Origin: an uncultured Clostridia bacterium
GTDB taxonomy: Bacteria; Bacillota; Clostridia; Christensenellales; HGM11417
Assembly: GCA_944332455.1 (NCBI GenBank)
Contig: CALVJY010000023.1
Location: 1-35,429 of the forward strand
Length of the DNA: 35,429 nt
Direction of reading: 5' to 3'
Part shown: piece by piece, positions 1 to 35,429 of the stretch
How positions within the stretch are numbered: position 1 is the stretch's first letter
Layout of the letters: each line of letters opens with the position of its first letter
The notes under the pieces: generated by a model
What the model was told of the DNA's origin: nothing
The model's database searches: none
The model's input: only the letters and a program-made list of their open reading frames with translations
Translations under genes and position numbers: made by a program

Positions 1-125
1 TTTTGAGAGGGGAAAAACGTTGCAGAGCTTTGCCAAAGGCAAAGTGAACAACGGTTGTCCCCTCAAGTCCGGCCGAAATTCGCCAAAGGCGAATTTCGCG
101 CTTGGCCGGAGCGTCGCAGGCCGGC
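1..125. repeat. R1 double-hairpin repeat element (copy 1). Hairpin 1: GAGGGGAAAAACGTTG...CAACGGTTGTCCCCTC with an inner hairpin CTTTGCCAAAGGCAAAG. Hairpin 2: TCCGGCCGAAATTCGCC-AAA-GGCGAATTTCGCG..GGCCGGA
   Basis: Near-identical copy at 35345-35429 (same orientation); hairpin-2 copies at 35185-35245 and 34325-34385, and in inverse orientation at 17345-17405. Stems differ between copies but stay paired (GCC/GGC vs CGC/GCG vs TTTTGCC/GGAAA). Confidence 0.7.
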
Positions 126-139
126 TGGTCGGAATAATT

Positions 140-3100
140 TTACTCTTTGATCATCTCCACTGCCTCGGTCAGCTTGACCGAGACCATTTTGGAGACCCCT
201 TTTTCCTCCATGGTCACGCCGTAGATGACGTCGGCGCGCTCCATGGTGGGCTTTTTGTGGGTGATGACGATGAACTGGGTGTCCTGGCTGAACTTTTTCA
301 GATACCGGGCAAAGCGGTCGGTGTTGGCGTCGTCCAGGGCGGCCTCGATCTCGTCCAGCACGCAGAAGGGCATGGGCCGCAGCTTTAAGATGGCGAACAG
401 GATGGCGATGGCGGTGAGCGCCTTTTCGCCGCCCGAGAGCAGGGTGATGCTCTGCAGCTTTTTGCCCGGGGGTTCGGCCACGATGTCCACGCCGGCCGAG
501 AGCGGATCGCCGTCCTCGGGCTCGGTGAGCACCAGCTTGGCGTTTCCGCCCCCGAACAGCTCCTTGAAGACCCGCTGGAAGTTGACCGAGATGTCGGTAA
601 AGCCCCGGTTGAAGCGCTCCAGCATTTCGGTGGTCAGCTCGGAGATGATCTGTTTGAGGTCGGCCTCGGCCTTGTCCAGATCCTCCTTCTGCACGGCCAT
701 TTCGTCGTAGCGCTCCTTGACGGCCTTGAAGTCGTCGATGGCGTTGACGTTGACGTAGCCCAGCGCGGAGATCTGTTTTTTGGTGCGGTTGATCTCGGAG
801 GAGGCGCCTTCGGCCTGGTAGCCGGGATCCCGCTGGGCCGAAGCGGCCTCGAAGTCCAGGCCGTAGTCCTCCTGGATCTTGACGGCCAGATTTTCCATGT
901 CGGTGTCCACCTTGACCATGGAATTTTCCTCGCGGTACTTGCGCTCGGTCAGACGGGAGACCTCCTCGGCCAGTTCGCCGCGGCGGCGGTCCTTTTCGGC
1001 CAGGTCCTCCTGCATGGTCCGCTTGCGCTCGTCCAGGTTGAGGAGTTCGGCCTTGATCTCGTCCAGCTTGGCCTGGGCCCCGCTGTCGATGAAGACCTGC
1101 TCGGCCGCCTTCTCGAGGTCGGCCAGGGTGGCGGTCAGATTGTCATGCTCCTCGTCCAGCCGCTGCCGGCGCTCGGCCCGGCTCTGCTCGGCCTCGGAAA
1201 GCCGCTCGGCCTCGGCCCGGAGGTTGAGGCCGGCGTTCTTCAGGTCGGCCATGCGCACCTTCAGCTCGGTCATGCGCTCGTGGGCGGCGTCCCGCTCCCG
1301 CTTGAACTGCTCGAACTCCTGCTTGCGGCGGTTGGACTCCGAAGTGGCCGAATCCTTCTGCAAAAGCACCGAGCTCTCCAGCTCGTCCACCTGCTTCAGG
1401 TCGGATTCCAGCTTGTCCAGCCGGGCGCCCAGGGCGTAGTTCTGATCGGCAAGGGCGGCATAGTCCCGCTCCCGCTCCTCCAGAAGGTAGCGGGTGCGCT
1501 CCTCCTTCTCGCTCTCCCGGGCGATCTCCACCTCCAGCTCGCGGACGGCGGAGGAGAGTTCCTCGGCCCGTCCGGCGGTTTCGGCGAGCTTGGATTCGCC
1601 CCGCTCGGCGGCGGCCTTCCACTCGGTCAGCTTTTCGGCCGCCTTTTTCAGGTTCTCCCGCAGGTCGGACAGCTCGCGCTCCCCGGAGAGCAGGTTGGAG
1701 GCCTCGGCCTTGCGGGAGCCGCCGGTCATGGCGCCGAAGGGGTGGATGACGTCCCCGTCCAGGGTGACGATGCGCACCGAATAGTTGCACTTGCGGGCCA
1801 GCTTGACGGCGTTGTCCAGGTTGTCGGCCACAGCCGTCCGGCCCAGCAGGCTGGCGTAGATCTGCTTGTGTTCGGGGGCGAACTGCACCAGATCCACGGC
1901 CACCCCCAAAAAGCCGTCCACGGTGGAAAGCAGCTTTTTGACCGGCTCGTCCAGCACCCGGCCCTTGACGGTCTCCACGGGCAGGAAGGTCACCCGGCCG
2001 TAACGCTTTTCCTTCAGGTAGGCGATCAGGGCCTTGGCGTCGGCCTCCCGGGGGACGATGACGTTCTGCATCCCCTGGCCCAGGGTGACGTCCACGGCCA
2101 CCTCGTACTTTTGGGGCACGCTCATCAGATGGGCCACGGTGCCCGAGATCTTTTCGGAAAGCTCGGGGTGCCGCTTGGCGTCCGAGAGCAGCATGCGCAC
2201 GCTCATGGAGTAGCCCTCGAAGTTCTCCTGGATGCGGCTGAGCAGCTTTTCCCGGGCCTGCATGTCGGTGATGCGGTTTTCCAGCGCGGAAACGCTCTTG
2301 GTGACCTCCTGGAGCTTGAGCGAGATCTCCTCCCGCTTCAGGTCCAGCCTGCGCTGTTCGTTCAGGCGCTCGCCGCGGACGGATTCCAGCTCGCCCCGGC
2401 GGGCGCGGACCTCCTCCAGCTCGGCCTCGAAGCCCCGCTGTTCGGTCTCCACGGCGGCCAGCTTGGCCTTCAGGTCCTCCCGCTGCTCGCCGAGGGCCTT
2501 CTTTTCGGAGACCAGCGAGGCATAGTTGGCCTTGATGTCGGACAGCCGCTCGATCTGGCTGACCATTTCGGCCTGCGAACTTTCGGTCTCGGTCTCGCCC
2601 CGGCTGATCATCTCCACGATGTCCAGATAGCGCTTGTCGGCGGCGGCCAGCTCCTCGGTAAGCGCCGCCTCCTCGGCGGCGTTCCGCGCGCTCTGTTCCC
2701 GGTTCTGTTCCAGGGCGGCGGCGGCCTCCTCGGCGGCGGCCAGCAGGGCCTCCCGCTCCCCCTCGTTCTTTTCCAGGGTCTCGGAGAACATCCGGATGCG
2801 CTCCCGGATGAGGCGGAGTTCGCCGGACTGCTTTTCCAGCCCCAGCGAGAGGGCCAGCTGCTCGTCCCGCTTTTGGGCGATCTCCCCGTCCAGGCCGTTC
2901 ATCCGGGCCATGAGGGCGTCATACTGCTCGGAGGTCTTCCGGGATTCGGCGGTCTTGTCCCCGATCTCCTCCTCCAGCTCGGCGATGCGGGCCCGGATCT
3001 GATCCTTGACCTCGTTGACCGACTCGAACTGGTGGATGAAGTAGTTGATCTCGTGATACTTCAGGTGGTCCTTCAGCTCCAGGTAGGTCCTGGCGTCCGC

Positions 3101-3727
3101 GGACTGCTTTTCCAGGGGGCGGAGCTGGCGCTCCAGCTCGGTGATGATGTCGTTGAGGCGGAGCAGGTTGTCGTGGGTGCGGGCCAGCTTGCGCTCGGTC
3201 TCCACCTTGCGGGCCTTGAACTTGGAGATGCCGCAGGCGTCCTCGAAGATCCCCCGCCGGTCCTCGGGCTTGGAGGTGATGATCTCGTCCACCTTGCCCT
3301 GGCCGATGATGGAATAGCCCTCCTTCCCCGCCCCGATCTCCCGGAGCAGGTCCACGATGTCCTTCAATCGGGCGGGCTGGCGGCTGACCATGTACTCGCT
3401 CTCCCCCGAGCGGTACAGCTTGCGGGTGAGGATGAGCTCGTCCAGATCCAGCGCCACCTCCCGCTTGGTGTTGTCGAACACCAGGGAGACCTCGCTGTAG
3501 GAGAGGGATTTGCGGGCGGCGGTGCCGCTGAAGATGACGTCGGTCATGCTGTTGCCCCGCAGGGTCTTGGCGCTCTGTTCGCCCAGCACCCAGCGGATGG
3601 CGTCGGCCACATTGGACTTTCCGCAGCCGTTGGGCCCCACGATGGCGTTGACCCCGTCCTCGAACTGCAGCTCCAGCTTGTCGGCAAAGGATTTGAAGCC
3701 GTACATTTCGATGCGTTTGAGTTTCAA
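140..3727 (-). CDS. smc: Chromosome segregation/condensation ATPase SMC
   Basis: 1195 aa. N-terminal MKLKRIEMYGFKSFADK..GPNGCGKSN Walker A; long coiled-coil middle; C-terminal LSGGEKALTAIAILFAI..LDEIEAALD signature/Walker B. Overlaps rnc by 4 nt (ATGA). Confidence 0.95.
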   Translation of the reverse strand: MKLKRIEMYGFKSFADKLELQFEDGVNAIVGPNGCGKSNVADAIRWVLGEQSAKTLRGNSMTDVIFSGTAARKSLSYSEVSLVFDNTKREVALDLDELILTRKLYRSGESEYMVSRQPARLKDIVDLLREIGAGKEGYSIIGQGKVDEIITSKPEDRRGIFEDACGISKFKARKVETERKLARTHDNLLRLNDIITELERQLRPLEKQSADARTYLELKDHLKYHEINYFIHQFESVNEVKDQIRARIAELEEEIGDKTAESRKTSEQYDALMARMNGLDGEIAQKRDEQLALSLGLEKQSGELRLIRERIRMFSETLEKNEGEREALLAAAEEAAAALEQNREQSARNAAEEAALTEELAAADKRYLDIVEMISRGETETESSQAEMVSQIERLSDIKANYASLVSEKKALGEQREDLKAKLAAVETEQRGFEAELEEVRARRGELESVRGERLNEQRRLDLKREEISLKLQEVTKSVSALENRITDMQAREKLLSRIQENFEGYSMSVRMLLSDAKRHPELSEKISGTVAHLMSVPQKYEVAVDVTLGQGMQNVIVPREADAKALIAYLKEKRYGRVTFLPVETVKGRVLDEPVKKLLSTVDGFLGVAVDLVQFAPEHKQIYASLLGRTAVADNLDNAVKLARKCNYSVRIVTLDGDVIHPFGAMTGGSRKAEASNLLSGERELSDLRENLKKAAEKLTEWKAAAERGESKLAETAGRAEELSSAVRELEVEIARESEKEERTRYLLEERERDYAALADQNYALGARLDKLESDLKQVDELESSVLLQKDSATSESNRRKQEFEQFKRERDAAHERMTELKVRMADLKNAGLNLRAEAERLSEAEQSRAERRQRLDEEHDNLTATLADLEKAAEQVFIDSGAQAKLDEIKAELLNLDERKRTMQEDLAEKDRRRGELAEEVSRLTERKYREENSMVKVDTDMENLAVKIQEDYGLDFEAASAQRDPGYQAEGASSEINRTKKQISALGYVNVNAIDDFKAVKERYDEMAVQKEDLDKAEADLKQIISELTTEMLERFNRGFTDISVNFQRVFKELFGGGNAKLVLTEPEDGDPLSAGVDIVAEPPGKKLQSITLLSGGEKALTAIAILFAILKLRPMPFCVLDEIEAALDDANTDRFARYLKKFSQDTQFIVITHKKPTMERADVIYGVTMEEKGVSKMVSVKLTEAVEMIKE

Positions 3728-5208
3728 TGCTTTTTCTCCTTGGACGACTTCTTTTTGCCCTTCTTATCCGACGGGGGCAGCATCAGCAGCTCCAGCGCGT
3801 CCCGGGCCGCGGCCTGTTCGGCCGCCCGTTTGCTCTTGCCCCGGGCCTGGGCCAGCATGACCCCCGAAAAGCTGACCCGCACCGAAAATTCGGGGTCATG
3901 CGAGGGCCCGGCCTGTCCCAGCGTCTCGTAGACCGGGTTCTGACGGTAGTGTTTCTGACAGTATTCCTGCAGCCTGGACTTGAAGTCCTCCCGCGGCTCC
4001 TCCGGCGGCAGGGCCCGTCCGGCCCCGGCGCCCGCAGCGCTCTGCTCCTTCCGGACCTCCGGCTCCCGGCGGCCCTTGCTCTTCTGCCCCTCTTTGGGGT
4101 TCTGTCCGGAATCCTGCCCGGCGGGGCGGACCTTCCGGGACTGTCCGGCGGGGGCCTCCTTCTGCCCGCGGCCCTTTCCGTTCCCGGCTGCCTCCGGACG
4201 GCCCTCGGGCTGTCCGGGCGCCGGCCTTCCGCTCCCCTTCTTCTGACCGCCGCTCCCGGGGCGGGCCTCCTTCGCGTTCTCGCTCTTTGTGCGGATGGCA
4301 GGCTCCGCCCGCTTTTTCTCCTTCCGCGGCCCGTTGGCCTCGGCGGGCTCTCCCCTCTTCCCCTGCCCGCGGGAGGGCCCGGCCGGATCCCCCTTCTTTT
4401 TCCCGTTCTCCCGGGGAAGGGCGCCCTGCTCGGGCTTGCGCTCGGCCTGTTCCCCCCGGAACTCGAACACGGGGGCCCCGAAGGTGGGGCGGGAACGCTT
4501 CTGCGCGGCGGCAAAAGAGGTGGTCGGGTCGTCCTTGCGGGGGCGGCCCTTCTTCTTTTTGGGGACCTCGAGGACAAAGGTCTGGGGCTGCTCGGTGAAG
4601 ATCAGCTCCTCCTCTTCCTCCTCGGGCGGGTGCTCGGCCTTGCCCAGGAACATGGGAAATCCCTGATAAGATGGATGTCCCGCCCCGGCCGGCTCCTGCT
4701 TTTTGGGCTTTTGCGGGGCTTTTTCGGGCTTTTCGGGCTTTCCGGCCGCCCGGATGCGATCCCCCAGGGCCCGGAACACAAAGGCCCGGGCGGGCTCCAT
4801 TCCCCCGTCGAGGTAGATGGCGGCCAGCACGGCCTCCAGCAGGTCCCCCTTGGCCCGGTGGTTACGGGTCTTTTCGGCCTCGGCGCCCACCCCGAAGATG
4901 ATGTGCTCGTGCAGGCCCAGCTTTTCCACGGCCTCGGCGCAGGGGGGCTTGGAGACGATCTCCGCCCGCTTTTGGGTCAGCTCGCCCTGGTCGGCCTCCG
5001 GCAGCGTCCGGAACAGTTCCTCGGCCACCACGAAGTTTAAGATGGCGTCCCCCAGAAATTCCAGCACCTCGTTGTTTTTGGGCTTTTCGCCCGAGCGCTG
5101 CTGGATCTCGTTGCTGTAGGAGGCGTGGGTGAAGGCGCGGTAGATCAGCTCCTTGTCCCGGAACTCATAGTGCAGTTTTTCTTCTACGTCCTGTAAATCG
5201 AATATCAT
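3724..5208 (-). CDS. rnc: Ribonuclease III with ~250-aa low-complexity (K/P/G/E/R/A-rich) linker inserted between the catalytic domain and the dsRBD
   Basis: N-terminal FTHASYSNE..LEFLGDAILNFVVAEELF (RNase III signature) and DLLEAVLAAIYLDGG. C-terminal dsRBD: SRLQEYCQKHYRQNPVYETLGQAGPSHDPEFSVRVSF...KRAAEQAAARDALELL, followed by a Lys-rich tail. The intervening ~250 residues are low complexity. Gene order plsX-rnc-smc as in Firmicutes. Confidence 0.88.
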   Translation of the reverse strand: MIFDLQDVEEKLHYEFRDKELIYRAFTHASYSNEIQQRSGEKPKNNEVLEFLGDAILNFVVAEELFRTLPEADQGELTQKRAEIVSKPPCAEAVEKLGLHEHIIFGVGAEAEKTRNHRAKGDLLEAVLAAIYLDGGMEPARAFVFRALGDRIRAAGKPEKPEKAPQKPKKQEPAGAGHPSYQGFPMFLGKAEHPPEEEEEELIFTEQPQTFVLEVPKKKKGRPRKDDPTTSFAAAQKRSRPTFGAPVFEFRGEQAERKPEQGALPRENGKKKGDPAGPSRGQGKRGEPAEANGPRKEKKRAEPAIRTKSENAKEARPGSGGQKKGSGRPAPGQPEGRPEAAGNGKGRGQKEAPAGQSRKVRPAGQDSGQNPKEGQKSKGRREPEVRKEQSAAGAGAGRALPPEEPREDFKSRLQEYCQKHYRQNPVYETLGQAGPSHDPEFSVRVSFSGVMLAQARGKSKRAAEQAAARDALELLMLPPSDKKGKKKSSKEKKH

Positions 5209-5245
5209 ACTCTCCGTCCGGCCGGCGCCGGCTCCTTTGGTCGGC

Positions 5246-6259
5246 TTACTCGGCGGCCGCGGCGGCCAGATTGGCGGCGATCTCGTCCACCATGCCGGAT
5301 TCGGCCAGCTTTTTGGCCTGCAGCAGGCTGGAGCTGATGGTCACGGCCTTGGAGGACCCGTGCGACTTGACCACCACTTTGGTCAGGCCCACCAGCAGCG
5401 CCCCGCCGTTGCTGGCGTAGTCCATGCGCTTGGCCACCTTCTTAAAGCCGCCCTTCAGCAGCATGGCCCCCATCTTGTTCTTGAAGGAGGACAGCATCTC
5501 CTCCTTCAGCAGGGTCATCATGGCCTTTGCCATGCCCTCGTAGGACTTCAGGCAGATGTTCCCGGCAAAGCCGTCGGTCACCGCCACGTCGAAGTCCCCC
5601 GAAAGCAGTTCCCGGGCCTCCATGTTCCCCACGAACCGGATGCCGGGCAGGGCCTTCAGCAGCGGAAAGGCCTCCTTGTTCAGCTCGTTGCCCTTCTTGT
5701 CCTCGGTGCCGTTGGACAGCAGCGCCACCCGGGGCTCTTTGACCCCGCAGTAGGCCTTGACGTAGGCCCCGCCCATCAGGGCGAACTGGCAGAGGTTGAG
5801 GGGCTTGCAGTCCACGTTGGCCCCGCAGTCCACCAGCGCCACCTGTCCCCCGGTCAGGGTGGGCAGCAGCGGCGCCAGCGCCGGGCGGTTGACCCCCCGG
5901 ATGCGCCCCAGCTTGAACAGCCCGGCGGTCAGCACCGCGCCGGTGCTCCCCGCCGAGACCAGGCCCCCGACCTCGGGATCCTCCTTCAGCCGCTCAAAGG
6001 CCCGCACCAGCGAAGAATTCTTCTTTGCCCGGACCGCCTCGGTGGGCGATTCGTCGTTGGTGATGACCTCGGGGGCGTCCACCACCTCGGTCCTGGCCCG
6101 GATCCCCGGATCCGCCGCCGACAAAAGGCCGGTCAGGGTCTCCCCCTTTCCGGTCAGCACCAATTTCAAGGCGGGATCGGCCTCCAGGGCCAGGATCCCC
6201 CCCTTTACGATCTCCTCGGGGGCGTGATCTCCCCCGAATGCGTCCAATATCAATTTCAT
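5246..6259 (-). CDS. plsX: Phosphate acyltransferase PlsX
   Basis: MKLILDAFGGDHAPEEIVKGG... typical PlsX N-terminus; 337 aa. RBS-like GGAAGGATGA upstream on the minus strand. Confidence 0.93.
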   Translation of the reverse strand: MKLILDAFGGDHAPEEIVKGGILALEADPALKLVLTGKGETLTGLLSAADPGIRARTEVVDAPEVITNDESPTEAVRAKKNSSLVRAFERLKEDPEVGGLVSAGSTGAVLTAGLFKLGRIRGVNRPALAPLLPTLTGGQVALVDCGANVDCKPLNLCQFALMGGAYVKAYCGVKEPRVALLSNGTEDKKGNELNKEAFPLLKALPGIRFVGNMEARELLSGDFDVAVTDGFAGNICLKSYEGMAKAMMTLLKEEMLSSFKNKMGAMLLKGGFKKVAKRMDYASNGGALLVGLTKVVVKSHGSSKAVTISSSLLQAKKLAESGMVDEIAANLAAAAAE

Positions 6260-6292
6260 CCTTCCGTTCTCCTTTTTTTAAGGCACGCCCTA

Positions 6293-6455
6293 ATGAATTA
6301 AAATCTTTTTCCCGGATCGGCTCTTTCCTCCGACTCCGGCAGGTTCCCTTGCGTTTTTTTTAAATTACGCCCTATCCAAATTAAGTCTTTTCCCCGGATC
6401 GGCTCTTTCCTCCGACTCCGGCAGATTTCCTGATATTTTTTTAATTATGCCTTAT
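6293..6455. repeat. Tandem ~85-bp direct repeat (2 full copies plus a partial third). Each copy holds a hairpin CCGGATCGG-ctctttcctc-CCGACTCCGG followed by a T-rich run on the plus strand
   Basis: Copies start near 6297 and 6383. The shared string ...TTTTCCCGGATCGGCTCTTTCCTCCGACTCCGGCAG(G/A)TT(C/T)CC... is visible directly. Lies between the metalloprotease stop and the plsX start. Confidence 0.75.
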
Positions 6456-6467
6456 CCGATTAAAATC

Positions 6468-8972
6468 TCATCTTCTGCGGCGCCGCCTTGCGCCCTTGTA
6501 CTTTTTCCGGGTGTCCACCACCACGTAGTAGTAGACGGCTCCCACGAAGATCACCGCCATCACAAAGAGGGTCCAGCCCGGCAGCCGGAGGGCGCCAATG
6601 TTGCGGACGGCGGTCAGGCTGAGGCCGGAGACGCTGCCCCCCACGGTGTAGGGTTCCACCGAATGGGAGCGCCCCCGGAAGGTGAGCGTGGTGCCGCGGG
6701 CCACCCGTTCCAGGCTGAACCGGCCGGCCTCGTCGGTCTGTCCGGCCTCCAGCCCGTCGGCGTAGATGGTGAAGATCTCCCCCGACGGCTGGCCGTCCTC
6801 CCCGAGGATCTGCCCGGAGACCGCGCAGTAGCCGTACACCCGCAGGGTGACCCGGCCGTCTGCGGCCCGGACCGCGCCCGGGCCCTCGCCCAGGTCCTCC
6901 AGGGTGAAGTTTTCCAATCTGACGGTGATCAGGTCGGTGTCGTAGAGTTCGGCCGCGATCACCCCGTTTGCAAAGGTAAAGTCCGAAAAGGGCTGGCCGT
7001 TCAGCAAAAGCGTCGGGATCTCGGCCGAAAAGGCCGCCCCCGCCTCGTCGGTCAGGGCGATCTCCAGCCGCACCGGGGTCTTGGCCGCGGCGATCAGTTC
7101 GCCCAGCCCGGCGTTCTCCCCGGTCACGGTCACCTCGGGCAGCTCGTACCCCCGGACAAAAAAGCTCAGCAGATCCCCCTCCCGCACTTCCAGCGAAAAT
7201 TCGGGGCTTTGGGCGGTCAGAACATAGTCGCCGTTGCGGAAGATCTGCACCCCCTCCTCGGGGAAGCGGTCAAAGACAAAAGTCCCGCTGACCTCGAACC
7301 AATCGGGCTCCGGCCGCAGGTCAAAGCTGACCGAGCCGTCCTCGTTCAGCACGATGTTTTCCAGCACCGCCCGGCTGTTCAAAATCCCCTCCCCGGTCAG
7401 GTAGCCGAACACGTTTTCGGTCTCGGCGGCCTCGGCCGAGCCGAAGGACTCGCCTTGGGTGAACACCCCGTCGAAGAGGTAAGTGGAGGAAAGGATCGAC
7501 TCGCGGCGCAGCACGAAGATCTCGTTGTTCCCGTCGATGTTGCCCCCGCTCTCCCCGGCGGCTCCGGGATCCACCCGGTAGCACAGCAGCCCGGTCTCGC
7601 CCGGGCGGAGGAAGGGAAGCTCCCGGTCGATGCCGTCCGCGGTGCGGGTCTTGGCCTCGATGACGAAGAACTGCCCCTCATGCTCCCCGAAGCGGAGGGC
7701 GGACGCCCCCTCGCCCCGAGGGTACAGGGTGTAGCGGATCTGTCCGGCGGAGGCCTCGGCGATCTCGGTCCAGCCGAACTTCTGCCGGTACCAGGCGTTC
7801 AGTCCCTGGGGGGCGCCGGTGGTCACCCCCATGATGTCCCAGACGCCCACGGGGACTTCGGCCCCCTCGGCCGGCTGGTAGTGGTAAAGGTCGGTCACCC
7901 CGAAGCTGCCGCCGCCGGGGACCAGATCGTCCAGCATGTGGATGGTCTCGTGGCAGAGCACGCCGGCCTCGAAGTCCTCGGAGGAGCCTTTGACGTACTC
8001 GTCGGCCAGCAGCACGTAGTTTTTGACCTGATTGCCGTCCAGGGTCAGCTCCCGGCAGAGGGTCTCCCGCTCCTCCTGCGGCCAGCCGCTGAACTCGAGG
8101 GGCGAGAGGGCCTGCAGGGTGCGGGCGGAGCTGACCAGCTCCCACTTGTGAGGCCAGAACGCCGCGGTGTTGGCCGCCGTGTTGTCGGGGGTCAGTCCGC
8201 CGCCGCTGACGTAAAAGGTCAGAAGATCGCTCTCGGCGTCGCGGTTGAGATCCAGCGCCCCCCGGCCGAGATCCTCGGCCAGGCCGTCGCCGTCCAGATC
8301 CACCGCCCCTCCGCTCAGCTCGGCCACCAGGGCCTGTCCCTCGTCCGAACCCAGCAGGGCGGTCAGGGCATTGCGCACCAGAAGCTGTTCCCGGCGGAGC
8401 TTTTCCAGGCTTTCGGCCGGATCTTCGGCGGCGCACAGGCAGACCATGCCGTCCGAGCCGTCTTCGTCGCAGTTTTCGCCGCAGGTCCCGCTGCAGCCGC
8501 AGTCATAGACCTTCAGCTCGCCTTCCGTGTACTGCCAATAGCCCTCGGGATTCGAGGGGGAATAGGGCAGATAGTACGCCTGGGTGTGCCCGTCCACATA
8601 GACCCCGGGCACCTCGACGGTGTGCAGGGTGAAGGCCGACCCGGAGATCTCCGCAAAGTAATTCTTGACCCCCAGCGGCTGCTCGTTGAACAGCGAAAGG
8701 GTCTGTTCCCGCCGGGTCAGGGTCTCTCCCTCGGGGACCTCGGCAAAATAGCCCTCCTCGCCCGAGCCCCCCATTTCGATGAAGAACAGCAGGTTGAGGG
8801 CGGTCCCGGTCAGGCCGGAAGAGCCGGCCGCGCTCTCCCCGGTCGGATCGGAAGAGATCGCGCCGTCCGCGATCTCCCCGGAAGAGCCGTCTGTTTCGGC
8901 CCGGAGGGGAAGCGGGGAGCAGACGGCCGCCAGCCAAAGCACCGCCGTCAGCAGCATGATGAACTTTTTCAT
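6468..8972 (-). CDS. Secreted zinc metalloprotease (HExxH; M6/InhA-like, tentative) with carboxypeptidase-regulatory-like beta domains and a C-terminal membrane anchor
   Basis: Start placed at the internal MKKFIMLLTAVLWLAAVCSP (signal peptide) preceded by AAGGAGGA; the track's start at 9026 is a probable 18-aa over-extension. LCHETIHMLDD HExxH motif. SGQILGEDGQPSGEIFTIYADG...GRFSLERVARGTTLTFRG resembles CarboxypepD_reg. The C-terminus LPGWTLFVMAVIFVGAVYYYVV + KKYKGARRRRRR is a hydrophobic segment plus a basic tail. Confidence 0.6.
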   Translation of the reverse strand: MKKFIMLLTAVLWLAAVCSPLPLRAETDGSSGEIADGAISSDPTGESAAGSSGLTGTALNLLFFIEMGGSGEEGYFAEVPEGETLTRREQTLSLFNEQPLGVKNYFAEISGSAFTLHTVEVPGVYVDGHTQAYYLPYSPSNPEGYWQYTEGELKVYDCGCSGTCGENCDEDGSDGMVCLCAAEDPAESLEKLRREQLLVRNALTALLGSDEGQALVAELSGGAVDLDGDGLAEDLGRGALDLNRDAESDLLTFYVSGGGLTPDNTAANTAAFWPHKWELVSSARTLQALSPLEFSGWPQEERETLCRELTLDGNQVKNYVLLADEYVKGSSEDFEAGVLCHETIHMLDDLVPGGGSFGVTDLYHYQPAEGAEVPVGVWDIMGVTTGAPQGLNAWYRQKFGWTEIAEASAGQIRYTLYPRGEGASALRFGEHEGQFFVIEAKTRTADGIDRELPFLRPGETGLLCYRVDPGAAGESGGNIDGNNEIFVLRRESILSSTYLFDGVFTQGESFGSAEAAETENVFGYLTGEGILNSRAVLENIVLNEDGSVSFDLRPEPDWFEVSGTFVFDRFPEEGVQIFRNGDYVLTAQSPEFSLEVREGDLLSFFVRGYELPEVTVTGENAGLGELIAAAKTPVRLEIALTDEAGAAFSAEIPTLLLNGQPFSDFTFANGVIAAELYDTDLITVRLENFTLEDLGEGPGAVRAADGRVTLRVYGYCAVSGQILGEDGQPSGEIFTIYADGLEAGQTDEAGRFSLERVARGTTLTFRGRSHSVEPYTVGGSVSGLSLTAVRNIGALRLPGWTLFVMAVIFVGAVYYYVVVDTRKKYKGARRRRRR

Positions 8973-9129
8973 TGGCCGTCCTCCTTGTTCTGTTTTGGGC
9001 GGACCCTTTTTCTTCTGCGCCCGCAAAAAATTTTGAAGCGACGCCGCCGGAAGATCAAAGGTGTCGCCCGGCGGCCTCTGTGCAGGTCACCTAACAGTAT
9101 ACCATATTTTTCGGGATTTGACAAACCTT

Positions 9130-9300
9130 TGGGTGGCACCGCCACCTTTTTGTACGCCCGCTCTAATTTTCCTTTTTCCACATTTTCGCGCCCGCACAAA
9201 ATTCCTCTTTTCTCCGACTGCTGGGGGTAGGTGCCTAAGGCACCTTTTTGTGCGCCCGCTCCGATTTTCCTTTTCCCGGCTCCCCCGCCTTACATCTGAA
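9130..9300. repeat. Two direct copies of hairpin + T-run units (GGTGGCACCGCCACC-TTTTTGTACGCCCGCTC-TAATTTTCCTTTTTCC / AGGTGCCTAAGGCACCT-TTTTGTGCGCCCGCTC-CGATTTTCCTTTTCCC)
   Basis: Same sequence family, in inverse orientation, as ...GAGTGGGCGT(G/A)CAAAAAGGTGCC(G/T)GTGGCACC... in the blocks at 12820-12860 and 17920-17960. Confidence 0.6.
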
Positions 9301-9366
9301 CATCGGCCAAAACCCGTCGCAGGAGATCAAGTATATTCCCCCGAATATTCAAGAAGTGGGCGTGCC

Positions 9367-12087
9367 TTAAAAAAGATTAAGTGCCAGGGGGAAGAGGTAG
9401 AGCGCGGCGAACACGCCGGCGGCCAGCAGGGCGCAGCAGACGAGGGCGGCCTTTTGCGCGGCCGGGGTCATGCGGGAGAGCAGGGCCTCGGCCCTCTCCC
9501 CCGCCCGGCCGAAGAGCCGGAAGTTTTCTTTGCCAAACCATGCGGCGAGGCGGCGGGAAAGCCCCGCCCGGCAGCGGAAGGCCGTCCACAGCCCGCTCAG
9601 CAGCAGGCCGAGGCCGGTGAGGACCCCGCCCGCGACGAGGCCGGGCGAGCGGTAGACGATCTCCACCGTGTTGAGCCCCTCCTCCAGGGGCAGGGAGAGC
9701 AGGCCGAAGACCTCGGAGACCTCCACGGTCCGGCCGTTGACCCGGGCGGAAAAGCCGGCGTCCCAGGGCAGGGCCACCAGCAGATGTTCCCCGGCCCCGG
9801 CCTCGATCTCCCCGCTCAGCCGGTTGGGCGAGGAGGAGAGCCCCTCGCCGGGGTCGGCGATCAGCTCGGCCAACCGGGCCTCGTCCAGGCCGTACACCCC
9901 GAAGGAGGAACAGGTGAAGGACTTGTGCAGATAGACCTTGACCTGCACGGTCTCGTCCTCGAAGCTGCCCAGGCAGATCAGGCCGTTCTGGGACTGGGAG
10001 GGATAGTCTGCGGCGGCCAGGCGGTTGTTGACGTAGACCGTGGCCGCGCCGTTGATCTCCTCCCGCAGGGCGTTGCTGACCCGGTCGAAGAGGTCGAAGT
10101 AGAGGGTCTGCCGGCCCTCGACCTCGATCTCCCAGCTGACGAAGGCCGTGTTGTCCGAGACCGCGAAGGAAAAGCCCTCCGCCCCGCTCTGGTCGATCAC
10201 GCCCCGGCTGTCGGTAAAGTCATAGGCCCGCATCAGCTCCTCCCCGAACAGCAGGTCGGAGAGGGCGTTCTGGGCGGCCAGGCGGTCGAGGGGAAGTTCG
10301 GTCTGCCCGCCGGGCAAAAAGGTCACCCCCAGGGGGAGAACCCACGGGCTTTCAGTAATGGCATAGTTCGGGGTCTGAAAGACGGCGTCCCCGCCCCCCG
10401 AACGGGAGATGACGTACTTGTGGGAGAACAGGGCGTCGGAGAGCAGGGTGCCGCCGTGGGAGCCGATCTCCATCCAGTAGCCCGAATAGCCCAGCTTTTT
10501 GGCGGTGTCCATCAGGGTGGCCTGGGTCATGGAGGTGTAGTGGGCCAGCGAGGGATAGCCGATCCCGCCCACCCAGTTGACGTCGAAGAGCTTGCGCTCC
10601 ATCTTGACCCGGTAAAAGCTTTCGTCGTCGAGGGCCTCCGCCAGCTCGGCCACGGCCGCGTAGTCGGTCGGCTCTTCGGCGGGCGGGATCAGGTAGACGC
10701 CGCAGCCGAACACGGCCTCCACGGCGGCCAGCGCGCACAGGCACAGGCCGGTGACCGCCCGGAATCGCCACCCCACCCGGTCCAGGGCAAACAGGCACAG
10801 GCCGGCCCCCAGGGCCACCAGGTAGTAGGTCAGCAGGGCGGCAAAGGAGGCCTCGTCCCCCCACAGGGTGGAAGAATAGGCGTCCATTTCCCCGACGTGG
10901 GCGGCCAGCCAGTCGGAAGAGAACCGGACCATGACCAGGCAGACCCCAACCGACAACAGGGTGCCGACAAGCTGCAGGGGCAGACAGTTCTGACGCACCG
11001 GGGCGGCAAGCTCCGGGGCGGCCTCCCCCTCTTTTCGCGCCCCGAGGGCGTCGGCGGCCAGGGAGAGCCCGCAAAACAGGGTGATAAAGGCATAGCGGGT
11101 GGGAAAGGCCATGTAGTCCCCGGTCTGCCACATCTTGTTGACCGGCTCCACAAAGAGGGGGATGAGGGTGAGCGCGAACAGGATCAGCATGGGGTTTTTC
11201 CGGTCCTTCCACAGGGTGTACCCCACGAAGGGCAGGAGGGGAAAGAGGCAAAAGACGGTGGGCACCGTGGTCTCGATGGGGGCGGTCAGGCTGCTGCCGG
11301 CCAGAATGGAGAACAGGCCGCGCATGCGGGCCGAGGCCCCGTAGGCGGACAGCATGGGCAGCCAGACCACGGCGGAGCAAAGCGCCGCCCCGCCGCAGGC
11401 GCGCAGAAAGCGCAGGGCGGCCGCCTTCCGGTTGGGCAGGCCGATCAGCCGGATCCCGGCGTAGAGGGCGAAAAAGCAGACCACCGGAAAGCTGAGGTAG
11501 AGGTTGAGCACGACCTGCAGGGCCAGCAGGATCCCGAACCATCCCCCCTTCCCCCGGTCGAACAGCCGTTCAGCGGCCAGCAGCAGGAGGGGGAACAGCA
11601 TCACCGCGTCCAGCCACATGGGATTCTGGAAGTACATCAGGCAGTAGCCCGAAAAGGCGTAGAACACCGAAAGCCCGGCGGCCGCGAAGGGATGCACCCC
11701 CGGCCGGGCCAGCCGGAAAAAGACCGAGGCGGTCAGGGCCGCGGCGCACAGCTTGCACAGCACCAGGATGTTGAGGAAAAGGGCCATGTCGGCCCGCTCC
11801 CAAAACAGGGCGAGAAAGGTGAAGGGCGAGCAGAGAAAGAAGAAAAAGACCCCCCAGAAGTTCATGCCGCCCCCGTTCAGCATGCTCAGCAAAAAGCCGT
11901 CTTTTCCCGCCAGCATGTCCAGAAACTCGTTCAGCAGAGGGAGGAACTGCTGGTCCATGTCGCCCCAGGCCAGGCTCTTGTCCCCGAAGGGATACAGGCC
12001 GCCCGAGGCATAGATGCCCAGAAGCAGGGCCGCCGTCATCACCGGGGCCAGAAAGATCATGATGTTTTTAAAAATTTTGTCTTTCAT
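9367..12087 (-). CDS. YfhO-family polytopic membrane protein (putative glycosyltransferase/lipid-linked glycan transferase)
   Basis: N-terminal MKDKIFKNIMIFLAPVMTAALLLGIYASGGLYPFGDKSLAWGDMDQQFLPLLNEF...NFWGVFFFFLCSPFTF matches the YfhO N-terminal pattern; many TM segments, then a large C-terminal extracytoplasmic domain. Start ambiguous: the track start 12147 (MCRF..) runs into a structured repeat, so the MKDK start at 12087 is preferred. No strong RBS at either. Confidence 0.75.
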   Translation of the reverse strand: MKDKIFKNIMIFLAPVMTAALLLGIYASGGLYPFGDKSLAWGDMDQQFLPLLNEFLDMLAGKDGFLLSMLNGGGMNFWGVFFFFLCSPFTFLALFWERADMALFLNILVLCKLCAAALTASVFFRLARPGVHPFAAAGLSVFYAFSGYCLMYFQNPMWLDAVMLFPLLLLAAERLFDRGKGGWFGILLALQVVLNLYLSFPVVCFFALYAGIRLIGLPNRKAAALRFLRACGGAALCSAVVWLPMLSAYGASARMRGLFSILAGSSLTAPIETTVPTVFCLFPLLPFVGYTLWKDRKNPMLILFALTLIPLFVEPVNKMWQTGDYMAFPTRYAFITLFCGLSLAADALGARKEGEAAPELAAPVRQNCLPLQLVGTLLSVGVCLVMVRFSSDWLAAHVGEMDAYSSTLWGDEASFAALLTYYLVALGAGLCLFALDRVGWRFRAVTGLCLCALAAVEAVFGCGVYLIPPAEEPTDYAAVAELAEALDDESFYRVKMERKLFDVNWVGGIGYPSLAHYTSMTQATLMDTAKKLGYSGYWMEIGSHGGTLLSDALFSHKYVISRSGGGDAVFQTPNYAITESPWVLPLGVTFLPGGQTELPLDRLAAQNALSDLLFGEELMRAYDFTDSRGVIDQSGAEGFSFAVSDNTAFVSWEIEVEGRQTLYFDLFDRVSNALREEINGAATVYVNNRLAAADYPSQSQNGLICLGSFEDETVQVKVYLHKSFTCSSFGVYGLDEARLAELIADPGEGLSSSPNRLSGEIEAGAGEHLLVALPWDAGFSARVNGRTVEVSEVFGLLSLPLEEGLNTVEIVYRSPGLVAGGVLTGLGLLLSGLWTAFRCRAGLSRRLAAWFGKENFRLFGRAGERAEALLSRMTPAAQKAALVCCALLAAGVFAALYLFPLALNLF

Positions 12088-12149
12088 GTCCGTATCATGT
12101 ACCGTTTTAACATGTCTCCGTCCAAAACGTGCCGCAAAGCGGCACATAT

Positions 12150-12960
12150 CGAGCGGCAGCGCCGCCGGGCTGGAACCCCCGTAAAGAATGAAGGGTAAAA
12201 AGTTACTGTTCTCGCTCTGTCTTTCAGTCGATATGTTTCCCTGACGGGAAACTCGATATGTTTGCCAAAGGCAAACTTGATATTTGCCCGCACAGCGGGC
12301 AATCGATATGAATGGCCTCGTTTATTGTCTTTTCCCTCTATAATTTGTCACTCCATATTGAAGCAAAGATGAAGGCAGAGCCCCCCCAACCCCGGCCATT
12401 CGTATTGGATGAAAACAGAACAAAAGCTATGAATTTATAACCGCACTGCTTTCAATGTGTTTTGTCCACAACGTGACGCGAAGCGGCACATATCGAGCAA
12501 AGTGAGCGCAGCGGAACTTTGCATATCGAATGGCCGTCAGGCCATATATCGAGTTTGCCGAAGGCAAACATATCGACATAAAACTTATCGCAGGAACAAA
12601 TAATCAATATTCCCGCTTTCTAAGAGTGGGCGCGCCTTCCTGGCGGCGATGCCGCCCAGGAACAAAGAATTAGTTTCCCCTCTCCATACGAGTGGGCGTT
12701 CTCGCCCGGTGCCGCCAGCACCCGCATATCGAATGGCCGTCAGGGCATATATCGAGTGCCGCATTGCGGCACATATCGACTTAAATTCATCGCAGGATAA
12801 ATCAATCATTTTTCCGCTTCATACGAGTGGGCGTGCAAAAAGGTGCCGGTGGCACCCCTGGCGGTACCTATCAATCTTAGCACAAAAGCCGGCATTTTGC
12901 AAGAAATCTTTCCCATGTCCCCTAAGGATTTGACGAATTTCCCGAAACATGCTATACTAG
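12150..12960. repeat. Structured leader block A (~800 bp), paralogous to block B at 17345-18000. Contains three ATATCGA/hairpin arrays (12228-12316; 12489-12580; 12724-12780), AGGAACAAA...ATACGAGTGGGCG units and GGTGCC..GGCACC hairpins
   Basis: Direct alignment by eye with 17345-18000. Shared long strings include GTTCTCGCTC..TCTTTCAGTCGATATGTTTCCCTG(A)CGGGAAACTCGATATG, CCCGGCCATTCGTATTGGAT.AAAACA.A.CAAAAGC.AT..ATTTATAACCG.ACTGCTTTCAATGT, CATATCGAATGGCCGTCAGG(G)CATATATCGAGTGCCGC.TTGCGGCACATATCGAC. Confidence 0.85.
12930..12958 (+). promoter_or_regulatory. Sigma-70-type promoter: TTGACG - 17 nt - TATACT
   Basis: ttgacgaatttcccgaaacatgcTATACT read directly; ~125 nt upstream of the ATG at 13084. 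Confidence 0.6.
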
Positions 12961-12965
12961 AGAAA

Positions 12966-13035
12966 GGCGGGAACCACCTCTCTCCGGCTTTGCCGGACTG
13001 ATCCTCCTCCTTTTTGGTTTCCCGCCTTTCTTTTT
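12966..13035 (+). promoter_or_regulatory. Leader terminator/attenuator-like structure: GGCGGGAACC...(inner hairpin CCGGCTTTGCCGG)...GGTTTCCCGCC followed by TTTCTTTTT
   Basis: 9/10-bp stem with a ~40-nt loop containing a second hairpin, then a U-run, sitting between the promoter and the RBS AAAGGAGGG of the DUF1113 gene. Confidence 0.4.
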
Positions 13036-13083
13036 GAGCCGATCCGATTAAATTTTTAAACAAAACGGAAAGGAGGGAAGCGG

Positions 13084-14154
13084 ATGCAGCTCTTTTTGCA
13101 GTTGGCCTGCCTGTTTGCGGTGGGCGCGGTGATCGGGTGGTGCATCGAACTGGTGTTCCGCCGCCTGTTCACGGCCAAAAAATGGATCAACCCCGGGTTT
13201 CTGAACGGGCCCTATCTGCCCCTGTACGGCTTCGGGACGGTGATCCTGTACGAGATCAGCGACCTGCCCCTTGCCGTGGGGTGGAAGATCGTCCTGTTCG
13301 GCGTGCTGCTGACCGCCGTGGAATATGCGGCGGGCATTCTGTTCATCAAGGGCATGAAGATCAAGCTGTGGGATTACTCCAAGCGGTGGGGCAACATCCA
13401 GGGCATCATCTGCCCCCTGTTCTCCCTGCTGTGGACGGCCGCCGGCACGCTGTTTCTGTTCTTTGTCTATCCCTGGCTGCAGGGCGTGCTGGCCTGGTTT
13501 GCCGAGCGCGCCCTCTCCCCCTTCTTCCTGGGGGTCTTTTACGGGGTCTTTCTGGTGGACCTGGGGGCCAGCTTCGGGCTGGGCGCCCGCCTGCGCAAGC
13601 TGGCCGCCGAGGCCAGGGAGACGCTGGCCTACGAGGAACTGAAGGCCTATCTGCGCCAGCGGGCCAAAAAGCTCCGCAAAAAGGTCAGCTTTCTGCTCCC
13701 CTTCCGCTCCGACCGCTCCCTGAAGGAGAACATCCGCGCCTTTCTGGACAGCCGCCGGCACCGGGAAGGGCCCGTGACGGCAGGCGGACCGGACGGCGAG
13801 GCCCCGGCCTCCCCGCCGGAAGGCCCTGCGCCGGAAGATCCGGGCTTTGAAAAGATCATCCCGACCGCCCCGGAGCGCGGAGAGCCGATCCCGCAGCCGG
13901 AAAGCCTGCCGGAAGATCCGGCCGGGGAGAGCGCGAAGGCGGCCGGCCGAGCGGAATGCGGAGGGCCGGCCCTTCAGCCGGAGGGCAGGCCGGACCCGGA
14001 CGCCGGGGGATCCCTGAAGGACCCGATCGCCGAACGCGGAGAGGCGGAAGCCACCGCGCCGGAAGATCCGGATTTTGAGCAGGCCCGGAACACTGAAACT
14101 TCCGCCCCGAAGGGGCCGAAAACCTGTGACCGGCCGGGCAAAAAGGGCGATTAA
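13084..14154 (+). CDS. DUF1113-like (putative ABC-transporter type IV) polytopic membrane protein with ~150-aa disordered C-terminal tail carrying P/E/A-rich repeats
   Basis: LFAVGAVIGWCIELVFRRLF...GPYLPLYGFGTVILYEI...WDYSKRWGNIQGIICPLFSLLW pattern; the tail contains repeated A(P)EDP(G/D)FE.. motifs. RBS AGGAGGG. Confidence 0.6.
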   Translation: MQLFLQLACLFAVGAVIGWCIELVFRRLFTAKKWINPGFLNGPYLPLYGFGTVILYEISDLPLAVGWKIVLFGVLLTAVEYAAGILFIKGMKIKLWDYSKRWGNIQGIICPLFSLLWTAAGTLFLFFVYPWLQGVLAWFAERALSPFFLGVFYGVFLVDLGASFGLGARLRKLAAEARETLAYEELKAYLRQRAKKLRKKVSFLLPFRSDRSLKENIRAFLDSRRHREGPVTAGGPDGEAPASPPEGPAPEDPGFEKIIPTAPERGEPIPQPESLPEDPAGESAKAAGRAECGGPALQPEGRPDPDAGGSLKDPIAERGEAEATAPEDPDFEQARNTETSAPKGPKTCDRPGKKGD

Positions 14155-14219
14155 AACGGGCAAAAACGGTTTATATATAAAAGTTAAGGCTATGGAAAAA
14201 TACCGCTTGAGGTGACGAC

Positions 14220-14912
14220 ATGGAGCTGATCGAATGCAAGGATCTGTGCAAGACCTACGGCACGGGCGATCTGGAAGTCCGGGCCCTGGACGGGGCCTCC
14301 TTTTCGGTGGAAAAAGGGGAGTTCGTGGTCATTTTGGGCCCCTCGGGGGCGGGCAAGAGCACCCTTTTAAACCTGCTGGGGGGCATGGACACCGCCACCT
14401 CGGGTACCCTGCGGGTGGGCGAAAAGACAGTGACCGCCCTCTCCGAAAAGGAGCTGAGCGCATACCGCAGAAAGGACATCGGCTTTGTCTTTCAGTTTTA
14501 CAACCTGATGGCCAACCTGACCGCCCTGGAAAACGTGGAGCTGGCCCAGGGCGAGACCGGCATGACCGCCGAAGAGGCCCTTTCCCTGGTGGGTCTGGAA
14601 AAGCGGAAGAACAACTTTCCGCCCCAGCTTTCGGGCGGGGAACAGCAGCGGGTGGCCATTGCCCGGGCCATCGTCAAAAACCCCCTGCTTTTGCTGTGCG
14701 ACGAGCCCACGGGGGCGCTGGACAGCAGGACGGGGCGGGCCATTCTGGGGCTGCTTTCGGACCTGTGCCGCAAGGATGGCATGACCGTGATCGTGGTCAC
14801 CCACAACGCCGAGCTCGGAAAGCTGGCCGACCGGCTGATCCGGGTCAATGACGGGAAGATCGTGGAAAACGCGCTGCAGACCGCGGCCTCCCCGGAGGAC
14901 ATCACATGGTGA
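14220..14912 (+). CDS. ABC transporter ATP-binding protein (MacB/LolD/FtsE-like)
   Basis: GPSGAGKSTLLNLLGG Walker A; LSGGEQQRVAIARA signature; LLLCDEPTGALD Walker B. Overlaps the permease gene by 7 nt. Confidence 0.92.
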   Translation: MELIECKDLCKTYGTGDLEVRALDGASFSVEKGEFVVILGPSGAGKSTLLNLLGGMDTATSGTLRVGEKTVTALSEKELSAYRRKDIGFVFQFYNLMANLTALENVELAQGETGMTAEEALSLVGLEKRKNNFPPQLSGGEQQRVAIARAIVKNPLLLLCDEPTGALDSRTGRAILGLLSDLCRKDGMTVIVVTHNAELGKLADRLIRVNDGKIVENALQTAASPEDITW

Positions 14913-17341
14913 GGCGGCCCAATCCGGCGGCCGTCCTCCGCCGCCGCATCCGCCGGGAGATCCGGGACAACTTTCTGCAGTTTCTGGCCGTCATCCTGAT
15001 CGCCTTCCTGGCGGTCACCCTGTTCTGCGGGCTGACCGCCAACTACAAAAAGCTGGAGCGCCGGGTGGATGTCGTCTACCGCGAGGGCAGCATGCCCGAC
15101 GTCTTTGTGCTGACCTCGGGGCTGGAGGAAGGCGACCGGGAATTCGCCGCCGCCCTGGAGGGCGTGGAGGCCGCGGAGAGCCGGCTTTATCTGACGGCCG
15201 AATCGGGAAGCTCCCAGGTCGTTCTGGCCGTCACGGAAGGGACCCCGACCCTGTCCAAGCCCATCACCGAGGCCGAGGGCAGCATCTTCTGCGACGAGCA
15301 CATGCTGTTCCGCCTGGGCGCGGAGGTCGGAGAGGCCTTTCCCCTCTCCCTCTCCCTGGACTTCGGCTCTCTGCTGGAGCAGGCCACCGGAACGCCGGCC
15401 GAAACGGTGCTCTCCCTGCTGGATCTGCTTTTGCTGGACGGCGGGGTGAACGTGTTCCGCCAGGAGGCGCTGACCCTGCAGGTCCGGGTGGACGGCACCA
15501 TGCTGCACCCCGAGGCCATCTCGGCCTCCTCGACCTCGGCGGGGATGCTGACCATGACGAGGGAGGACCTGAACGGCCTGATCGAGGCGGCGCTGCGGGA
15601 AAACTTCACGGAGGCCGGCGTCACGGCGATCCTGAACGTCCTGGCCGAGACGGACCTGAGCAATCAGATCCTGCTGCAGGTGGCCGACGGGCAGGAGGAC
15701 GCCGTGACCGAGGCCCTGCGGGACTGGTTCGGGAACAAGGAGACCTCCAACCTGATGATGGTCTACGACCGGGAATCCTCGCCCGGCAACGCCGTCATCG
15801 AGAGCGACATCCGGCAGGCGCAGATGCTGACCTACGTCTTTCCGGTCATCTTTTTCCTGGTGTCGGTGCTGGTCATTTCCACCACCATCACCCAGCTGAT
15901 CAACCGGGAGCACACCGCCATCGGCACCCTGAAGGGGCTGGGCTTTTCCAGGGGGGCCATCCTGCGGCACTACATGGGCTACGGGGTGGTGCTCTGCCTG
16001 CTGGGCGGGATCCTGGGGGTGATCGTGGGGCCCATTCTGATCCCCGCGGTCATGGACATCAAAAACAACCTCCTCTACCAGCTGCCGAATCTGGCCCCGC
16101 CCTTTGCCTTTTGGGAATACGGCGCCTGCCTGCTGCTTCTGGTGGGGGTGGCTGCGCTGGTCTCCTTTCTGGTCTGCCGGAGGGAGATCGCCTTAAAGCC
16201 CGCCGAGAGCATGCGCCCCGTCGCCCCCCGCACCGCCCGCATGACCGCCTTCGAGCGGAGCCGGCTGTGGAGAAAATGCCCCCTTTCCCTGCGCATGGCC
16301 TGGCGGAACATCGTCCGCCAAAAGGGCCGGGCCCTGATGGTGATTTTGGGCGTGATGGGGTGCACCGCCCTGTTGGTGTGCGGCTTCGGCATCGACAACA
16401 CCCTGGACAACAGCGTGTACACCGAGACCGAAGTCCTCTTCCCGGCCGAACTCAACCTGACTTTGGAGGACGGGGCCGATCTCCCCTCCCTGACCGGCAT
16501 CACCTTTGAAAGCTATGCCCGCCAGAACGGCCAGCTGCAGTCGGATTCGGGAGTGCGGGACGCCGTCATCCTGGTCTTTTCCGCCGACACTCAGATGTTC
16601 GGCGGGGGGACGCTGTCCGACGAGGGCGGCCTTTTGAGCGAGACCCTGGCCCAGAAGCTGGGGGTGGGGGTCGGCGACACCCTGACGGTGATCTGCGAGG
16701 GGATCGCCCGGGAGATCGAAGTGACCGGCATCTACCGCTCGGGCTTTACCCAGGCCCTGGTGCTGACCCCCTCAAACGGGGATCTGTTCGGGCTGGAGCC
16801 CTCCTATGCCTACGGCAAGATCACCGATCCCTCCCTTTCCCAGGCCGACGCCGCCGCGCTCTTGTCTTCCATGGCCGGGGTGCAGAGCGTGACCACCACC
16901 GAGGACACCCTGCAGACCGCCGAGGACATTCTGGCCACCGTGCGGATCATCACCGCCACCGTCAAGGTCTTTGCGGTGCTGCTGGCCGTGGTGGTGCTTT
17001 ACAACCTCTCGCTGCTCAACTTCCGGGAGCGCTTCCGCGACATCGCCACCTTGAAGGTGCTGGGCATTCCCAACGGCCAGATCGCGGCCAGCCTGATCTG
17101 GGAGAGCATGGCCCTGACGCTGGTGGGCACCCTGATCGGCCTGCCGCTCGGGTATCCGGTCATGGTGCTGATGCTGACCATCAACCAGACCGAGCTTCTG
17201 ACCTTCCTCTACCTCATCCAGCCCCTGTCCTACCTGATCTCGGCGGCCATCACCCTGGTGACCTCGTTCGCCGTCAACTTCCTGCTGGGCAAGCGGGTCA
17301 GAAAGGTGAAAATGATCGAATCGCTGAAGAGCGTGGAGTAG
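14906..17341 (+). CDS. ABC transporter permease, FtsX/MacB family (two FtsX-type 4-TM modules with large extracytoplasmic domains)
   Basis: 811 aa; N-terminal TM LQFLAVILIAFLAVTLFCGL; C-terminal FtsX-like TM bundles (VFAVLLAVVVLYNLSLLNFRERFRDIATLKVLG...). Translationally coupled to the ATPase. Confidence 0.88.
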   Translation: MVRRPNPAAVLRRRIRREIRDNFLQFLAVILIAFLAVTLFCGLTANYKKLERRVDVVYREGSMPDVFVLTSGLEEGDREFAAALEGVEAAESRLYLTAESGSSQVVLAVTEGTPTLSKPITEAEGSIFCDEHMLFRLGAEVGEAFPLSLSLDFGSLLEQATGTPAETVLSLLDLLLLDGGVNVFRQEALTLQVRVDGTMLHPEAISASSTSAGMLTMTREDLNGLIEAALRENFTEAGVTAILNVLAETDLSNQILLQVADGQEDAVTEALRDWFGNKETSNLMMVYDRESSPGNAVIESDIRQAQMLTYVFPVIFFLVSVLVISTTITQLINREHTAIGTLKGLGFSRGAILRHYMGYGVVLCLLGGILGVIVGPILIPAVMDIKNNLLYQLPNLAPPFAFWEYGACLLLLVGVAALVSFLVCRREIALKPAESMRPVAPRTARMTAFERSRLWRKCPLSLRMAWRNIVRQKGRALMVILGVMGCTALLVCGFGIDNTLDNSVYTETEVLFPAELNLTLEDGADLPSLTGITFESYARQNGQLQSDSGVRDAVILVFSADTQMFGGGTLSDEGGLLSETLAQKLGVGVGDTLTVICEGIAREIEVTGIYRSGFTQALVLTPSNGDLFGLEPSYAYGKITDPSLSQADAAALLSSMAGVQSVTTTEDTLQTAEDILATVRIITATVKVFAVLLAVVVLYNLSLLNFRERFRDIATLKVLGIPNGQIAASLIWESMALTLVGTLIGLPLGYPVMVLMLTINQTELLTFLYLIQPLSYLISAAITLVTSFAVNFLLGKRVRKVKMIESLKSVE

Positions 17342-17344
17342 GCG

Positions 17345-18000
17345 CTTCGCTTCCGGCCAGACGCAAAATTCGCCTTTGGCGAATTTTGGCCGGACTTGAG
17401 GGGACAAGGCGGCAGCGCCGCCGGGCAGGAACGCCCGTAACAAATGGCATATAAAAGAGTTGCCGTTCTCGCTCCTTCTTTCAGTCGATATGTTTCCCTG
17501 CGGGAAACTCGATATGTTCCCTTCGGGAACTCGATATTTGCCCGCTTTGCGGGCAATCGATATGAATGGCCGGTAGGTTTGCACAAAAGGGTTTTCTCCC
17601 GCTGAATTTACTGCGAATCAACAGGCAGAATCCCCAAACCCGGCCATTCGTATTGGATAAAACAAATCAAAAGCCATAGATTTATAACCGTACTGCTTTC
17701 AATGTATTTCTGTCCACAACGTGCCACAAAGTGGCACATATCGAGCGGCACGATAGGGCCGCATATCGAATGGCCGTCAGGCCATATATCGAGTGCCGCT
17801 TTGCGGCACATATCGACATAAACTCATAGCAGGAACAAAGAATTAGTTTTCCCACTCCATACGAGTGGGCATATTGCCCGGCGGCGCTGCCGCCCAGGAA
17901 CAAACAATCATACTCCTGCTCAGTCAGAGTGGGCGTACAAAAAGGTGCCTGTGGCACCCGGCGACGCCGCCCATGGGTTTGGGATATAAATTTTGGGATA
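17345..18000. repeat. Structured leader block B (paralogue of block A). Starts with an inverted R1 hairpin-2 copy (17345-17405); ATATCGA/hairpin arrays at 17485-17580 and 17737-17820
   Basis: See block A; lies upstream of the ZIP transporter gene. Confidence 0.85.
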
Positions 18001-18003
18001 ACA

Positions 18004-18070
18004 TAGAGATAGAACAGATAAAATGTTAACATAGGGTGGTTTTCAGCCCTTCCTAGAGATAGAACAGATA
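18004..18070 (+). promoter_or_regulatory. Two 17-bp direct repeats TAGAGATAGAACAGATA (18004-18020; 18054-18070) flanking a 10-bp perfect palindrome ATGTTAACAT (18023-18032). Candidate metal-regulator operator/promoter of the ZIP gene
   Basis: Read directly; 35-100 nt upstream of the ATG at 18105 (RBS GAGGAGGTG). Confidence 0.45.
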
Positions 18071-18104
18071 TGTCTGACGGAAAAGACGAGGAGGTGAAGA
18101 AAAC

Positions 18105-18866
18105 ATGTGGGATCTGATCCTGATCAGCGCGGCGGCCGGGGTCCTGGGCACGGGACTGGGGGCGCTGCTGGGGACGACGGTGTTTCAGCGGTCCGAAAAG
18201 GTGCTGGGGGCGCTGCTGGCCTTTGCCGGGGGCACCATGGTGGGCCTGGTCTGTTTTGAGCTGGTACACGAGGCGGCAGAGGCCTCCTCGGTGTGGTTTG
18301 CCGCCCTGGCCCTTTTTACGGGCATGACCCTGGTGTGGCTGCTGAATCTGGTGCTGGGCGACTGTCCGGCGCACGAGCACCACTTCTGCGACGGCCACTG
18401 CGAGGACGAGGATGCGCACGCCCCCAAAGGGATGCTGCGGGCGGGGTGGTTCATGCTGTTTGCCATCACCCTGCACAACCTGCCCGAGGGGCTGGCCCTG
18501 GGAGCCACGGGCGAGCTGACCACCCAGCTGGCCCTGGCCCTGATGATCGCCCTGCACAACCTGCCGGACGGCATGGCCATCGGCGCCTCCCTGCGGATGG
18601 GGGGGATGAAAAAGAGCCTGTGCGTGCTGCTGCCCGCCCTGACCGGCCTTGCCACCCTGCTGGGCGCGGCGGCCGGGCGGCTGCTGGGCGAACTCTCCCC
18701 CCTGCTGACCGCCTTTATGCTGGGACTGGCCGGGGGCACCCTGCTGTTCGTCACCTTCGGGGAGATCCTCCCCCGAAGCCGGGAGCTGGCCCCGGGGAGC
18801 AGGCTCTACACCCCCCTGGTGCTGCTGGGCGTGCTGGCAGGCCTGCTGCTGACCGCCGCCCACTGA
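18105..18866 (+). CDS. ZIP-family divalent metal (zinc) transporter, ZupT-like
   Basis: Two HNLPEGLALG / HNLPDGMAIG signature motifs; His/Asp/Glu-rich loop HEHHFCDGHCEDEDAH; ~8 TM. Confidence 0.85.
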   Translation: MWDLILISAAAGVLGTGLGALLGTTVFQRSEKVLGALLAFAGGTMVGLVCFELVHEAAEASSVWFAALALFTGMTLVWLLNLVLGDCPAHEHHFCDGHCEDEDAHAPKGMLRAGWFMLFAITLHNLPEGLALGATGELTTQLALALMIALHNLPDGMAIGASLRMGGMKKSLCVLLPALTGLATLLGAAAGRLLGELSPLLTAFMLGLAGGTLLFVTFGEILPRSRELAPGSRLYTPLVLLGVLAGLLLTAAH

Positions 18867-18878
18867 CTTCATCCCCCA

Positions 18879-18910
18879 AAGGGCCGGAGGAACTTCCCCC
18901 GGCCCTTTTG
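18879..18910 (+). terminator. Rho-independent terminator (GGGCCGGAGGAACTTCCCCCGGCCC + TTTTGT)
   Basis: Immediately after the ZIP stop. Confidence 0.55.
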
Positions 18911-19131
18911 TCCGCCCTGCGGCCCCGCATTTAAATGGCTGACAAAGCCCGCCCGGCCCTCTCGGAAGGGACAATGCCGGCCCCGCCCGGCTTGTTCCAT
19001 AACGGGCGCCCGCCTCTCGGAAACGCGCAGAAAGGCGGGAGGGAGCGATCGGAGCGGCTGCCCCTCAGAAGAGCCAAAGGGCCGCCCGAACCATCGGGGC
19101 AAGGTCGGGGCGCTGTGAAAAAAAACAGAGT

Positions 19132-19157
19132 AAAAGGGCGCCAAGGGGCGCTTTTTT
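19132..19157 (+). terminator. Rho-independent terminator (AAAAGGGCGCC-AAGG-GGCGCTTTTTT)
   Basis: GC stem plus a T6 run. Confidence 0.55.
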
Positions 19158-19200
19158 CCTGCCGCCGGCGCAAAATTTTTCCCCATCTCCCTTCAAACGC

Positions 19201-19266
19201 TTGCCATGGGCCGCTTTTTTTTGCTATAATCAGTATGATATCAGACTTTATGATAACAGACTGATT
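19201..19266 (+). promoter_or_regulatory. marR promoter (TTGCCA - 18 nt - TATAAT) with a near-perfect 16-bp palindrome AGTATGATATCAGACT (19232-19247) inside a larger AATCAGT...ACTGATT symmetric region just downstream of the -10
   Basis: Read directly; typical position for a MarR autoregulatory operator. Confidence 0.55.
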
Positions 19267-19277
19267 CGGAGGTCGTC

Positions 19278-19733
19278 ATGGTCGTAAATCAAGAGATCAA
19301 CACCCTTGTGAACGCCTATTGCAGACTGCGGGACAGACAGTACGCGGTTTACAGCCGCTGCGCAAAGCGGCACGGTCTGACCGCCAACGAACTGTTCGTC
19401 CTCGACATTCTCTGGTTTGCGCCGGAGGGCTGCACGCAGACGGAGATCTGCGAACGGCTGTCCGCCAACAAACAGACGATCGCCGCCGTGATCGACAGAT
19501 TCCGGAAGAAGGGCCTTCTTTGGTACGAAGAAGTGGCCGAGGACCGGCGCAACAAGCGCATACGCTTTACCGAGGCCGGAAGGCAGTATGCGGGCGCGGT
19601 CATTCCCCCCGCCGCCGGCGCGGAAAATCTGGCCATGGCGGAGCTGGGGATCGAAAAGCTGGCCGAACTTGTCAAGCTTACCGCGAGGCTGACGGAAAAC
19701 ATGGAAAAGCAGTTTGCCGCCCTGTCTGACTGA
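19278..19733 (+). CDS. MarR-family transcriptional regulator
   Basis: wHTH core ...GLTANELFVLDILWFAPEGCTQTEICERLSANKQTIAAVIDRFRKKGLL...; 151 aa; RBS GGAGGT. Confidence 0.85.
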   Translation: MVVNQEINTLVNAYCRLRDRQYAVYSRCAKRHGLTANELFVLDILWFAPEGCTQTEICERLSANKQTIAAVIDRFRKKGLLWYEEVAEDRRNKRIRFTEAGRQYAGAVIPPAAGAENLAMAELGIEKLAELVKLTARLTENMEKQFAALSD

Positions 19734-19749
19734 CGGCACAGAGGAAGAG

Positions 19750-20922
19750 ATGTACTCGCTTTTACTTGCCCTGATCTATGTCGCCTTTGTCAGCCTCGGC
19801 CTGCCGGATTCCCTGCTCGGTTCCGGATGGCCCACCATCCACGCCGACCTGAACGTTCCGATTTCCTACATGGGCATCATCTCCATGGTGATCTCGGGCG
19901 GGACCATCGTGTCAAGTCTTTTGTCCGACAAGCTGACGGGAAAACTCGGCACGAGAACGGTGACGGTGGTCAGCGTCTTTCTCACGGCGGTCGCCCTGTT
20001 GGGGTTCTCGTTCGCGACGGAATTTTGGATGCTCATCGTCTTTGCCGTTCCGTACGGACTCGGCGCGGGCGCGGTCGACGCCGCGCTGAACAACTATGTC
20101 GCACTCCACTACAAGGCCAGGCACATGAGCTGGCTGCACTGCCTTTGGGGGGTGGGCACCATCGTCAGCCCCTTCGTGATGAGCGCCGCGCTGACCAATT
20201 CGACCTGGCACGACGGGTACCGGATCGTCGGGTATATCCAGCTCGGCATCACGGTCCTGCTTTTGGTCACCCTGCCGGTATGGAAGGTCAATCAGAGCGC
20301 GGAGACGGCGCCGCTGAAGCATCTGGGCCTGGCCGGCACCCTGAAGATCAGGGGCGTTCCCTTTCTGCTGATCGGATTTTTCGCTTACTGCGCCGCCGAT
20401 GCCACGGCCATGAATTGGGCCAGCACCTATTTTGTCGAAGTGAAGGGGATCCCGGCAGAGCAGGCGGCGCAGCTCGCCTCCCTCTTTTACATCGGGCTGA
20501 CGGCCGGAAGATTTCTGAGCGGATTTGTGACCGACAAACTCGGCGACCGGAAAATGATCGTCATCGGGACCGCCGTTCTGGCCTGCGGGATCCTTATTTT
20601 ACTGATCCCCGGCCCCTCGGCCTTGGCCATCGCGGGCTTTGTCGTGATCGGGTTCGGCTACGCCCCCATTTACCCCTGCATCATCCACTCCACGCCGAAC
20701 AACTTCGGCGCCGAAAATTCAGGCTCGATCATCGGCATCCAGATGGCCGGCGCTTACGTCGGCTCCACCTTCATCCCCCCGCTGTTCGGGGTGCTCGGCA
20801 GACAGTTCGGCTTTGAGATCATGCCCCTCTATCTCCTCGTCTTTGCCGCCCTGATGATCGCCATGACGGAGCTGACCTTCCGCGTCACGGCAAAAGCCAA
20901 AAAACAGGAGGAACAGGCATGA
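19750..20922 (+). CDS. MFS transporter
   Basis: 12 predicted TM; start at MYSLLLALIYVAFVSLGLPDSLLG with RBS GAGGAAGAG (the track start is over-extended into the marR 3' end). Confidence 0.85.
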   Translation: MYSLLLALIYVAFVSLGLPDSLLGSGWPTIHADLNVPISYMGIISMVISGGTIVSSLLSDKLTGKLGTRTVTVVSVFLTAVALLGFSFATEFWMLIVFAVPYGLGAGAVDAALNNYVALHYKARHMSWLHCLWGVGTIVSPFVMSAALTNSTWHDGYRIVGYIQLGITVLLLVTLPVWKVNQSAETAPLKHLGLAGTLKIRGVPFLLIGFFAYCAADATAMNWASTYFVEVKGIPAEQAAQLASLFYIGLTAGRFLSGFVTDKLGDRKMIVIGTAVLACGILILLIPGPSALAIAGFVVIGFGYAPIYPCIIHSTPNNFGAENSGSIIGIQMAGAYVGSTFIPPLFGVLGRQFGFEIMPLYLLVFAALMIAMTELTFRVTAKAKKQEEQA

Positions 20923-21866
20923 TCCTCAACACCGGCGCGCGGACGGACACCGTGCAGTACTTTACGCCCTGGCTTCTGAAGAGATTCGGGGAGGGTTACG
21001 TGTTTACGCGCAACCCGCTCTTCCCGCACAAAGTGACCCGCTACGAGCTTTCGCCCGACAAGATCGACGCGGTGCTGTTCTGCTCCAAGAACTATACCCC
21101 CATTCTGCCCCGGCTGCACGAGATCGCCGACCGCTACCGCACCTACTTCCACTACACGATCACCGCCTACGGCCGGGATGTCGAGCCGGGCGTGCCCTCC
21201 CTCGACGAGAGCATGCAGACGCTGACGGCGCTGGAGAAGATCGTGGGCAAAGGCCGGATCGCCTGGCGGTACGACCCCGTGCTGCTCACCAAAGATTACA
21301 CGATCGAGCGGCACCTGGACACCTTTGCCCGCATGGCGGAAAAGCTGGCGCCGCACATAGACCGCTGCATCTTCAGCTTTGTGGAGCCGTACAAAAAGCT
21401 GGAAGCCAACATGCCCGAGCTGATCCCCCTGACGGCGGAGGACCGGGAAAAAATTGCCCGGGGACTGGGCGGGATCGCGGCAAAAAACCGGATCTTTTTG
21501 CAGACCTGCGGCACAAACGGGGACTTTTCGCGCTGGGGCATCCACGCCTCGGGCTGCGCCACCCTGGAGATCCTGGGCCGGGCCAACGGCTGTGAATTCC
21601 GGGATCTGAAGCACCGGGGGCTGCGCGAGGGCTGTCACTGCATCGAGAGCCGGGACATCGGCGCCTACGACACCTGTCTGAACGGCTGCAAGTACTGCTA
21701 TGCCAACAAAAACCCGGAGACCGCCCGCCGGAACTTCCGCCGGCACGACCCGGACTCTCCCCTCCTCCTGGGGCATCCCGAACCCGGCGACGAGGTGACC
21801 CCGGGCGATCAGCGCAGTTTTTTGAGATCGCCGGGCCGGCAGCTCTCGCTGTTCGGCGGCGATTGA
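20919..21866 (+). CDS. DUF1848-family protein (Cys-rich C-terminus, possible Fe-S/metal site)
   Basis: MILNTGARTDTVQYFTPWLLKRFGEGYVFTRNPLFPHKVTRYELSPDKIDAVLFCSKNYTPILP...IAWRYDPVLLT pattern recalled for DUF1848; C-terminal CxxxC / CxxC cluster (CHCIESRD..CLNGCKYC). ATGA overlap with the MFS stop; RBS AGGAGG. Confidence 0.55.
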   Translation: MILNTGARTDTVQYFTPWLLKRFGEGYVFTRNPLFPHKVTRYELSPDKIDAVLFCSKNYTPILPRLHEIADRYRTYFHYTITAYGRDVEPGVPSLDESMQTLTALEKIVGKGRIAWRYDPVLLTKDYTIERHLDTFARMAEKLAPHIDRCIFSFVEPYKKLEANMPELIPLTAEDREKIARGLGGIAAKNRIFLQTCGTNGDFSRWGIHASGCATLEILGRANGCEFRDLKHRGLREGCHCIESRDIGAYDTCLNGCKYCYANKNPETARRNFRRHDPDSPLLLGHPEPGDEVTPGDQRSFLRSPGRQLSLFGGD

Positions 21867-21869
21867 CGG

Positions 21870-22320
21870 CCCCCCAGCGCTGATCCCTCCCAAAAACGGG
21901 GCCTTCCCGGCTCCTCATGCAGGACCCGGTCCCGGACAGCCGCCGCTGTCCGGGTCTTTCAGACCGGCCTAAGTTTTTCAGTCTGACCGGACAGATCAAG
22001 CCCAGACTTTTGTGACCTTGACCGGGCGGCCGGAGCCGTCGGGTTTTTTCTGTGCGCTCCGGCCAAACGCCCCTGCTTTCCGCGGCCCGGAGCCGGCCAG
22101 AACTCCTCTCTCTCCGGCCCGGACTTTCAGGTCTTTGGAGCCGGGGCCTCCCCTGTTCAGGATCAGGTCCGGACTTTTGTTTCCTCACCGGGCTGCCGCC
22201 GCTGTCCGGGTTTTTTCTGTGCGCTCCGGTCAAATGCTTTTGCTTTCCGCGGCCCGGACAGATCAGGTCCGTTTTTCTCAACCGCGGTTTTTCAGGCCCT
22301 TCCGCGTTCAGATCAGGCCC
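21870..22320. repeat. Non-coding tandem direct repeat, ~165-bp unit x ~2.5 (shared strings GGGTTTTTTCTGTGCGCTCCGG(C/T)CAAA(C/T)GC...TTTCCGCGGCCCGGA; GATCAGGTCCG...). Includes a hairpin + T-run after DUF1848 (21931-21960)
   Basis: Copies beginning near 21925, 22020 and 22187. Lies between the convergent DUF1848 and XRE genes; the track's 327-aa minus ORF across it is a low-complexity artefact. Confidence 0.7.
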
Positions 22321-22514
22321 AGAATGTAGTTGGCGTCCAGATCCAGCTCCCTGCACAGCCGGGCGAACGTGTCCAGCTTGGGGAGCTTTTTGGTGGTCCG
22401 GTGCTGCGTGATCATTTCGGGCGTGACCCCCACTTTGCGGGCGATCTCCACCGTGGTCAGGCCGCTGTTTTTCAGTTCCTCGCTCAATCTCTGTTTGATG
22501 ATCTGATTTTCCAT
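22308..22514 (-). CDS. XRE-family (Cro/CI-type) HTH transcriptional regulator, 68 aa
   Basis: LSEELKNSGLTTVEIARKVGVTPEMITQHRTTKKLPKLDTFARLCRELDLDANYILGL is a classic HTH_3. Confidence 0.8.
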   Translation of the reverse strand: MENQIIKQRLSEELKNSGLTTVEIARKVGVTPEMITQHRTTKKLPKLDTFARLCRELDLDANYILGLI

Positions 22515-22547
22515 ACCCCCATTTTATAACCAGAGGTTAGAAAATGC

Positions 22548-22578
22548 TTGACAGCTAACTAATAGTTAGTTTATAATA
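22548..22578 (+). promoter_or_regulatory. Near-consensus promoter TTGACA ... TATAAT (spacer 17 nt if TTATAA is taken as the -10, 19 nt if TATAAT) whose spacer is a perfect palindrome CTAACTAATAGTTAG (22555-22569). Candidate operator for the divergent XRE regulator
   Basis: Read directly; AT-rich patch in a GC-rich background; drives the TM2-like gene (RBS GGAGGG). Confidence 0.6.
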
Positions 22579-22607
22579 CAAGTATATCTCACAGGAGGGA
22601 TTTTTTT

Positions 22608-22838
22608 ATGGAAGATCACAAGCTGGCGCGGTTTTTGCTCACCTTTTTCCTCGGGTGGATCGGCAGCGTCATCATCAATCACACCTCGTTGAAGCCGGCC
22701 GGATTCAAATCGAGAAGCCTGGCCTACTTCTTTCTTTCCCTGGTCACCTTCGGGATCTACGGCCTGGTCGCCTCGATCTGCAACCTGGTGTTTGACCCGA
22801 ACAAGCCCCGGAACATCGGATATTTTAAAGAGTCATGA
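22608..22838 (+). CDS. Small 2-TM membrane protein, TM2-domain/NINE-like
   Basis: KLARFLLTFFLGWIGSVIINHTS...LAYFFLSLVTFGIYGLVASICNLVF: two hydrophobic helices with the GW..G motif typical of TM2-domain proteins; 76 aa. Confidence 0.5.
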   Translation: MEDHKLARFLLTFFLGWIGSVIINHTSLKPAGFKSRSLAYFFLSLVTFGIYGLVASICNLVFDPNKPRNIGYFKES

Positions 22839-22859
22839 GGCGGGGATCCCTATGCGAAA

Positions 22860-22899
22860 GGGCCGGAAAAGCGGAGCTTTTCCGGCCCTTTTTTGTTTT
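22860..22899 (+). terminator. Strong rho-independent terminator (GGGCCGGAAAAGC-GGA-GCTTTTCCGGCCC + TTTTTTGTTTT)
   Basis: 13-bp GC-rich stem plus a long T-run directly after the TM2-like gene. Confidence 0.8.
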
Positions 22900-23194
22900 C
22901 TCTTTTGCACTTTTCACGGCAAACCGCTCAAAACCGCAGTCCTTTGCGGCGGCTTTTGCCGCGGGGAGGGGCGCCTGCCCGGCGGTCAAAGATCTTTGCA
23001 GCCGGAAGAAAACAAAAATCGGGAGGGAAGTTTCGGCAAAATTTTCCCGCCGCAGCAAAGGAGGGGAAACCGTTCTGCGCTGCATGAGGGCCGCAGGCGA
23101 AAGGGGCGGAAGGCTCACGCCGTCAAGTCCGCTGCGGGAAGGATCAAATTTCGGTCCGGGGTCATGTATGGACCGGAAAGTTTTGCCGCAGAAC

Positions 23195-23232
23195 AAAAAG
23201 GAAGGGAAAGCCGGGCTTTCCCTTCCTTTTTG
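23195..23232. terminator. Bidirectional terminator (AAAAAGGAAGGGAAAGC-CGG-GCTTTCCCTTCCTTTTT)
   Basis: A-run/stem/T-run symmetric; serves the minus-strand oxidoreductase gene ending at 23268. Confidence 0.7.
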
Positions 23233-23267
23233 CATACCGCTTTTCGGGCGGATCTTTTCTTCTATTT

Positions 23268-24374
23268 TCAGCTTCCGAAACAGGCGGCGATCTTCTGCAT
23301 CTTTTCCTGCTGACGGACCCCGAAGGGGCAGCGGCGGTCGCAGTGTCCGCAGGCAAGGCAGGCGCCGGCCTTGATCTCCAGCTTGCCGTAGTGGTCGGCG
23401 GCCATGCGGTCCCCGGCCTGGGCCAGATCGTAGTACTTGTTGACCAGGCCGATGTCGATGCCGGCCGGGCAGGGCTGGCAGTGGTTGCAGTACACGCAGC
23501 TGCCGGCCGCGTCCGCGGGGGTGAATTCGGCGATGGCCGAATAGTCCTGCGCCTCCTTCGGGCAGTCCGGAAAGCCGAGCAGGGCCTCCAGATCGGCCAG
23601 ATCCCGCACGCCGGGGACCACGGTCAGCACGGCGGGGCGGTCCAGGCAGTAGCGGAGGCACTGTTCCCGGGTGAGCGCCCGCTTGAAGGGAGAGGTCTCG
23701 GCCGAGAGCAGCTGGCCGCCGTGGAAGGGCTTCATGACCGACACCCCCACGCCCTCGGCCTGACAGCGGCGGAGCAGGCCGGCCCGCTCCCGGGCGGAGC
23801 CGATGCCGTACTCGTCCCCCCGCTCGAAGTCGTAGGCGGGATTGAGGGAGAACATCATCATGTCAAAGCCCCCAAGATCGAGCAGCTTGCGGGCCACGGC
23901 CGGGGTGTGCGAGGAAAAGCCGAGGTGCCGCAGCCTTCCCTCCTCCTTCAGTTTGCGGACCAGATCGAGGATGCCGTTTTTCAAAATGTCCCGAAGGTCG
24001 CTCTCCTCGTCCACGCAGTGCAGAAAGCCGAAGTCCGCATAGTCGGTCTGCAGGGCCTCCAGCTCCCACTCGAAGGTGCGGGCGATCTCCGCCCGGTCCC
24101 GGGACCAGCCGTACTCGCCCTTTTCGTTGTAGACCGCCCCGAAGTGGAGCTGAAAGAGGACCTGCTCCCTTCGGCCCTTCATGGCCCGGCCGAAGGGGCG
24201 GTAGACGCTCGCCCCGCCCGCGCAGAGGTCGAAAAAGTTGACGCCCGCCCCGATCGCCCGATCGACGACGGCCTCGATCTCGGCCTCGGGGGCGCTGTGC
24301 AGCCCGCCGGTGCCGACGCCCAGCGTTCCGATCCGCTCCGCTCCGTGGGGAAGCTTCCGATACTCCATGCTCAT
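23268..24374 (-). CDS. Aldo/keto reductase fused to a C-terminal 4Fe-4S ferredoxin-type domain (two Cys-rich motifs)
   Basis: Start at MSMEYRKL with RBS AAAGGAG (the 625-aa track ORF is a GC-driven upstream over-extension). AKR core ...GTLGVGTGGLHS...HFGAVYNEKGEYGWS.... C-terminus CVYCNHCQPCPAG...CLACGHCDRRCPFG shows CxxCxxCxxxCP-type motifs. Confidence 0.85.
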   Translation of the reverse strand: MSMEYRKLPHGAERIGTLGVGTGGLHSAPEAEIEAVVDRAIGAGVNFFDLCAGGASVYRPFGRAMKGRREQVLFQLHFGAVYNEKGEYGWSRDRAEIARTFEWELEALQTDYADFGFLHCVDEESDLRDILKNGILDLVRKLKEEGRLRHLGFSSHTPAVARKLLDLGGFDMMMFSLNPAYDFERGDEYGIGSARERAGLLRRCQAEGVGVSVMKPFHGGQLLSAETSPFKRALTREQCLRYCLDRPAVLTVVPGVRDLADLEALLGFPDCPKEAQDYSAIAEFTPADAAGSCVYCNHCQPCPAGIDIGLVNKYYDLAQAGDRMAADHYGKLEIKAGACLACGHCDRRCPFGVRQQEKMQKIAACFGS

Positions 24375-24456
24375 GATGAACTCCTTTGCTTCGTTTTCGC
24401 TCTTTTGCCGATGCCGTGACAAAACCAAAGCCCGACCCTCTTTTGCATCCGGTCTT

Positions 24457-24487
24457 AGTTTAGCACCTGGAGTCGGCTCCAAGTCAA
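24457..24487 (-). promoter_or_regulatory. Putative promoter of the oxidoreductase gene (minus strand: TTGACT - 19 nt - TGcTAAACT) with a 14-bp near-palindrome TGGAGCCGACTCCA in the spacer (plus strand 24468-24481)
   Basis: Read from the reverse complement; spacing slightly long, so moderate confidence. Confidence 0.4.
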
Positions 24488-24585
24488 GCGTTTTGACCTG
24501 ATTTGCCCAAAAAACTTTTTTGACCTTTCCCTCCGGCCTCCCGGACGGGGAGGGCTCTTCTTTCAGGCAGAAGCACAAAATAACT

Positions 24586-24625
24586 CGGATTTCAGATACA
24601 ATCAACTTTTTGTATCCGAAATCCG
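24586..24625. promoter_or_regulatory. 16-bp inverted repeat CGGATTTCAGATACAA / TTGTATCCGAAATCCG separated by 8 nt, just upstream of the RBS of the tandem-HTH XRE gene
   Basis: 15/16 complementary positions; candidate autoregulatory operator or 5'-UTR hairpin. Confidence 0.5.
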
Positions 24626-24656
24626 GGATAATATTTTGGGAGGTTTTGACGGATCT

Positions 24657-25094
24657 ATGGACAAACGGAAATTTGCCGAAAGGCTCTCGGAACTGCTGAC
24701 AGAGCGCGGCATGAAGCCCGCGCACCTCGCGCGGGAACTGGGCGTGACCCGCGCCGTGATCGGCCGCTATGTGAACGGCGAACACCTTCCCAGTCTGGAC
24801 ATGGCAGTGCGGCTGTCGGCCTGTTTCGGGTGCTCCATCGATTTTTTGCTCGGCCGCAGCGACGCAGGGTCGGATTTTACCCCGCTTCCCCCGCCGCCCT
24901 TCCGGGAGCGGCTGACCTTTCTGCTGGCCTTTTTCCGCACCACCAAGTACCGGCTGATCCGGGAGGCCGGGCTGGATGAAAGCACGGTCTACGACTGGCA
25001 GAGCGGCCGGATCACGCCCGGCCTGAACAGCCTGATCGCCCTGGCCGAGCACTTCGGCTGCTCCGTGGAATTCGTGCTCGGGCGGGAGAACTGA
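24657..25094 (+). CDS. XRE-family regulator with two tandem HTH_3 domains
   Basis: Domain 1: FAERLSELLTERGMKPAHLARELGVTRAVIGRYVNGEHLPSLDMAVRLSACFGCSIDFLLG. Domain 2: FRERLTFLLAFFRTTKYRLIREAGLDESTVYDWQSGRITPGLNSLIALAEHFGCSVEFVLG. Start ambiguous: ATG 24657 is 13 nt after GGGAGG, and the track uses TTG 24636. Confidence 0.75.
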   Translation: MDKRKFAERLSELLTERGMKPAHLARELGVTRAVIGRYVNGEHLPSLDMAVRLSACFGCSIDFLLGRSDAGSDFTPLPPPPFRERLTFLLAFFRTTKYRLIREAGLDESTVYDWQSGRITPGLNSLIALAEHFGCSVEFVLGREN

Positions 25095-25177
25095 GTCCCG
25101 GCGCGCCGCATTAAAAAAGTCCCTCCGTCCGCCGCGATGCGGCATGACGGGGGACTTTTTCCCTTTGCGGGCTCTGT

Positions 25178-25558
25178 TCAGCTTTTGCCCTGTTTTTTGC
25201 GGTAGTCGTCCACCGCCAATTTAATGGCCTCCTCGGCCAGCACCGAGCAGTGGATCTTCTGCGGGGGGAGCCCCTCCAGGGCCTCGACCACGTCCCGGTT
25301 TTTGATCTTCAGGGCGTCGTCCACGCTCTTGCCGATGATCATGCCGGTGGCCATGGAGCTGGAGGCGATGGCCGCCGCGCAGCCGAAGGTCTGGAACTTG
25401 GCGTCCCGGATGACGTCGGTGTCCTTGTCGATCTTCAGGTAGATCTTCATGATGTCCCCGCAGGTGGGGTTGCCCACGGTGCCCACGCCGTCGGCGTCCT
25501 CGATGACCCCCACGTTCTGGGGATGGGCAAAGGTTTCCATGACTTTTTCGCTATACAT
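25178..25558 (-). CDS. iscU: Fe-S cluster assembly scaffold, IscU/NifU N-terminal-domain type
   Basis: NPTCGDIMKIY...FQTFGCAAAIASSS...KIHCSVLAEEAIK: the three conserved Cys of the IscU scaffold; 126 aa; RBS GGAGAA. Confidence 0.9.
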   Translation of the reverse strand: MYSEKVMETFAHPQNVGVIEDADGVGTVGNPTCGDIMKIYLKIDKDTDVIRDAKFQTFGCAAAIASSSMATGMIIGKSVDDALKIKNRDVVEALEGLPPQKIHCSVLAEEAIKLAVDDYRKKQGKS

Positions 25559-26732
25559 GTTTGATTTCTCCTCTCTGGGGATTGAACAGCGGGGACATGG
25601 CCCGCAGATTTTGCAGCGTTTCCTTTAAGACTTCCACGGTGTAGTCGGTCTCCTCCAGGGTGTTGCGCCGGCCGAAGGTGAAGCGGATGGAGCCGTGCGC
25701 CAGCTCGACGGGCACCCCCATGGCCAGCAGCACGTGGGAGGGGTCCAGCGACCCCGAGGTGCAGGCCGAGCCCGAGGAGACCGCGATGCCCTTCAGGTCC
25801 AGGGTCATCAGAATGGACTCGCCCTCGACGTACTCGAAGGAAAAGTTGACGTTGTTGGGGAGGCGGTCGGTCGGATGCCCGTTCAGCCGGAGGTCGGGGA
25901 TCTCCTTCTGCACCCGGTCGATGAAGTGATCGCGCAGGGCCCTGACGTGGGCGTTGTTTTCCTCCATCCCCCCGACCGCCCGGGCAATGGCCTCGCCCAG
26001 GCCCACGATGCCGGGGGTGTTGGTGGTCCCGCCCCGCATGGAGCGCTCCTGCGCCCCGCCGATGATGAGCTTGTCCAGCCGGACGCCGTTCCGGACGATC
26101 AGCGCGCCCACGCCCTTGGGACCGTAGAACTTGTGGGCGGACAGGCTCAACAGGTCGATGCCCTGTTCGCTCACGTTGAGGGGCAGACTGCCCACGGCCT
26201 GCACGGCGTCGGTGTGGAACAGCACGCCTTTGGCCTTGCAGAGTTTGGCGATCTCGCCGATGGGCTGCACGGTGCCGACCTCGTTGTTGGCCGCCATGAC
26301 CGACACCAGCACGGTGTCCGGGCGGATGGCCGCCTCCAGCTGATCCATTCGGATCTTTCCGTTCTCGTCCACGTCGACGTAGGTGACCTCGAAGCCCTCC
26401 TTTTCCAGCTGCTCGCAGGCGTGAAGGACGGCATGGTGCTCAATTTTGGAGGTGATCAGGTGCCGGCCCTTGTCGGTGTGGGCGTGCATGATCCCCTTCA
26501 GCGCCCAGTTGTCCGACTCGGTGCCGCCCGAAGTGAAGTAGACTTCGGAGGGCTTGCAGCCCAGGGCCGCCGCCACCTGTCCCCTGGCTTTGTCCACGGC
26601 CCTGGCGGCCTCCCGTCCGAACCCGTGCAGGGAGGAGGCGTTGCCGAAGACCTCGCAGAAGTAGGGCTTCATGGCCTCGAACACCTCGGGATCGGTGTAG
26701 GTGGTCGCCGCGTGATCCAGATAAACTTTCAT
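25551..26732 (-). CDS. iscS: Cysteine desulfurase (NifS/IscS family, PLP-dependent)
   Basis: Start at MKVYLDHAATTYTDPEVFEAMKPYF with RBS AAGGAAG (the track's 45-aa N-terminal extension is rejected). SAHKFYGPKGVGALIV PLP-Lys region; SSGSACTSGSLDPSHVL active-site Cys loop. 8-nt overlap with iscU. Confidence 0.9.
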   Translation of the reverse strand: MKVYLDHAATTYTDPEVFEAMKPYFCEVFGNASSLHGFGREAARAVDKARGQVAAALGCKPSEVYFTSGGTESDNWALKGIMHAHTDKGRHLITSKIEHHAVLHACEQLEKEGFEVTYVDVDENGKIRMDQLEAAIRPDTVLVSVMAANNEVGTVQPIGEIAKLCKAKGVLFHTDAVQAVGSLPLNVSEQGIDLLSLSAHKFYGPKGVGALIVRNGVRLDKLIIGGAQERSMRGGTTNTPGIVGLGEAIARAVGGMEENNAHVRALRDHFIDRVQKEIPDLRLNGHPTDRLPNNVNFSFEYVEGESILMTLDLKGIAVSSGSACTSGSLDPSHVLLAMGVPVELAHGSIRFTFGRRNTLEETDYTVEVLKETLQNLRAMSPLFNPQRGEIKHV

Positions 26733-26988
26733 AACAGCACTTCCTTGTGTTTCTCTCTCTTGCTTTGCGTATTTCTCTTGCTGACACTGCGGATGTCCGG
26801 CATATTTCCTGTCGGCTGTCCGACACCTTCCCGGACACCCGGTCATGTTCATTCGGCTGTCCGGCATTCAAAGCAGAAATCAATATATCATGTAAAAATT
26901 CAATGATTTTGTAACGACTCGCCTGATAAAGAACGCTCTTGCAGATCGGCTCAGGCGAACGGCTTCCTCCTGTCCGGCCGCGCCCCGG

Positions 26989-27444
26989 TCAGGAGGCCTC
27001 TTTCGGCCCCTGGTCCGGGCCGGAGAGATCGCCCTTGCCGGCCCGCCGATAGTCGTCCAGCATGCCCTGCAAACTGACCTCGTCCAGAATTTTGTTGATG
27101 CCCTGATAGAGGCGGTTCCAGATGGCGCAGGTGGGGCACTTTTCCTCGGCCGAACAGGGGGTGACCAGACAGTCGATGATGGTCAGGTTGTCCTCCAGCG
27201 CCCGGACGATCTCCCCCGCGGTCACTTCGGCAGGGGGACGGCTGAGGGCATAGCCCCCGTCCTTGCCCCGCTCGGCGCGCAGAAGGCCGACACGCTTTAG
27301 GGGCATGACCAGCTGCTCCAGATAGGCAGGACTGACCGAGGTCAGCTCGGACAGCCTGGCGATGGAGAGCGGCCCCTGCCCGTAGGCCTCGGCCAGATAG
27401 AAACAGGCCTTCAGCCCGTACTGCGCTTTGGTGGAAAGTTTCAT
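26989..27444 (-). CDS. iscR: Rrf2-family transcriptional regulator, IscR-like (three Cys ligands)
   Basis: MKLSTKAQYGLKACFYLAEAYGQGPLSIARLSELTSVSPAYLEQLVMPLKRVGLL wHTH; C..C.....C cluster (CLVTPCSAEEKCPTC); first gene of the iscR-iscS-iscU operon. Confidence 0.85.
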   Translation of the reverse strand: MKLSTKAQYGLKACFYLAEAYGQGPLSIARLSELTSVSPAYLEQLVMPLKRVGLLRAERGKDGGYALSRPPAEVTAGEIVRALEDNLTIIDCLVTPCSAEEKCPTCAIWNRLYQGINKILDEVSLQGMLDDYRRAGKGDLSGPDQGPKEAS

Positions 27445-27679
27445 GTCTGCTCCTGGCCCCCTTTCCGGGGCCGTCTGAACGGTCTTTCGGATGGCACCGT
27501 CTTCTGAAAAGATATCCGACCGTTTTGCTAGGATATTCTACCATATCTTCCCCCGCCTTGTCAAGTTTTAAACGATCAATTCCGACAAAAAATCTCGGAA
27601 TTTAAAAAACTTTTTCCCGGCCCTCCGTCTCCTCTCCTCTTTCCACCTTACTCTTTCGCCCTCCGCTCCGCTTTTCCCC

Positions 27680-27748
27680 TTCTTTCTCTCATTTTTCTCT
27701 TATTTTTCTCTAATTTGCTCTTATTTTCTCTTATTTGCTCTTACTTTT
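27680..27748. repeat. Short tandem repeat, ~6 copies of a 10-11-nt unit TTT(T)(T/G)CTCT(T)A(T), immediately upstream of a consensus promoter
   Basis: tctttctctca tttttctctta tttttctctaa tttgctcttat tttctcttat ttgctcttac, read directly. Confidence 0.7.
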
Positions 27749-27750
27749 GA

Positions 27751-27779
27751 TTGACGAAAAGCAGAGCAAATGCTATAAT
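27751..27779 (+). promoter_or_regulatory. Consensus sigma-70 promoter TTGACG - 17 nt - TATAAT
   Basis: ttgacgaaaagcagagcaaatgcTATAAT; RBS GGAGG 8 nt before the ATG at 27808. Confidence 0.65.
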
Positions 27780-27807
27780 AGAGGCAGTTCGTGCAGGAGG
27801 TCCGGTT

Positions 27808-29091
27808 ATGACCGAAGGACAGGAGATCGAATTCAAGAGGGAATACACCGACCAGATCAAAAAAGAAGTTGTGGCTTTTCTGAACACCAACGACGGCACC
27901 GTGTACATCGGCGTGGACGGCAGCGGCAAGGCCGTGGGCGTGGCGGATGCCGACGAAGTCATGCAGCGCGTTTCCTCCGCACTGCGGGAGGGGATCAGCC
28001 CGGACTGCACCCAGTTTTTCCGCCTGGATTCGGTGCAGGAGGAGGGCAAACAGGTGGTCCGCATCCACGTGGTGCGGGGGACGCAGACACCGTACTATCT
28101 CAGCGACAAGGGCCTCCGCCCCAACGGCGTCTACCTGCGCGTGGGCAGCACTTCCGTTCCCGCGCAGGAGGAGAGCATCCGCAAGCTGCTCCGCCGTTCG
28201 GAGGTCCAGCCCTACGAAAACAAAAAGGCGGCCCGGCAGGATCTGACCTTTTCGGCCGCGGCGCGGGTGTTTTCCGGACGCGGGCTGGAGTTCGGCCCCG
28301 CCCAGATGAGGACGCTCGGCCTGCTCGACGGCGAGGGCTTTTTTACCAACCTCGGCCTGCTGCTGTCCGACCAGTGCGGACACAGCGTCAAATGCGCCAT
28401 CTTCGAGGGAACGACCAAAGCCGTCTTTAAAGACCGCAAAGAGTTTACGGGCTCTCTGTTCACCCAGATCGATCTGACGCTGGAGTATCTGAACGTCTAC
28501 AACAGGACGGCCTCGGTTATCGGAGAAAAACTGCGGGAGGACCGCCGTGAATACCCCCCCACGGCCATCCGTGAAGCCCTGCTCAATGCCCTGATCCACC
28601 GGGAATATTCCTTCAGCGGCAGTACCTTTGTCAACCTGTACGAAGACCGCCTGGAGATCCTCTCCCTCGGCGGTCTGCCCGAGGGGCTTTCGGAGGAAGC
28701 CATCCGCATGGGGATCTCGCAGCCCCGCAACCGCCGGCTGGCAGAGGTCTTTTACCGCCTGAACTACATCGAGGCCTACGGCACCGGCATCCCCCGAATC
28801 TGGGAGACTTACGCCGGCAGCGGACGATCGCCGGAGATCAGGGTCATCGACGGCGCCTTCCGGATCTGCCTGCCCAACCTGCTGTTCGGCCGGCCGGCAG
28901 AGGCCGGGACCTCCCCTCAGGAACAGACCCTTTTGTCCCATCTGCGGGAGCACGGGGAGATCGACAAAGAAACAGCCGCAGAACTTTTGGGGACCAAGGC
29001 GCCGAGGGCTTACTCCATCCTGCGCGCCATGACAGAAAAAAAGCTGCTGACCGCATACAAGAAGGGGAAAAAATTTGTCTACCGCCTTTGA
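27808..29091 (+). CDS. Schlafen-like AlbA_2 (divergent AAA) + HATPase_c_4 (RecG-C-terminal-like) protein with C-terminal wHTH; putative nucleic-acid-binding regulator
   Basis: N-terminal EIEFKREYTDQIKKEVVAFLNTNDGTVYIGVDGSGKAVGV matches the AlbA_2 pattern. REALLNALIHREYSFSGSTFVNLYEDRLEILSLGGLPEGLS...PRNRRLAEVFYRLNYIEAYGTGIPRI matches HATPase_c_4. The C-terminus ...ETAAELLGTKAPRAYSILRAMTEKKLL is HTH-like. Confidence 0.7.
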   Translation: MTEGQEIEFKREYTDQIKKEVVAFLNTNDGTVYIGVDGSGKAVGVADADEVMQRVSSALREGISPDCTQFFRLDSVQEEGKQVVRIHVVRGTQTPYYLSDKGLRPNGVYLRVGSTSVPAQEESIRKLLRRSEVQPYENKKAARQDLTFSAAARVFSGRGLEFGPAQMRTLGLLDGEGFFTNLGLLLSDQCGHSVKCAIFEGTTKAVFKDRKEFTGSLFTQIDLTLEYLNVYNRTASVIGEKLREDRREYPPTAIREALLNALIHREYSFSGSTFVNLYEDRLEILSLGGLPEGLSEEAIRMGISQPRNRRLAEVFYRLNYIEAYGTGIPRIWETYAGSGRSPEIRVIDGAFRICLPNLLFGRPAEAGTSPQEQTLLSHLREHGEIDKETAAELLGTKAPRAYSILRAMTEKKLLTAYKKGKKFVYRL

Positions 29092-29187
29092 CCCGGACGG
29101 CCGATTTCCCTTGCTCTTAACTTTTTCCAGCCAAAATGAAAGAATGAGAACGATTCCGCGAACATTTCGGTCAGGCCGTCAAAAGTC

Positions 29188-29216
29188 TTGCTTCCGTCGC
29201 GATTTTGTGGTACAAT
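29188..29216 (+). promoter_or_regulatory. Promoter TTGCTT - 17 nt - TGgTACAAT (extended -10)
   Basis: Read directly upstream of mtlD; RBS AAGGAG. Confidence 0.55.
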
Positions 29217-29249
29217 GAAAGGCAATCGGAAACACAAGGAGATGCAAAC

Positions 29250-30473
29250 ATGAAAGCGGTCATTTACGGCGCCGGGAACATCGGCAGAGGGTTCATCGGC
29301 CAGCTGATGAGCCAGAGCGGCTACGAAGTGGTCTTTCTGGACATTGCGGAGGCGGTCATCGACCGGCTCAATCAGGATCATCACTACCCCGTGGTGGTGG
29401 TCGGCGACGACGGGGATCAGGTCATCGACGTGACCAACGTCTCCGGGGTCAACAGCAAGGACGAGGAGGCCGCCGCCAAACAGATCTTTGAGGCCGACGT
29501 CATGGCCACCTCGGTGGGCGTGAACGTGCTGAAATTCATCGCCCGGCCGGTGGCCAAGGGCATTTCCGCCCGCATCAAGGCCAAAAGGCCCCCGCTCAAC
29601 ATTCTGCTGTGCGAAAACCTCATCGAAGCCGACCGCTACCTGAAGGGAGAGCTGTTCAAGTATCTGTCCGAGGAGGAGCAGAAGGTGTTCGGCCAATACG
29701 TGGGCCTGGTGGAGGCCAGCATCGGCCGCATGGTGCCCGTCCTGCCCAAGGCCGAGGGGGAAAATCCCCTGAAGGTCTGCGTGGAGTCCTTTGACATCCT
29801 GCATCTGGACAAGGCCGGCTTTGTGGGCGAGATCCCCCCCATCAAGAACATCCTCCCCTACGCGCCCTTCGACTACTTCATCCAGCGCAAACTGTTCATC
29901 CACAACATGTGCCACGCCATGACGGCATACCTTGGGAGCCTGCGCGGCTATGAGTACATCTGGGAGGCCGTGTCCGATCCCGAGATCCGCTACTGCGTGC
30001 TGGAGGCCGGCACCGCCGCCGCCCGGGCCATCGCCGCGGACACCAAGGGAGATCTGGGCGACCTGCTGGACTTTTTGAACAAACTGCTCTTCCGCTTTGA
30101 CAACACCGCCCTGCAGGACACCGTGGAGCGAGTCGGAAGGGATCCCGTCCGCAAGCTGAAGGCCAACGACCGGCTGGTGGGCGCCTTCCTGCTGTGCAAA
30201 AAGCACGGCATCGAGACCGTCTGGCTGGACCTGGCCCTGGCCGCCGCCCTCTCCTACCGCAACAAAGCCGACGACAAGTCCATGGAGATCCAGCGCGCCG
30301 TCGCCGCCGAGGGACTGAAGGCCGCCCTGATCCGCTATGCCGGCACCGAGGACTTCCCCGAGGCCGACCTCGAGAGCATTTCCGTGCTGTACGGCATGAT
30401 CGCCGAGGGCTCCTTCACGGCCGCCATGCGCTATTGCGCCAAGACCCTGGCCAACCGCATCCCCAACAAGTAA
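29250..30473 (+). CDS. mtlD: Mannitol-1-phosphate 5-dehydrogenase
   Basis: MKAVIYGAGNIGRGFIGQL (Rossmann); PLNILLCENL; QRKLFIHNMCHAMTAYLG; DTVERVGRDPVRKLKANDRL. All match the E. coli MtlD pattern recalled from memory. Start at MKAV (the track start is 15 codons upstream). Confidence 0.85.
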   Translation: MKAVIYGAGNIGRGFIGQLMSQSGYEVVFLDIAEAVIDRLNQDHHYPVVVVGDDGDQVIDVTNVSGVNSKDEEAAAKQIFEADVMATSVGVNVLKFIARPVAKGISARIKAKRPPLNILLCENLIEADRYLKGELFKYLSEEEQKVFGQYVGLVEASIGRMVPVLPKAEGENPLKVCVESFDILHLDKAGFVGEIPPIKNILPYAPFDYFIQRKLFIHNMCHAMTAYLGSLRGYEYIWEAVSDPEIRYCVLEAGTAAARAIAADTKGDLGDLLDFLNKLLFRFDNTALQDTVERVGRDPVRKLKANDRLVGAFLLCKKHGIETVWLDLALAAALSYRNKADDKSMEIQRAVAAEGLKAALIRYAGTEDFPEADLESISVLYGMIAEGSFTAAMRYCAKTLANRIPNK

Positions 30474-30510
30474 AATACCGCAAAAACGGGGAAAACGCCT
30501 CAAAACCGGT

Positions 30511-30740
30511 TCGGGTAAATACTGCAAAAAAGCAGATAGCCCCGGTACAGGGAAAACAGGGCGAACACCGCAGCGGGTAAATTACCGGGAAAGCAGATAA
30601 AATATCCCGAAAAAAACAAACGAAAACGCAATGGGTAAAAATGCCCGCGTAAAGCAGCGGATCTTTGGGCCTCGACGTGTGGCGCCTTGGGCGAACACCG
30701 CAGCGGGTAAATTACCGCGAAAGGCAGATGATCCGCCTCA
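30511..30740. repeat. Degenerate tandem repeat, 4 copies at ~60-70-bp spacing of GGGTAAA-N(9-12)-AAAGCAGA(T/C). Includes a 29-bp exact duplicate GGGCGAACACCGCAGCGGGTAAATTACCG (30559-30587 and 30689-30717)
   Basis: Read directly; intergenic between mtlD and the rtcB 3' end. Confidence 0.65.
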
Positions 30741-30766
30741 AAAAACAAGTGAATACCGCGAAAAGC

Positions 30767-30807
30767 AAAACCGGCCTCCCGCAGATGTTGCGGGAGGCCG
30801 GTTTTAT
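30767..30807. terminator. Bidirectional rho-independent terminator (AAAA-CCGGCCTCCCGC-agatgtt-GCGGGAGGCCGG-TTTTAT)
   Basis: 12-bp GC stem flanked by an A-run and a T-run; terminates rtcB (minus strand) and possibly mtlD (plus strand). Confidence 0.75.
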
Positions 30808-30842
30808 GACCGTTCCCCAATATTTCGGACATCTGTCCTTTT

Positions 30843-32063
30843 TCACTGTCCGGCCTTGAAGTTGTAGCGGGGGCGGAGGACGGCTTTGACTGCGGCGGTG
30901 GGGCCGAGGTTTTTCAGGATGTGGTCCATGCTCTTGTAGGCCATGGGGCACTCGTCCAGGGTCTCCTCCCCCACCGAAGTGGTGAAGATGCCGGCCATGC
31001 TCTCCCGGAAGGCCTCCACCGTAAAGCGGGTCCTGGCCTCGGCCCGGGAGCACAGGCGGCCGGCGCCGTGGGGAGCCGAGCAGTTCCAGTCGGGATTGCC
31101 CAGCCCCTCGCACAGCAGGCTGCCGTCCCGCATGTTGATGGGAATGAGCAGCCGCTCTCCCGTTCGGGCCGACACCGCCCCCTTGCGCACGATGCGGTCG
31201 GTCAGGTCGATGTAGTTGTGCACGGTCTCGAAGCGGTCGAAATCGGCAAGCTCCTCCCCGAACAGCCCCTTGAGCAGGGTGTCCGCGATCAGGGCCCGGT
31301 TGCGGACGGCGAAGACCTGGCAGAGGGCCATGTCGTGCAGATAGTCCTCCCGATCCGGCCCGGTCAGAAAGCACAGGTCCTTGGGCGTCGAGGGCTGTCT
31401 GGCCGTGAAAGAGGCCTCCAGGGCCTTCAGCGCGGGCTGGATCTCGGCGCGGCGGCCCTCGGCCTTGAATTTTGCGATGAGCTCGCGGCGGGCGGCGAAC
31501 AGCTCGCCCTTGCCGGAGGCCAGATCCACGGCCAGGGTCTGGTAGCGCTCGGCCACCTGCTTGCCCAGGTTCCGGCTGCCGGTGTGGATGATCAGGTACA
31601 GCGCCCCCTCGCCGTCGGCGTCCACCTCGATGAAGTGATTGCCCCCGCCCAGGGTGCCCAGCGACCGCTCCAGCCGGCGGCTGTCCTTCAGCTCCCGGAA
31701 CATGCGAAGCTCCTCCAGGGGGAAGCGGGCCTTGCGACCCTCGTGTACGGCCGTGCCCGCGGGGATCTCGGCGCGGATCAGCCCGTCCAGGGCGGCAAAG
31801 TCCACCTTCCTCTTTCCCAGCGCCACGGTCAGCATGCCGCAGCCGATGTCCACCCCCACCAGGTTGGGCACCACCTTGTCCCCCAGATCCGCGGTAAAGC
31901 CGATCACGCACCCCGCCCCGGCGTGGACGTCGGGCATGATCCGCACCCGGCAGCCCTCGGCAAAGGGCTGATCCAGCAGCAGCCCGATCTGCGCCCGGGC
32001 GCTCTCCTCGATCTCGTCGGCGAACACGACGGCCGAGGCAAATTTTCCCTCGATGTTCAGCAT
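30843..32063 (-). CDS. rtcB: RNA-splicing ligase RtcB (3'-phosphate/5'-OH RNA ligase)
   Basis: Start at MLNIEGKF with RBS AAAGGAGG. RIMPDVHAGAGCVIGF...VGVDIGCGM and the C-terminal ...NCSAPHGAGR region match RtcB; ~407 aa, like E. coli RtcB. Confidence 0.9.
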   Translation of the reverse strand: MLNIEGKFASAVVFADEIEESARAQIGLLLDQPFAEGCRVRIMPDVHAGAGCVIGFTADLGDKVVPNLVGVDIGCGMLTVALGKRKVDFAALDGLIRAEIPAGTAVHEGRKARFPLEELRMFRELKDSRRLERSLGTLGGGNHFIEVDADGEGALYLIIHTGSRNLGKQVAERYQTLAVDLASGKGELFAARRELIAKFKAEGRRAEIQPALKALEASFTARQPSTPKDLCFLTGPDREDYLHDMALCQVFAVRNRALIADTLLKGLFGEELADFDRFETVHNYIDLTDRIVRKGAVSARTGERLLIPINMRDGSLLCEGLGNPDWNCSAPHGAGRLCSRAEARTRFTVEAFRESMAGIFTTSVGEETLDECPMAYKSMDHILKNLGPTAAVKAVLRPRYNFKAGQ

Positions 32064-32221
32064 GAGGACCTCCTTTGGGTCAGACCGTTTTATTTTTGAC
32101 GCTGCGTTTTCTCTACCTGCGGGCGGCCCTCCGATGTTCAAAAGCTGCCGTCGGCCGCTCTTTACGAAGAAACGCTCGTTTGAAGGCAGAGAGGAAGCCG
32201 GCCCCCCCTTTTGGGCGGCCT

Positions 32222-33328
32222 TCAGTCCTGCCCGCCGGCGGGGCGGATGAGGGCGGTCAGCTGGGAGAGAAAGTCTCCCCCGTTCAGGGTCAGCGAGCCC
32301 ACGTTCTCGCAGATCTTCTCCAGCGCCTCCAGCTCCTTCAGGCGGTACAGGGTGCGGTTCTCCTCCATCAGGCGGGCGGTGTTCAGCAGGGAGCGGGTGG
32401 AGGCCACCTCCTCCCGGCGGGCGATGACGTTGGCCTGGGCCCGCTTTTCGGCGGCCAGCACCGAGTTCATGATCTCCCGGATCTCCCCGGGCAGGATGAT
32501 GTCCTTGACCCCGGCCTCGGCGATCTCGGCCCGGAGCGCCTTGGCCCGGGGCGCCAGCCCGGCGAGGACGGCAGCCGAAATTTTGTCCTTGTCCTCCAGG
32601 ATCTCGTCCATGGTGCGGGTACCCACGTAATCCCGTAGGGCCAGCTGGGCGGTCAGCCGGAGCTGCTCTGCGGGGTCCTCGTTCTCCAAAAAGGGGGTGA
32701 CGGGGTCGGTGAAGCGGTAGGTCAGCACAAAGTTGATGCGCACCGAGGCCTTGTCGCGGGTGAGGATCTCCTGCCCCGAAAGCTCCATCCGGGTCAGGCG
32801 GACGTCCACCAGCTCGGTCTCCACCCGGACCCGGCCCCGCCAGAAGAAGTAGGTGCCCGGCTCGAGCAGGCGGACCAGCTTTTTGTTGAACAGCAGTCTG
32901 GCACGCTTGCCCTCGGGGACCTCCACGCGGTGGAAAAAGCAGGCGGGCAGCTTGTCGAACACGGCGGCGGGGACCCTTTCGGAGACCTCCGGGTCAGAGA
33001 AGTCCTCCAGCAAAAAGGTGTGCGCGCCGGCCTCCTGCCAGAACAGGTGCACGCCCTCGCGCAGGCAGCCGGCAAAGCGGCCGTCCAGAAAGTGCAGGGC
33101 GATCTGCCCGTCCCCGACCTCCACGGCGGCGACGGCCTCCTTCAGGGCGGGGTGGGCCGCAAGCTGCTTGGCGGTCAGCTCGGGGCAGGCGATCTCCTCC
33201 TCCAGCGGCACCGTCCGGATCCGGCTCCGCCGGCCCCACAGGCGGTATCTGCCGGGGAGCAGCGCCCTGCAAAGTTTGCCGTCCCTCAGCAGCAGTCCCC
33301 TCTCGGTCTGATCGATGACGATGATCAT
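32222..33328 (-). CDS. SPFH/band-7 (stomatin/slipin-like) domain protein with an N-terminal extension containing three degenerate copies of the SPFH-leading beta-hairpin motif
   Basis: Band-7 core: ...ILTRDKASVRINFVLTYRFTDPV...DEILEDKDKISAAVLAGLAPRAKALRAEIAEAGVKDIILPGEIREIMNSVLAAEKRAQANVIARREE.... N-terminus: ERGLLLRDGKLCRALLPGRYRLW / FAGCLREGVHLFW / KRARLLFNKKLVRLLEPGTYFFW. RBS GGAGGA; immediately upstream of rtcB on the same strand. Confidence 0.85.
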   Translation of the reverse strand: MIIVIDQTERGLLLRDGKLCRALLPGRYRLWGRRSRIRTVPLEEEIACPELTAKQLAAHPALKEAVAAVEVGDGQIALHFLDGRFAGCLREGVHLFWQEAGAHTFLLEDFSDPEVSERVPAAVFDKLPACFFHRVEVPEGKRARLLFNKKLVRLLEPGTYFFWRGRVRVETELVDVRLTRMELSGQEILTRDKASVRINFVLTYRFTDPVTPFLENEDPAEQLRLTAQLALRDYVGTRTMDEILEDKDKISAAVLAGLAPRAKALRAEIAEAGVKDIILPGEIREIMNSVLAAEKRAQANVIARREEVASTRSLLNTARLMEENRTLYRLKELEALEKICENVGSLTLNGGDFLSQLTALIRPAGGQD

Positions 33329-33345
33329 AAGTCGTTCCTCCGATT

Positions 33346-33500
33346 TTACTTTTTTACGCCCCTTGCGGAGCGGTACGCGCTTTTTTCGGCTGTTCCGGCG
33401 GGGCGGCCGCTCGGCTCTCCCTGCGGAACGGGGTGCAGTTTTTTACGCCCCTTGCGGAGCGGTACGCGCTTTTTCCGGCTGTTCCGGCGGGGCGGGGGCC
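33346..33500. repeat. Two direct copies of a ~60-bp unit TTTTTTACGCCCCTTGCGGAGCGGTACGCGCTTTTT(T)C(C)GGCTGTTCCGGCGGGGCGG (33346-33405; 33441-33500) in the upstream region of the SPFH-rtcB pair
   Basis: Read directly. Confidence 0.7.
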
Positions 33501-33826
33501 GCGGCCCGATCCCGTTCGTCCCCGAAGAGGGAGGCTTGAACCTCAAGCCCTGCTTTTCGGGGCCTTCCGGGGGAAGAGCCCGGACAGGCCCGCCCCGCGT
33601 CGTCCGGCCCTTCCCGAGGGAAGTCCGGCAGCCGTCGGCCGTTTTGGGGGACGGCCGGCCCCTTCGGGCGCCCCGCACAGAGGTCGTGCGATCGCCCTGA
33701 CATGCGCCGAGTGGGCGGCGCGCCCCGGATGGATCCCTGATCCATTGCCGCGAGTTAAAGTCCCGCGGCCGGACTTTCTCCTTGAAAGGGAGCTGTTGGA
33801 CGGGAGTCCTAGCCGCTGGTCCGGCA

Positions 33827-33851
33827 TTTGCCGGGCAGGATTCGAACCTGC
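33827..33851 (-). other. tRNA-like T-arm (minus strand GCAGG-TTCGAAT-CCTGC followed by CCGGCAA-A). No full cloverleaf could be folded by hand; possible degenerate tRNA or att-site remnant
   Basis: Perfect T-loop consensus on the minus strand only. A candidate 5' acceptor strand ATGCCGG lies ~85 nt upstream, but the D and anticodon arms do not fold convincingly. Confidence 0.2.
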
Positions 33852-34324
33852 GCTTTCCCGACTGCCCCGCTCCCGCAAGAGCCGGACGGGGCCGGCAGAA
33901 CGGACCGGCATACGCTCGGAGAGCCTCCGGCGCACCGCGGCGGCCTTGGATCCGCCCGCTCAGGTCCGTTTGCCCTTTCAGTATAGCGCATTTCCCGCCC
34001 GAAATCACGGAAAAAAAGTTGCGACATCTCTTCGCCGCCTCCTTTTTTCAGTCCTGCGGGTCTTATTCTCCGCATCCTTTCCCTGTTTTTGGAGTGCTCC
34101 GCTTGCTTTTTAACGCCCACTCTGAAACAAGCCCATGATCGATCTTATTCCCTGCGCTTGCTTTCAGTTAGGGAAAACGATCACAGCCGCATAAAAAATC
34201 AAAGACCGAAAAAAATTCGGTCTCCGAAAGCGGTTTTATTCCCTATTTAACGGCATAGCTGAAAAGCTGTTGCAGGAAAAGCAAATGATTTTCCCTTGCG
34301 ATCAGAGCGGACGTTCTCACCTGG

Positions 34325-34385
34325 CGGTGCTGCCGCCTTCCCTCAAGTCCGACCGATTTTGCCTGCGGAAATCGGTCGGAAAAGA
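34325..34385. repeat. Degenerate R1 hairpin-2 copy (CCCTCAAGTCCGACCGATTTTGCC-TGC-GGAAATCGGTCGGA)
   Basis: Same architecture as 70-115, with compensatory stem substitutions; directly downstream of the TraX-family gene. Confidence 0.55.
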
Positions 34386-34389
34386 ATTT

Positions 34390-35124
34390 TCACAGCCAGC
34401 AAATCAGGCCCAGGGCCAGCAGGTGGAGGGGGTAAAAGAGATAGAAAAACCACTTGTGGAAGGGGTTCCGGCTCCCCCGCTCCCCGTTGTAGAGAAAGAG
34501 AAAGGGCAGAAACAGCAGCAGCCCCAGCCCCCGGAGGGCCAGCAGATCCCCCTCGGAAAACAGCAGGGATTGCAGCACATACCAGGCGGTCAGGGCGACG
34601 TAGAACAGGGCCTGTTTGTTCCGGTCCCCCCGCAGCAGCCAGAAGCACCCCACGAACAGCGGGGCGGTCACCCCCCAGTCGCAGAAGACCGAGGCGACCA
34701 CGCAGAGGCAGGCCGCGAGGATCTTCAGCCCGGAGCGGCGGAGGTCGGACAGCCCCCACAGCATGCAGAACGACAGCAGCAGGGTAAACAGCATGTTCCA
34801 GTCGGTAAACAGCGTGGAGAAGTTCCCCTCGTGGGCAAAGGCATAGGCGGGCTGGGCGATCAGGGCGAACAGTCCCAGGCGGAGGGCGTATTTTTTGCGG
34901 GAGGAGGTGTGGCAGAAGCCCTCGGCCAGCAGAAAGCACATCACCGGGCAGGTCAGCCGCCCCACCGTCCGCAGCACGATGCTCCACGGCGAGGCCTCCG
35001 GCAAAAAGAGCATGGCGACGTGGTCGAGGAGCATGGCCAGCGCGGCGATGTATTTCAGGGTGTTGCCGTTCAGCCCCCTCGGCCCTACGGCCGCTCCGTT
35101 TCCATTTTGTCCGTTCTCTTCCAT
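34390..35124 (-). CDS. TraX-family membrane protein (chromosomal homologue; function unknown)
   Basis: Start at MEENGQNG.. with RBS GAGGAAG. LKYIAALAMLLDHVAMLFLP matches the TraX N-terminal motif; multiple TM segments. Confidence 0.65.
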   Translation of the reverse strand: MEENGQNGNGAAVGPRGLNGNTLKYIAALAMLLDHVAMLFLPEASPWSIVLRTVGRLTCPVMCFLLAEGFCHTSSRKKYALRLGLFALIAQPAYAFAHEGNFSTLFTDWNMLFTLLLSFCMLWGLSDLRRSGLKILAACLCVVASVFCDWGVTAPLFVGCFWLLRGDRNKQALFYVALTAWYVLQSLLFSEGDLLALRGLGLLLFLPFLFLYNGERGSRNPFHKWFFYLFYPLHLLALGLICWL

Positions 35125-35184
35125 TCGTTCTTCCTCGGTTGTTTTCCTAGACAGGCAGCATAAATAGAAATGATAAACCCGTCT

Positions 35185-35429
35185 CAAATTGCTTTCAAGT
35201 CCGGCCAAAATTCCGCAAAGCGGAATTTTGCGTCTGGCCGGAAGCGATGTGTTTTCGCAAAACGGCGGACATGCGCCGCCGTTTTGCACAATCACGTTTT
35301 TACGGTGAGTAAAAACGTGGGTGGAAAAGGGTGAATCAAAAACGCGAAGCGGTTTTGAGAGGGGAAAAACGTTGCAGAGCTTTGCCGAAAGGCAAAGTGA
35401 ACAACGGTTGTCCCCTCAAGTCCGGCCGA
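35185..35429. repeat. R1 element copies at the window end: a hairpin-2 copy at 35185-35245 (CAAGTCCGGCCAAAATTCCGCAAAGCGGAATTTTGCGTCTGGCCGGAAGCG) and a hairpin-1 copy at 35345-35429, near-identical to 1-80 (truncated by the window)
   Basis: Direct comparison with 1-125. Confidence 0.7.

Follow-up and report, generated by a model that had tools for sequence, protein, structure and literature searches.

The window, by which we mean the whole 35,429-nt stretch of DNA analysed here, carries smc at its left end, the gene of an FtsX-type permease near its middle and TraX close to its right end, and most of its longer intergenic spacers are filled by repeats of a hairpin-forming type, R1. Both edges of the window consist of such a repeat: positions 1-76 and 35353-35429 match at 76 of 77 positions, the sole difference being an extra G in the loop of hairpin 1 (GCCAAAGGC vs GCCGAAAGGC). 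The core CCTCAAGTCCGRCC together with hairpin 2 occurs five times in the window (copies A to E), the fifth being cut by the window end. A search for the core motif CCTCAAGTCCGGCC with at most two mismatches placed these five copies at 61, 34341, 35193 and 35414 on the plus strand and at 17401 on the minus strand; a further match with two mismatches, at 26966, lies inside a coding gene and is spurious. When three mismatches were allowed there were 19 matches, compared with 8.4 +/- 3.2 in shuffled sequence, and none of 100 shuffles reached 19. The parts of the five copies are as follows.

5 to 64, plus strand: hairpin 1 of copy A, from the fold and a covariance-model match (5-113, 128 bits), with basal (GAGGGGA/TCCCCTC), middle (CGTTG/CAACG) and apical (CTTTGCC-AAA-GGCAAAG) helices, all three of which covary
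55 to 67, plus strand: constant junction TTGTCCCCTCAAG leading from hairpin 1 to hairpin 2; no other stretch of the family is as well conserved
68 to 110, plus strand: hairpin 2 of copy A, with outer stem TCCGGC/GCCGGA, inner stem C-GAAATTCGCC/GGCGAATTTC-G, loop AAA and a 6-nt bulge, CGCTTG, on the 3' side
111 to 139, no strand: spacer from hairpin 2 to the smc stop codon (140-142, minus strand), read directly and compared with the sister-species contig L218; its sequence resembles half of a hairpin 2 copy that has decayed
17352 to 17394, minus strand: hairpin 2 of copy B (covariance-model match 17349-17478, 50.9 bits)
17395 to 17437, minus strand: junction CTTGAGGGGACAA of copy B, then, in place of the standard hairpin 1, hairpins GGCGGCAGCGCCGCC and GGGCAGGAACGCCC
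34323 to 34347, plus strand: GGCGGTGCTGCCGCC hairpin and junction TTCCCTCAAG of copy C
34348 to 34380, plus strand: hairpin 2 of copy C, with stem TCCGACCGATTT/AAATCGGTCGGA (weak covariance-model match, 17.3 bits)
35200 to 35242, plus strand: hairpin 2 of copy D, with inner stem AAAATTCCGC/GCGGAATTTT (covariance-model match, 53 bits)
35257 to 35287, plus strand: hairpin 3, GCAAAACGGCGG - ACATGCG - CCGCCGTTTTGC, its loop constant and its stem varying by copy
35293 to 35319, plus strand: hairpin 4, CACGTTTTTAC - GGTGA - GTAAAAACGTG, its loop constant and its stem found in four variants
35320 to 35337, plus strand: purine-rich constant linker GGTGGAAAAGGGTGAATC, kept in the sister species
35338 to 35356, plus strand: hairpin 5, AAAAACGC-GAA-GCGGTTTT, elsewhere AAAAGGC-AAA-GCCTTTT or AAAAACAC-ATC-GTGTTTTT
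35357 to 35417, plus strand: hairpin 1 of copy E, with one extra G in the apical loop compared with copy A (covariance-model match 35357-35429, 78.5 bits, its 3' end cut)
35421 to 35429, plus strand: start of hairpin 2 of copy E; the window ends 2 nt into the variable inner stem, and complete copies exist in contigs L199 and L214

Much of what the original prediction had read from the sequence was borne out. The direct repeats at the two window edges are nearly identical, with one indel between them, and the second hairpin recurs, once in inverted orientation, at coordinates that we have corrected to those listed. The claimed switch of the outer stem from TCCGGCC/GGCCGGA to TCCGACC/GGTCGGA is a compensated change and is seen in the copy at 34348. 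Inner stems had been said to change while staying complementary, and GAAATTCGCC/GGCGAATTTC, AAAATTCGCC/GGCGAATTTT and AAAATTCCGC/GCGGAATTTT are indeed perfectly complementary; one cited example, GATTTTGCC/GGAAATC, was only partly right, as the hairpin in that copy consists of a simple 12-bp stem without a bulge and a 9-nt loop. Components of R1 are also found inside block B of the window, where hairpins GGCGGCGCTGCCGCC and TTTGCCAAAGGCAAA are present. The placement of all copies directly after gene 3' ends held for copies A (30 nt from the smc stop codon), B (about 10 nt past the stop codon of the FtsX permease, gene end 17341) and C (9 nt from the TraX stop at 34390-34392, minus strand, and identical in contigs L199, L200 and L201), but not, inside the window, for copies D and E, which lie upstream of the TraX start. 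In L218 the end of hairpin 2 is 5 nt from the smc stop.

The double hairpin, taken in the original prediction to be the element as a whole, proved to be the 3' end of something larger. Contig L199, from another strain, extends past the right edge of the window, and the spacer upstream of its TraX gene, about 1.1 kb long, holds three head-to-tail units of the layout that is also seen at window 35200-35429; this counterpart of the D/E array extends as far as the 3' end of the following gene. Hairpins 1 and 2 are the 3' part of this unit of approximately 220-275 nt, which contains five hairpins joined by constant linkers and is longer where hairpin 1 has an insert. The order is hairpin 2, hairpin 3, hairpin 4, purine-rich linker, hairpin 5, hairpin 1, TTGTCCCCTCAAG and again hairpin 2, with AGCGATG between the leading hairpin 2 and hairpin 3, and AAG before the closing hairpin 2. 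Hairpin 5, which follows the linker GGWGGAAARGGGTGAATC, is composed of an A-run, a short G+C stem and a T-run, and hairpin 1 is laid out as GAGAGGGGAAAAAC - stem - CAGAGC - apical part - stem - GGTTGTCCCCTC. Successive hairpin 2 starts are 221 nt apart in the window; in L199 the two distances are 222 and 273 nt. The constant parts of the unit are the junction, a CGYYTG bulge, the ACATGCG and GGTGA loops and the linker GGAAAAGGGTGAATC; the variable parts are the stems, which change freely and yet remain complementary. A coding reading was considered on account of a GGAGG and a GTG in the linker and was ruled out, since the copies differ by 1-nt indels and 50-60-nt inserts; the sequence is therefore non-coding.

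The unit is embedded in a wider set of modules whose combination differs by site (hairpins 1-5, a GGCGG hairpin, GGTGCC..GGCACC modules and ATATCGA arrays). In contigs L216, L106 and L199, hairpin 1 has other modules, 50-90 nt in length, nested in its tip. In a sub-type represented by window copies B and C and by L208 and L212, most of hairpin 1 is replaced by a GGCGGYGCTGCCGCC hairpin, and the arrangement seen in copy B recurs in the latter two contigs. The 5' flank of copy D, GCTTTCAAG, is a different module joined at TCAA. Arrays of the block B kind, in which hairpins are linked by ATATCGA, lie 5' of the unit in L199 and L214 in the same order as at window 17349-17960. R1 is one end of a larger mosaic that includes block B. 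Tandem units occur too: L199 has three ahead of TraX, and L218 has two following smc.

Structure was assessed by folding and by covariation. The fold of positions 1-135 was more stable than that of shuffled sequence on both strands (z = -6.1 plus, -5.7 minus), as was that of a 277-nt unit (z = -10.05 on one strand and -9.89 on the other), the two strands being alike. Among 15 distinct copies of hairpin 2, all 255 cells are in standard pairs, 7 of the 11 pairs of the inner stem are changed on both sides, and wobble pairs make up only 2 of the 255 cells. The last C of the outer stem covaries with the first base of what had appeared to be the bulge (C-G to T-A), so that the true bulge is CGYYTG. 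The inner-stem types form a small pool and are reused at several loci. A covariance model of hairpins 1 and 2 (109 positions, 37 pairs), built as the original prediction had suggested, gave 19 matches with E < 1e-4 in 110 kb of the lineage; it added nothing beyond the pattern searches. In the 19 copies aligned by the model, 21 of 37 pairs were changed on both sides, and 95.7% of cells were paired compared with 81% in shuffled alignments and 37-54% with slid partners, although the first figure is favoured by an alignment fitted to the model itself. Hairpins 3, 4 and 5 show the same compensatory behaviour in fewer copies. Full-length copies contain 11 G-T wobbles in the plus orientation and one A-C, equal to a wobble on the minus strand. 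This bias hints at one folding strand, but the test is weak since seven of the wobbles are one inherited position and the independent events are too few.

Copies were found at no fewer than 11 distinct genomic sites when the window and other assemblies are combined, a lower bound. The independent assemblies that carry them come from several samples and include L106 (MAG GCA_964327385.1), L199 and seven contigs of ERZ1090861 (L207-L216); identity with the window is 100% over 4220-17554 for a further contig, L107, and about 97.7% for L106. A scan of metagenomes (JGI/ENA) with the 19-nt junction returned seven true loci and three chance matches, and the true loci are seven contigs, each a different locus, all from ERZ1090861, the sole sample holding the species. 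The adjoining genes are unrelated: smc, the FtsX-type permease, TraX, DnaN, a ParA-type ATPase, an SPFH/zinc-ribbon protein, a DRTGG protein and an unknown membrane protein. At every site the module that touches the gene is hairpin 2. At seven sites a convergent gene has its stop codon 5-33 nt away from this hairpin, at three (L213, L214 and L216) the hairpin ends 5-10 nt upstream of a ribosome-binding site, and in L199 the stop codon of the upstream gene is within its loop. Where both neighbours are known (five sites), the plus orientation of the unit is antisense to both genes. Copy C is within the 3' UTR of TraX, ahead of the real terminator, a canonical one about 180 nt further on. No transposase, RAYT, Y1 transposase or integrase was present among the called genes at the sampled loci. 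TraX and an ABC-transporter operon are each bracketed by direct repeat copies. Gene callers put spurious ORFs on the repeats, and at least one real gene ends inside one.

The taxonomic range of the family is narrow. Identity of the PlsX homologue falls in steps from 99% (same species) to 88% (one sister species) to 65%. In the sister species (L218), two tandem units lie at the orthologous smc 3' end with their constant parts almost unchanged, a slightly altered junction (CCCCTTAAAGTCCGGCC) and re-compensated stems, for example ACGCCG/CGGCGG replacing ACGTTG/CAACGG. The spacer between the FtsX and ZIP genes, 763 nt long here, is only 122 nt in the sister species, where it contains a degenerate CCGGCCGACGCAAAGCC relic and no covariance-model match. 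In the next relative sampled (L220, PlsX 65% identical) the family is absent, also by covariance-model search. R1 is confined to the two sister species. Searches of GTDB representatives with the pattern TCAAGTCCGGCC-N17-32-TGGCCGGA gave 86 loci, all of them chance or coding matches and none a copy of the element (they include the zinc finger of a Flavonifractor topoisomerase and a nuclease gene of Alphaproteobacteria), but this pattern was too strict, as the sister species has TTAAAG where it demands TCAAG. Viral contigs gave coding matches only with a 15-mer and nothing with two other module patterns, and BLAST of a 722-nt array against plasmids and phages gave no match. At the gathering threshold of Rfam 15 the window had no matches, the best in E-value mode reaching 21 bits against a threshold of 100. 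In the literature, the core sequence was not found reported in a bacterial context and REP was not found linked to Oscillospiraceae.

Close strains differ at these loci. At the FtsX site, L106 has one extra whole unit (approximately 340 nt) between two direct copies of hairpin 2, and in contigs L109 and L110 the inner stem is instead GATTTTCGC/GCGAAAATC. Strains also differ in the arrays next to this site, where one hairpin stands in place of another between identical linkers, and at least one of these replacements matches a paralogous copy at window 12555-12600, which is intergenic and 5 kb away. These differences, of whole units and of swapped hairpins, fit unequal crossing-over and gene conversion between paralogues. 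Neither a clean empty-versus-filled site nor a target-site duplication was found in the compared loci, so that dispersal alone points to transposition.

The match between the window edges was itself examined as a possible assembly artefact (a collapsed repeat, or the overlap left where a small replicon was circularised), the likeness beginning at base 1 and stopping at the last base of the window. We consider an artefact extremely improbable. An overlap of circular contig ends is ruled out: the indel between the ends is not expected of a k-mer overlap, and the gene order does not close, because ftsY follows smc in L218 and, in L199, a gene other than smc lies upstream of TraX. The window also carries chromosomal genes (smc, plsX, rnc and ftsX), and the same element occurs at other loci in other samples. 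The left end falls exactly after the variable stem of hairpin 5 and the right end 2 nt into the variable inner stem of hairpin 2, where the copies begin to differ and a contig is expected to break, and other assemblies of the species likewise break in these repeats. The ends at variable stems and the other gene order in L218 and L199 indicate a contig broken by repeats and not a circle, and the edge match is most likely that of a whole contig broken inside the repeat where copies start to differ. Attempts to extend the left flank by exact-protein look-ups of SMC (with both start residues) and PlsX gave none, and a look-up of TraX gave only a short contig, again breaking at the repeat. The GC skew of the window was too flat for placement on a replichore. 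The original prediction had named confinement of the copies to this window, as an assembly artefact, as the finding that would overturn it; the copies are instead present in independent assemblies and in the sister species.

We compared R1 with the known families of hairpin repeats. REP and BIME elements are G+C-rich extragenic stem-loops at gene ends or between co-directional genes, which form mosaic clusters, are associated with recombination and are expected to give 3'-UTR hairpins (PMC3184786, PMC3733652). Like them, R1 is a mosaic of palindromic units and other short motifs in variable arrangements. The inner hairpin of hairpin 2 measures 23-25 nt, with a 10-11 bp stem and a 3-5 nt loop (8-9 bp and 4-5 nt in a REP, which is a single palindrome; PMC3733652), and is enclosed by a second stem of 6 bp and always joined to further hairpins. 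A REP is 20-40 nt long, whereas the R1 unit has five different hairpins and is approximately 220-275 nt long; REP and BIME belong to Proteobacteria, whereas the host of R1 is a Clostridia lineage. R1 also lacks GTAG, and CGTC is found only inside the 3'-side bulge (G-CGTCT-GG), which reads CGCTT or CGTTT in other copies. In contrast to the inverted dimers of REPINs and BIMEs, R1 clusters are head to tail (three units in L199, two in L106, two in L218, and D and E in the window). REPINs and BIMEs also number in the hundreds per genome, and a single-copy RAYT gene is flanked by them; the genes called in the roughly 110 kb of this lineage covered here include no Y1 transposase. A REP in the strict, GTAG/CGTC-tagged sense (PMC3733652) was therefore rejected, given the missing 5' head tag and the wrongly positioned CGTC. 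The predicted likeness to REP/BIME or to a structured-RNA family thus stands as far as R1 is multi-copy, intergenic and hairpin-forming, with compensatory stems and a mosaic clustering that is BIME-like in behaviour, and does not extend to the head tag, the inverted dimers or an Rfam family.

Among Firmicutes repeats, the bcr1 element of the Bacillus cereus group (approximately 155 bp) is described (PMC3184786, citing Okstad 2004 and Klevan 2007) as an intergenic, lineage-specific double stem-loop with compensatory changes, a distribution that varies between close strains and flanking 5-bp direct repeats. R1 shares the compensated stem-loops and the variability by strain and species; unlike bcr1, it has no flanking direct repeats, shows no sequence similarity to that element and is part of a longer multi-hairpin unit with tandem arrays and nested modules. 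In behaviour R1 is closest to REP/BIME clusters and, among Firmicutes, to bcr1, and it differs from both in its five-hairpin unit, head-to-tail arrays, nested modules, near-perfect stems and in the hairpin 2 that caps the array at the gene boundary. The BOX elements of Streptococcus pneumoniae are likewise modular and intergenic, with few sub-elements, one of which varies in number, and a stable secondary structure; the modules and host of R1 are different, and its stems vary by copy while its linkers are constant.

In the ends of IS200/IS605 elements, in PATEs and in attC sites, the shape of a folded single strand and a few fixed unpaired bases matter while stem sequence is free, and terminal inverted repeats and target duplications are lacking. 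R1 resembles them in all of these respects, and HUH enzymes are known to read hairpins (PMC6006769). R1 differs in that it lies beside core genes and not cassettes, and no TnpA, RAYT or IntI was seen at its loci. An attC site was rejected, the arms being GGGGAAAAAC / GGTTGTCCCC in hairpin 1 and TCCGGCC / GGCCGGA in hairpin 2, with no RYYYAAC...GTTRRRY and no integrase called. A MITE was likewise rejected: neither the double hairpin nor the whole unit ends in terminal inverted repeats, and no duplication is seen between the left flank, TTTT, and the right flank, which is AAAA, AAGC, GCGT or AAAT. PATEs derived from IS200/IS605 have subterminal hairpins at both ends and insert 3' of a fixed tetra- or pentanucleotide, with TnpA (Y1) encoded in the genome. 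R1 has hairpins, and the tetranucleotide TCAA, conserved 1 nt upstream of hairpin 2, is also the joint in the recombinant copy D; in the sister species, however, it reads TTAA(A). This gives only a hint of a fixed target tetranucleotide.

Our preferred reading, which we hold to be somewhat better than an even bet, is that R1 is the 3' end (hairpins 1 and 2) of a lineage-specific, non-coding, modular hairpin repeat that acts at the level of DNA and is REP/BIME- or bcr1-like. The main rival is a dedicated RNA function, with R1 as a structured RNA, either a multi-copy small RNA read from the strand on which hairpin 1 precedes hairpin 2 or a cis-acting mRNA element that could protect 3' ends, stabilise 5' UTRs or offer a platform for protein binding. 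The covariation, the conserved unpaired segments and the conservation of the smc site over two species fit a functional RNA equally well: every helix covaries, and two species with PlsX proteins only 88% identical have kept the loops, the bulge and the linker. The wobbles are almost only in the plus orientation, G-U alternates with G-C at the base of the apical stem of hairpin 1, and hairpins 3 and 4 of L218 have single G-T pairs. The sites in L213, L214 and L216, with hairpin 2 just 5-10 nt before the ribosome-binding site, and the position of copy C inside the TraX 3' UTR upstream of the real terminator point the same way. We nevertheless regard an RNA function as possible but doubtful, because no Rfam family came near threshold, promoter- and terminator-like signals were not above shuffled expectation, the neighbouring genes have no common function, and unit number and presence vary by strain and species. 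In addition, the plus orientation at the five sites noted above is antisense to both genes, so that the strand bearing the wobbles is not the mRNA strand, and stems that vary so much while remaining nearly free of wobbles (2 of 255 cells in hairpin 2) are unusual for selection at the RNA level.

Recombination sites of the attC or PATE kind, at which a structure-specific recombinase or HUH enzyme would swap cassettes or gene segments between the linkers, would account for a structure that is kept while its sequence is free, for the conserved one-sided bulge, for hairpins swapped between strains with identical linkers, for the direct copies that bracket TraX and the ABC-transporter operon, and for copy D, which looks like two modules joined at TCAA. 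We think this quite improbable, since the RYYYAAC/GTTRRRY core sites are absent, no integrase or Y1 transposase was seen at any sampled locus, the flanked genes include core genes (smc and dnaN), and the swapped hairpins have donors in a paralogue 5 kb away, so that ordinary gene conversion suffices. The position of copies directly after stop codons, and inner stems with an A-run in one arm and a T-run in the opposite arm, would also suit ordinary intrinsic terminators that have become alike by convergence. That explanation is very unlikely: no copy passed a scan for a hairpin plus T-tract on either strand, counts were not above those in shuffles, several inner-stem types end in AAAATC or AAAATG, TraX has its canonical terminator further downstream, and convergence does not explain a common 13-nt constant flank and a constant bulge.

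Under the preferred reading of a repeat acting at the DNA level, the folded single strand would be recognised by a trans-acting protein, as the combination of constant unpaired parts with free paired stems suggests, in the manner in which REP is recognised by RAYT, IS200/IS605 ends by TnpA and attC by IntI. Such a protein would seed new copies, which recombination would then amplify and reshuffle. Where copies are transcribed as part of the mRNAs of adjoining genes, for the most part antisense and in 3' UTRs or intercistronic spacers, the hairpins are probably passive 3'-end barriers, by analogy with REPs. It is also interesting to speculate, although we consider it unlikely, that R1 and the neighbouring ATATCGA arrays are acted on by an as yet undescribed system that recognises single-stranded DNA in its folded form, with the linkers, loops and bulge as its recognition code. 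The perfect hairpins would then be exchangeable cassettes, copied or repaired with their own other arm as template, and such a system would give stems that differ at many positions almost without mismatches or wobbles, hairpin swaps between strains that are 98% identical, and arrays that always end with hairpin 2 at the gene boundary.

What is new here is a strongly covarying, clearly defined family of hairpin repeats from a poorly sampled lineage of uncultured Clostridia; to our knowledge, almost nothing is known of REP-like DNA in such lineages. Since the repeats break short-read assemblies of the species and are not the same in close strains, binning, strain typing and annotation need to take account of them. 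The interest of the family would be higher if the hairpin-cassette behaviour required a dedicated enzyme, and if such an enzyme or an RNA function were found, the design of constant linkers and free stems would be a compact natural case of shape recognition.

Two arrays of short perfect hairpins lie in the window as direct repeats on either side of a three-gene ABC-transporter operon (13084-17341), and another hairpin module occurs in both orientations.

12100-12860, array of short perfect hairpins
17440-17960, array of short perfect hairpins
9131-9163, 9230-9264, 12825-12857 and 17926-17959, both orientations represented, module GGTGNC-loop-GNCACC followed by TTTTTGTRCGCCCRCTC

The array hairpins have stems of 7-8 bp and loops of 3-4 nt, and each unit carries its own stem sequence while the linker between hairpins is constant (CATATCGA / TCGATATG). 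When the arrays were compared between strains the linkers were identical, whereas individual hairpins had been exchanged (for example, GTGCCGCtttGCGGCAC versus GTTTGCCgaaGGCAAAC). One copy of the GGTGNC module was terminator-like by score.

In two related strains, gene callers placed open reading frames of 170-183 amino acids that had no Pfam match.

L106 (MAG GCA_964327385.1), 13384-13935, called ORF
L199, 5012-6590 and 8396-8917, called ORFs

The L106 ORF, which sits on the repeat array, is probably spurious.

The spacer upstream of plsX (window 6262-6425) contains an 82-nt tandem duplication whose copies are 80% identical, and this duplicated stretch aligns with related strains at approximately 82%. 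The RNase III gene, on the minus strand at 3724-5208, encodes an unusually long product of 494 amino acids made up of an N-terminal extension, the ribonuclease III domain and a dsRBD; the gene overlaps the smc start (TTG at 3727) by 4 nt.

The spacer between the FtsX and ZIP genes is 763 nt in the window's species (17342-18104), compared with 122 nt in the sister species (L221, 3349-3470). Repeat modules occupy most of the longer spacers of the window, so this lineage has undergone an expansion of its intergenic DNA.

The repeats also meet coding sequence. In L199 (525-567), hairpin 2 of the terminal unit of R1, the two-hairpin 3' end of the intergenic repeat, contains the end of the gene that lies upstream of TraX: its stop codon (544-546) and the ~13 codons that precede it. 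At the point where R1 abuts FtsX (window 17339-17352), the stop codon of FtsX reads TAG in the window and TAA in three related strains (L106, L109 and L110). The gene end lying within hairpin 2 and the stop codon difference at the R1 border together show that the repeat reshapes the 3' ends of genes.

Follow-up and report, generated by a model that had tools for sequence, protein, structure and literature searches.

Interspersed structured repeats such as REP/BIME, BOX and NIME elements are well studied in Proteobacteria, pneumococci and Neisseria, and hardly at all in the uncultured Clostridia, the dominant members of gut and rumen communities. NIMEs consist of RS units bounded by dRS3 repeats, which are 20-bp inverted repeats with a variable centre and serve as integration sites for phages and insertion sequences; the pneumococcal BOX element is laid out as boxA-boxB(n)-boxC, with modules that are conserved in sequence; and RNAs of the CsrB/RsmZ type carry repeated GGA motifs in their loops, by which they titrate a protein. 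In REP elements a GT[AG]G guide tetranucleotide lies 0-2 nt 5' of the foot of the hairpin (PMC6006769). Analysis of a 35,429-nucleotide contig of an uncultured Clostridia bacterium, the whole of which is called the window here, suggests that two of its intergenic blocks, A and B, are probably large mosaic copies of a multi-copy, interspersed, BIME/REPIN-like repeat family that gut and rumen Clostridia carry and that folds in single-stranded form. The grammar of this family differs from those of BIMEs, REPINs and NIMEs and is so far uncatalogued.

The two paralogous blocks of the original prediction exist, and they are non-coding and strongly structured. Alignment of block A with block B by MAFFT gives a mean column identity of 77%, and blastn of the window against itself matches 12153-12699 to 17409-17936 (75.9% over 564 nt) and 12722-12832 to 17759-17870 (87.5%), and the two blocks are about 76% identical; the extents first proposed, 12150-12960 and 17345-18000, become about 12105-12870 for block A and about 17345-17965 for block B. 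Block A further contains an internal tandem duplication (12521-12635 versus 12724-12836, 79%). The RNA minimum free energy (MFE) is -293.2 kcal/mol for block A, as against -230.9 +/- 8.6 for shuffles (z -7.3), and -270.3 kcal/mol for block B, as against -190.9 +/- 6.0 (z -13.3). The repeating unit is the heptamer ATATCGA set between perfect hairpins of 14-26 nt and variable sequence. Exact ATATCGA or TCGATAT heptamers occur 19 times in the 35.4 kb (1.03 expected by chance; at most 4 in 100 shuffles), and all 19 fall inside blocks A and B. Each block holds one minus-strand array and one or two plus-strand arrays, together with other modules (Table 1): two units flank a variable centre and face outward, a further tandem unit is found in block A, and each unit carries a "tail" module and G+C hairpins.

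Table 1. Coordinates of the repeat modules in the window, with one promoter given for context
Feature	Position	Strand	Details
Mosaic region, contig start	1-115	-	Positions 1-76 = 35353-35429 at 98.7%
Mosaic of tail modules between convergent genes	9131-9365	.	Two reverse tail modules with hairpin+T5 terminator-like sites (9131-9165, 9229-9264); one forward (about 9305-9365)
Truncated array unit, left edge of block A	12105-12166	+	Overlaps 5' region of divergent yfhO gene; degenerate lead GTCCAAAAC 12120-12128, hairpin GTGCCGCAAAGCGGCAC 12129-12145, ATATCGA 12146-12152, hairpin GCGGCAGCGCCGCC 12153-12166
Tail/spacer of left unit, block A	12167-12227	-	Alignable with 17423-17484
Left array, block A	12228-12309	-	ATATCGA read on minus strand; linkers 12228-34, 12253-59, 12277-83 (variant TTGATAT), 12303-09; hairpins 12235-52, 12260-76, 12284-12302
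Long-range stem, block A	12311-12400	.	AATGGCC 12311-17 / GGCCATT 12394-12400; degenerate linker CGTATTGGA after right arm
Conserved lead of right unit	12401-12465	+	Common to block B and loci L001, L336, L339
Right array 1, block A	12466-12576	+	CCACAAC lead 12466-72; four hairpins; four ATATCGA linkers at 12490, 12523, 12546, 12570
Two tail modules, block A	12577-12721	+	CATAAA..TCGCAGGAACAAA..CCCGCT-loop-GAGTGGGCG, then G+C hairpins; GAGTGGGC at 12624, 12690
Right array 2, block A (tandem duplicate)	12726-12779	+	Linkers 12726, 12749, 12773
Third tail module, block A	12780-12870	+	GAGTGGGC at 12825; hairpin GGTGCCGGTGGCACC
Sigma-70-type promoter of CmpB/ABC/FtsX operon (context, outside element)	12930-12958	+	Downstream of block A
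Terminator-containing opening module, block B	17345-17407	+	CCGGCCAGACG-[AAAATTCGCC-TTT-GGCGAATTTT]-GGCCGGACTTGA
20-nt arm GGCGGCAGCGCCGCCGGGCA, block B	17408-17427	.	100% complementary to 17875-17894
Left array, block B	17485-17563	-	Linkers 17485, 17509, 17531, 17557; three hairpins between
Long-range stem, block B	17565-17648	.	AATGGCC 17565-71 / GGCCATT 17642-48; variable loop
Right array, block B	17714-17816	+	CCACAAC lead 17714-20; four hairpins; linkers 17738, 17763, 17786, 17810
Two tail modules, block B	17817-17965	+	GAGTGGGC at 17863, 17927
Mosaic region	34100-34375	-	GCCCACTC 34115-22; GGCGGCAGCACCGCC-type hairpin; GGTCGGACTTGA module
Mosaic region, contig end	35185-35429	-	Terminator module; constant-loop (GGTGA) variable-stem hairpin; other modules

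The loop inside the long-range stem of block A is not conserved between the blocks, and in the MFE fold of block B the 20-nt arm pairs with its complement to close the whole block into one rod, with the heptamers paired. The second hairpin of right array 1 has a GAGC..GCGGA internal loop that resembles the tandem G.A loop conserved in the first hairpin after R1 of the canonical elements described below, and the CCCNCT/GAGTGGG stem of the tails tolerates G.U on the plus strand only. Terminator-like modules, in which a U/T tract follows a G+C hairpin, are found at 17362-17388, in the tail modules read on the opposite strand (among them the last hairpin and A-run of the block B tails, read on the minus strand) and in hp0 of loci L029, L033 and L068; the array hairpins have no T tract. 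Of the hairpin differences first described as compensatory, GTTTGCC-AAA-GGCAAAC versus GTTCCC-TTC-GGGAAC is really the replacement of a whole hairpin with pairing kept, and the one in TGCCGC-att/ttt-GCGGCA is confined to the loop; one classical double substitution does occur, GTGACGC..GCGGCAC (12473-12489) versus GTGCCAC..GTGGCAC (17721-17737). The original prediction noted neither a transposase nor terminal inverted repeats in the blocks: a transposase is indeed absent, but it missed that both blocks begin on their left side with an inverted TCGATAT array, and arrays in inverted orientation are thus present. CCACAAC resembles a DnaA box, TATCGAA a Spo0A box and CTYGATAT a rolling-circle nick site, but these likenesses were discarded because the adjacent bases are variable and the surroundings unsuitable.

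An exact-pattern scan of genome contigs found the heptamer-hairpin grammar in at least 65 true arrays among the 120 loci listed, and every named array locus among the matches listed belongs to a Clostridia MAG (Oscillospiraceae, Acutalibacteraceae or Christensenellaceae); this distribution and these copy numbers are lower bounds because the scan demanded three exact heptamers per locus. With the same three-heptamer pattern, 103 loci of viral contigs were nearly all coding sequence or simple tandem repeats and contained one true element only, present in two records. The canonical form, parsed in 26 elements, is about 180 nt long and consists of four TCGATAT followed by four ATATCGA heptamers (4xL + 4xR); L084 (2452-2634) shows the heptamer in the variant ATATCGC. 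A covariance model scores 47 canonical elements at 97-201 bits, and the opposite strand of those loci at merely 50-90 bits. Pairing holds in 94.4% of cells across these 47 related elements (79.8% in shuffles; 25-44% in slid controls), and 40 of 67 pairs show compensatory changes, with a score of 0.39 versus 0.13 and none of 500 shuffles as high. The array hairpins are therefore under selection for pairing, with their sequence free to change, which bears out the selection on secondary structure, in RNA or single-stranded DNA, that the original prediction had proposed from two copies. What is conserved is the 7-mer, or the frame around the variable stems: the distinct array hairpins gathered number 172 + 41, each array has three or four different ones, and within-genome copies are alike (L048, L056, blocks A and B). 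This is an unusual design, in which a 7-nt word is conserved across families and the hairpins between may change so long as they pair. A multi-copy repeat-element family of no known class, one of two identities first offered for the blocks, is thus upheld; the other outcome then envisaged, two sole copies with no covariation, is contradicted by the further copies and the strong covariation.

For the canonical element a ladder is the MFE structure both as RNA and as DNA; the predicted fold of a single strand, whichever the chemistry, is a rod or ladder of stacked four-way junctions, with TCGATAT:ATATCGA as 7-bp rungs between pairs of hairpins; the pairing of the rungs is unproven by covariation because they are nearly invariant in sequence. 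Compact relatives usually lie, in fixed polarity, immediately past the 3' end of a gene that runs in their direction: element and upstream gene are co-directional in 32 of 40 cases (24 of 26 when the gene is <=75 nt away), and the tie to this gene, with the downstream gene split 23+/24-, argues against an orientation linked to replication. A sigma-70-like promoter stands just upstream of only 3-5 of 26 compact elements, and no convincing divergent promoters were found in the centre of the blocks or of compact elements. In some loci 10-20 nt separate the last heptamer from an RBS and ATG, which leaves no room for a promoter and implies transcription there. In several loci and in block B, a complete intrinsic terminator precedes the element, which may thus be only weakly transcribed.

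Modules are shuffled, duplicated and exchanged between copies and between strains. The region upstream of one and the same ZIP gene contains different modules in different strains, ranges from 620 to about 1280 nt and has or lacks the left array; it has been rebuilt in L334, L338 and L339, with different upstream genes in L338. A hairpin of block A is found within block B in L001, tandem 195-nt units occur in L251, and in close relatives an array-type unit precedes an FtsY-like ORF and an unannotated ORF starting MTFEEIKQKEHLYYAK. A metagenome scan for the lead found in the window (CCACAAC plus array) gave 102 loci, of which about 8 are true, all from close relatives. The repeat, which fills up to 1.3 kb of intergenic space, coincides with strain-level rearrangements and breaks metagenome assemblies: the contig of the window opens and closes in one and the same repeat, and assemblies of relatives break inside block B.

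We infer with moderate confidence that the repeat acts as a folded single strand. The most likely form would be RNA in the terminator-proximal or intercistronic part of a transcript, where the element could serve as a structural module at transcript ends or between genes, such as an exonuclease barrier, an insulator or a protein-binding platform, with its spread and reshuffling presumably taking place at the level of DNA.

A protein partner is one candidate for what such a platform might bind. PF05635 (23S_rRNA_IVP) proteins are Avd-like, pentameric four-helix bundles (4HB), also known from DGRs (Avd). Eight pattern-selected arrays are directly followed by a 4HB gene of this family (Pfam E 1e-22; PDB 2rld E 2e-21), whose product has more than 4000 close homologues, and in five of five sampled homologues (P0103, P0052, P0051, P0110, P0144) an array lies immediately upstream of the gene, its last ATATCGA 10-15 nt before the RBS/ATG. 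The sampled genes occupy three unrelated contexts (aminotransferase, MFS transporter, RumA-like methyltransferase), one with a reduced element of a forward array alone, and small ORFs downstream of the 4HB gene gave no informative Pfam match. PF05635 genes are also reported, independently, to be linked to CRISPR loci and arrays (PMC3936711, PMC10910872), another repeat-RNA context, and 23S rRNA intervening sequences (IVSs) carry PF05635 ORFs (Ralph & McClelland 1993, as cited in PMC3936711). It is tentatively possible, then, that the arrays are the cognate nucleic-acid partner of the PF05635 protein, the array before the 4HB gene being an autoregulatory leader or "home" site and solo arrays, those of the window included, being dispersed binding or processing sites or non-autonomous derivatives, by analogy with REP and RAYT. 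Against this, the gene is absent from the 35-kb window and from the related contigs analysed, some 80% of arrays lack a 4HB gene next to them, such a small gene could merely ride on the repeat or be captured by it, and the sampled proteins are all at least 78% identical and so represent one subfamily. A bolder and rather doubtful form of the idea is that array and protein make up an unrecognised two-part system of Clostridia, in which the pentamer recognises AUAUCGA/ATATC between hairpins and the hundreds of solo arrays, blocks A and B among them, are its dispersed targets; each array has four full motifs and one partial motif, and the protein would be encoded right behind a "master" array. 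Such a system, if real, could serve the processing or protection of transcript ends or the propagation of the repeat, and would give a first function to a very large orphan family otherwise known from 23S rRNA IVSs, DGRs (Avd) and CRISPR neighbourhoods. The constant position of the array before the genes of one PF05635 subfamily opens a concrete experimental way into an orphan family of thousands of proteins.

Structured RNAs usually tolerate G.U, and in the stems of 213 distinct array hairpins G.T and A.C oppositions are equally rare, at about 1% each; an 11:1 bias of G.T over A.C in the right half of 26 elements was gone in this full set and is therefore left out as evidence for RNA. On the strand that reads ATATCGA the loops are GNA or GNNA, commonly GTCA, GATA or GTTA, and do not favour purines as RNA GNRA loops do, and this is true of both halves, that is, of opposite strands. 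The rarity of G.T and the GNA/GNNA loops fit DNA better than RNA. An explanation purely at the level of DNA would make the arrays single-stranded hairpin sites for a recombinase or HUH-type enzyme, comparable to REP/RAYT, IS200/IS605 ends and attC, with each array working on its ATATCGA strand and the blocks being hot spots of recombination or insertion that have no RNA role. It agrees with the almost purely Watson-Crick stems, with stable DNA mini-hairpin loops (C-GNA-G, C-GNNA-G) on the ATATCGA strand in both halves, with the coincidence of synteny breaks and gene-cassette differences with the blocks and with the likeness of within-genome copies, and it accounts for the triple complementarity of X, X' and X'' by assigning the two foldings to different strands, X:X'' to the forward array on the top one and X':X to the inverted array on the bottom one. 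We nevertheless regard it as unlikely: no RAYT or HUH gene recurs within +/-3.5 kb of 77 loci, nor does a transposase or integrase recur near them, the recurrent neighbour being the PF05635 gene and the neighbour clusters consisting of 4HB and context genes; no mobilising enzyme was found; polarity follows the upstream and not the downstream gene, which fits transcripts better than replication; the CCCNCT/GAGTGGG tail stem and the lead stems tolerate G.U in a strand-specific manner; and the hairpins of one array all differ, unlike sites recognised by HUH enzymes (PMC6006769).

The same complementarity admits a switch, improbable as it is: the compact element would, as RNA, alternate between the ladder, made up of hp1 and the L:R rungs, and a cloverleaf in which a 12-bp X:X'' helix forms the closing stem and sets the AUAUCGA linkers free, or as DNA would invert between the 12-bp repeats X and X''. 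Two mutually exclusive helices do share one 5' strand, and both have compensatory changes: hp1 is 97.2% paired, with 6 of 7 pairs compensatory, and X:X'' is 97.1% paired, with 7 of 12, which also covers the common L1 variant TCGAGAT, uncompensated in R4 (10 of 47 unpaired) and compensated in the alternative partner X''. However, no inverted case occurs among 51 full-length elements, the ladder is far more stable than the alternative in MFE predictions, and folding of the two arrays on the two strands explains the same data without a switch.

The blocks could be mistaken for riboswitch-like leaders, and the original prediction considered a large cis-regulatory RNA for the two transporter operons. 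Both blocks do lie upstream of transporter genes and are highly structured, and some relatives are clearly in 5' UTRs; a riboswitch-like or metal-sensing leader of the downstream operon is nonetheless largely refuted, and we give it very little credence. For the ABC operon the best promoter is a strong one (TTGACG-17-TATACT, TG-extended as TGnTATACT; 10 of 12 match), situated downstream of block A, which is thus outside the 5' UTR of the CmpB/ABC/FtsX operon. Block B opens, 4 nt past the FtsX stop codon, with the terminator of the preceding operon, a module that has copies at 55-110 and 35195-35247. Units also precede FtsY-like, unannotated and RNase HII-like ORFs, follow tRNA operons and lie between convergent genes; the content ahead of an identical ZIP gene varies by strain; and canonical relatives keep their position relative to the gene before them and not to the gene after them. 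A conserved unpaired core, as aptamers typically have, is lacking, and, as the original prediction had anticipated, the blocks match no known riboswitch class or other RNA family in Rfam: the whole window gave no hits at the gathering threshold, the blocks at E<=5 gave two irrelevant eukaryotic matches of 11-16 bits, 16 canonical loci gave tRNAs and one SAM riboswitch elsewhere, and the L029 element at E<=10 gave nothing meaningful. ROOL, GOLLD, OLE and HEARO are ruled out along with the other families, with no match near the gathering score. The blocks are not ligand-sensing leaders of the ABC or ZIP genes.

The view that the blocks arose by recent segmental duplication, or are a dead mobile element, and have no selected structure is refuted: they do lie 5 kb apart in direct orientation with an operon between them, but identity is only about 76%, hairpins have been replaced with pairing preserved (as the original prediction, too, had argued against a dead element), and the strongly covarying grammar is common to families of Clostridia, with many more copies in relatives.

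We return to the preferred reading of the blocks as mosaic copies of a repeat family, and to its place among described elements. Literature searches on the heptamer, on hairpin arrays or REP-like elements in Clostridia and on PF05635 turned up only general REP rules and notes on PF05635-CRISPR linkage and nothing that describes the element, and blastn of block A against phage and plasmid collections gave no match. In CRISPR arrays, direct repeats of about 23-55 nt alternate with non-palindromic spacers roughly as long, usually with cas genes nearby; here a repeat of 7 nt alternates with perfectly palindromic spacers of 14-26 nt, the arrays have three or four units and come in inverted pairs, and the window has no cas genes. 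MITEs are marked by terminal inverted repeats, a target-site duplication and dispersed copies that are nearly identical; here the half-arrays are mutually inverted, no target-site duplication is recognised, copies differ mainly by hairpin replacement and within-genome pairs (L048, L056) are similar. Integron attC sites are imperfect palindromes (R''-L''...L'-R') with a GTTRRRY core, in cassette arrays beside intI; the core words differ here, there is no integrase and the elements are dispersed among housekeeping genes. ToxI-like RNAs of type III toxin-antitoxin systems are identical tandem repeats of about 34-36 nt right upstream of a toxin endoribonuclease gene, whereas the present units are not identical and the linked downstream gene is PF05635 and not of AbiQ/ToxN type.

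Other systems come closer in part. Like 23S rRNA IVSs, some arrays place a strongly self-complementary element beside a PF05635 gene, but they do so in ordinary intergenic DNA and not in rRNA, and heptamer-punctuated arrays are not known from IVSs. Like CsrB/RsmZ, the arrays repeat a short motif between or on hairpins and might in principle accommodate more than one copy or subunit of a protein, here hypothetical; the motif, however, is AUAUCGA and sits in the linkers, its complement is found in half of each compact element, and many copies are not free-standing genes. BOX elements are likewise modular, variable in the number of internal units, structured when transcribed, intergenic and without a transposase of their own, but the Clostridia arrays conserve frames and linkers only and the sequences are unrelated. 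NIMEs share the intergenic mosaics, the constant short words that frame variable segments, the strain differences and the association with rearrangement points, but the Clostridia family uses an asymmetric 7-mer as its constant word and perfect hairpins as its variable parts, and no integrating element is seen. BIMEs and REPINs are hosted by Enterobacteria and Pseudomonas, whereas ATATCGA arrays are found in Clostridia; a REP family is one near-identical hairpin per genome, whereas each Clostridia array has three or four different hairpins, flanked on both sides by ATATCGA or TCGATAT with no GT[AG]G, so that its conserved part is the 7-nt linker and not the hairpin. With REP/BIME/REPIN elements the family nevertheless has in common many extragenic hairpin units in both orientations, forming strain-variable mosaics with other short motifs, a location at gene 3' ends and between convergent genes, often by terminators, and a single strand that is predicted to fold.

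Blocks A and B are genuinely paralogous, as the original prediction held: MAFFT alignment of 12080-13000 with 17340-18060 gives 77% mean column identity, and blastn of the window against itself aligns 12153-12699 with 17409-17936 (75.9% over 564 nt) and 12722-12832 with 17759-17870 (87.5%), along with a duplication internal to block A (12521-12635 versus 12724-12836). Their predicted non-coding character is borne out by Pfam annotation, which places both between genes, and both fold far more stably than dinucleotide shuffles (z -13.3 for block B, -7.3 for block A). The organising principle of the blocks, overlooked originally, is the heptamer ATATCGA/TCGATAT, present in 19 copies in the window versus 1.03 expected, with all 19 inside the two blocks. 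Spacers of 14-26 nt between heptamers each form a perfect or near-perfect hairpin, and no two are alike in sequence. The left arrays read on the minus strand and the right arrays on the plus strand; therefore, the arrays are directed outward from a centre. The predicted minimum free energy (MFE) fold of block B is a single rod closed by a 20-nt perfect complement (17408-17427 / 17875-17894), with a contribution from TCGATAT:ATATCGA pairing.

Components of the window blocks, further mosaic regions of the window, and parts of the compact element of relatives
Feature	Coordinates	Sequence	Remarks
Block A	~12105-12870		By Pfam annotation, flanked by yfhO (minus strand, start near 12087) on the left and by the CmpB/ABC/FtsX operon (13084-17341) on the right
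Block B	~17345-17965		Between the CmpB/ABC/FtsX operon and the ZIP transporter gene (18105-18866), by Pfam annotation
Opening module of block B		CCGGCCAGACG-[A-run, stem, T-run]-GGCCGGACTTGA	Terminator-like; 4 nt 3' of the FtsX stop codon
Left arrays	A 12228-12309; B 17485-17563	TCGATAT on plus strand	ATATCGA reading on minus strand
Block centre		AATGGCC...GGCCATT	Long-range stem; enclosed loop differs between A and B
Right-array lead		(T)CCACAAC	Opens each right array
Right arrays	A 12466-12576 and 12726-12779; B 17714-17816	ATATCGA	Plus strand
Tail modules		TCGCAGGAACAAA...CCCNCT-loop-GAGTGGGCG	With G+C hairpins; one or two after each right array; repeat families D1-D2
Further mosaic regions	1-115; 9131-9365; 34100-34375; 35185-35429
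Compact element, part 1 (hp0)		often TGC...GCA-closed	Variable hairpin, sometimes a full bidirectional terminator
Compact element, part 2 (L1-L4)		TCGATAT	Four linkers, short hairpins of 10-13 nt
Compact element, part 3			Central hairpin
Compact element, part 4			Segment X''
Compact element, part 5 (R1-R4)		ATATCGA	Four linkers, longer hairpins of 15-19 nt
Compact element, part 6		CAAAA	Closing sequence

Neither block matches Rfam 15 at gathering score, nor meaningfully at E<=5; no Rfam family was recognised for the compact form either, blastn of block A against phage and plasmid collections gave no match, and full-text literature searches found no description of an ATATCGA-hairpin element. 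Relatives came from an exact-pattern scan, with each species represented by one genome, for three ATATCGA at 14-21 nt spacing; it gave at least 120 loci. Among the 120 matches listed, at least 65 are true arrays, with hairpin spacers of differing sequence, and those with a record title are all gut or rumen Clostridia MAGs (Oscillospiraceae, Acutalibacteraceae, Ruminococcaceae, Christensenellaceae, Eubacteriales and 'Clostridia bacterium'). Matches in other phyla were rejected as family members, being simple tandem or coding repeats. At Christensenella-type loci (L018:6150-6450, L020; Christensenellaceae) the ATATCGA array stands alone, lacking a left half, with GAAAGTTGAAA-type repeats in inverted runs on either side of it; the partner module in Oscillospirales differs.

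The commonest form among relatives is a compact element of ~180 nt, the predicted MFE structure of which, as RNA or DNA, is a ladder; its four rungs of 7 bp each (L1:R4, L2:R3, L3:R2, L4:R1) alternate with four-way junctions (z -4.9 to -7.2). A tandem G.A internal loop is conserved in the first hairpin of its R half. At two loci, compact elements lie directly 3' of a five-tRNA cluster (L029:2956-3378) and a single tRNA gene (L033:1958-2043), with only the operon's bidirectional terminator, acting as hp0, in between.

A covariance model built on this ladder scores 47 full-length elements at 97-201 bits, but gives just 50-90 bits when these loci are read on the other strand; therefore, the compact element has a defined polarity. 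The window arrays, which carry the CCACAAC lead and belong to a high-G+C sub-type, score 20-33 bits and no more. In the 47-sequence alignment, which was fitted to the ladder model so that its counts are biased towards structure, 94.4% of cells are paired (shuffles, 79.8%), both partners have changed in 40 of 67 pairs, and the covariation score is 0.39 (shuffles, 0.13, with none of 500 as high as 0.39); sliding the partners lowers pairing to 25-44%. The hairpin covariation signal is overwhelming despite the fitted alignment, and is apparent in raw sequences too. Selection on structure, as originally proposed, is thus supported by these relatives rather than by the two hairpins cited from blocks A and B, one of which is actually replaced entirely while the other is changed in its loop alone; the single genuine double substitution between the blocks is at 12473-12489 / 17721-17737.

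The ladder rungs are nearly invariant. One variant element (L084:2452-2634) has GCGATAT at all four L linkers and ATATCGC at all four R linkers, a single concerted event preserving L:R complementarity; the same contig holds a normal element at 6448-6637. The frequent L1 variant TCGAGAT is uncompensated in R4 (10 of 47 unpaired) and is compensated in X'', within a 12-bp helix X:X'' (at column 7/283, 36 sequences have U-A and eight have G-C) that has 97.1% of cells paired and seven of 12 pairs compensatory. The 5' strand X is shared by two mutually exclusive helices, hp1 and X:X''. A single strand can be read as switching between ladder and cloverleaf; alternatively, two arrays may fold on their own strands, with X:X'' on the top and X':X on the bottom. 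A reduced natural variant, in which X:X'' is a simple local hairpin followed by a forward array without L2-L4, suggests that X:X'' is the forward array's first hairpin.

The window copies are mosaics of a module repertoire. A metagenome scan for the CCACAAC lead found only ~8 true loci, all close relatives, in which a ~195-nt unit (lead, array, tail, hairpins) is single or, as in L251, tandem, and stands before unrelated genes: in L315 a putative FtsY-like ORF (N-terminus read by eye), in L260 an unannotated ORF starting MTFEEIKQKEHLYYAK. On contigs carrying an identical or >=90% identical ZIP protein, the ZIP upstream region is rebuilt from the repertoire: L334 keeps synteny and has block B enlarged to 1085 nt; L338 has other upstream genes and a 1277-nt mosaic with no left array; L339 and L336 differ further; and in L001 the hairpin of block A occupies the matching position in block B. 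Several modules combine a constant frame with a variable, covarying stem, for example stems within CCGGCCAGACG...GGCCGGACTTGA and stems around a constant TCACC loop; the latter include GGAAATTTAC-TCACC-GTAAATTTCC and GGCTTTTGC-TCACC-GCAAAAGACC (L338:8700-9700, L334:8900-9400, window 35250-35330). Window positions 1-76 and 35353-35429 are a 98.7% identical repeat module differing only in a hairpin loop; evidently the assembly broke in the repeat family at both ends, and relatives' assemblies break within block B. Given the mosaic copies, the unrelated downstream genes, the rebuilt ZIP upstream region and a promoter (12930-12958) downstream of block A, a gene-specific leader is excluded; the reading as a transporter leader or riboswitch is unsupported, and the original alternative, an unknown repeat-element family under structural selection, is supported.

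Gene content around the ZIP gene also varies by strain (L334, L338, L339, L335 and L003 versus window 18866-20919): a MarR-MFS pair between ZIP and DUF1848 is present or absent, with an Fpg gene instead in L339, and in L338 CN-hydrolase and sugar ABC genes replace YfhO/CmpB/ABC/FtsX 5' of ZIP. Just 5' of the ZIP ribosome-binding site (RBS), a 17-nt direct repeat, TAGAGATAGAACAGATA (18004-18020 and 18054-18070; single in some strains, including L001 and L339), may be an operator or promoter element of that gene. Elsewhere in the window, intergenic tandem repeats (6273-6468 and 21994-22258; units of ~82-116 nt and ~99 nt, 79-83% identical) have no sequence relation to the heptamer arrays; three to four in-frame CGCCGGAAGATCCGG-type repeats (13817-14078) in the 3' part of the CmpB-like gene suggest a protein with a repetitive C-terminal extension; and the RNase III gene (3724-5208, minus strand) encodes 494 aa, with the catalytic (18-148) and dsRNA-binding (410-475) domains set apart by ~260 residues without Pfam match, an unusually long separation for a bacterial enzyme of this kind.

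In eight pattern-selected loci (L031, L039, L045, L046, L048, L083, L097, L121), the array is directly followed, 10-20 nt past the last ATATCGA, by a ~116-aa gene for a four-helix-bundle protein (PF05635, 23S_rRNA_IVP; Pfam E 1e-22, PDB 2rld E 2e-21); in four of the eight the context is the same, 3' of a RumA-like methyltransferase gene, and L121 has a second left half-array 3' of the gene. Close homologues form more than 4000 clusters, and in all five sampled (among L342-L356), which represent three unrelated contexts, the array immediately precedes the gene, R4 lying 10-15 nt 5' of the RBS. PF05635 proteins, which assemble as pentamers of four-helix bundles, are reported to be linked to CRISPR loci and arrays (PMC3936711, PMC10910872). 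It seems improbable that array and protein form a dedicated two-part system; the 35-kb window has no PF05635 gene, and we therefore keep this link as a lead to the biology of the family, outside the present finding.

The arrays would act as RNA, at transcript ends, according to their gene context: the upstream gene is co-directional with the element in 32 of 40 cases, and in 24 of 26 when within 75 nt, and downstream gene orientation is even (23+/24-). Polarity tied to the upstream rather than the downstream gene speaks for a position at transcript ends and against an orientation imposed by replication. Where an RBS and start codon lie 10-20 nt past R4, as at several loci, the element must belong to that mRNA. 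G.U is allowed on one strand alone in some modules of the window, namely the tail stem and the lead stems. Action as DNA is suggested by array stems that are almost purely Watson-Crick, with G.T and A.C equally rare (each ~1%), by full terminators preceding the element at some loci, and by GNA/GNNA loops on the ATATCGA-reading strand of both halves that do not obey the purine rule known for GNRA loops in RNA; GNA and GNNA form very stable DNA mini-hairpin loops. A strand bias of G.T versus A.C in a smaller hairpin set vanished in a larger one. The two levels of action need not be mutually exclusive.

BIME/REPIN, NIME and BOX mosaics are the nearest known counterparts, and we class blocks A and B with interspersed mosaic structured repeats as a previously undescribed variant. 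They differ from REP proper, which has a guide tetranucleotide, missing in ATATCGA arrays, and a uniform hairpin, whereas array hairpins all differ; no RAYT gene, a third defining feature of REP, was found within 3.5 kb of 77 array loci. REP sequences probably combine spread at the DNA level with a function as RNA, so that the two levels can coexist.

Follow-up and report, generated by a model that had tools for sequence, protein, structure and literature searches.

Paired arrays of hairpin-spaced heptamers in a gut Clostridia genome belong to a repeat family linked to PF05635 four-helix-bundle genes

The window analysed here, a 35,429-nt stretch of an uncultured Clostridia bacterium genome (contig CALVJY010000023.1), carries two homologous non-coding blocks, A (12129–12860) and B (17408–17960). 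Both lie between protein-coding genes; the neighbours checked encode YfhO, an ABC transporter, ZIP and MarR, and block A sits between divergent genes. The window contains no tRNA or tmRNA, and no rRNA or Rfam family at the gathering threshold. A single heptamer unit at the left edge of block A overlaps the YfhO open reading frame (ORF), as originally described, if the 926-aa ORF is taken as it stands. This ORF is, however, probably over-extended: in sister strains YfhO is called from an ATG equivalent to position 12087 and is 906 aa long, and a start at 12087 makes the unit intergenic. The parts of the two blocks are as follows.

12129–12152, + strand: isolated unit of block A, hairpin GTGCCGCAAAGCGGCAC (12129–12145) followed by ATATCGA (12146–12152)
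12153–12227, + strand: left flank of block A, with GC hairpin GCGGCAGCGCCGCC and the stretch GTTCTCGCTC..TCTTTCAG (A/B alignment; repeat families D11 and D17)
12228–12309, + strand: T-array of block A (the feature reported), three TCGATAT (starts 12228, 12253 and 12303) and a degenerate TTGATAT (12277–12283), with three 7–8 bp hairpins between them
12310–12472, + strand: enlarged centre domain of block A, closing helix GAATGGCC (12310–12317) / GGCCATTC (12394–12401)
12473–12576, + strand: hairpin GTGACGCGAAGCGGCAC, then A-array 1 of block A, four ATATCGA (starts 12490, 12523, 12546 and 12570)
12577–12725, + strand: two M modules of block A, ..CAGGAACAAA.., a 7-bp hairpin, then a GC-rich hairpin
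12726–12779, + strand: A-array 2 of block A, three ATATCGA (starts 12726, 12749 and 12773; repeat families D4 and D5)
12780–12862, + strand: third M module of block A, GAGTGGGCG (12825–12833) and hairpin GGTGCCGGTGGCACC
17408–17484, + strand: left flank of block B, homologous to 12153–12227
17485–17563, + strand: T-array of block B, four TCGATAT (starts 17485, 17509, 17531 and 17557) and three hairpins
17564–17720, + strand: enlarged centre domain of block B, closing helix GAATGGCC (17564–17571) / GGCCATTC (17642–17649)
17721–17816, + strand: hairpin GTGCCACAAAGTGGCAC, then A-array of block B, four ATATCGA (starts 17738, 17763, 17786 and 17810)
17817–17960, + strand: two M modules of block B, GAGTGGGCA (17863–17871) and GAGTGGGCG (17927–17935), with a hairpin at 17943–17959

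Counting both strands, the 35.4-kb window holds 19 copies of ATATCGA, all of them within the two blocks, whereas dinucleotide shuffles contain 1.03 on average and at most 4, and none of 100 shuffles reaches 19. The degenerate heptamer represents a twentieth copy and completes the T-array of block A. These positions confirm the five arrays named in the original prediction; the period of 22–26 nt given there holds except for a single 33-nt interval (12490 to 12523). Nearly all inter-heptamer intervals are hairpins of 5–8 bp that begin right at the heptamer. Together the intervals contain 78 contiguous stem bp, compared with 9.2 on average and no more than 22 in shuffled intervals, and even 78 is an undercount, because placement of the degenerate heptamer put two intervals out of register. 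The arrays are thus non-random in both heptamer number and stem pairing. No stem sequence is common to all units or to both blocks, yet the stems still pair, in agreement with the proposal of a conserved structure with free stem sequence.

Outside the heptamer arrays, the blocks share further parts. The centre domains are roughly 160 nt long, compared with only 12–60 nt in canonical relatives, and a stretch CCCGGCCATTCGTATTGGAT...TGTCCACAAC of the block A centre is conserved in block B and in sister strains. The first hairpin of A-array 1 contains paired GA/GA dinucleotides, as in family hairpin H5, and the 7-bp hairpins of the first two M modules have the 3′ arm GAGTGGG (12624–12632 and 12690–12698). 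A-array 2 appears to have arisen by duplication of the right part of A-array 1. Within the species, strains have swapped units and gained or lost arrays: two strains (L214 and L216) are without A-array 2 of block A, and one array-free strain (L219) retains only the third M module of that block. The window copies are mosaic and strain-variable.

The arrays are not confined to this duplicated block, the outcome that had been named as speaking against them, and many copies occur in other genomes. The family is large and common in gut Clostridia: 54 two-array elements were collected, chiefly from MAGs of Oscillospiraceae, Acutalibacteraceae and Christensenellaceae, and 52 of them come from other genomes. 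The canonical element is ~175 nt long and begins with four TCGATAT+hairpin units, which a short centre separates from the four ATATCGA+hairpin units that follow. Both window blocks share the layout of the 52 other-genome elements, with a TCGATAT-type array first, an ATATCGA-type array second and at least three identical heptamers in each. A covariance model (R1) derived from 32 canonical right halves matches all five window arrays with E values from 6e-12 to 3e-4, the next best match in the window having E=2.3.

T-array of block B, minus strand: 69.1 bits, E=5.8e-12
T-array of block A, minus strand: 66.9 bits, E=1.6e-11
A-array 1 of block A, 12478–12582, plus strand: 56.4 bits, E=2e-9
A-array of block B, 17726–17822, plus strand: 56.1 bits, E=2.3e-9
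A-array 2 of block A, 12671–12785: 30.3 bits, E=3e-4

The isolated unit gives a weak partial R1 match (12129–12168, 8.8 bits). As a strand arbiter within the window R1 was rejected, with the T-arrays (minus) scoring slightly above the A-arrays and allowing no decision. The heptamer word depends on the lineage, and six variants were found (ATATCGA, ATATCGC, ACATCGA, ATATCGT, ATATCAC and ATCTCGA); each time the opposite array is the exact reverse complement, so that the two arrays of one element always mirror each other. Several copies occur per MAG, scattered over unrelated contexts, including near-identical copies 1.6 kb apart at one locus (L041) and a T-array duplicated around the gene described below at another (L109). 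Convergent gene contexts (17) outnumber divergent ones (3), and in tandem contexts 22 elements are co-oriented and 4 are not; elements lie 20–60 nt downstream of co-oriented genes or tRNA genes. Against Rfam 15, neither gathering-threshold nor permissive scans matched the arrays, whether in the window or in 12 canonical loci. With no Rfam family and no paper found in an open-access literature search, the repeat element is apparently undescribed.

The element has a gene partner. It encodes a 116-aa four-helix-bundle protein of PF05635 (E=1e-22) and TIGR02436 (E=1e-25), with an S23p, Avd-like fold. At eight genome loci a gene of 116–118 aa, or a remnant of it, lies 17–25 nt past the last heptamer, and its ribosome-binding site falls within about 10–25 nt of that heptamer. 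Searching from the gene side revealed arrays directly upstream of nearly every homologue with enough upstream sequence; from the array side, the gene is present at ~1/10 of array loci in the genome collection, ~90% being without it. Gene callers read through the arrays, and many predicted four-helix-bundle proteins are accordingly 160–200 aa long instead of 116. Together, these results show that the element is linked to the four-helix-bundle gene, that its heptamer covaries with the gene lineage and that the window arrays are members of the hairpin-spaced heptamer array family of PF05635 cassettes. The window copies themselves are orphans, because the gene is absent from the window: tblastn of the 35-kb sequence detected no four-helix-bundle homologue (best match E=0.7). 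A candidate gene remnant at 17802–17850, whose translation CGTYRHKLIAGTKN* resembles the C terminus of the protein, has only 7/10 identities (E=0.7–3.6) and was set aside as unproven.

Two neighbours alone recur among flanking-ORF clusters, the four-helix-bundle gene and an RlmD-like methyltransferase gene; no transposase, HUH, recombinase or integrase gene recurs. The single exception is an IMG/VR contig pair in which a rolling-circle Rep-like gene (motifs LVVTLTY and HHHLII) stands 4 nt before an element. The co-occurring protein family anticipated in the original prediction does exist, but it is PF05635 and not HUH/RAYT, KH/S1, CsrA or TRAP; for HUH/RAYT in particular, no recurrent gene stands beside the arrays apart from the Rep-like case. 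IMG/VR contains no homologue of the four-helix-bundle gene, and the heptamer-pattern matches on its viral contigs are mostly unrelated tandem or coding repeats. None of the PADLOC defence models matches the protein. Distant PF05635 genes in Bacteroides and Anaerolineae lie within operons, between inverted arrays TTGACAAT / ATTGTCAA.

An AlphaFold model built from database homologues (pLDDT 87) superimposes on 2RLD with a TM score of 0.86 and, at TM scores of about 0.8, on Avd itself (4DWL) and on the Avd chains in 8UB7, a DGR ribonucleoprotein. Avd is an essential cofactor of DGR reverse transcriptases. We know of no catalytic activity of the four-helix-bundle protein, and to our knowledge no function or ligand has been assigned to the stand-alone and IVS-encoded PF05635 members in about 30 years. 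Avd forms a pentamer in which all five protomers touch one RNA stem-loop (10.1101/2023.10.23.563531).

Folding and covariation support a conserved structure. In the family hairpins, 91% of nested positions pair, compared with 39% after shuffling (258 units with unrelated stem sequences). RNAalifold of 41 elements yields a ladder fold in which 27 of the 49 pairs carry compensatory changes, and RNAfold z-scores are −6.9, −6.9 and −8.3. A long-range helix between the centre and the first heptamer (T1) with the 5′ half of the first hairpin (H1) is 98.4% paired, with 7 of 11 pairs compensatory, a level reached by 0/500 shuffles; the 12-nt centre segment just 5′ of A1 is complementary to T1/H1 at ≥10/12 positions in about 38 of the 54 relatives. 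In block B, RNAfold pairs the A-array heptamers with those of the T-array. The heptamer was originally taken for a plain single-stranded word, which it probably is not: the two arrays are reverse-complementary and covary, and both RNAfold and RNAalifold pair them. Because all heptamers in one element are identical, this ladder pairing is inseparable from the same site placed in inverted orientation.

Base pairs of unequal stability on the two strands bear on the question of which strand is read. The A-arrays contain 22 G.T pairs and 6 A.C pairs, M hairpins of the window and sister strains read on the + strand contain 18 G.U and 1 A.C, and paired GA/AG positions (41 and 39) are confined to the sense strand of the gene. 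G.T wobbles and sheared G.A pairs are stable in DNA hairpins too, so the strand asymmetry alone is no proof of RNA. The loops are mirrored: A-array loops are GNA/GNRA, and T-array loops, on the same strand, are the reverse complements (TNC 31, TYNC 11, GNRA 1). A single transcript does not explain this mirroring, which points to DNA-level inverted duplication or reading of both strands. Co-orientation with the upstream gene was also considered as an indicator of RNA and rejected; only the tandem contexts are informative (22 versus 4), and the leading-strand gene bias of Firmicutes could give the same result.

We suggest that the window arrays are two ORF-less copies of the cis repeat structure that accompanies PF05635 genes, an IVS-like cassette outside rRNA whose functional unit would be an RNA ladder, and give this reading a probability of roughly 45%. 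If the + strand is transcribed, the short hairpins would fold locally, and the complementary heptamers of both arrays would then pair, from T1 with A4 to T4 with A1, to yield a rod of four identical 7–8 bp duplexes joined by four-way junctions. The rod would act as the functional unit through RNase III-type processing or as an insulating structure, as in the S23p-carrying 23S rRNA IVS, and perhaps also as a multivalent target of the pentameric four-helix-bundle protein. We infer array transcription, RNase III cleavage and protein binding from these features, and hold a transcript ladder processed by RNase III and/or bound by the pentamer to be about as probable as the reading itself; the multivalent binding platform put forward originally is plausible at the same inferential level. 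Specificity of the protein is proposed to explain why the eight heptamers of an element share one sequence and shift in concert from lineage to lineage. The window copies, which are gene-less and strain-variable with an enlarged centre and extra M modules, would be dispersed, decaying or trans-acting derivatives and not a self-contained system. Several observations count against the RNA ladder: T1 covaries with the centre without covarying with A4, centre/T1 complementarity in the window is only 7–8/12 and the window has no copy of the gene, the loops of the two arrays are mirrored, several elements are preceded by terminator-like hairpins, and block A, flanked by divergent genes, is followed by a promoter-like TTGACG-17-TATACT (12930–12958) ahead of the downstream operon.

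The main alternative places recognition at the DNA level. ATATCGA with its hairpin (GNA loop) would be recognized on single-stranded or cruciform DNA, on either strand that bears it, and the inverted arrays would be ends or recombination sites of an element that is or once was mobile, like REPINs, transposon terminal repeats or HUH hairpin-plus-nick sites. If identical heptamers were cleaved and rejoined, units would be reshuffled, added and removed, and the unit swaps, array gain and loss and the array-free strain seen within the species would fit such a process. The mirrored loop asymmetry of the two arrays, the dispersal of several copies per MAG over unrelated contexts, the near-identical copies at L041, the T-array duplication around the gene at L109 and the excess of convergent (17) over divergent (3) contexts would also fit, as would the Rep-like gene 4 nt before an element in one IMG/VR contig pair. 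T(C/T)GATAT further resembles the CTTGATAT core of phiX174/pC194-type nick sites. However, no transposase, HUH or recombinase gene is recurrent beside the arrays, and neither target-site duplications nor clean empty sites were seen among the compared strains. Strand asymmetry marks both the paired GA/AG positions of H5 and the centre/T1 helix, which follow the gene's sense strand. The four-helix-bundle protein has no known catalysis, and its relative Avd binds RNA. We consider recognition at the DNA level rather unlikely, and less probable than the RNA ladder.

An RNA function independent of the protein appears improbable. Multi-hairpin blocks in 3′ untranslated or intercistronic regions, as in REP elements, would stop exonucleases, end transcription or insulate, with the gene merely a frequent neighbour. 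Placement 20–60 nt after co-oriented genes or tRNA genes (tandem contexts, 22 versus 4), the very stable predicted folds and a mosaic, polymorphic organization like that of BIMEs agree with such a role, but stability as such needs neither a conserved heptamer nor eight identical copies nor lineage-matched change, and from the gene side linkage is near-complete. The hairpins are without U-tracts; the terminator pattern matches a single array unit of the window, with a total near that given by shuffles, consistent with the earlier view that this is not a terminator array.

Still more improbable are double-stranded DNA operators, iteron-like sites with four copies per orientation, read by a DNA-binding four-helix-bundle protein or another regulator at an adjacent promoter. 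Identical short inverted sites upstream of a gene with which they covary would suit this reading, and in the ATATCAC lineage the arrays come after a tRNA terminator, with a promoter-like TTTACA-17-TATATT (by eye) between them and the gene. Yet duplex binding gives no reason for hairpin spacers with free sequence and compensatory changes, most gene-linked loci have no promoter space between the last heptamer and the ribosome-binding site, and about 90% of copies are away from the gene. Chance, low complexity or a CRISPR-like array, for which nothing speaks beyond the regular spacing, can be practically dismissed given 19 heptamers versus ~1, 78 versus 9 stem bp, homologues in dozens of genomes, a 'repeat' of 7 nt (versus 23–50 nt in CRISPR), palindromic 'spacers', no cas gene among the window neighbours checked (YfhO, ABC transporter, ZIP and MarR) and a CRISPR direct-repeat model as best Rfam match only at E=4 and elsewhere in the window, which upholds the original verdict that this is not CRISPR.

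The RNA ladder of an IVS-like cassette, our preferred reading, bears on a very common protein family. PF05635/TIGR02436, which includes Avd, comprises thousands of metagenome clusters, and the array element provides a testable lead to what its four-helix bundles act on. The arrays upstream of the gene in one gut clade, the distant octamer arrays and the Coxiella heptamers turn this into concrete questions of binding and processing with defined sequences. A broader possibility, tentative and on balance doubtful, is that PF05635 proteins and flanking arrays of lineage-specific words form a general two-part system, represented in Clostridia by the folded ladder of hairpins and heptamer duplexes, in which the pentamer would read the word, the cassette would spread or persist in rRNA, tRNA and mRNA operons, and ORF-less arrays might be bound in trans. 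If true, this would represent a new partnership of RNA element and protein or a minimal mobile element, and would give a very large orphan family a ligand. For annotation, the over-extension of gene calls through arrays probably applies to the window's YfhO ORF as well.

Among known systems, CsrB/RsmZ, TRAP and ANTAR leaders likewise repeat a short motif many times at regular intervals, on small hairpins or between them. In CsrB/RsmZ the motif lies in hairpin loops and the TRAP target is a triplet, and none has two complementary arrays as the element does; no CsrA, TRAP or ANTAR gene is linked to the arrays and no Rfam model matches. Integron attC sites are similarly defined by structure, lie directly after co-oriented ORFs and are recognized as a folded single strand, but attC consists of a single long, imperfect hairpin that carries R/L boxes and extrahelical bases and requires IntI, in contrast to arrays of mini-hairpins without a recurrent integrase. 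REP/BIME and REPIN–RAYT systems come closer: short extragenic palindromes with a conserved flanking word are inverted, mosaic and strain-polymorphic, are located chiefly downstream of genes or between convergent ones, and flank one gene family while most copies are orphans. REP stems, however, are sequence-conserved per genome, with the word GTAG and an HUH Y1 transposase (RAYT) as partner, whereas the Clostridial stems are free, the heptamer is lineage-specific and the partner is a non-catalytic four-helix bundle. With stems that differ by unit and strain, ATATCGA as the word and no RAYT among the flanking-ORF clusters, the arrays are not classical REP/BIME, as first proposed.

The DGR Avd stem-loop shares the homologous fold of its protein, and the Avd pentamer binds an RNA stem-loop beside its own gene, with different protomers contributing the same residues. 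A DGR combines a single 11-bp stem-loop, in which bases are flipped out, with a reverse transcriptase and template/variable repeats, whereas the element has eight short hairpins with heptamers; no reverse transcriptase occurs among Pfam-annotated gene neighbours (L304–L307) or recurrent flanking families, a comparison that covers the flanks.

The closest known system is the 23S rRNA intervening sequence with an S23p ORF, found in Coxiella, Leptospira, Brucella and Haemophilus. In Coxiella the IVS carries 2–3 tandem heptamers, variable in number between strains, directly ahead of the S23p ORF; a stem of 28-bp inverted repeats closes the element, and cleavage by RNase III falls at the first repeat (PMC4990558). 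The ORF of an IVS tends to decay while the RNA part persists, and IVSs are viewed as selfish and are sense-oriented in a highly transcribed unit (PMC4990558). The window element differs in lying outside rRNA, with no helix 25/helix 45 insertion, in the sequence-free hairpins that space its heptamers, in that both inverted arrays are usually upstream of the ORF and do not bracket it, and in that most copies are ORF-less; the PF05635 ORF inside the element is absent in the window and present in gene-linked relatives. The complementary heptamer arrays of the window, which are predicted to pair, may be compared with the stem-forming IVS termini but are interrupted by hairpins and bracket no ORF. 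Common to the IVS and the gene-linked elements are a PF05635 pentameric four-helix bundle and, in Coxiella, heptamers upstream of the ORF.

The heptamer ATATCGA occurs 19 times in the window (both strands), compared with 1.03 ± 1.04 times (maximum 4) in dinucleotide shuffles, and all copies are confined to two non-coding blocks, A and B, that share about 600 nt of homology in the same orientation. Each block contains a run of TCGATAT units (T-array) and, about 180 nt further on, a run of ATATCGA units (A-array); block A carries in addition a second A-array of three units and one isolated unit. Heptamers recur with periods of 22–26 nt, with a single exception of 33 nt, and the intervals are hairpins abutting the heptamers, together providing 78 contiguous stem base pairs versus 9.2 (maximum 22) after shuffling. 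Both excesses over the shuffled control bear out the original prediction of short hairpin arrays punctuated by this heptamer. The arrays are a real and non-trivial finding: two rearranged, orphan copies, that is, copies lacking the gene, of a Clostridial intervening sequence (IVS)-like array of four-helix-bundle (S23p) cassettes lie in the window.

Features of the window
about 12129–12860: block A, between the minus-strand YfhO gene and the CmpB-like/ABC/FtsX operon
about 17408–17960: block B, between the CmpB-like/ABC/FtsX operon and the ZIP transporter gene
12310–12472 and 17564–17720: enlarged centre domain between T- and A-array
12577–12725, 12780–12862 and 17817–17960, plus strand: M modules, present in both blocks
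12930–12958: strong sigma-70-like promoter-like site 3′ of block A, TTGACG-17-TATACT with TG ahead of the second hexamer
9367–12147, minus strand: YfhO ORF, 926 aa

A search of one genome per species for three ATATCGA spaced by 14–20 nt recovered at least 120 loci, mostly in gut Clostridia MAGs (Oscillospiraceae, Acutalibacteraceae and Christensenellaceae). Matches outside gut Clostridia were ordinary tandem or coding repeats. At least 54 elements, two of them from the window, share one architecture, usually of about 175 nt: four TCGATAT units (T1–T4), a short centre and four ATATCGA units (A1–A4). Nested hairpin positions are paired in 91% of cases versus 39% in shuffles (258 units with unrelated stem sequences). 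RNAalifold analysis of 41 elements yielded these hairpins together with heptamer pairing from T1:A4 to T4:A1, a ladder of four-way junctions with compensatory changes in 27 of 49 pairs, and RNAfold predicted the same ladder for block B of the window (−171 kcal/mol, z = −8.3). An asymmetric long-range helix, in which 12 nt of the centre (for example, GGGATTTATATC) pair with T1 and the 5′ half of the first hairpin, is 98.4% paired, with 7 of 11 pairs compensatory, a level reached by 0 of 500 shuffles; the helix gives the element an orientation. A covariance model of 32 canonical right halves matched all five window arrays (E values of 6e-12 to 3e-4), and neither the window arrays nor those of the canonical loci scanned matched any Rfam family.

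The arrays are linked to a gene of the PF05635 (23S_rRNA_IVP) and TIGR02436 (‘four helix bundle protein’) families. Among the matches listed, about one-tenth of array loci have this gene, and at eight genome loci a 116–118-aa ORF or its decayed remnant starts 17–25 nt past the last ATATCGA. Searching metagenomes from the gene side, we found the two-array element at nearly every homologue (56–79% identity) with enough upstream sequence. The heptamer varies by lineage (ATATCGA, ATATCGC, ACATCGA, ATATCGT, ATATCAC or ATCTCGA), each time with its exact reverse complement in the other array. In a frequent ‘home’ context, an RlmD/RumA-like rRNA methyltransferase gene (TRAM/tRNA_U5-meth_tr) lies directly 5′ of the array and gene (loci L032, L038, L041, L109, L227, L233, L234, L238, L251, L304 and L305), and the hairpin preceding the first heptamer overlaps its 3′ end. 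Loci also differ in array content: the whole T-array is duplicated in L109 (gene-strand 6730–7400), flanking the A-array and gene on both sides; L304 (4382–4600) has a second A-type array of 6–8 units downstream of the gene; and the A-array upstream of the L253 gene has grown to about nine units. Modelled with AlphaFold (pLDDT 87), the protein resembles the S23-family pentamers 2RLD and 2GSC (TM about 0.85) and, at a TM of about 0.8, Avd in two structures, one free (4DWL) and one within the DGR ribonucleoprotein (8UB7). In databases, many four-helix-bundle proteins are annotated with 160–200 aa because their ORFs run through the arrays. The 926-aa YfhO ORF is probably likewise over-extended into the array region, as sister-strain calls comprise 906 aa from an ATG equivalent to 12087.

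In the window itself, tblastn of the 35-kb sequence found no four-helix-bundle gene. The stretch 17802–17850 (A-array end and M-module start) translates to CGTYRHKLIAGTKN followed by a stop, resembling the four-helix-bundle C terminus (CGTIRRMLIAS..TAKKN) with tblastn E values of only 0.7–3.6; this could be what is left of a gene, or chance. The enlarged centre, with GAATGGCC/GGCCATTC as its closing helix, measures about 160 nt in the window blocks and does not have the canonical complementarity to T1. A centre stretch, CCCCAAACCCGGCCATTCGTATTGGAT...ATTTATAACCG.ACTGCTTTCAATGT..TGTCCACAAC, is kept across blocks and strains; in the sister strain L214 an M module substitutes for part of it. M modules consist of CAGGAACAAA.., a 7-bp hairpin with the conserved 3′ arm GAGTGGG(CG) and a GC-rich hairpin; they lie 3′ of A-arrays, in sister strains also 5′ of them, and were not found outside the species of the window. 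Their plus-strand hairpins contain 18 G·U pairs versus 1 A·C, a skew that argues for selection on the single-stranded plus strand.

Across contigs of other strains encoding an identical ABC ATPase, the blocks form a shuffled mosaic in which hairpin units are exchanged, stems change in a compensatory manner (GCCCGC/GCGGGC becoming GCCCAC/GTGGGC, for instance), the second A-array varies in presence and one strain has no arrays at all. Because a promoter-like site, TTGACG-17-TATACT, follows block A, the downstream operon is independent of that block; the site is kept in every strain, including the arrayless one. A terminator-like hairpin, CCGGCCAGACG..AAAATTCGCC TTT GGCGAATTTT..GGCCGG, follows the FtsX gene at 17353–17393; in L214 (9123–9600) a second copy encloses about 330 nt of additional sequence missing from the window, which suggests loss by deletion between the repeats. 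Shortly ahead of the ZIP transporter gene (18105), TAGAGATAGAACAGATA occurs in two exact copies 50 nt apart (18004–18020 and 18054–18070), which may be an operator pair serving, for instance, the MarR-family gene at 19278 or a metal regulator. Repeats of about 34 nt (CGGAAG.C.C.GCGCCGGAAGATCCGG..TTTGA) and a recurring 16-mer, CGCCGGAAGATCCGG, at 13817–14078 in the 3′ part of the CmpB-like gene are probably protein-sequence repeats.

On the basis of anatomy, covariation and two precedents, we favour, at somewhat less than even odds (about 0.45), a mechanism in which the ladder folded in a transcript would serve as a target of RNase III, of the pentamer, or of both. Several features were counted for RNA: an excess of G·T over A·C pairs on the sense strand of A-arrays (22 versus 6), paired GA/AG positions (41 and 39; hairpin H5, ‘GAGC...GCGA’) restricted to that strand, a centre/T1 helix that tracks the sense strand of the gene, a ribosome-binding site abutted by the last heptamer, and co-orientation of element and gene in tandem contexts (22 versus 4 on recount). 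DNA hairpins, too, hold G·T and sheared G·A pairs stably, so the strand skew does not on its own establish RNA; genes of Firmicutes lie preferentially on the leading strand, and the co-orientation could mirror the replication strand. Moreover, T-array loops (TNC 31, TYNC 11, GNRA 1) are the reverse complements of the A-array GNA/GNRA loops on the same strand, making every unit 5′-ATATCGA-stem-G..A-stem on whichever strand has ATATCGA. This mirroring at the DNA level speaks against a simple single-transcript model and, with the two preceding points, leads us to keep a DNA-level reading as an unlikely rival to the transcript ladder.

The best analogy for population behaviour is REP/BIME–RAYT, which, like the arrays, forms mosaics and orphans with one dedicated gene. 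However, the arrays lack its conserved stems, its GTAG and, among their recurrent flanking genes, its HUH transposase, in agreement with the original prediction that they are not classical REP/BIME. The suggestion in that prediction of an HUH/RAYT-like partner was not supported by the flanking genes: the sole HUH neighbour seen is a 237-aa gene carrying LVVTLTY and HHHLII, motifs of rolling-circle Rep/HUH-like type, 4 nt upstream of a canonical element on two IMG/VR contigs (L128, 5142–5309; L205, 755–922). Within the open-access literature searched, the hairpin-spaced Clostridial arrays and their many orphans appear to be undescribed. Among known elements, the S23p-bearing 23S rRNA intervening sequence comes closest. 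Its Coxiella version has two or three tandem GACAGAT heptamers, strain-variable in number, ahead of the S23p ORF and is closed by a 28-bp inverted-repeat stem; RNase III cleaves it at the first of these repeats, and the RNA part is retained while the ORF decays (PMC4990558). The DGR homologue Avd is a pentamer, all five protomers of which contact one RNA stem-loop (10.1101/2023.10.23.563531). More distant PF05635 genes (L308–L315: Bacteroides BT_0352-like, Bacteroidaceae and Anaerolineae) are co-oriented within operons (aldolase gene/araA, aminotransferase gene/DAHP synthase gene, or hsdS/hsdR) and flanked by inverted tandem arrays of TTGACAAT / ATTGTCAA, sequences for which we found no paper in the same literature. 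Judging from the Clostridial, Coxiella and distant loci together, inverted arrays of short words seem generally to accompany the PF05635 family.
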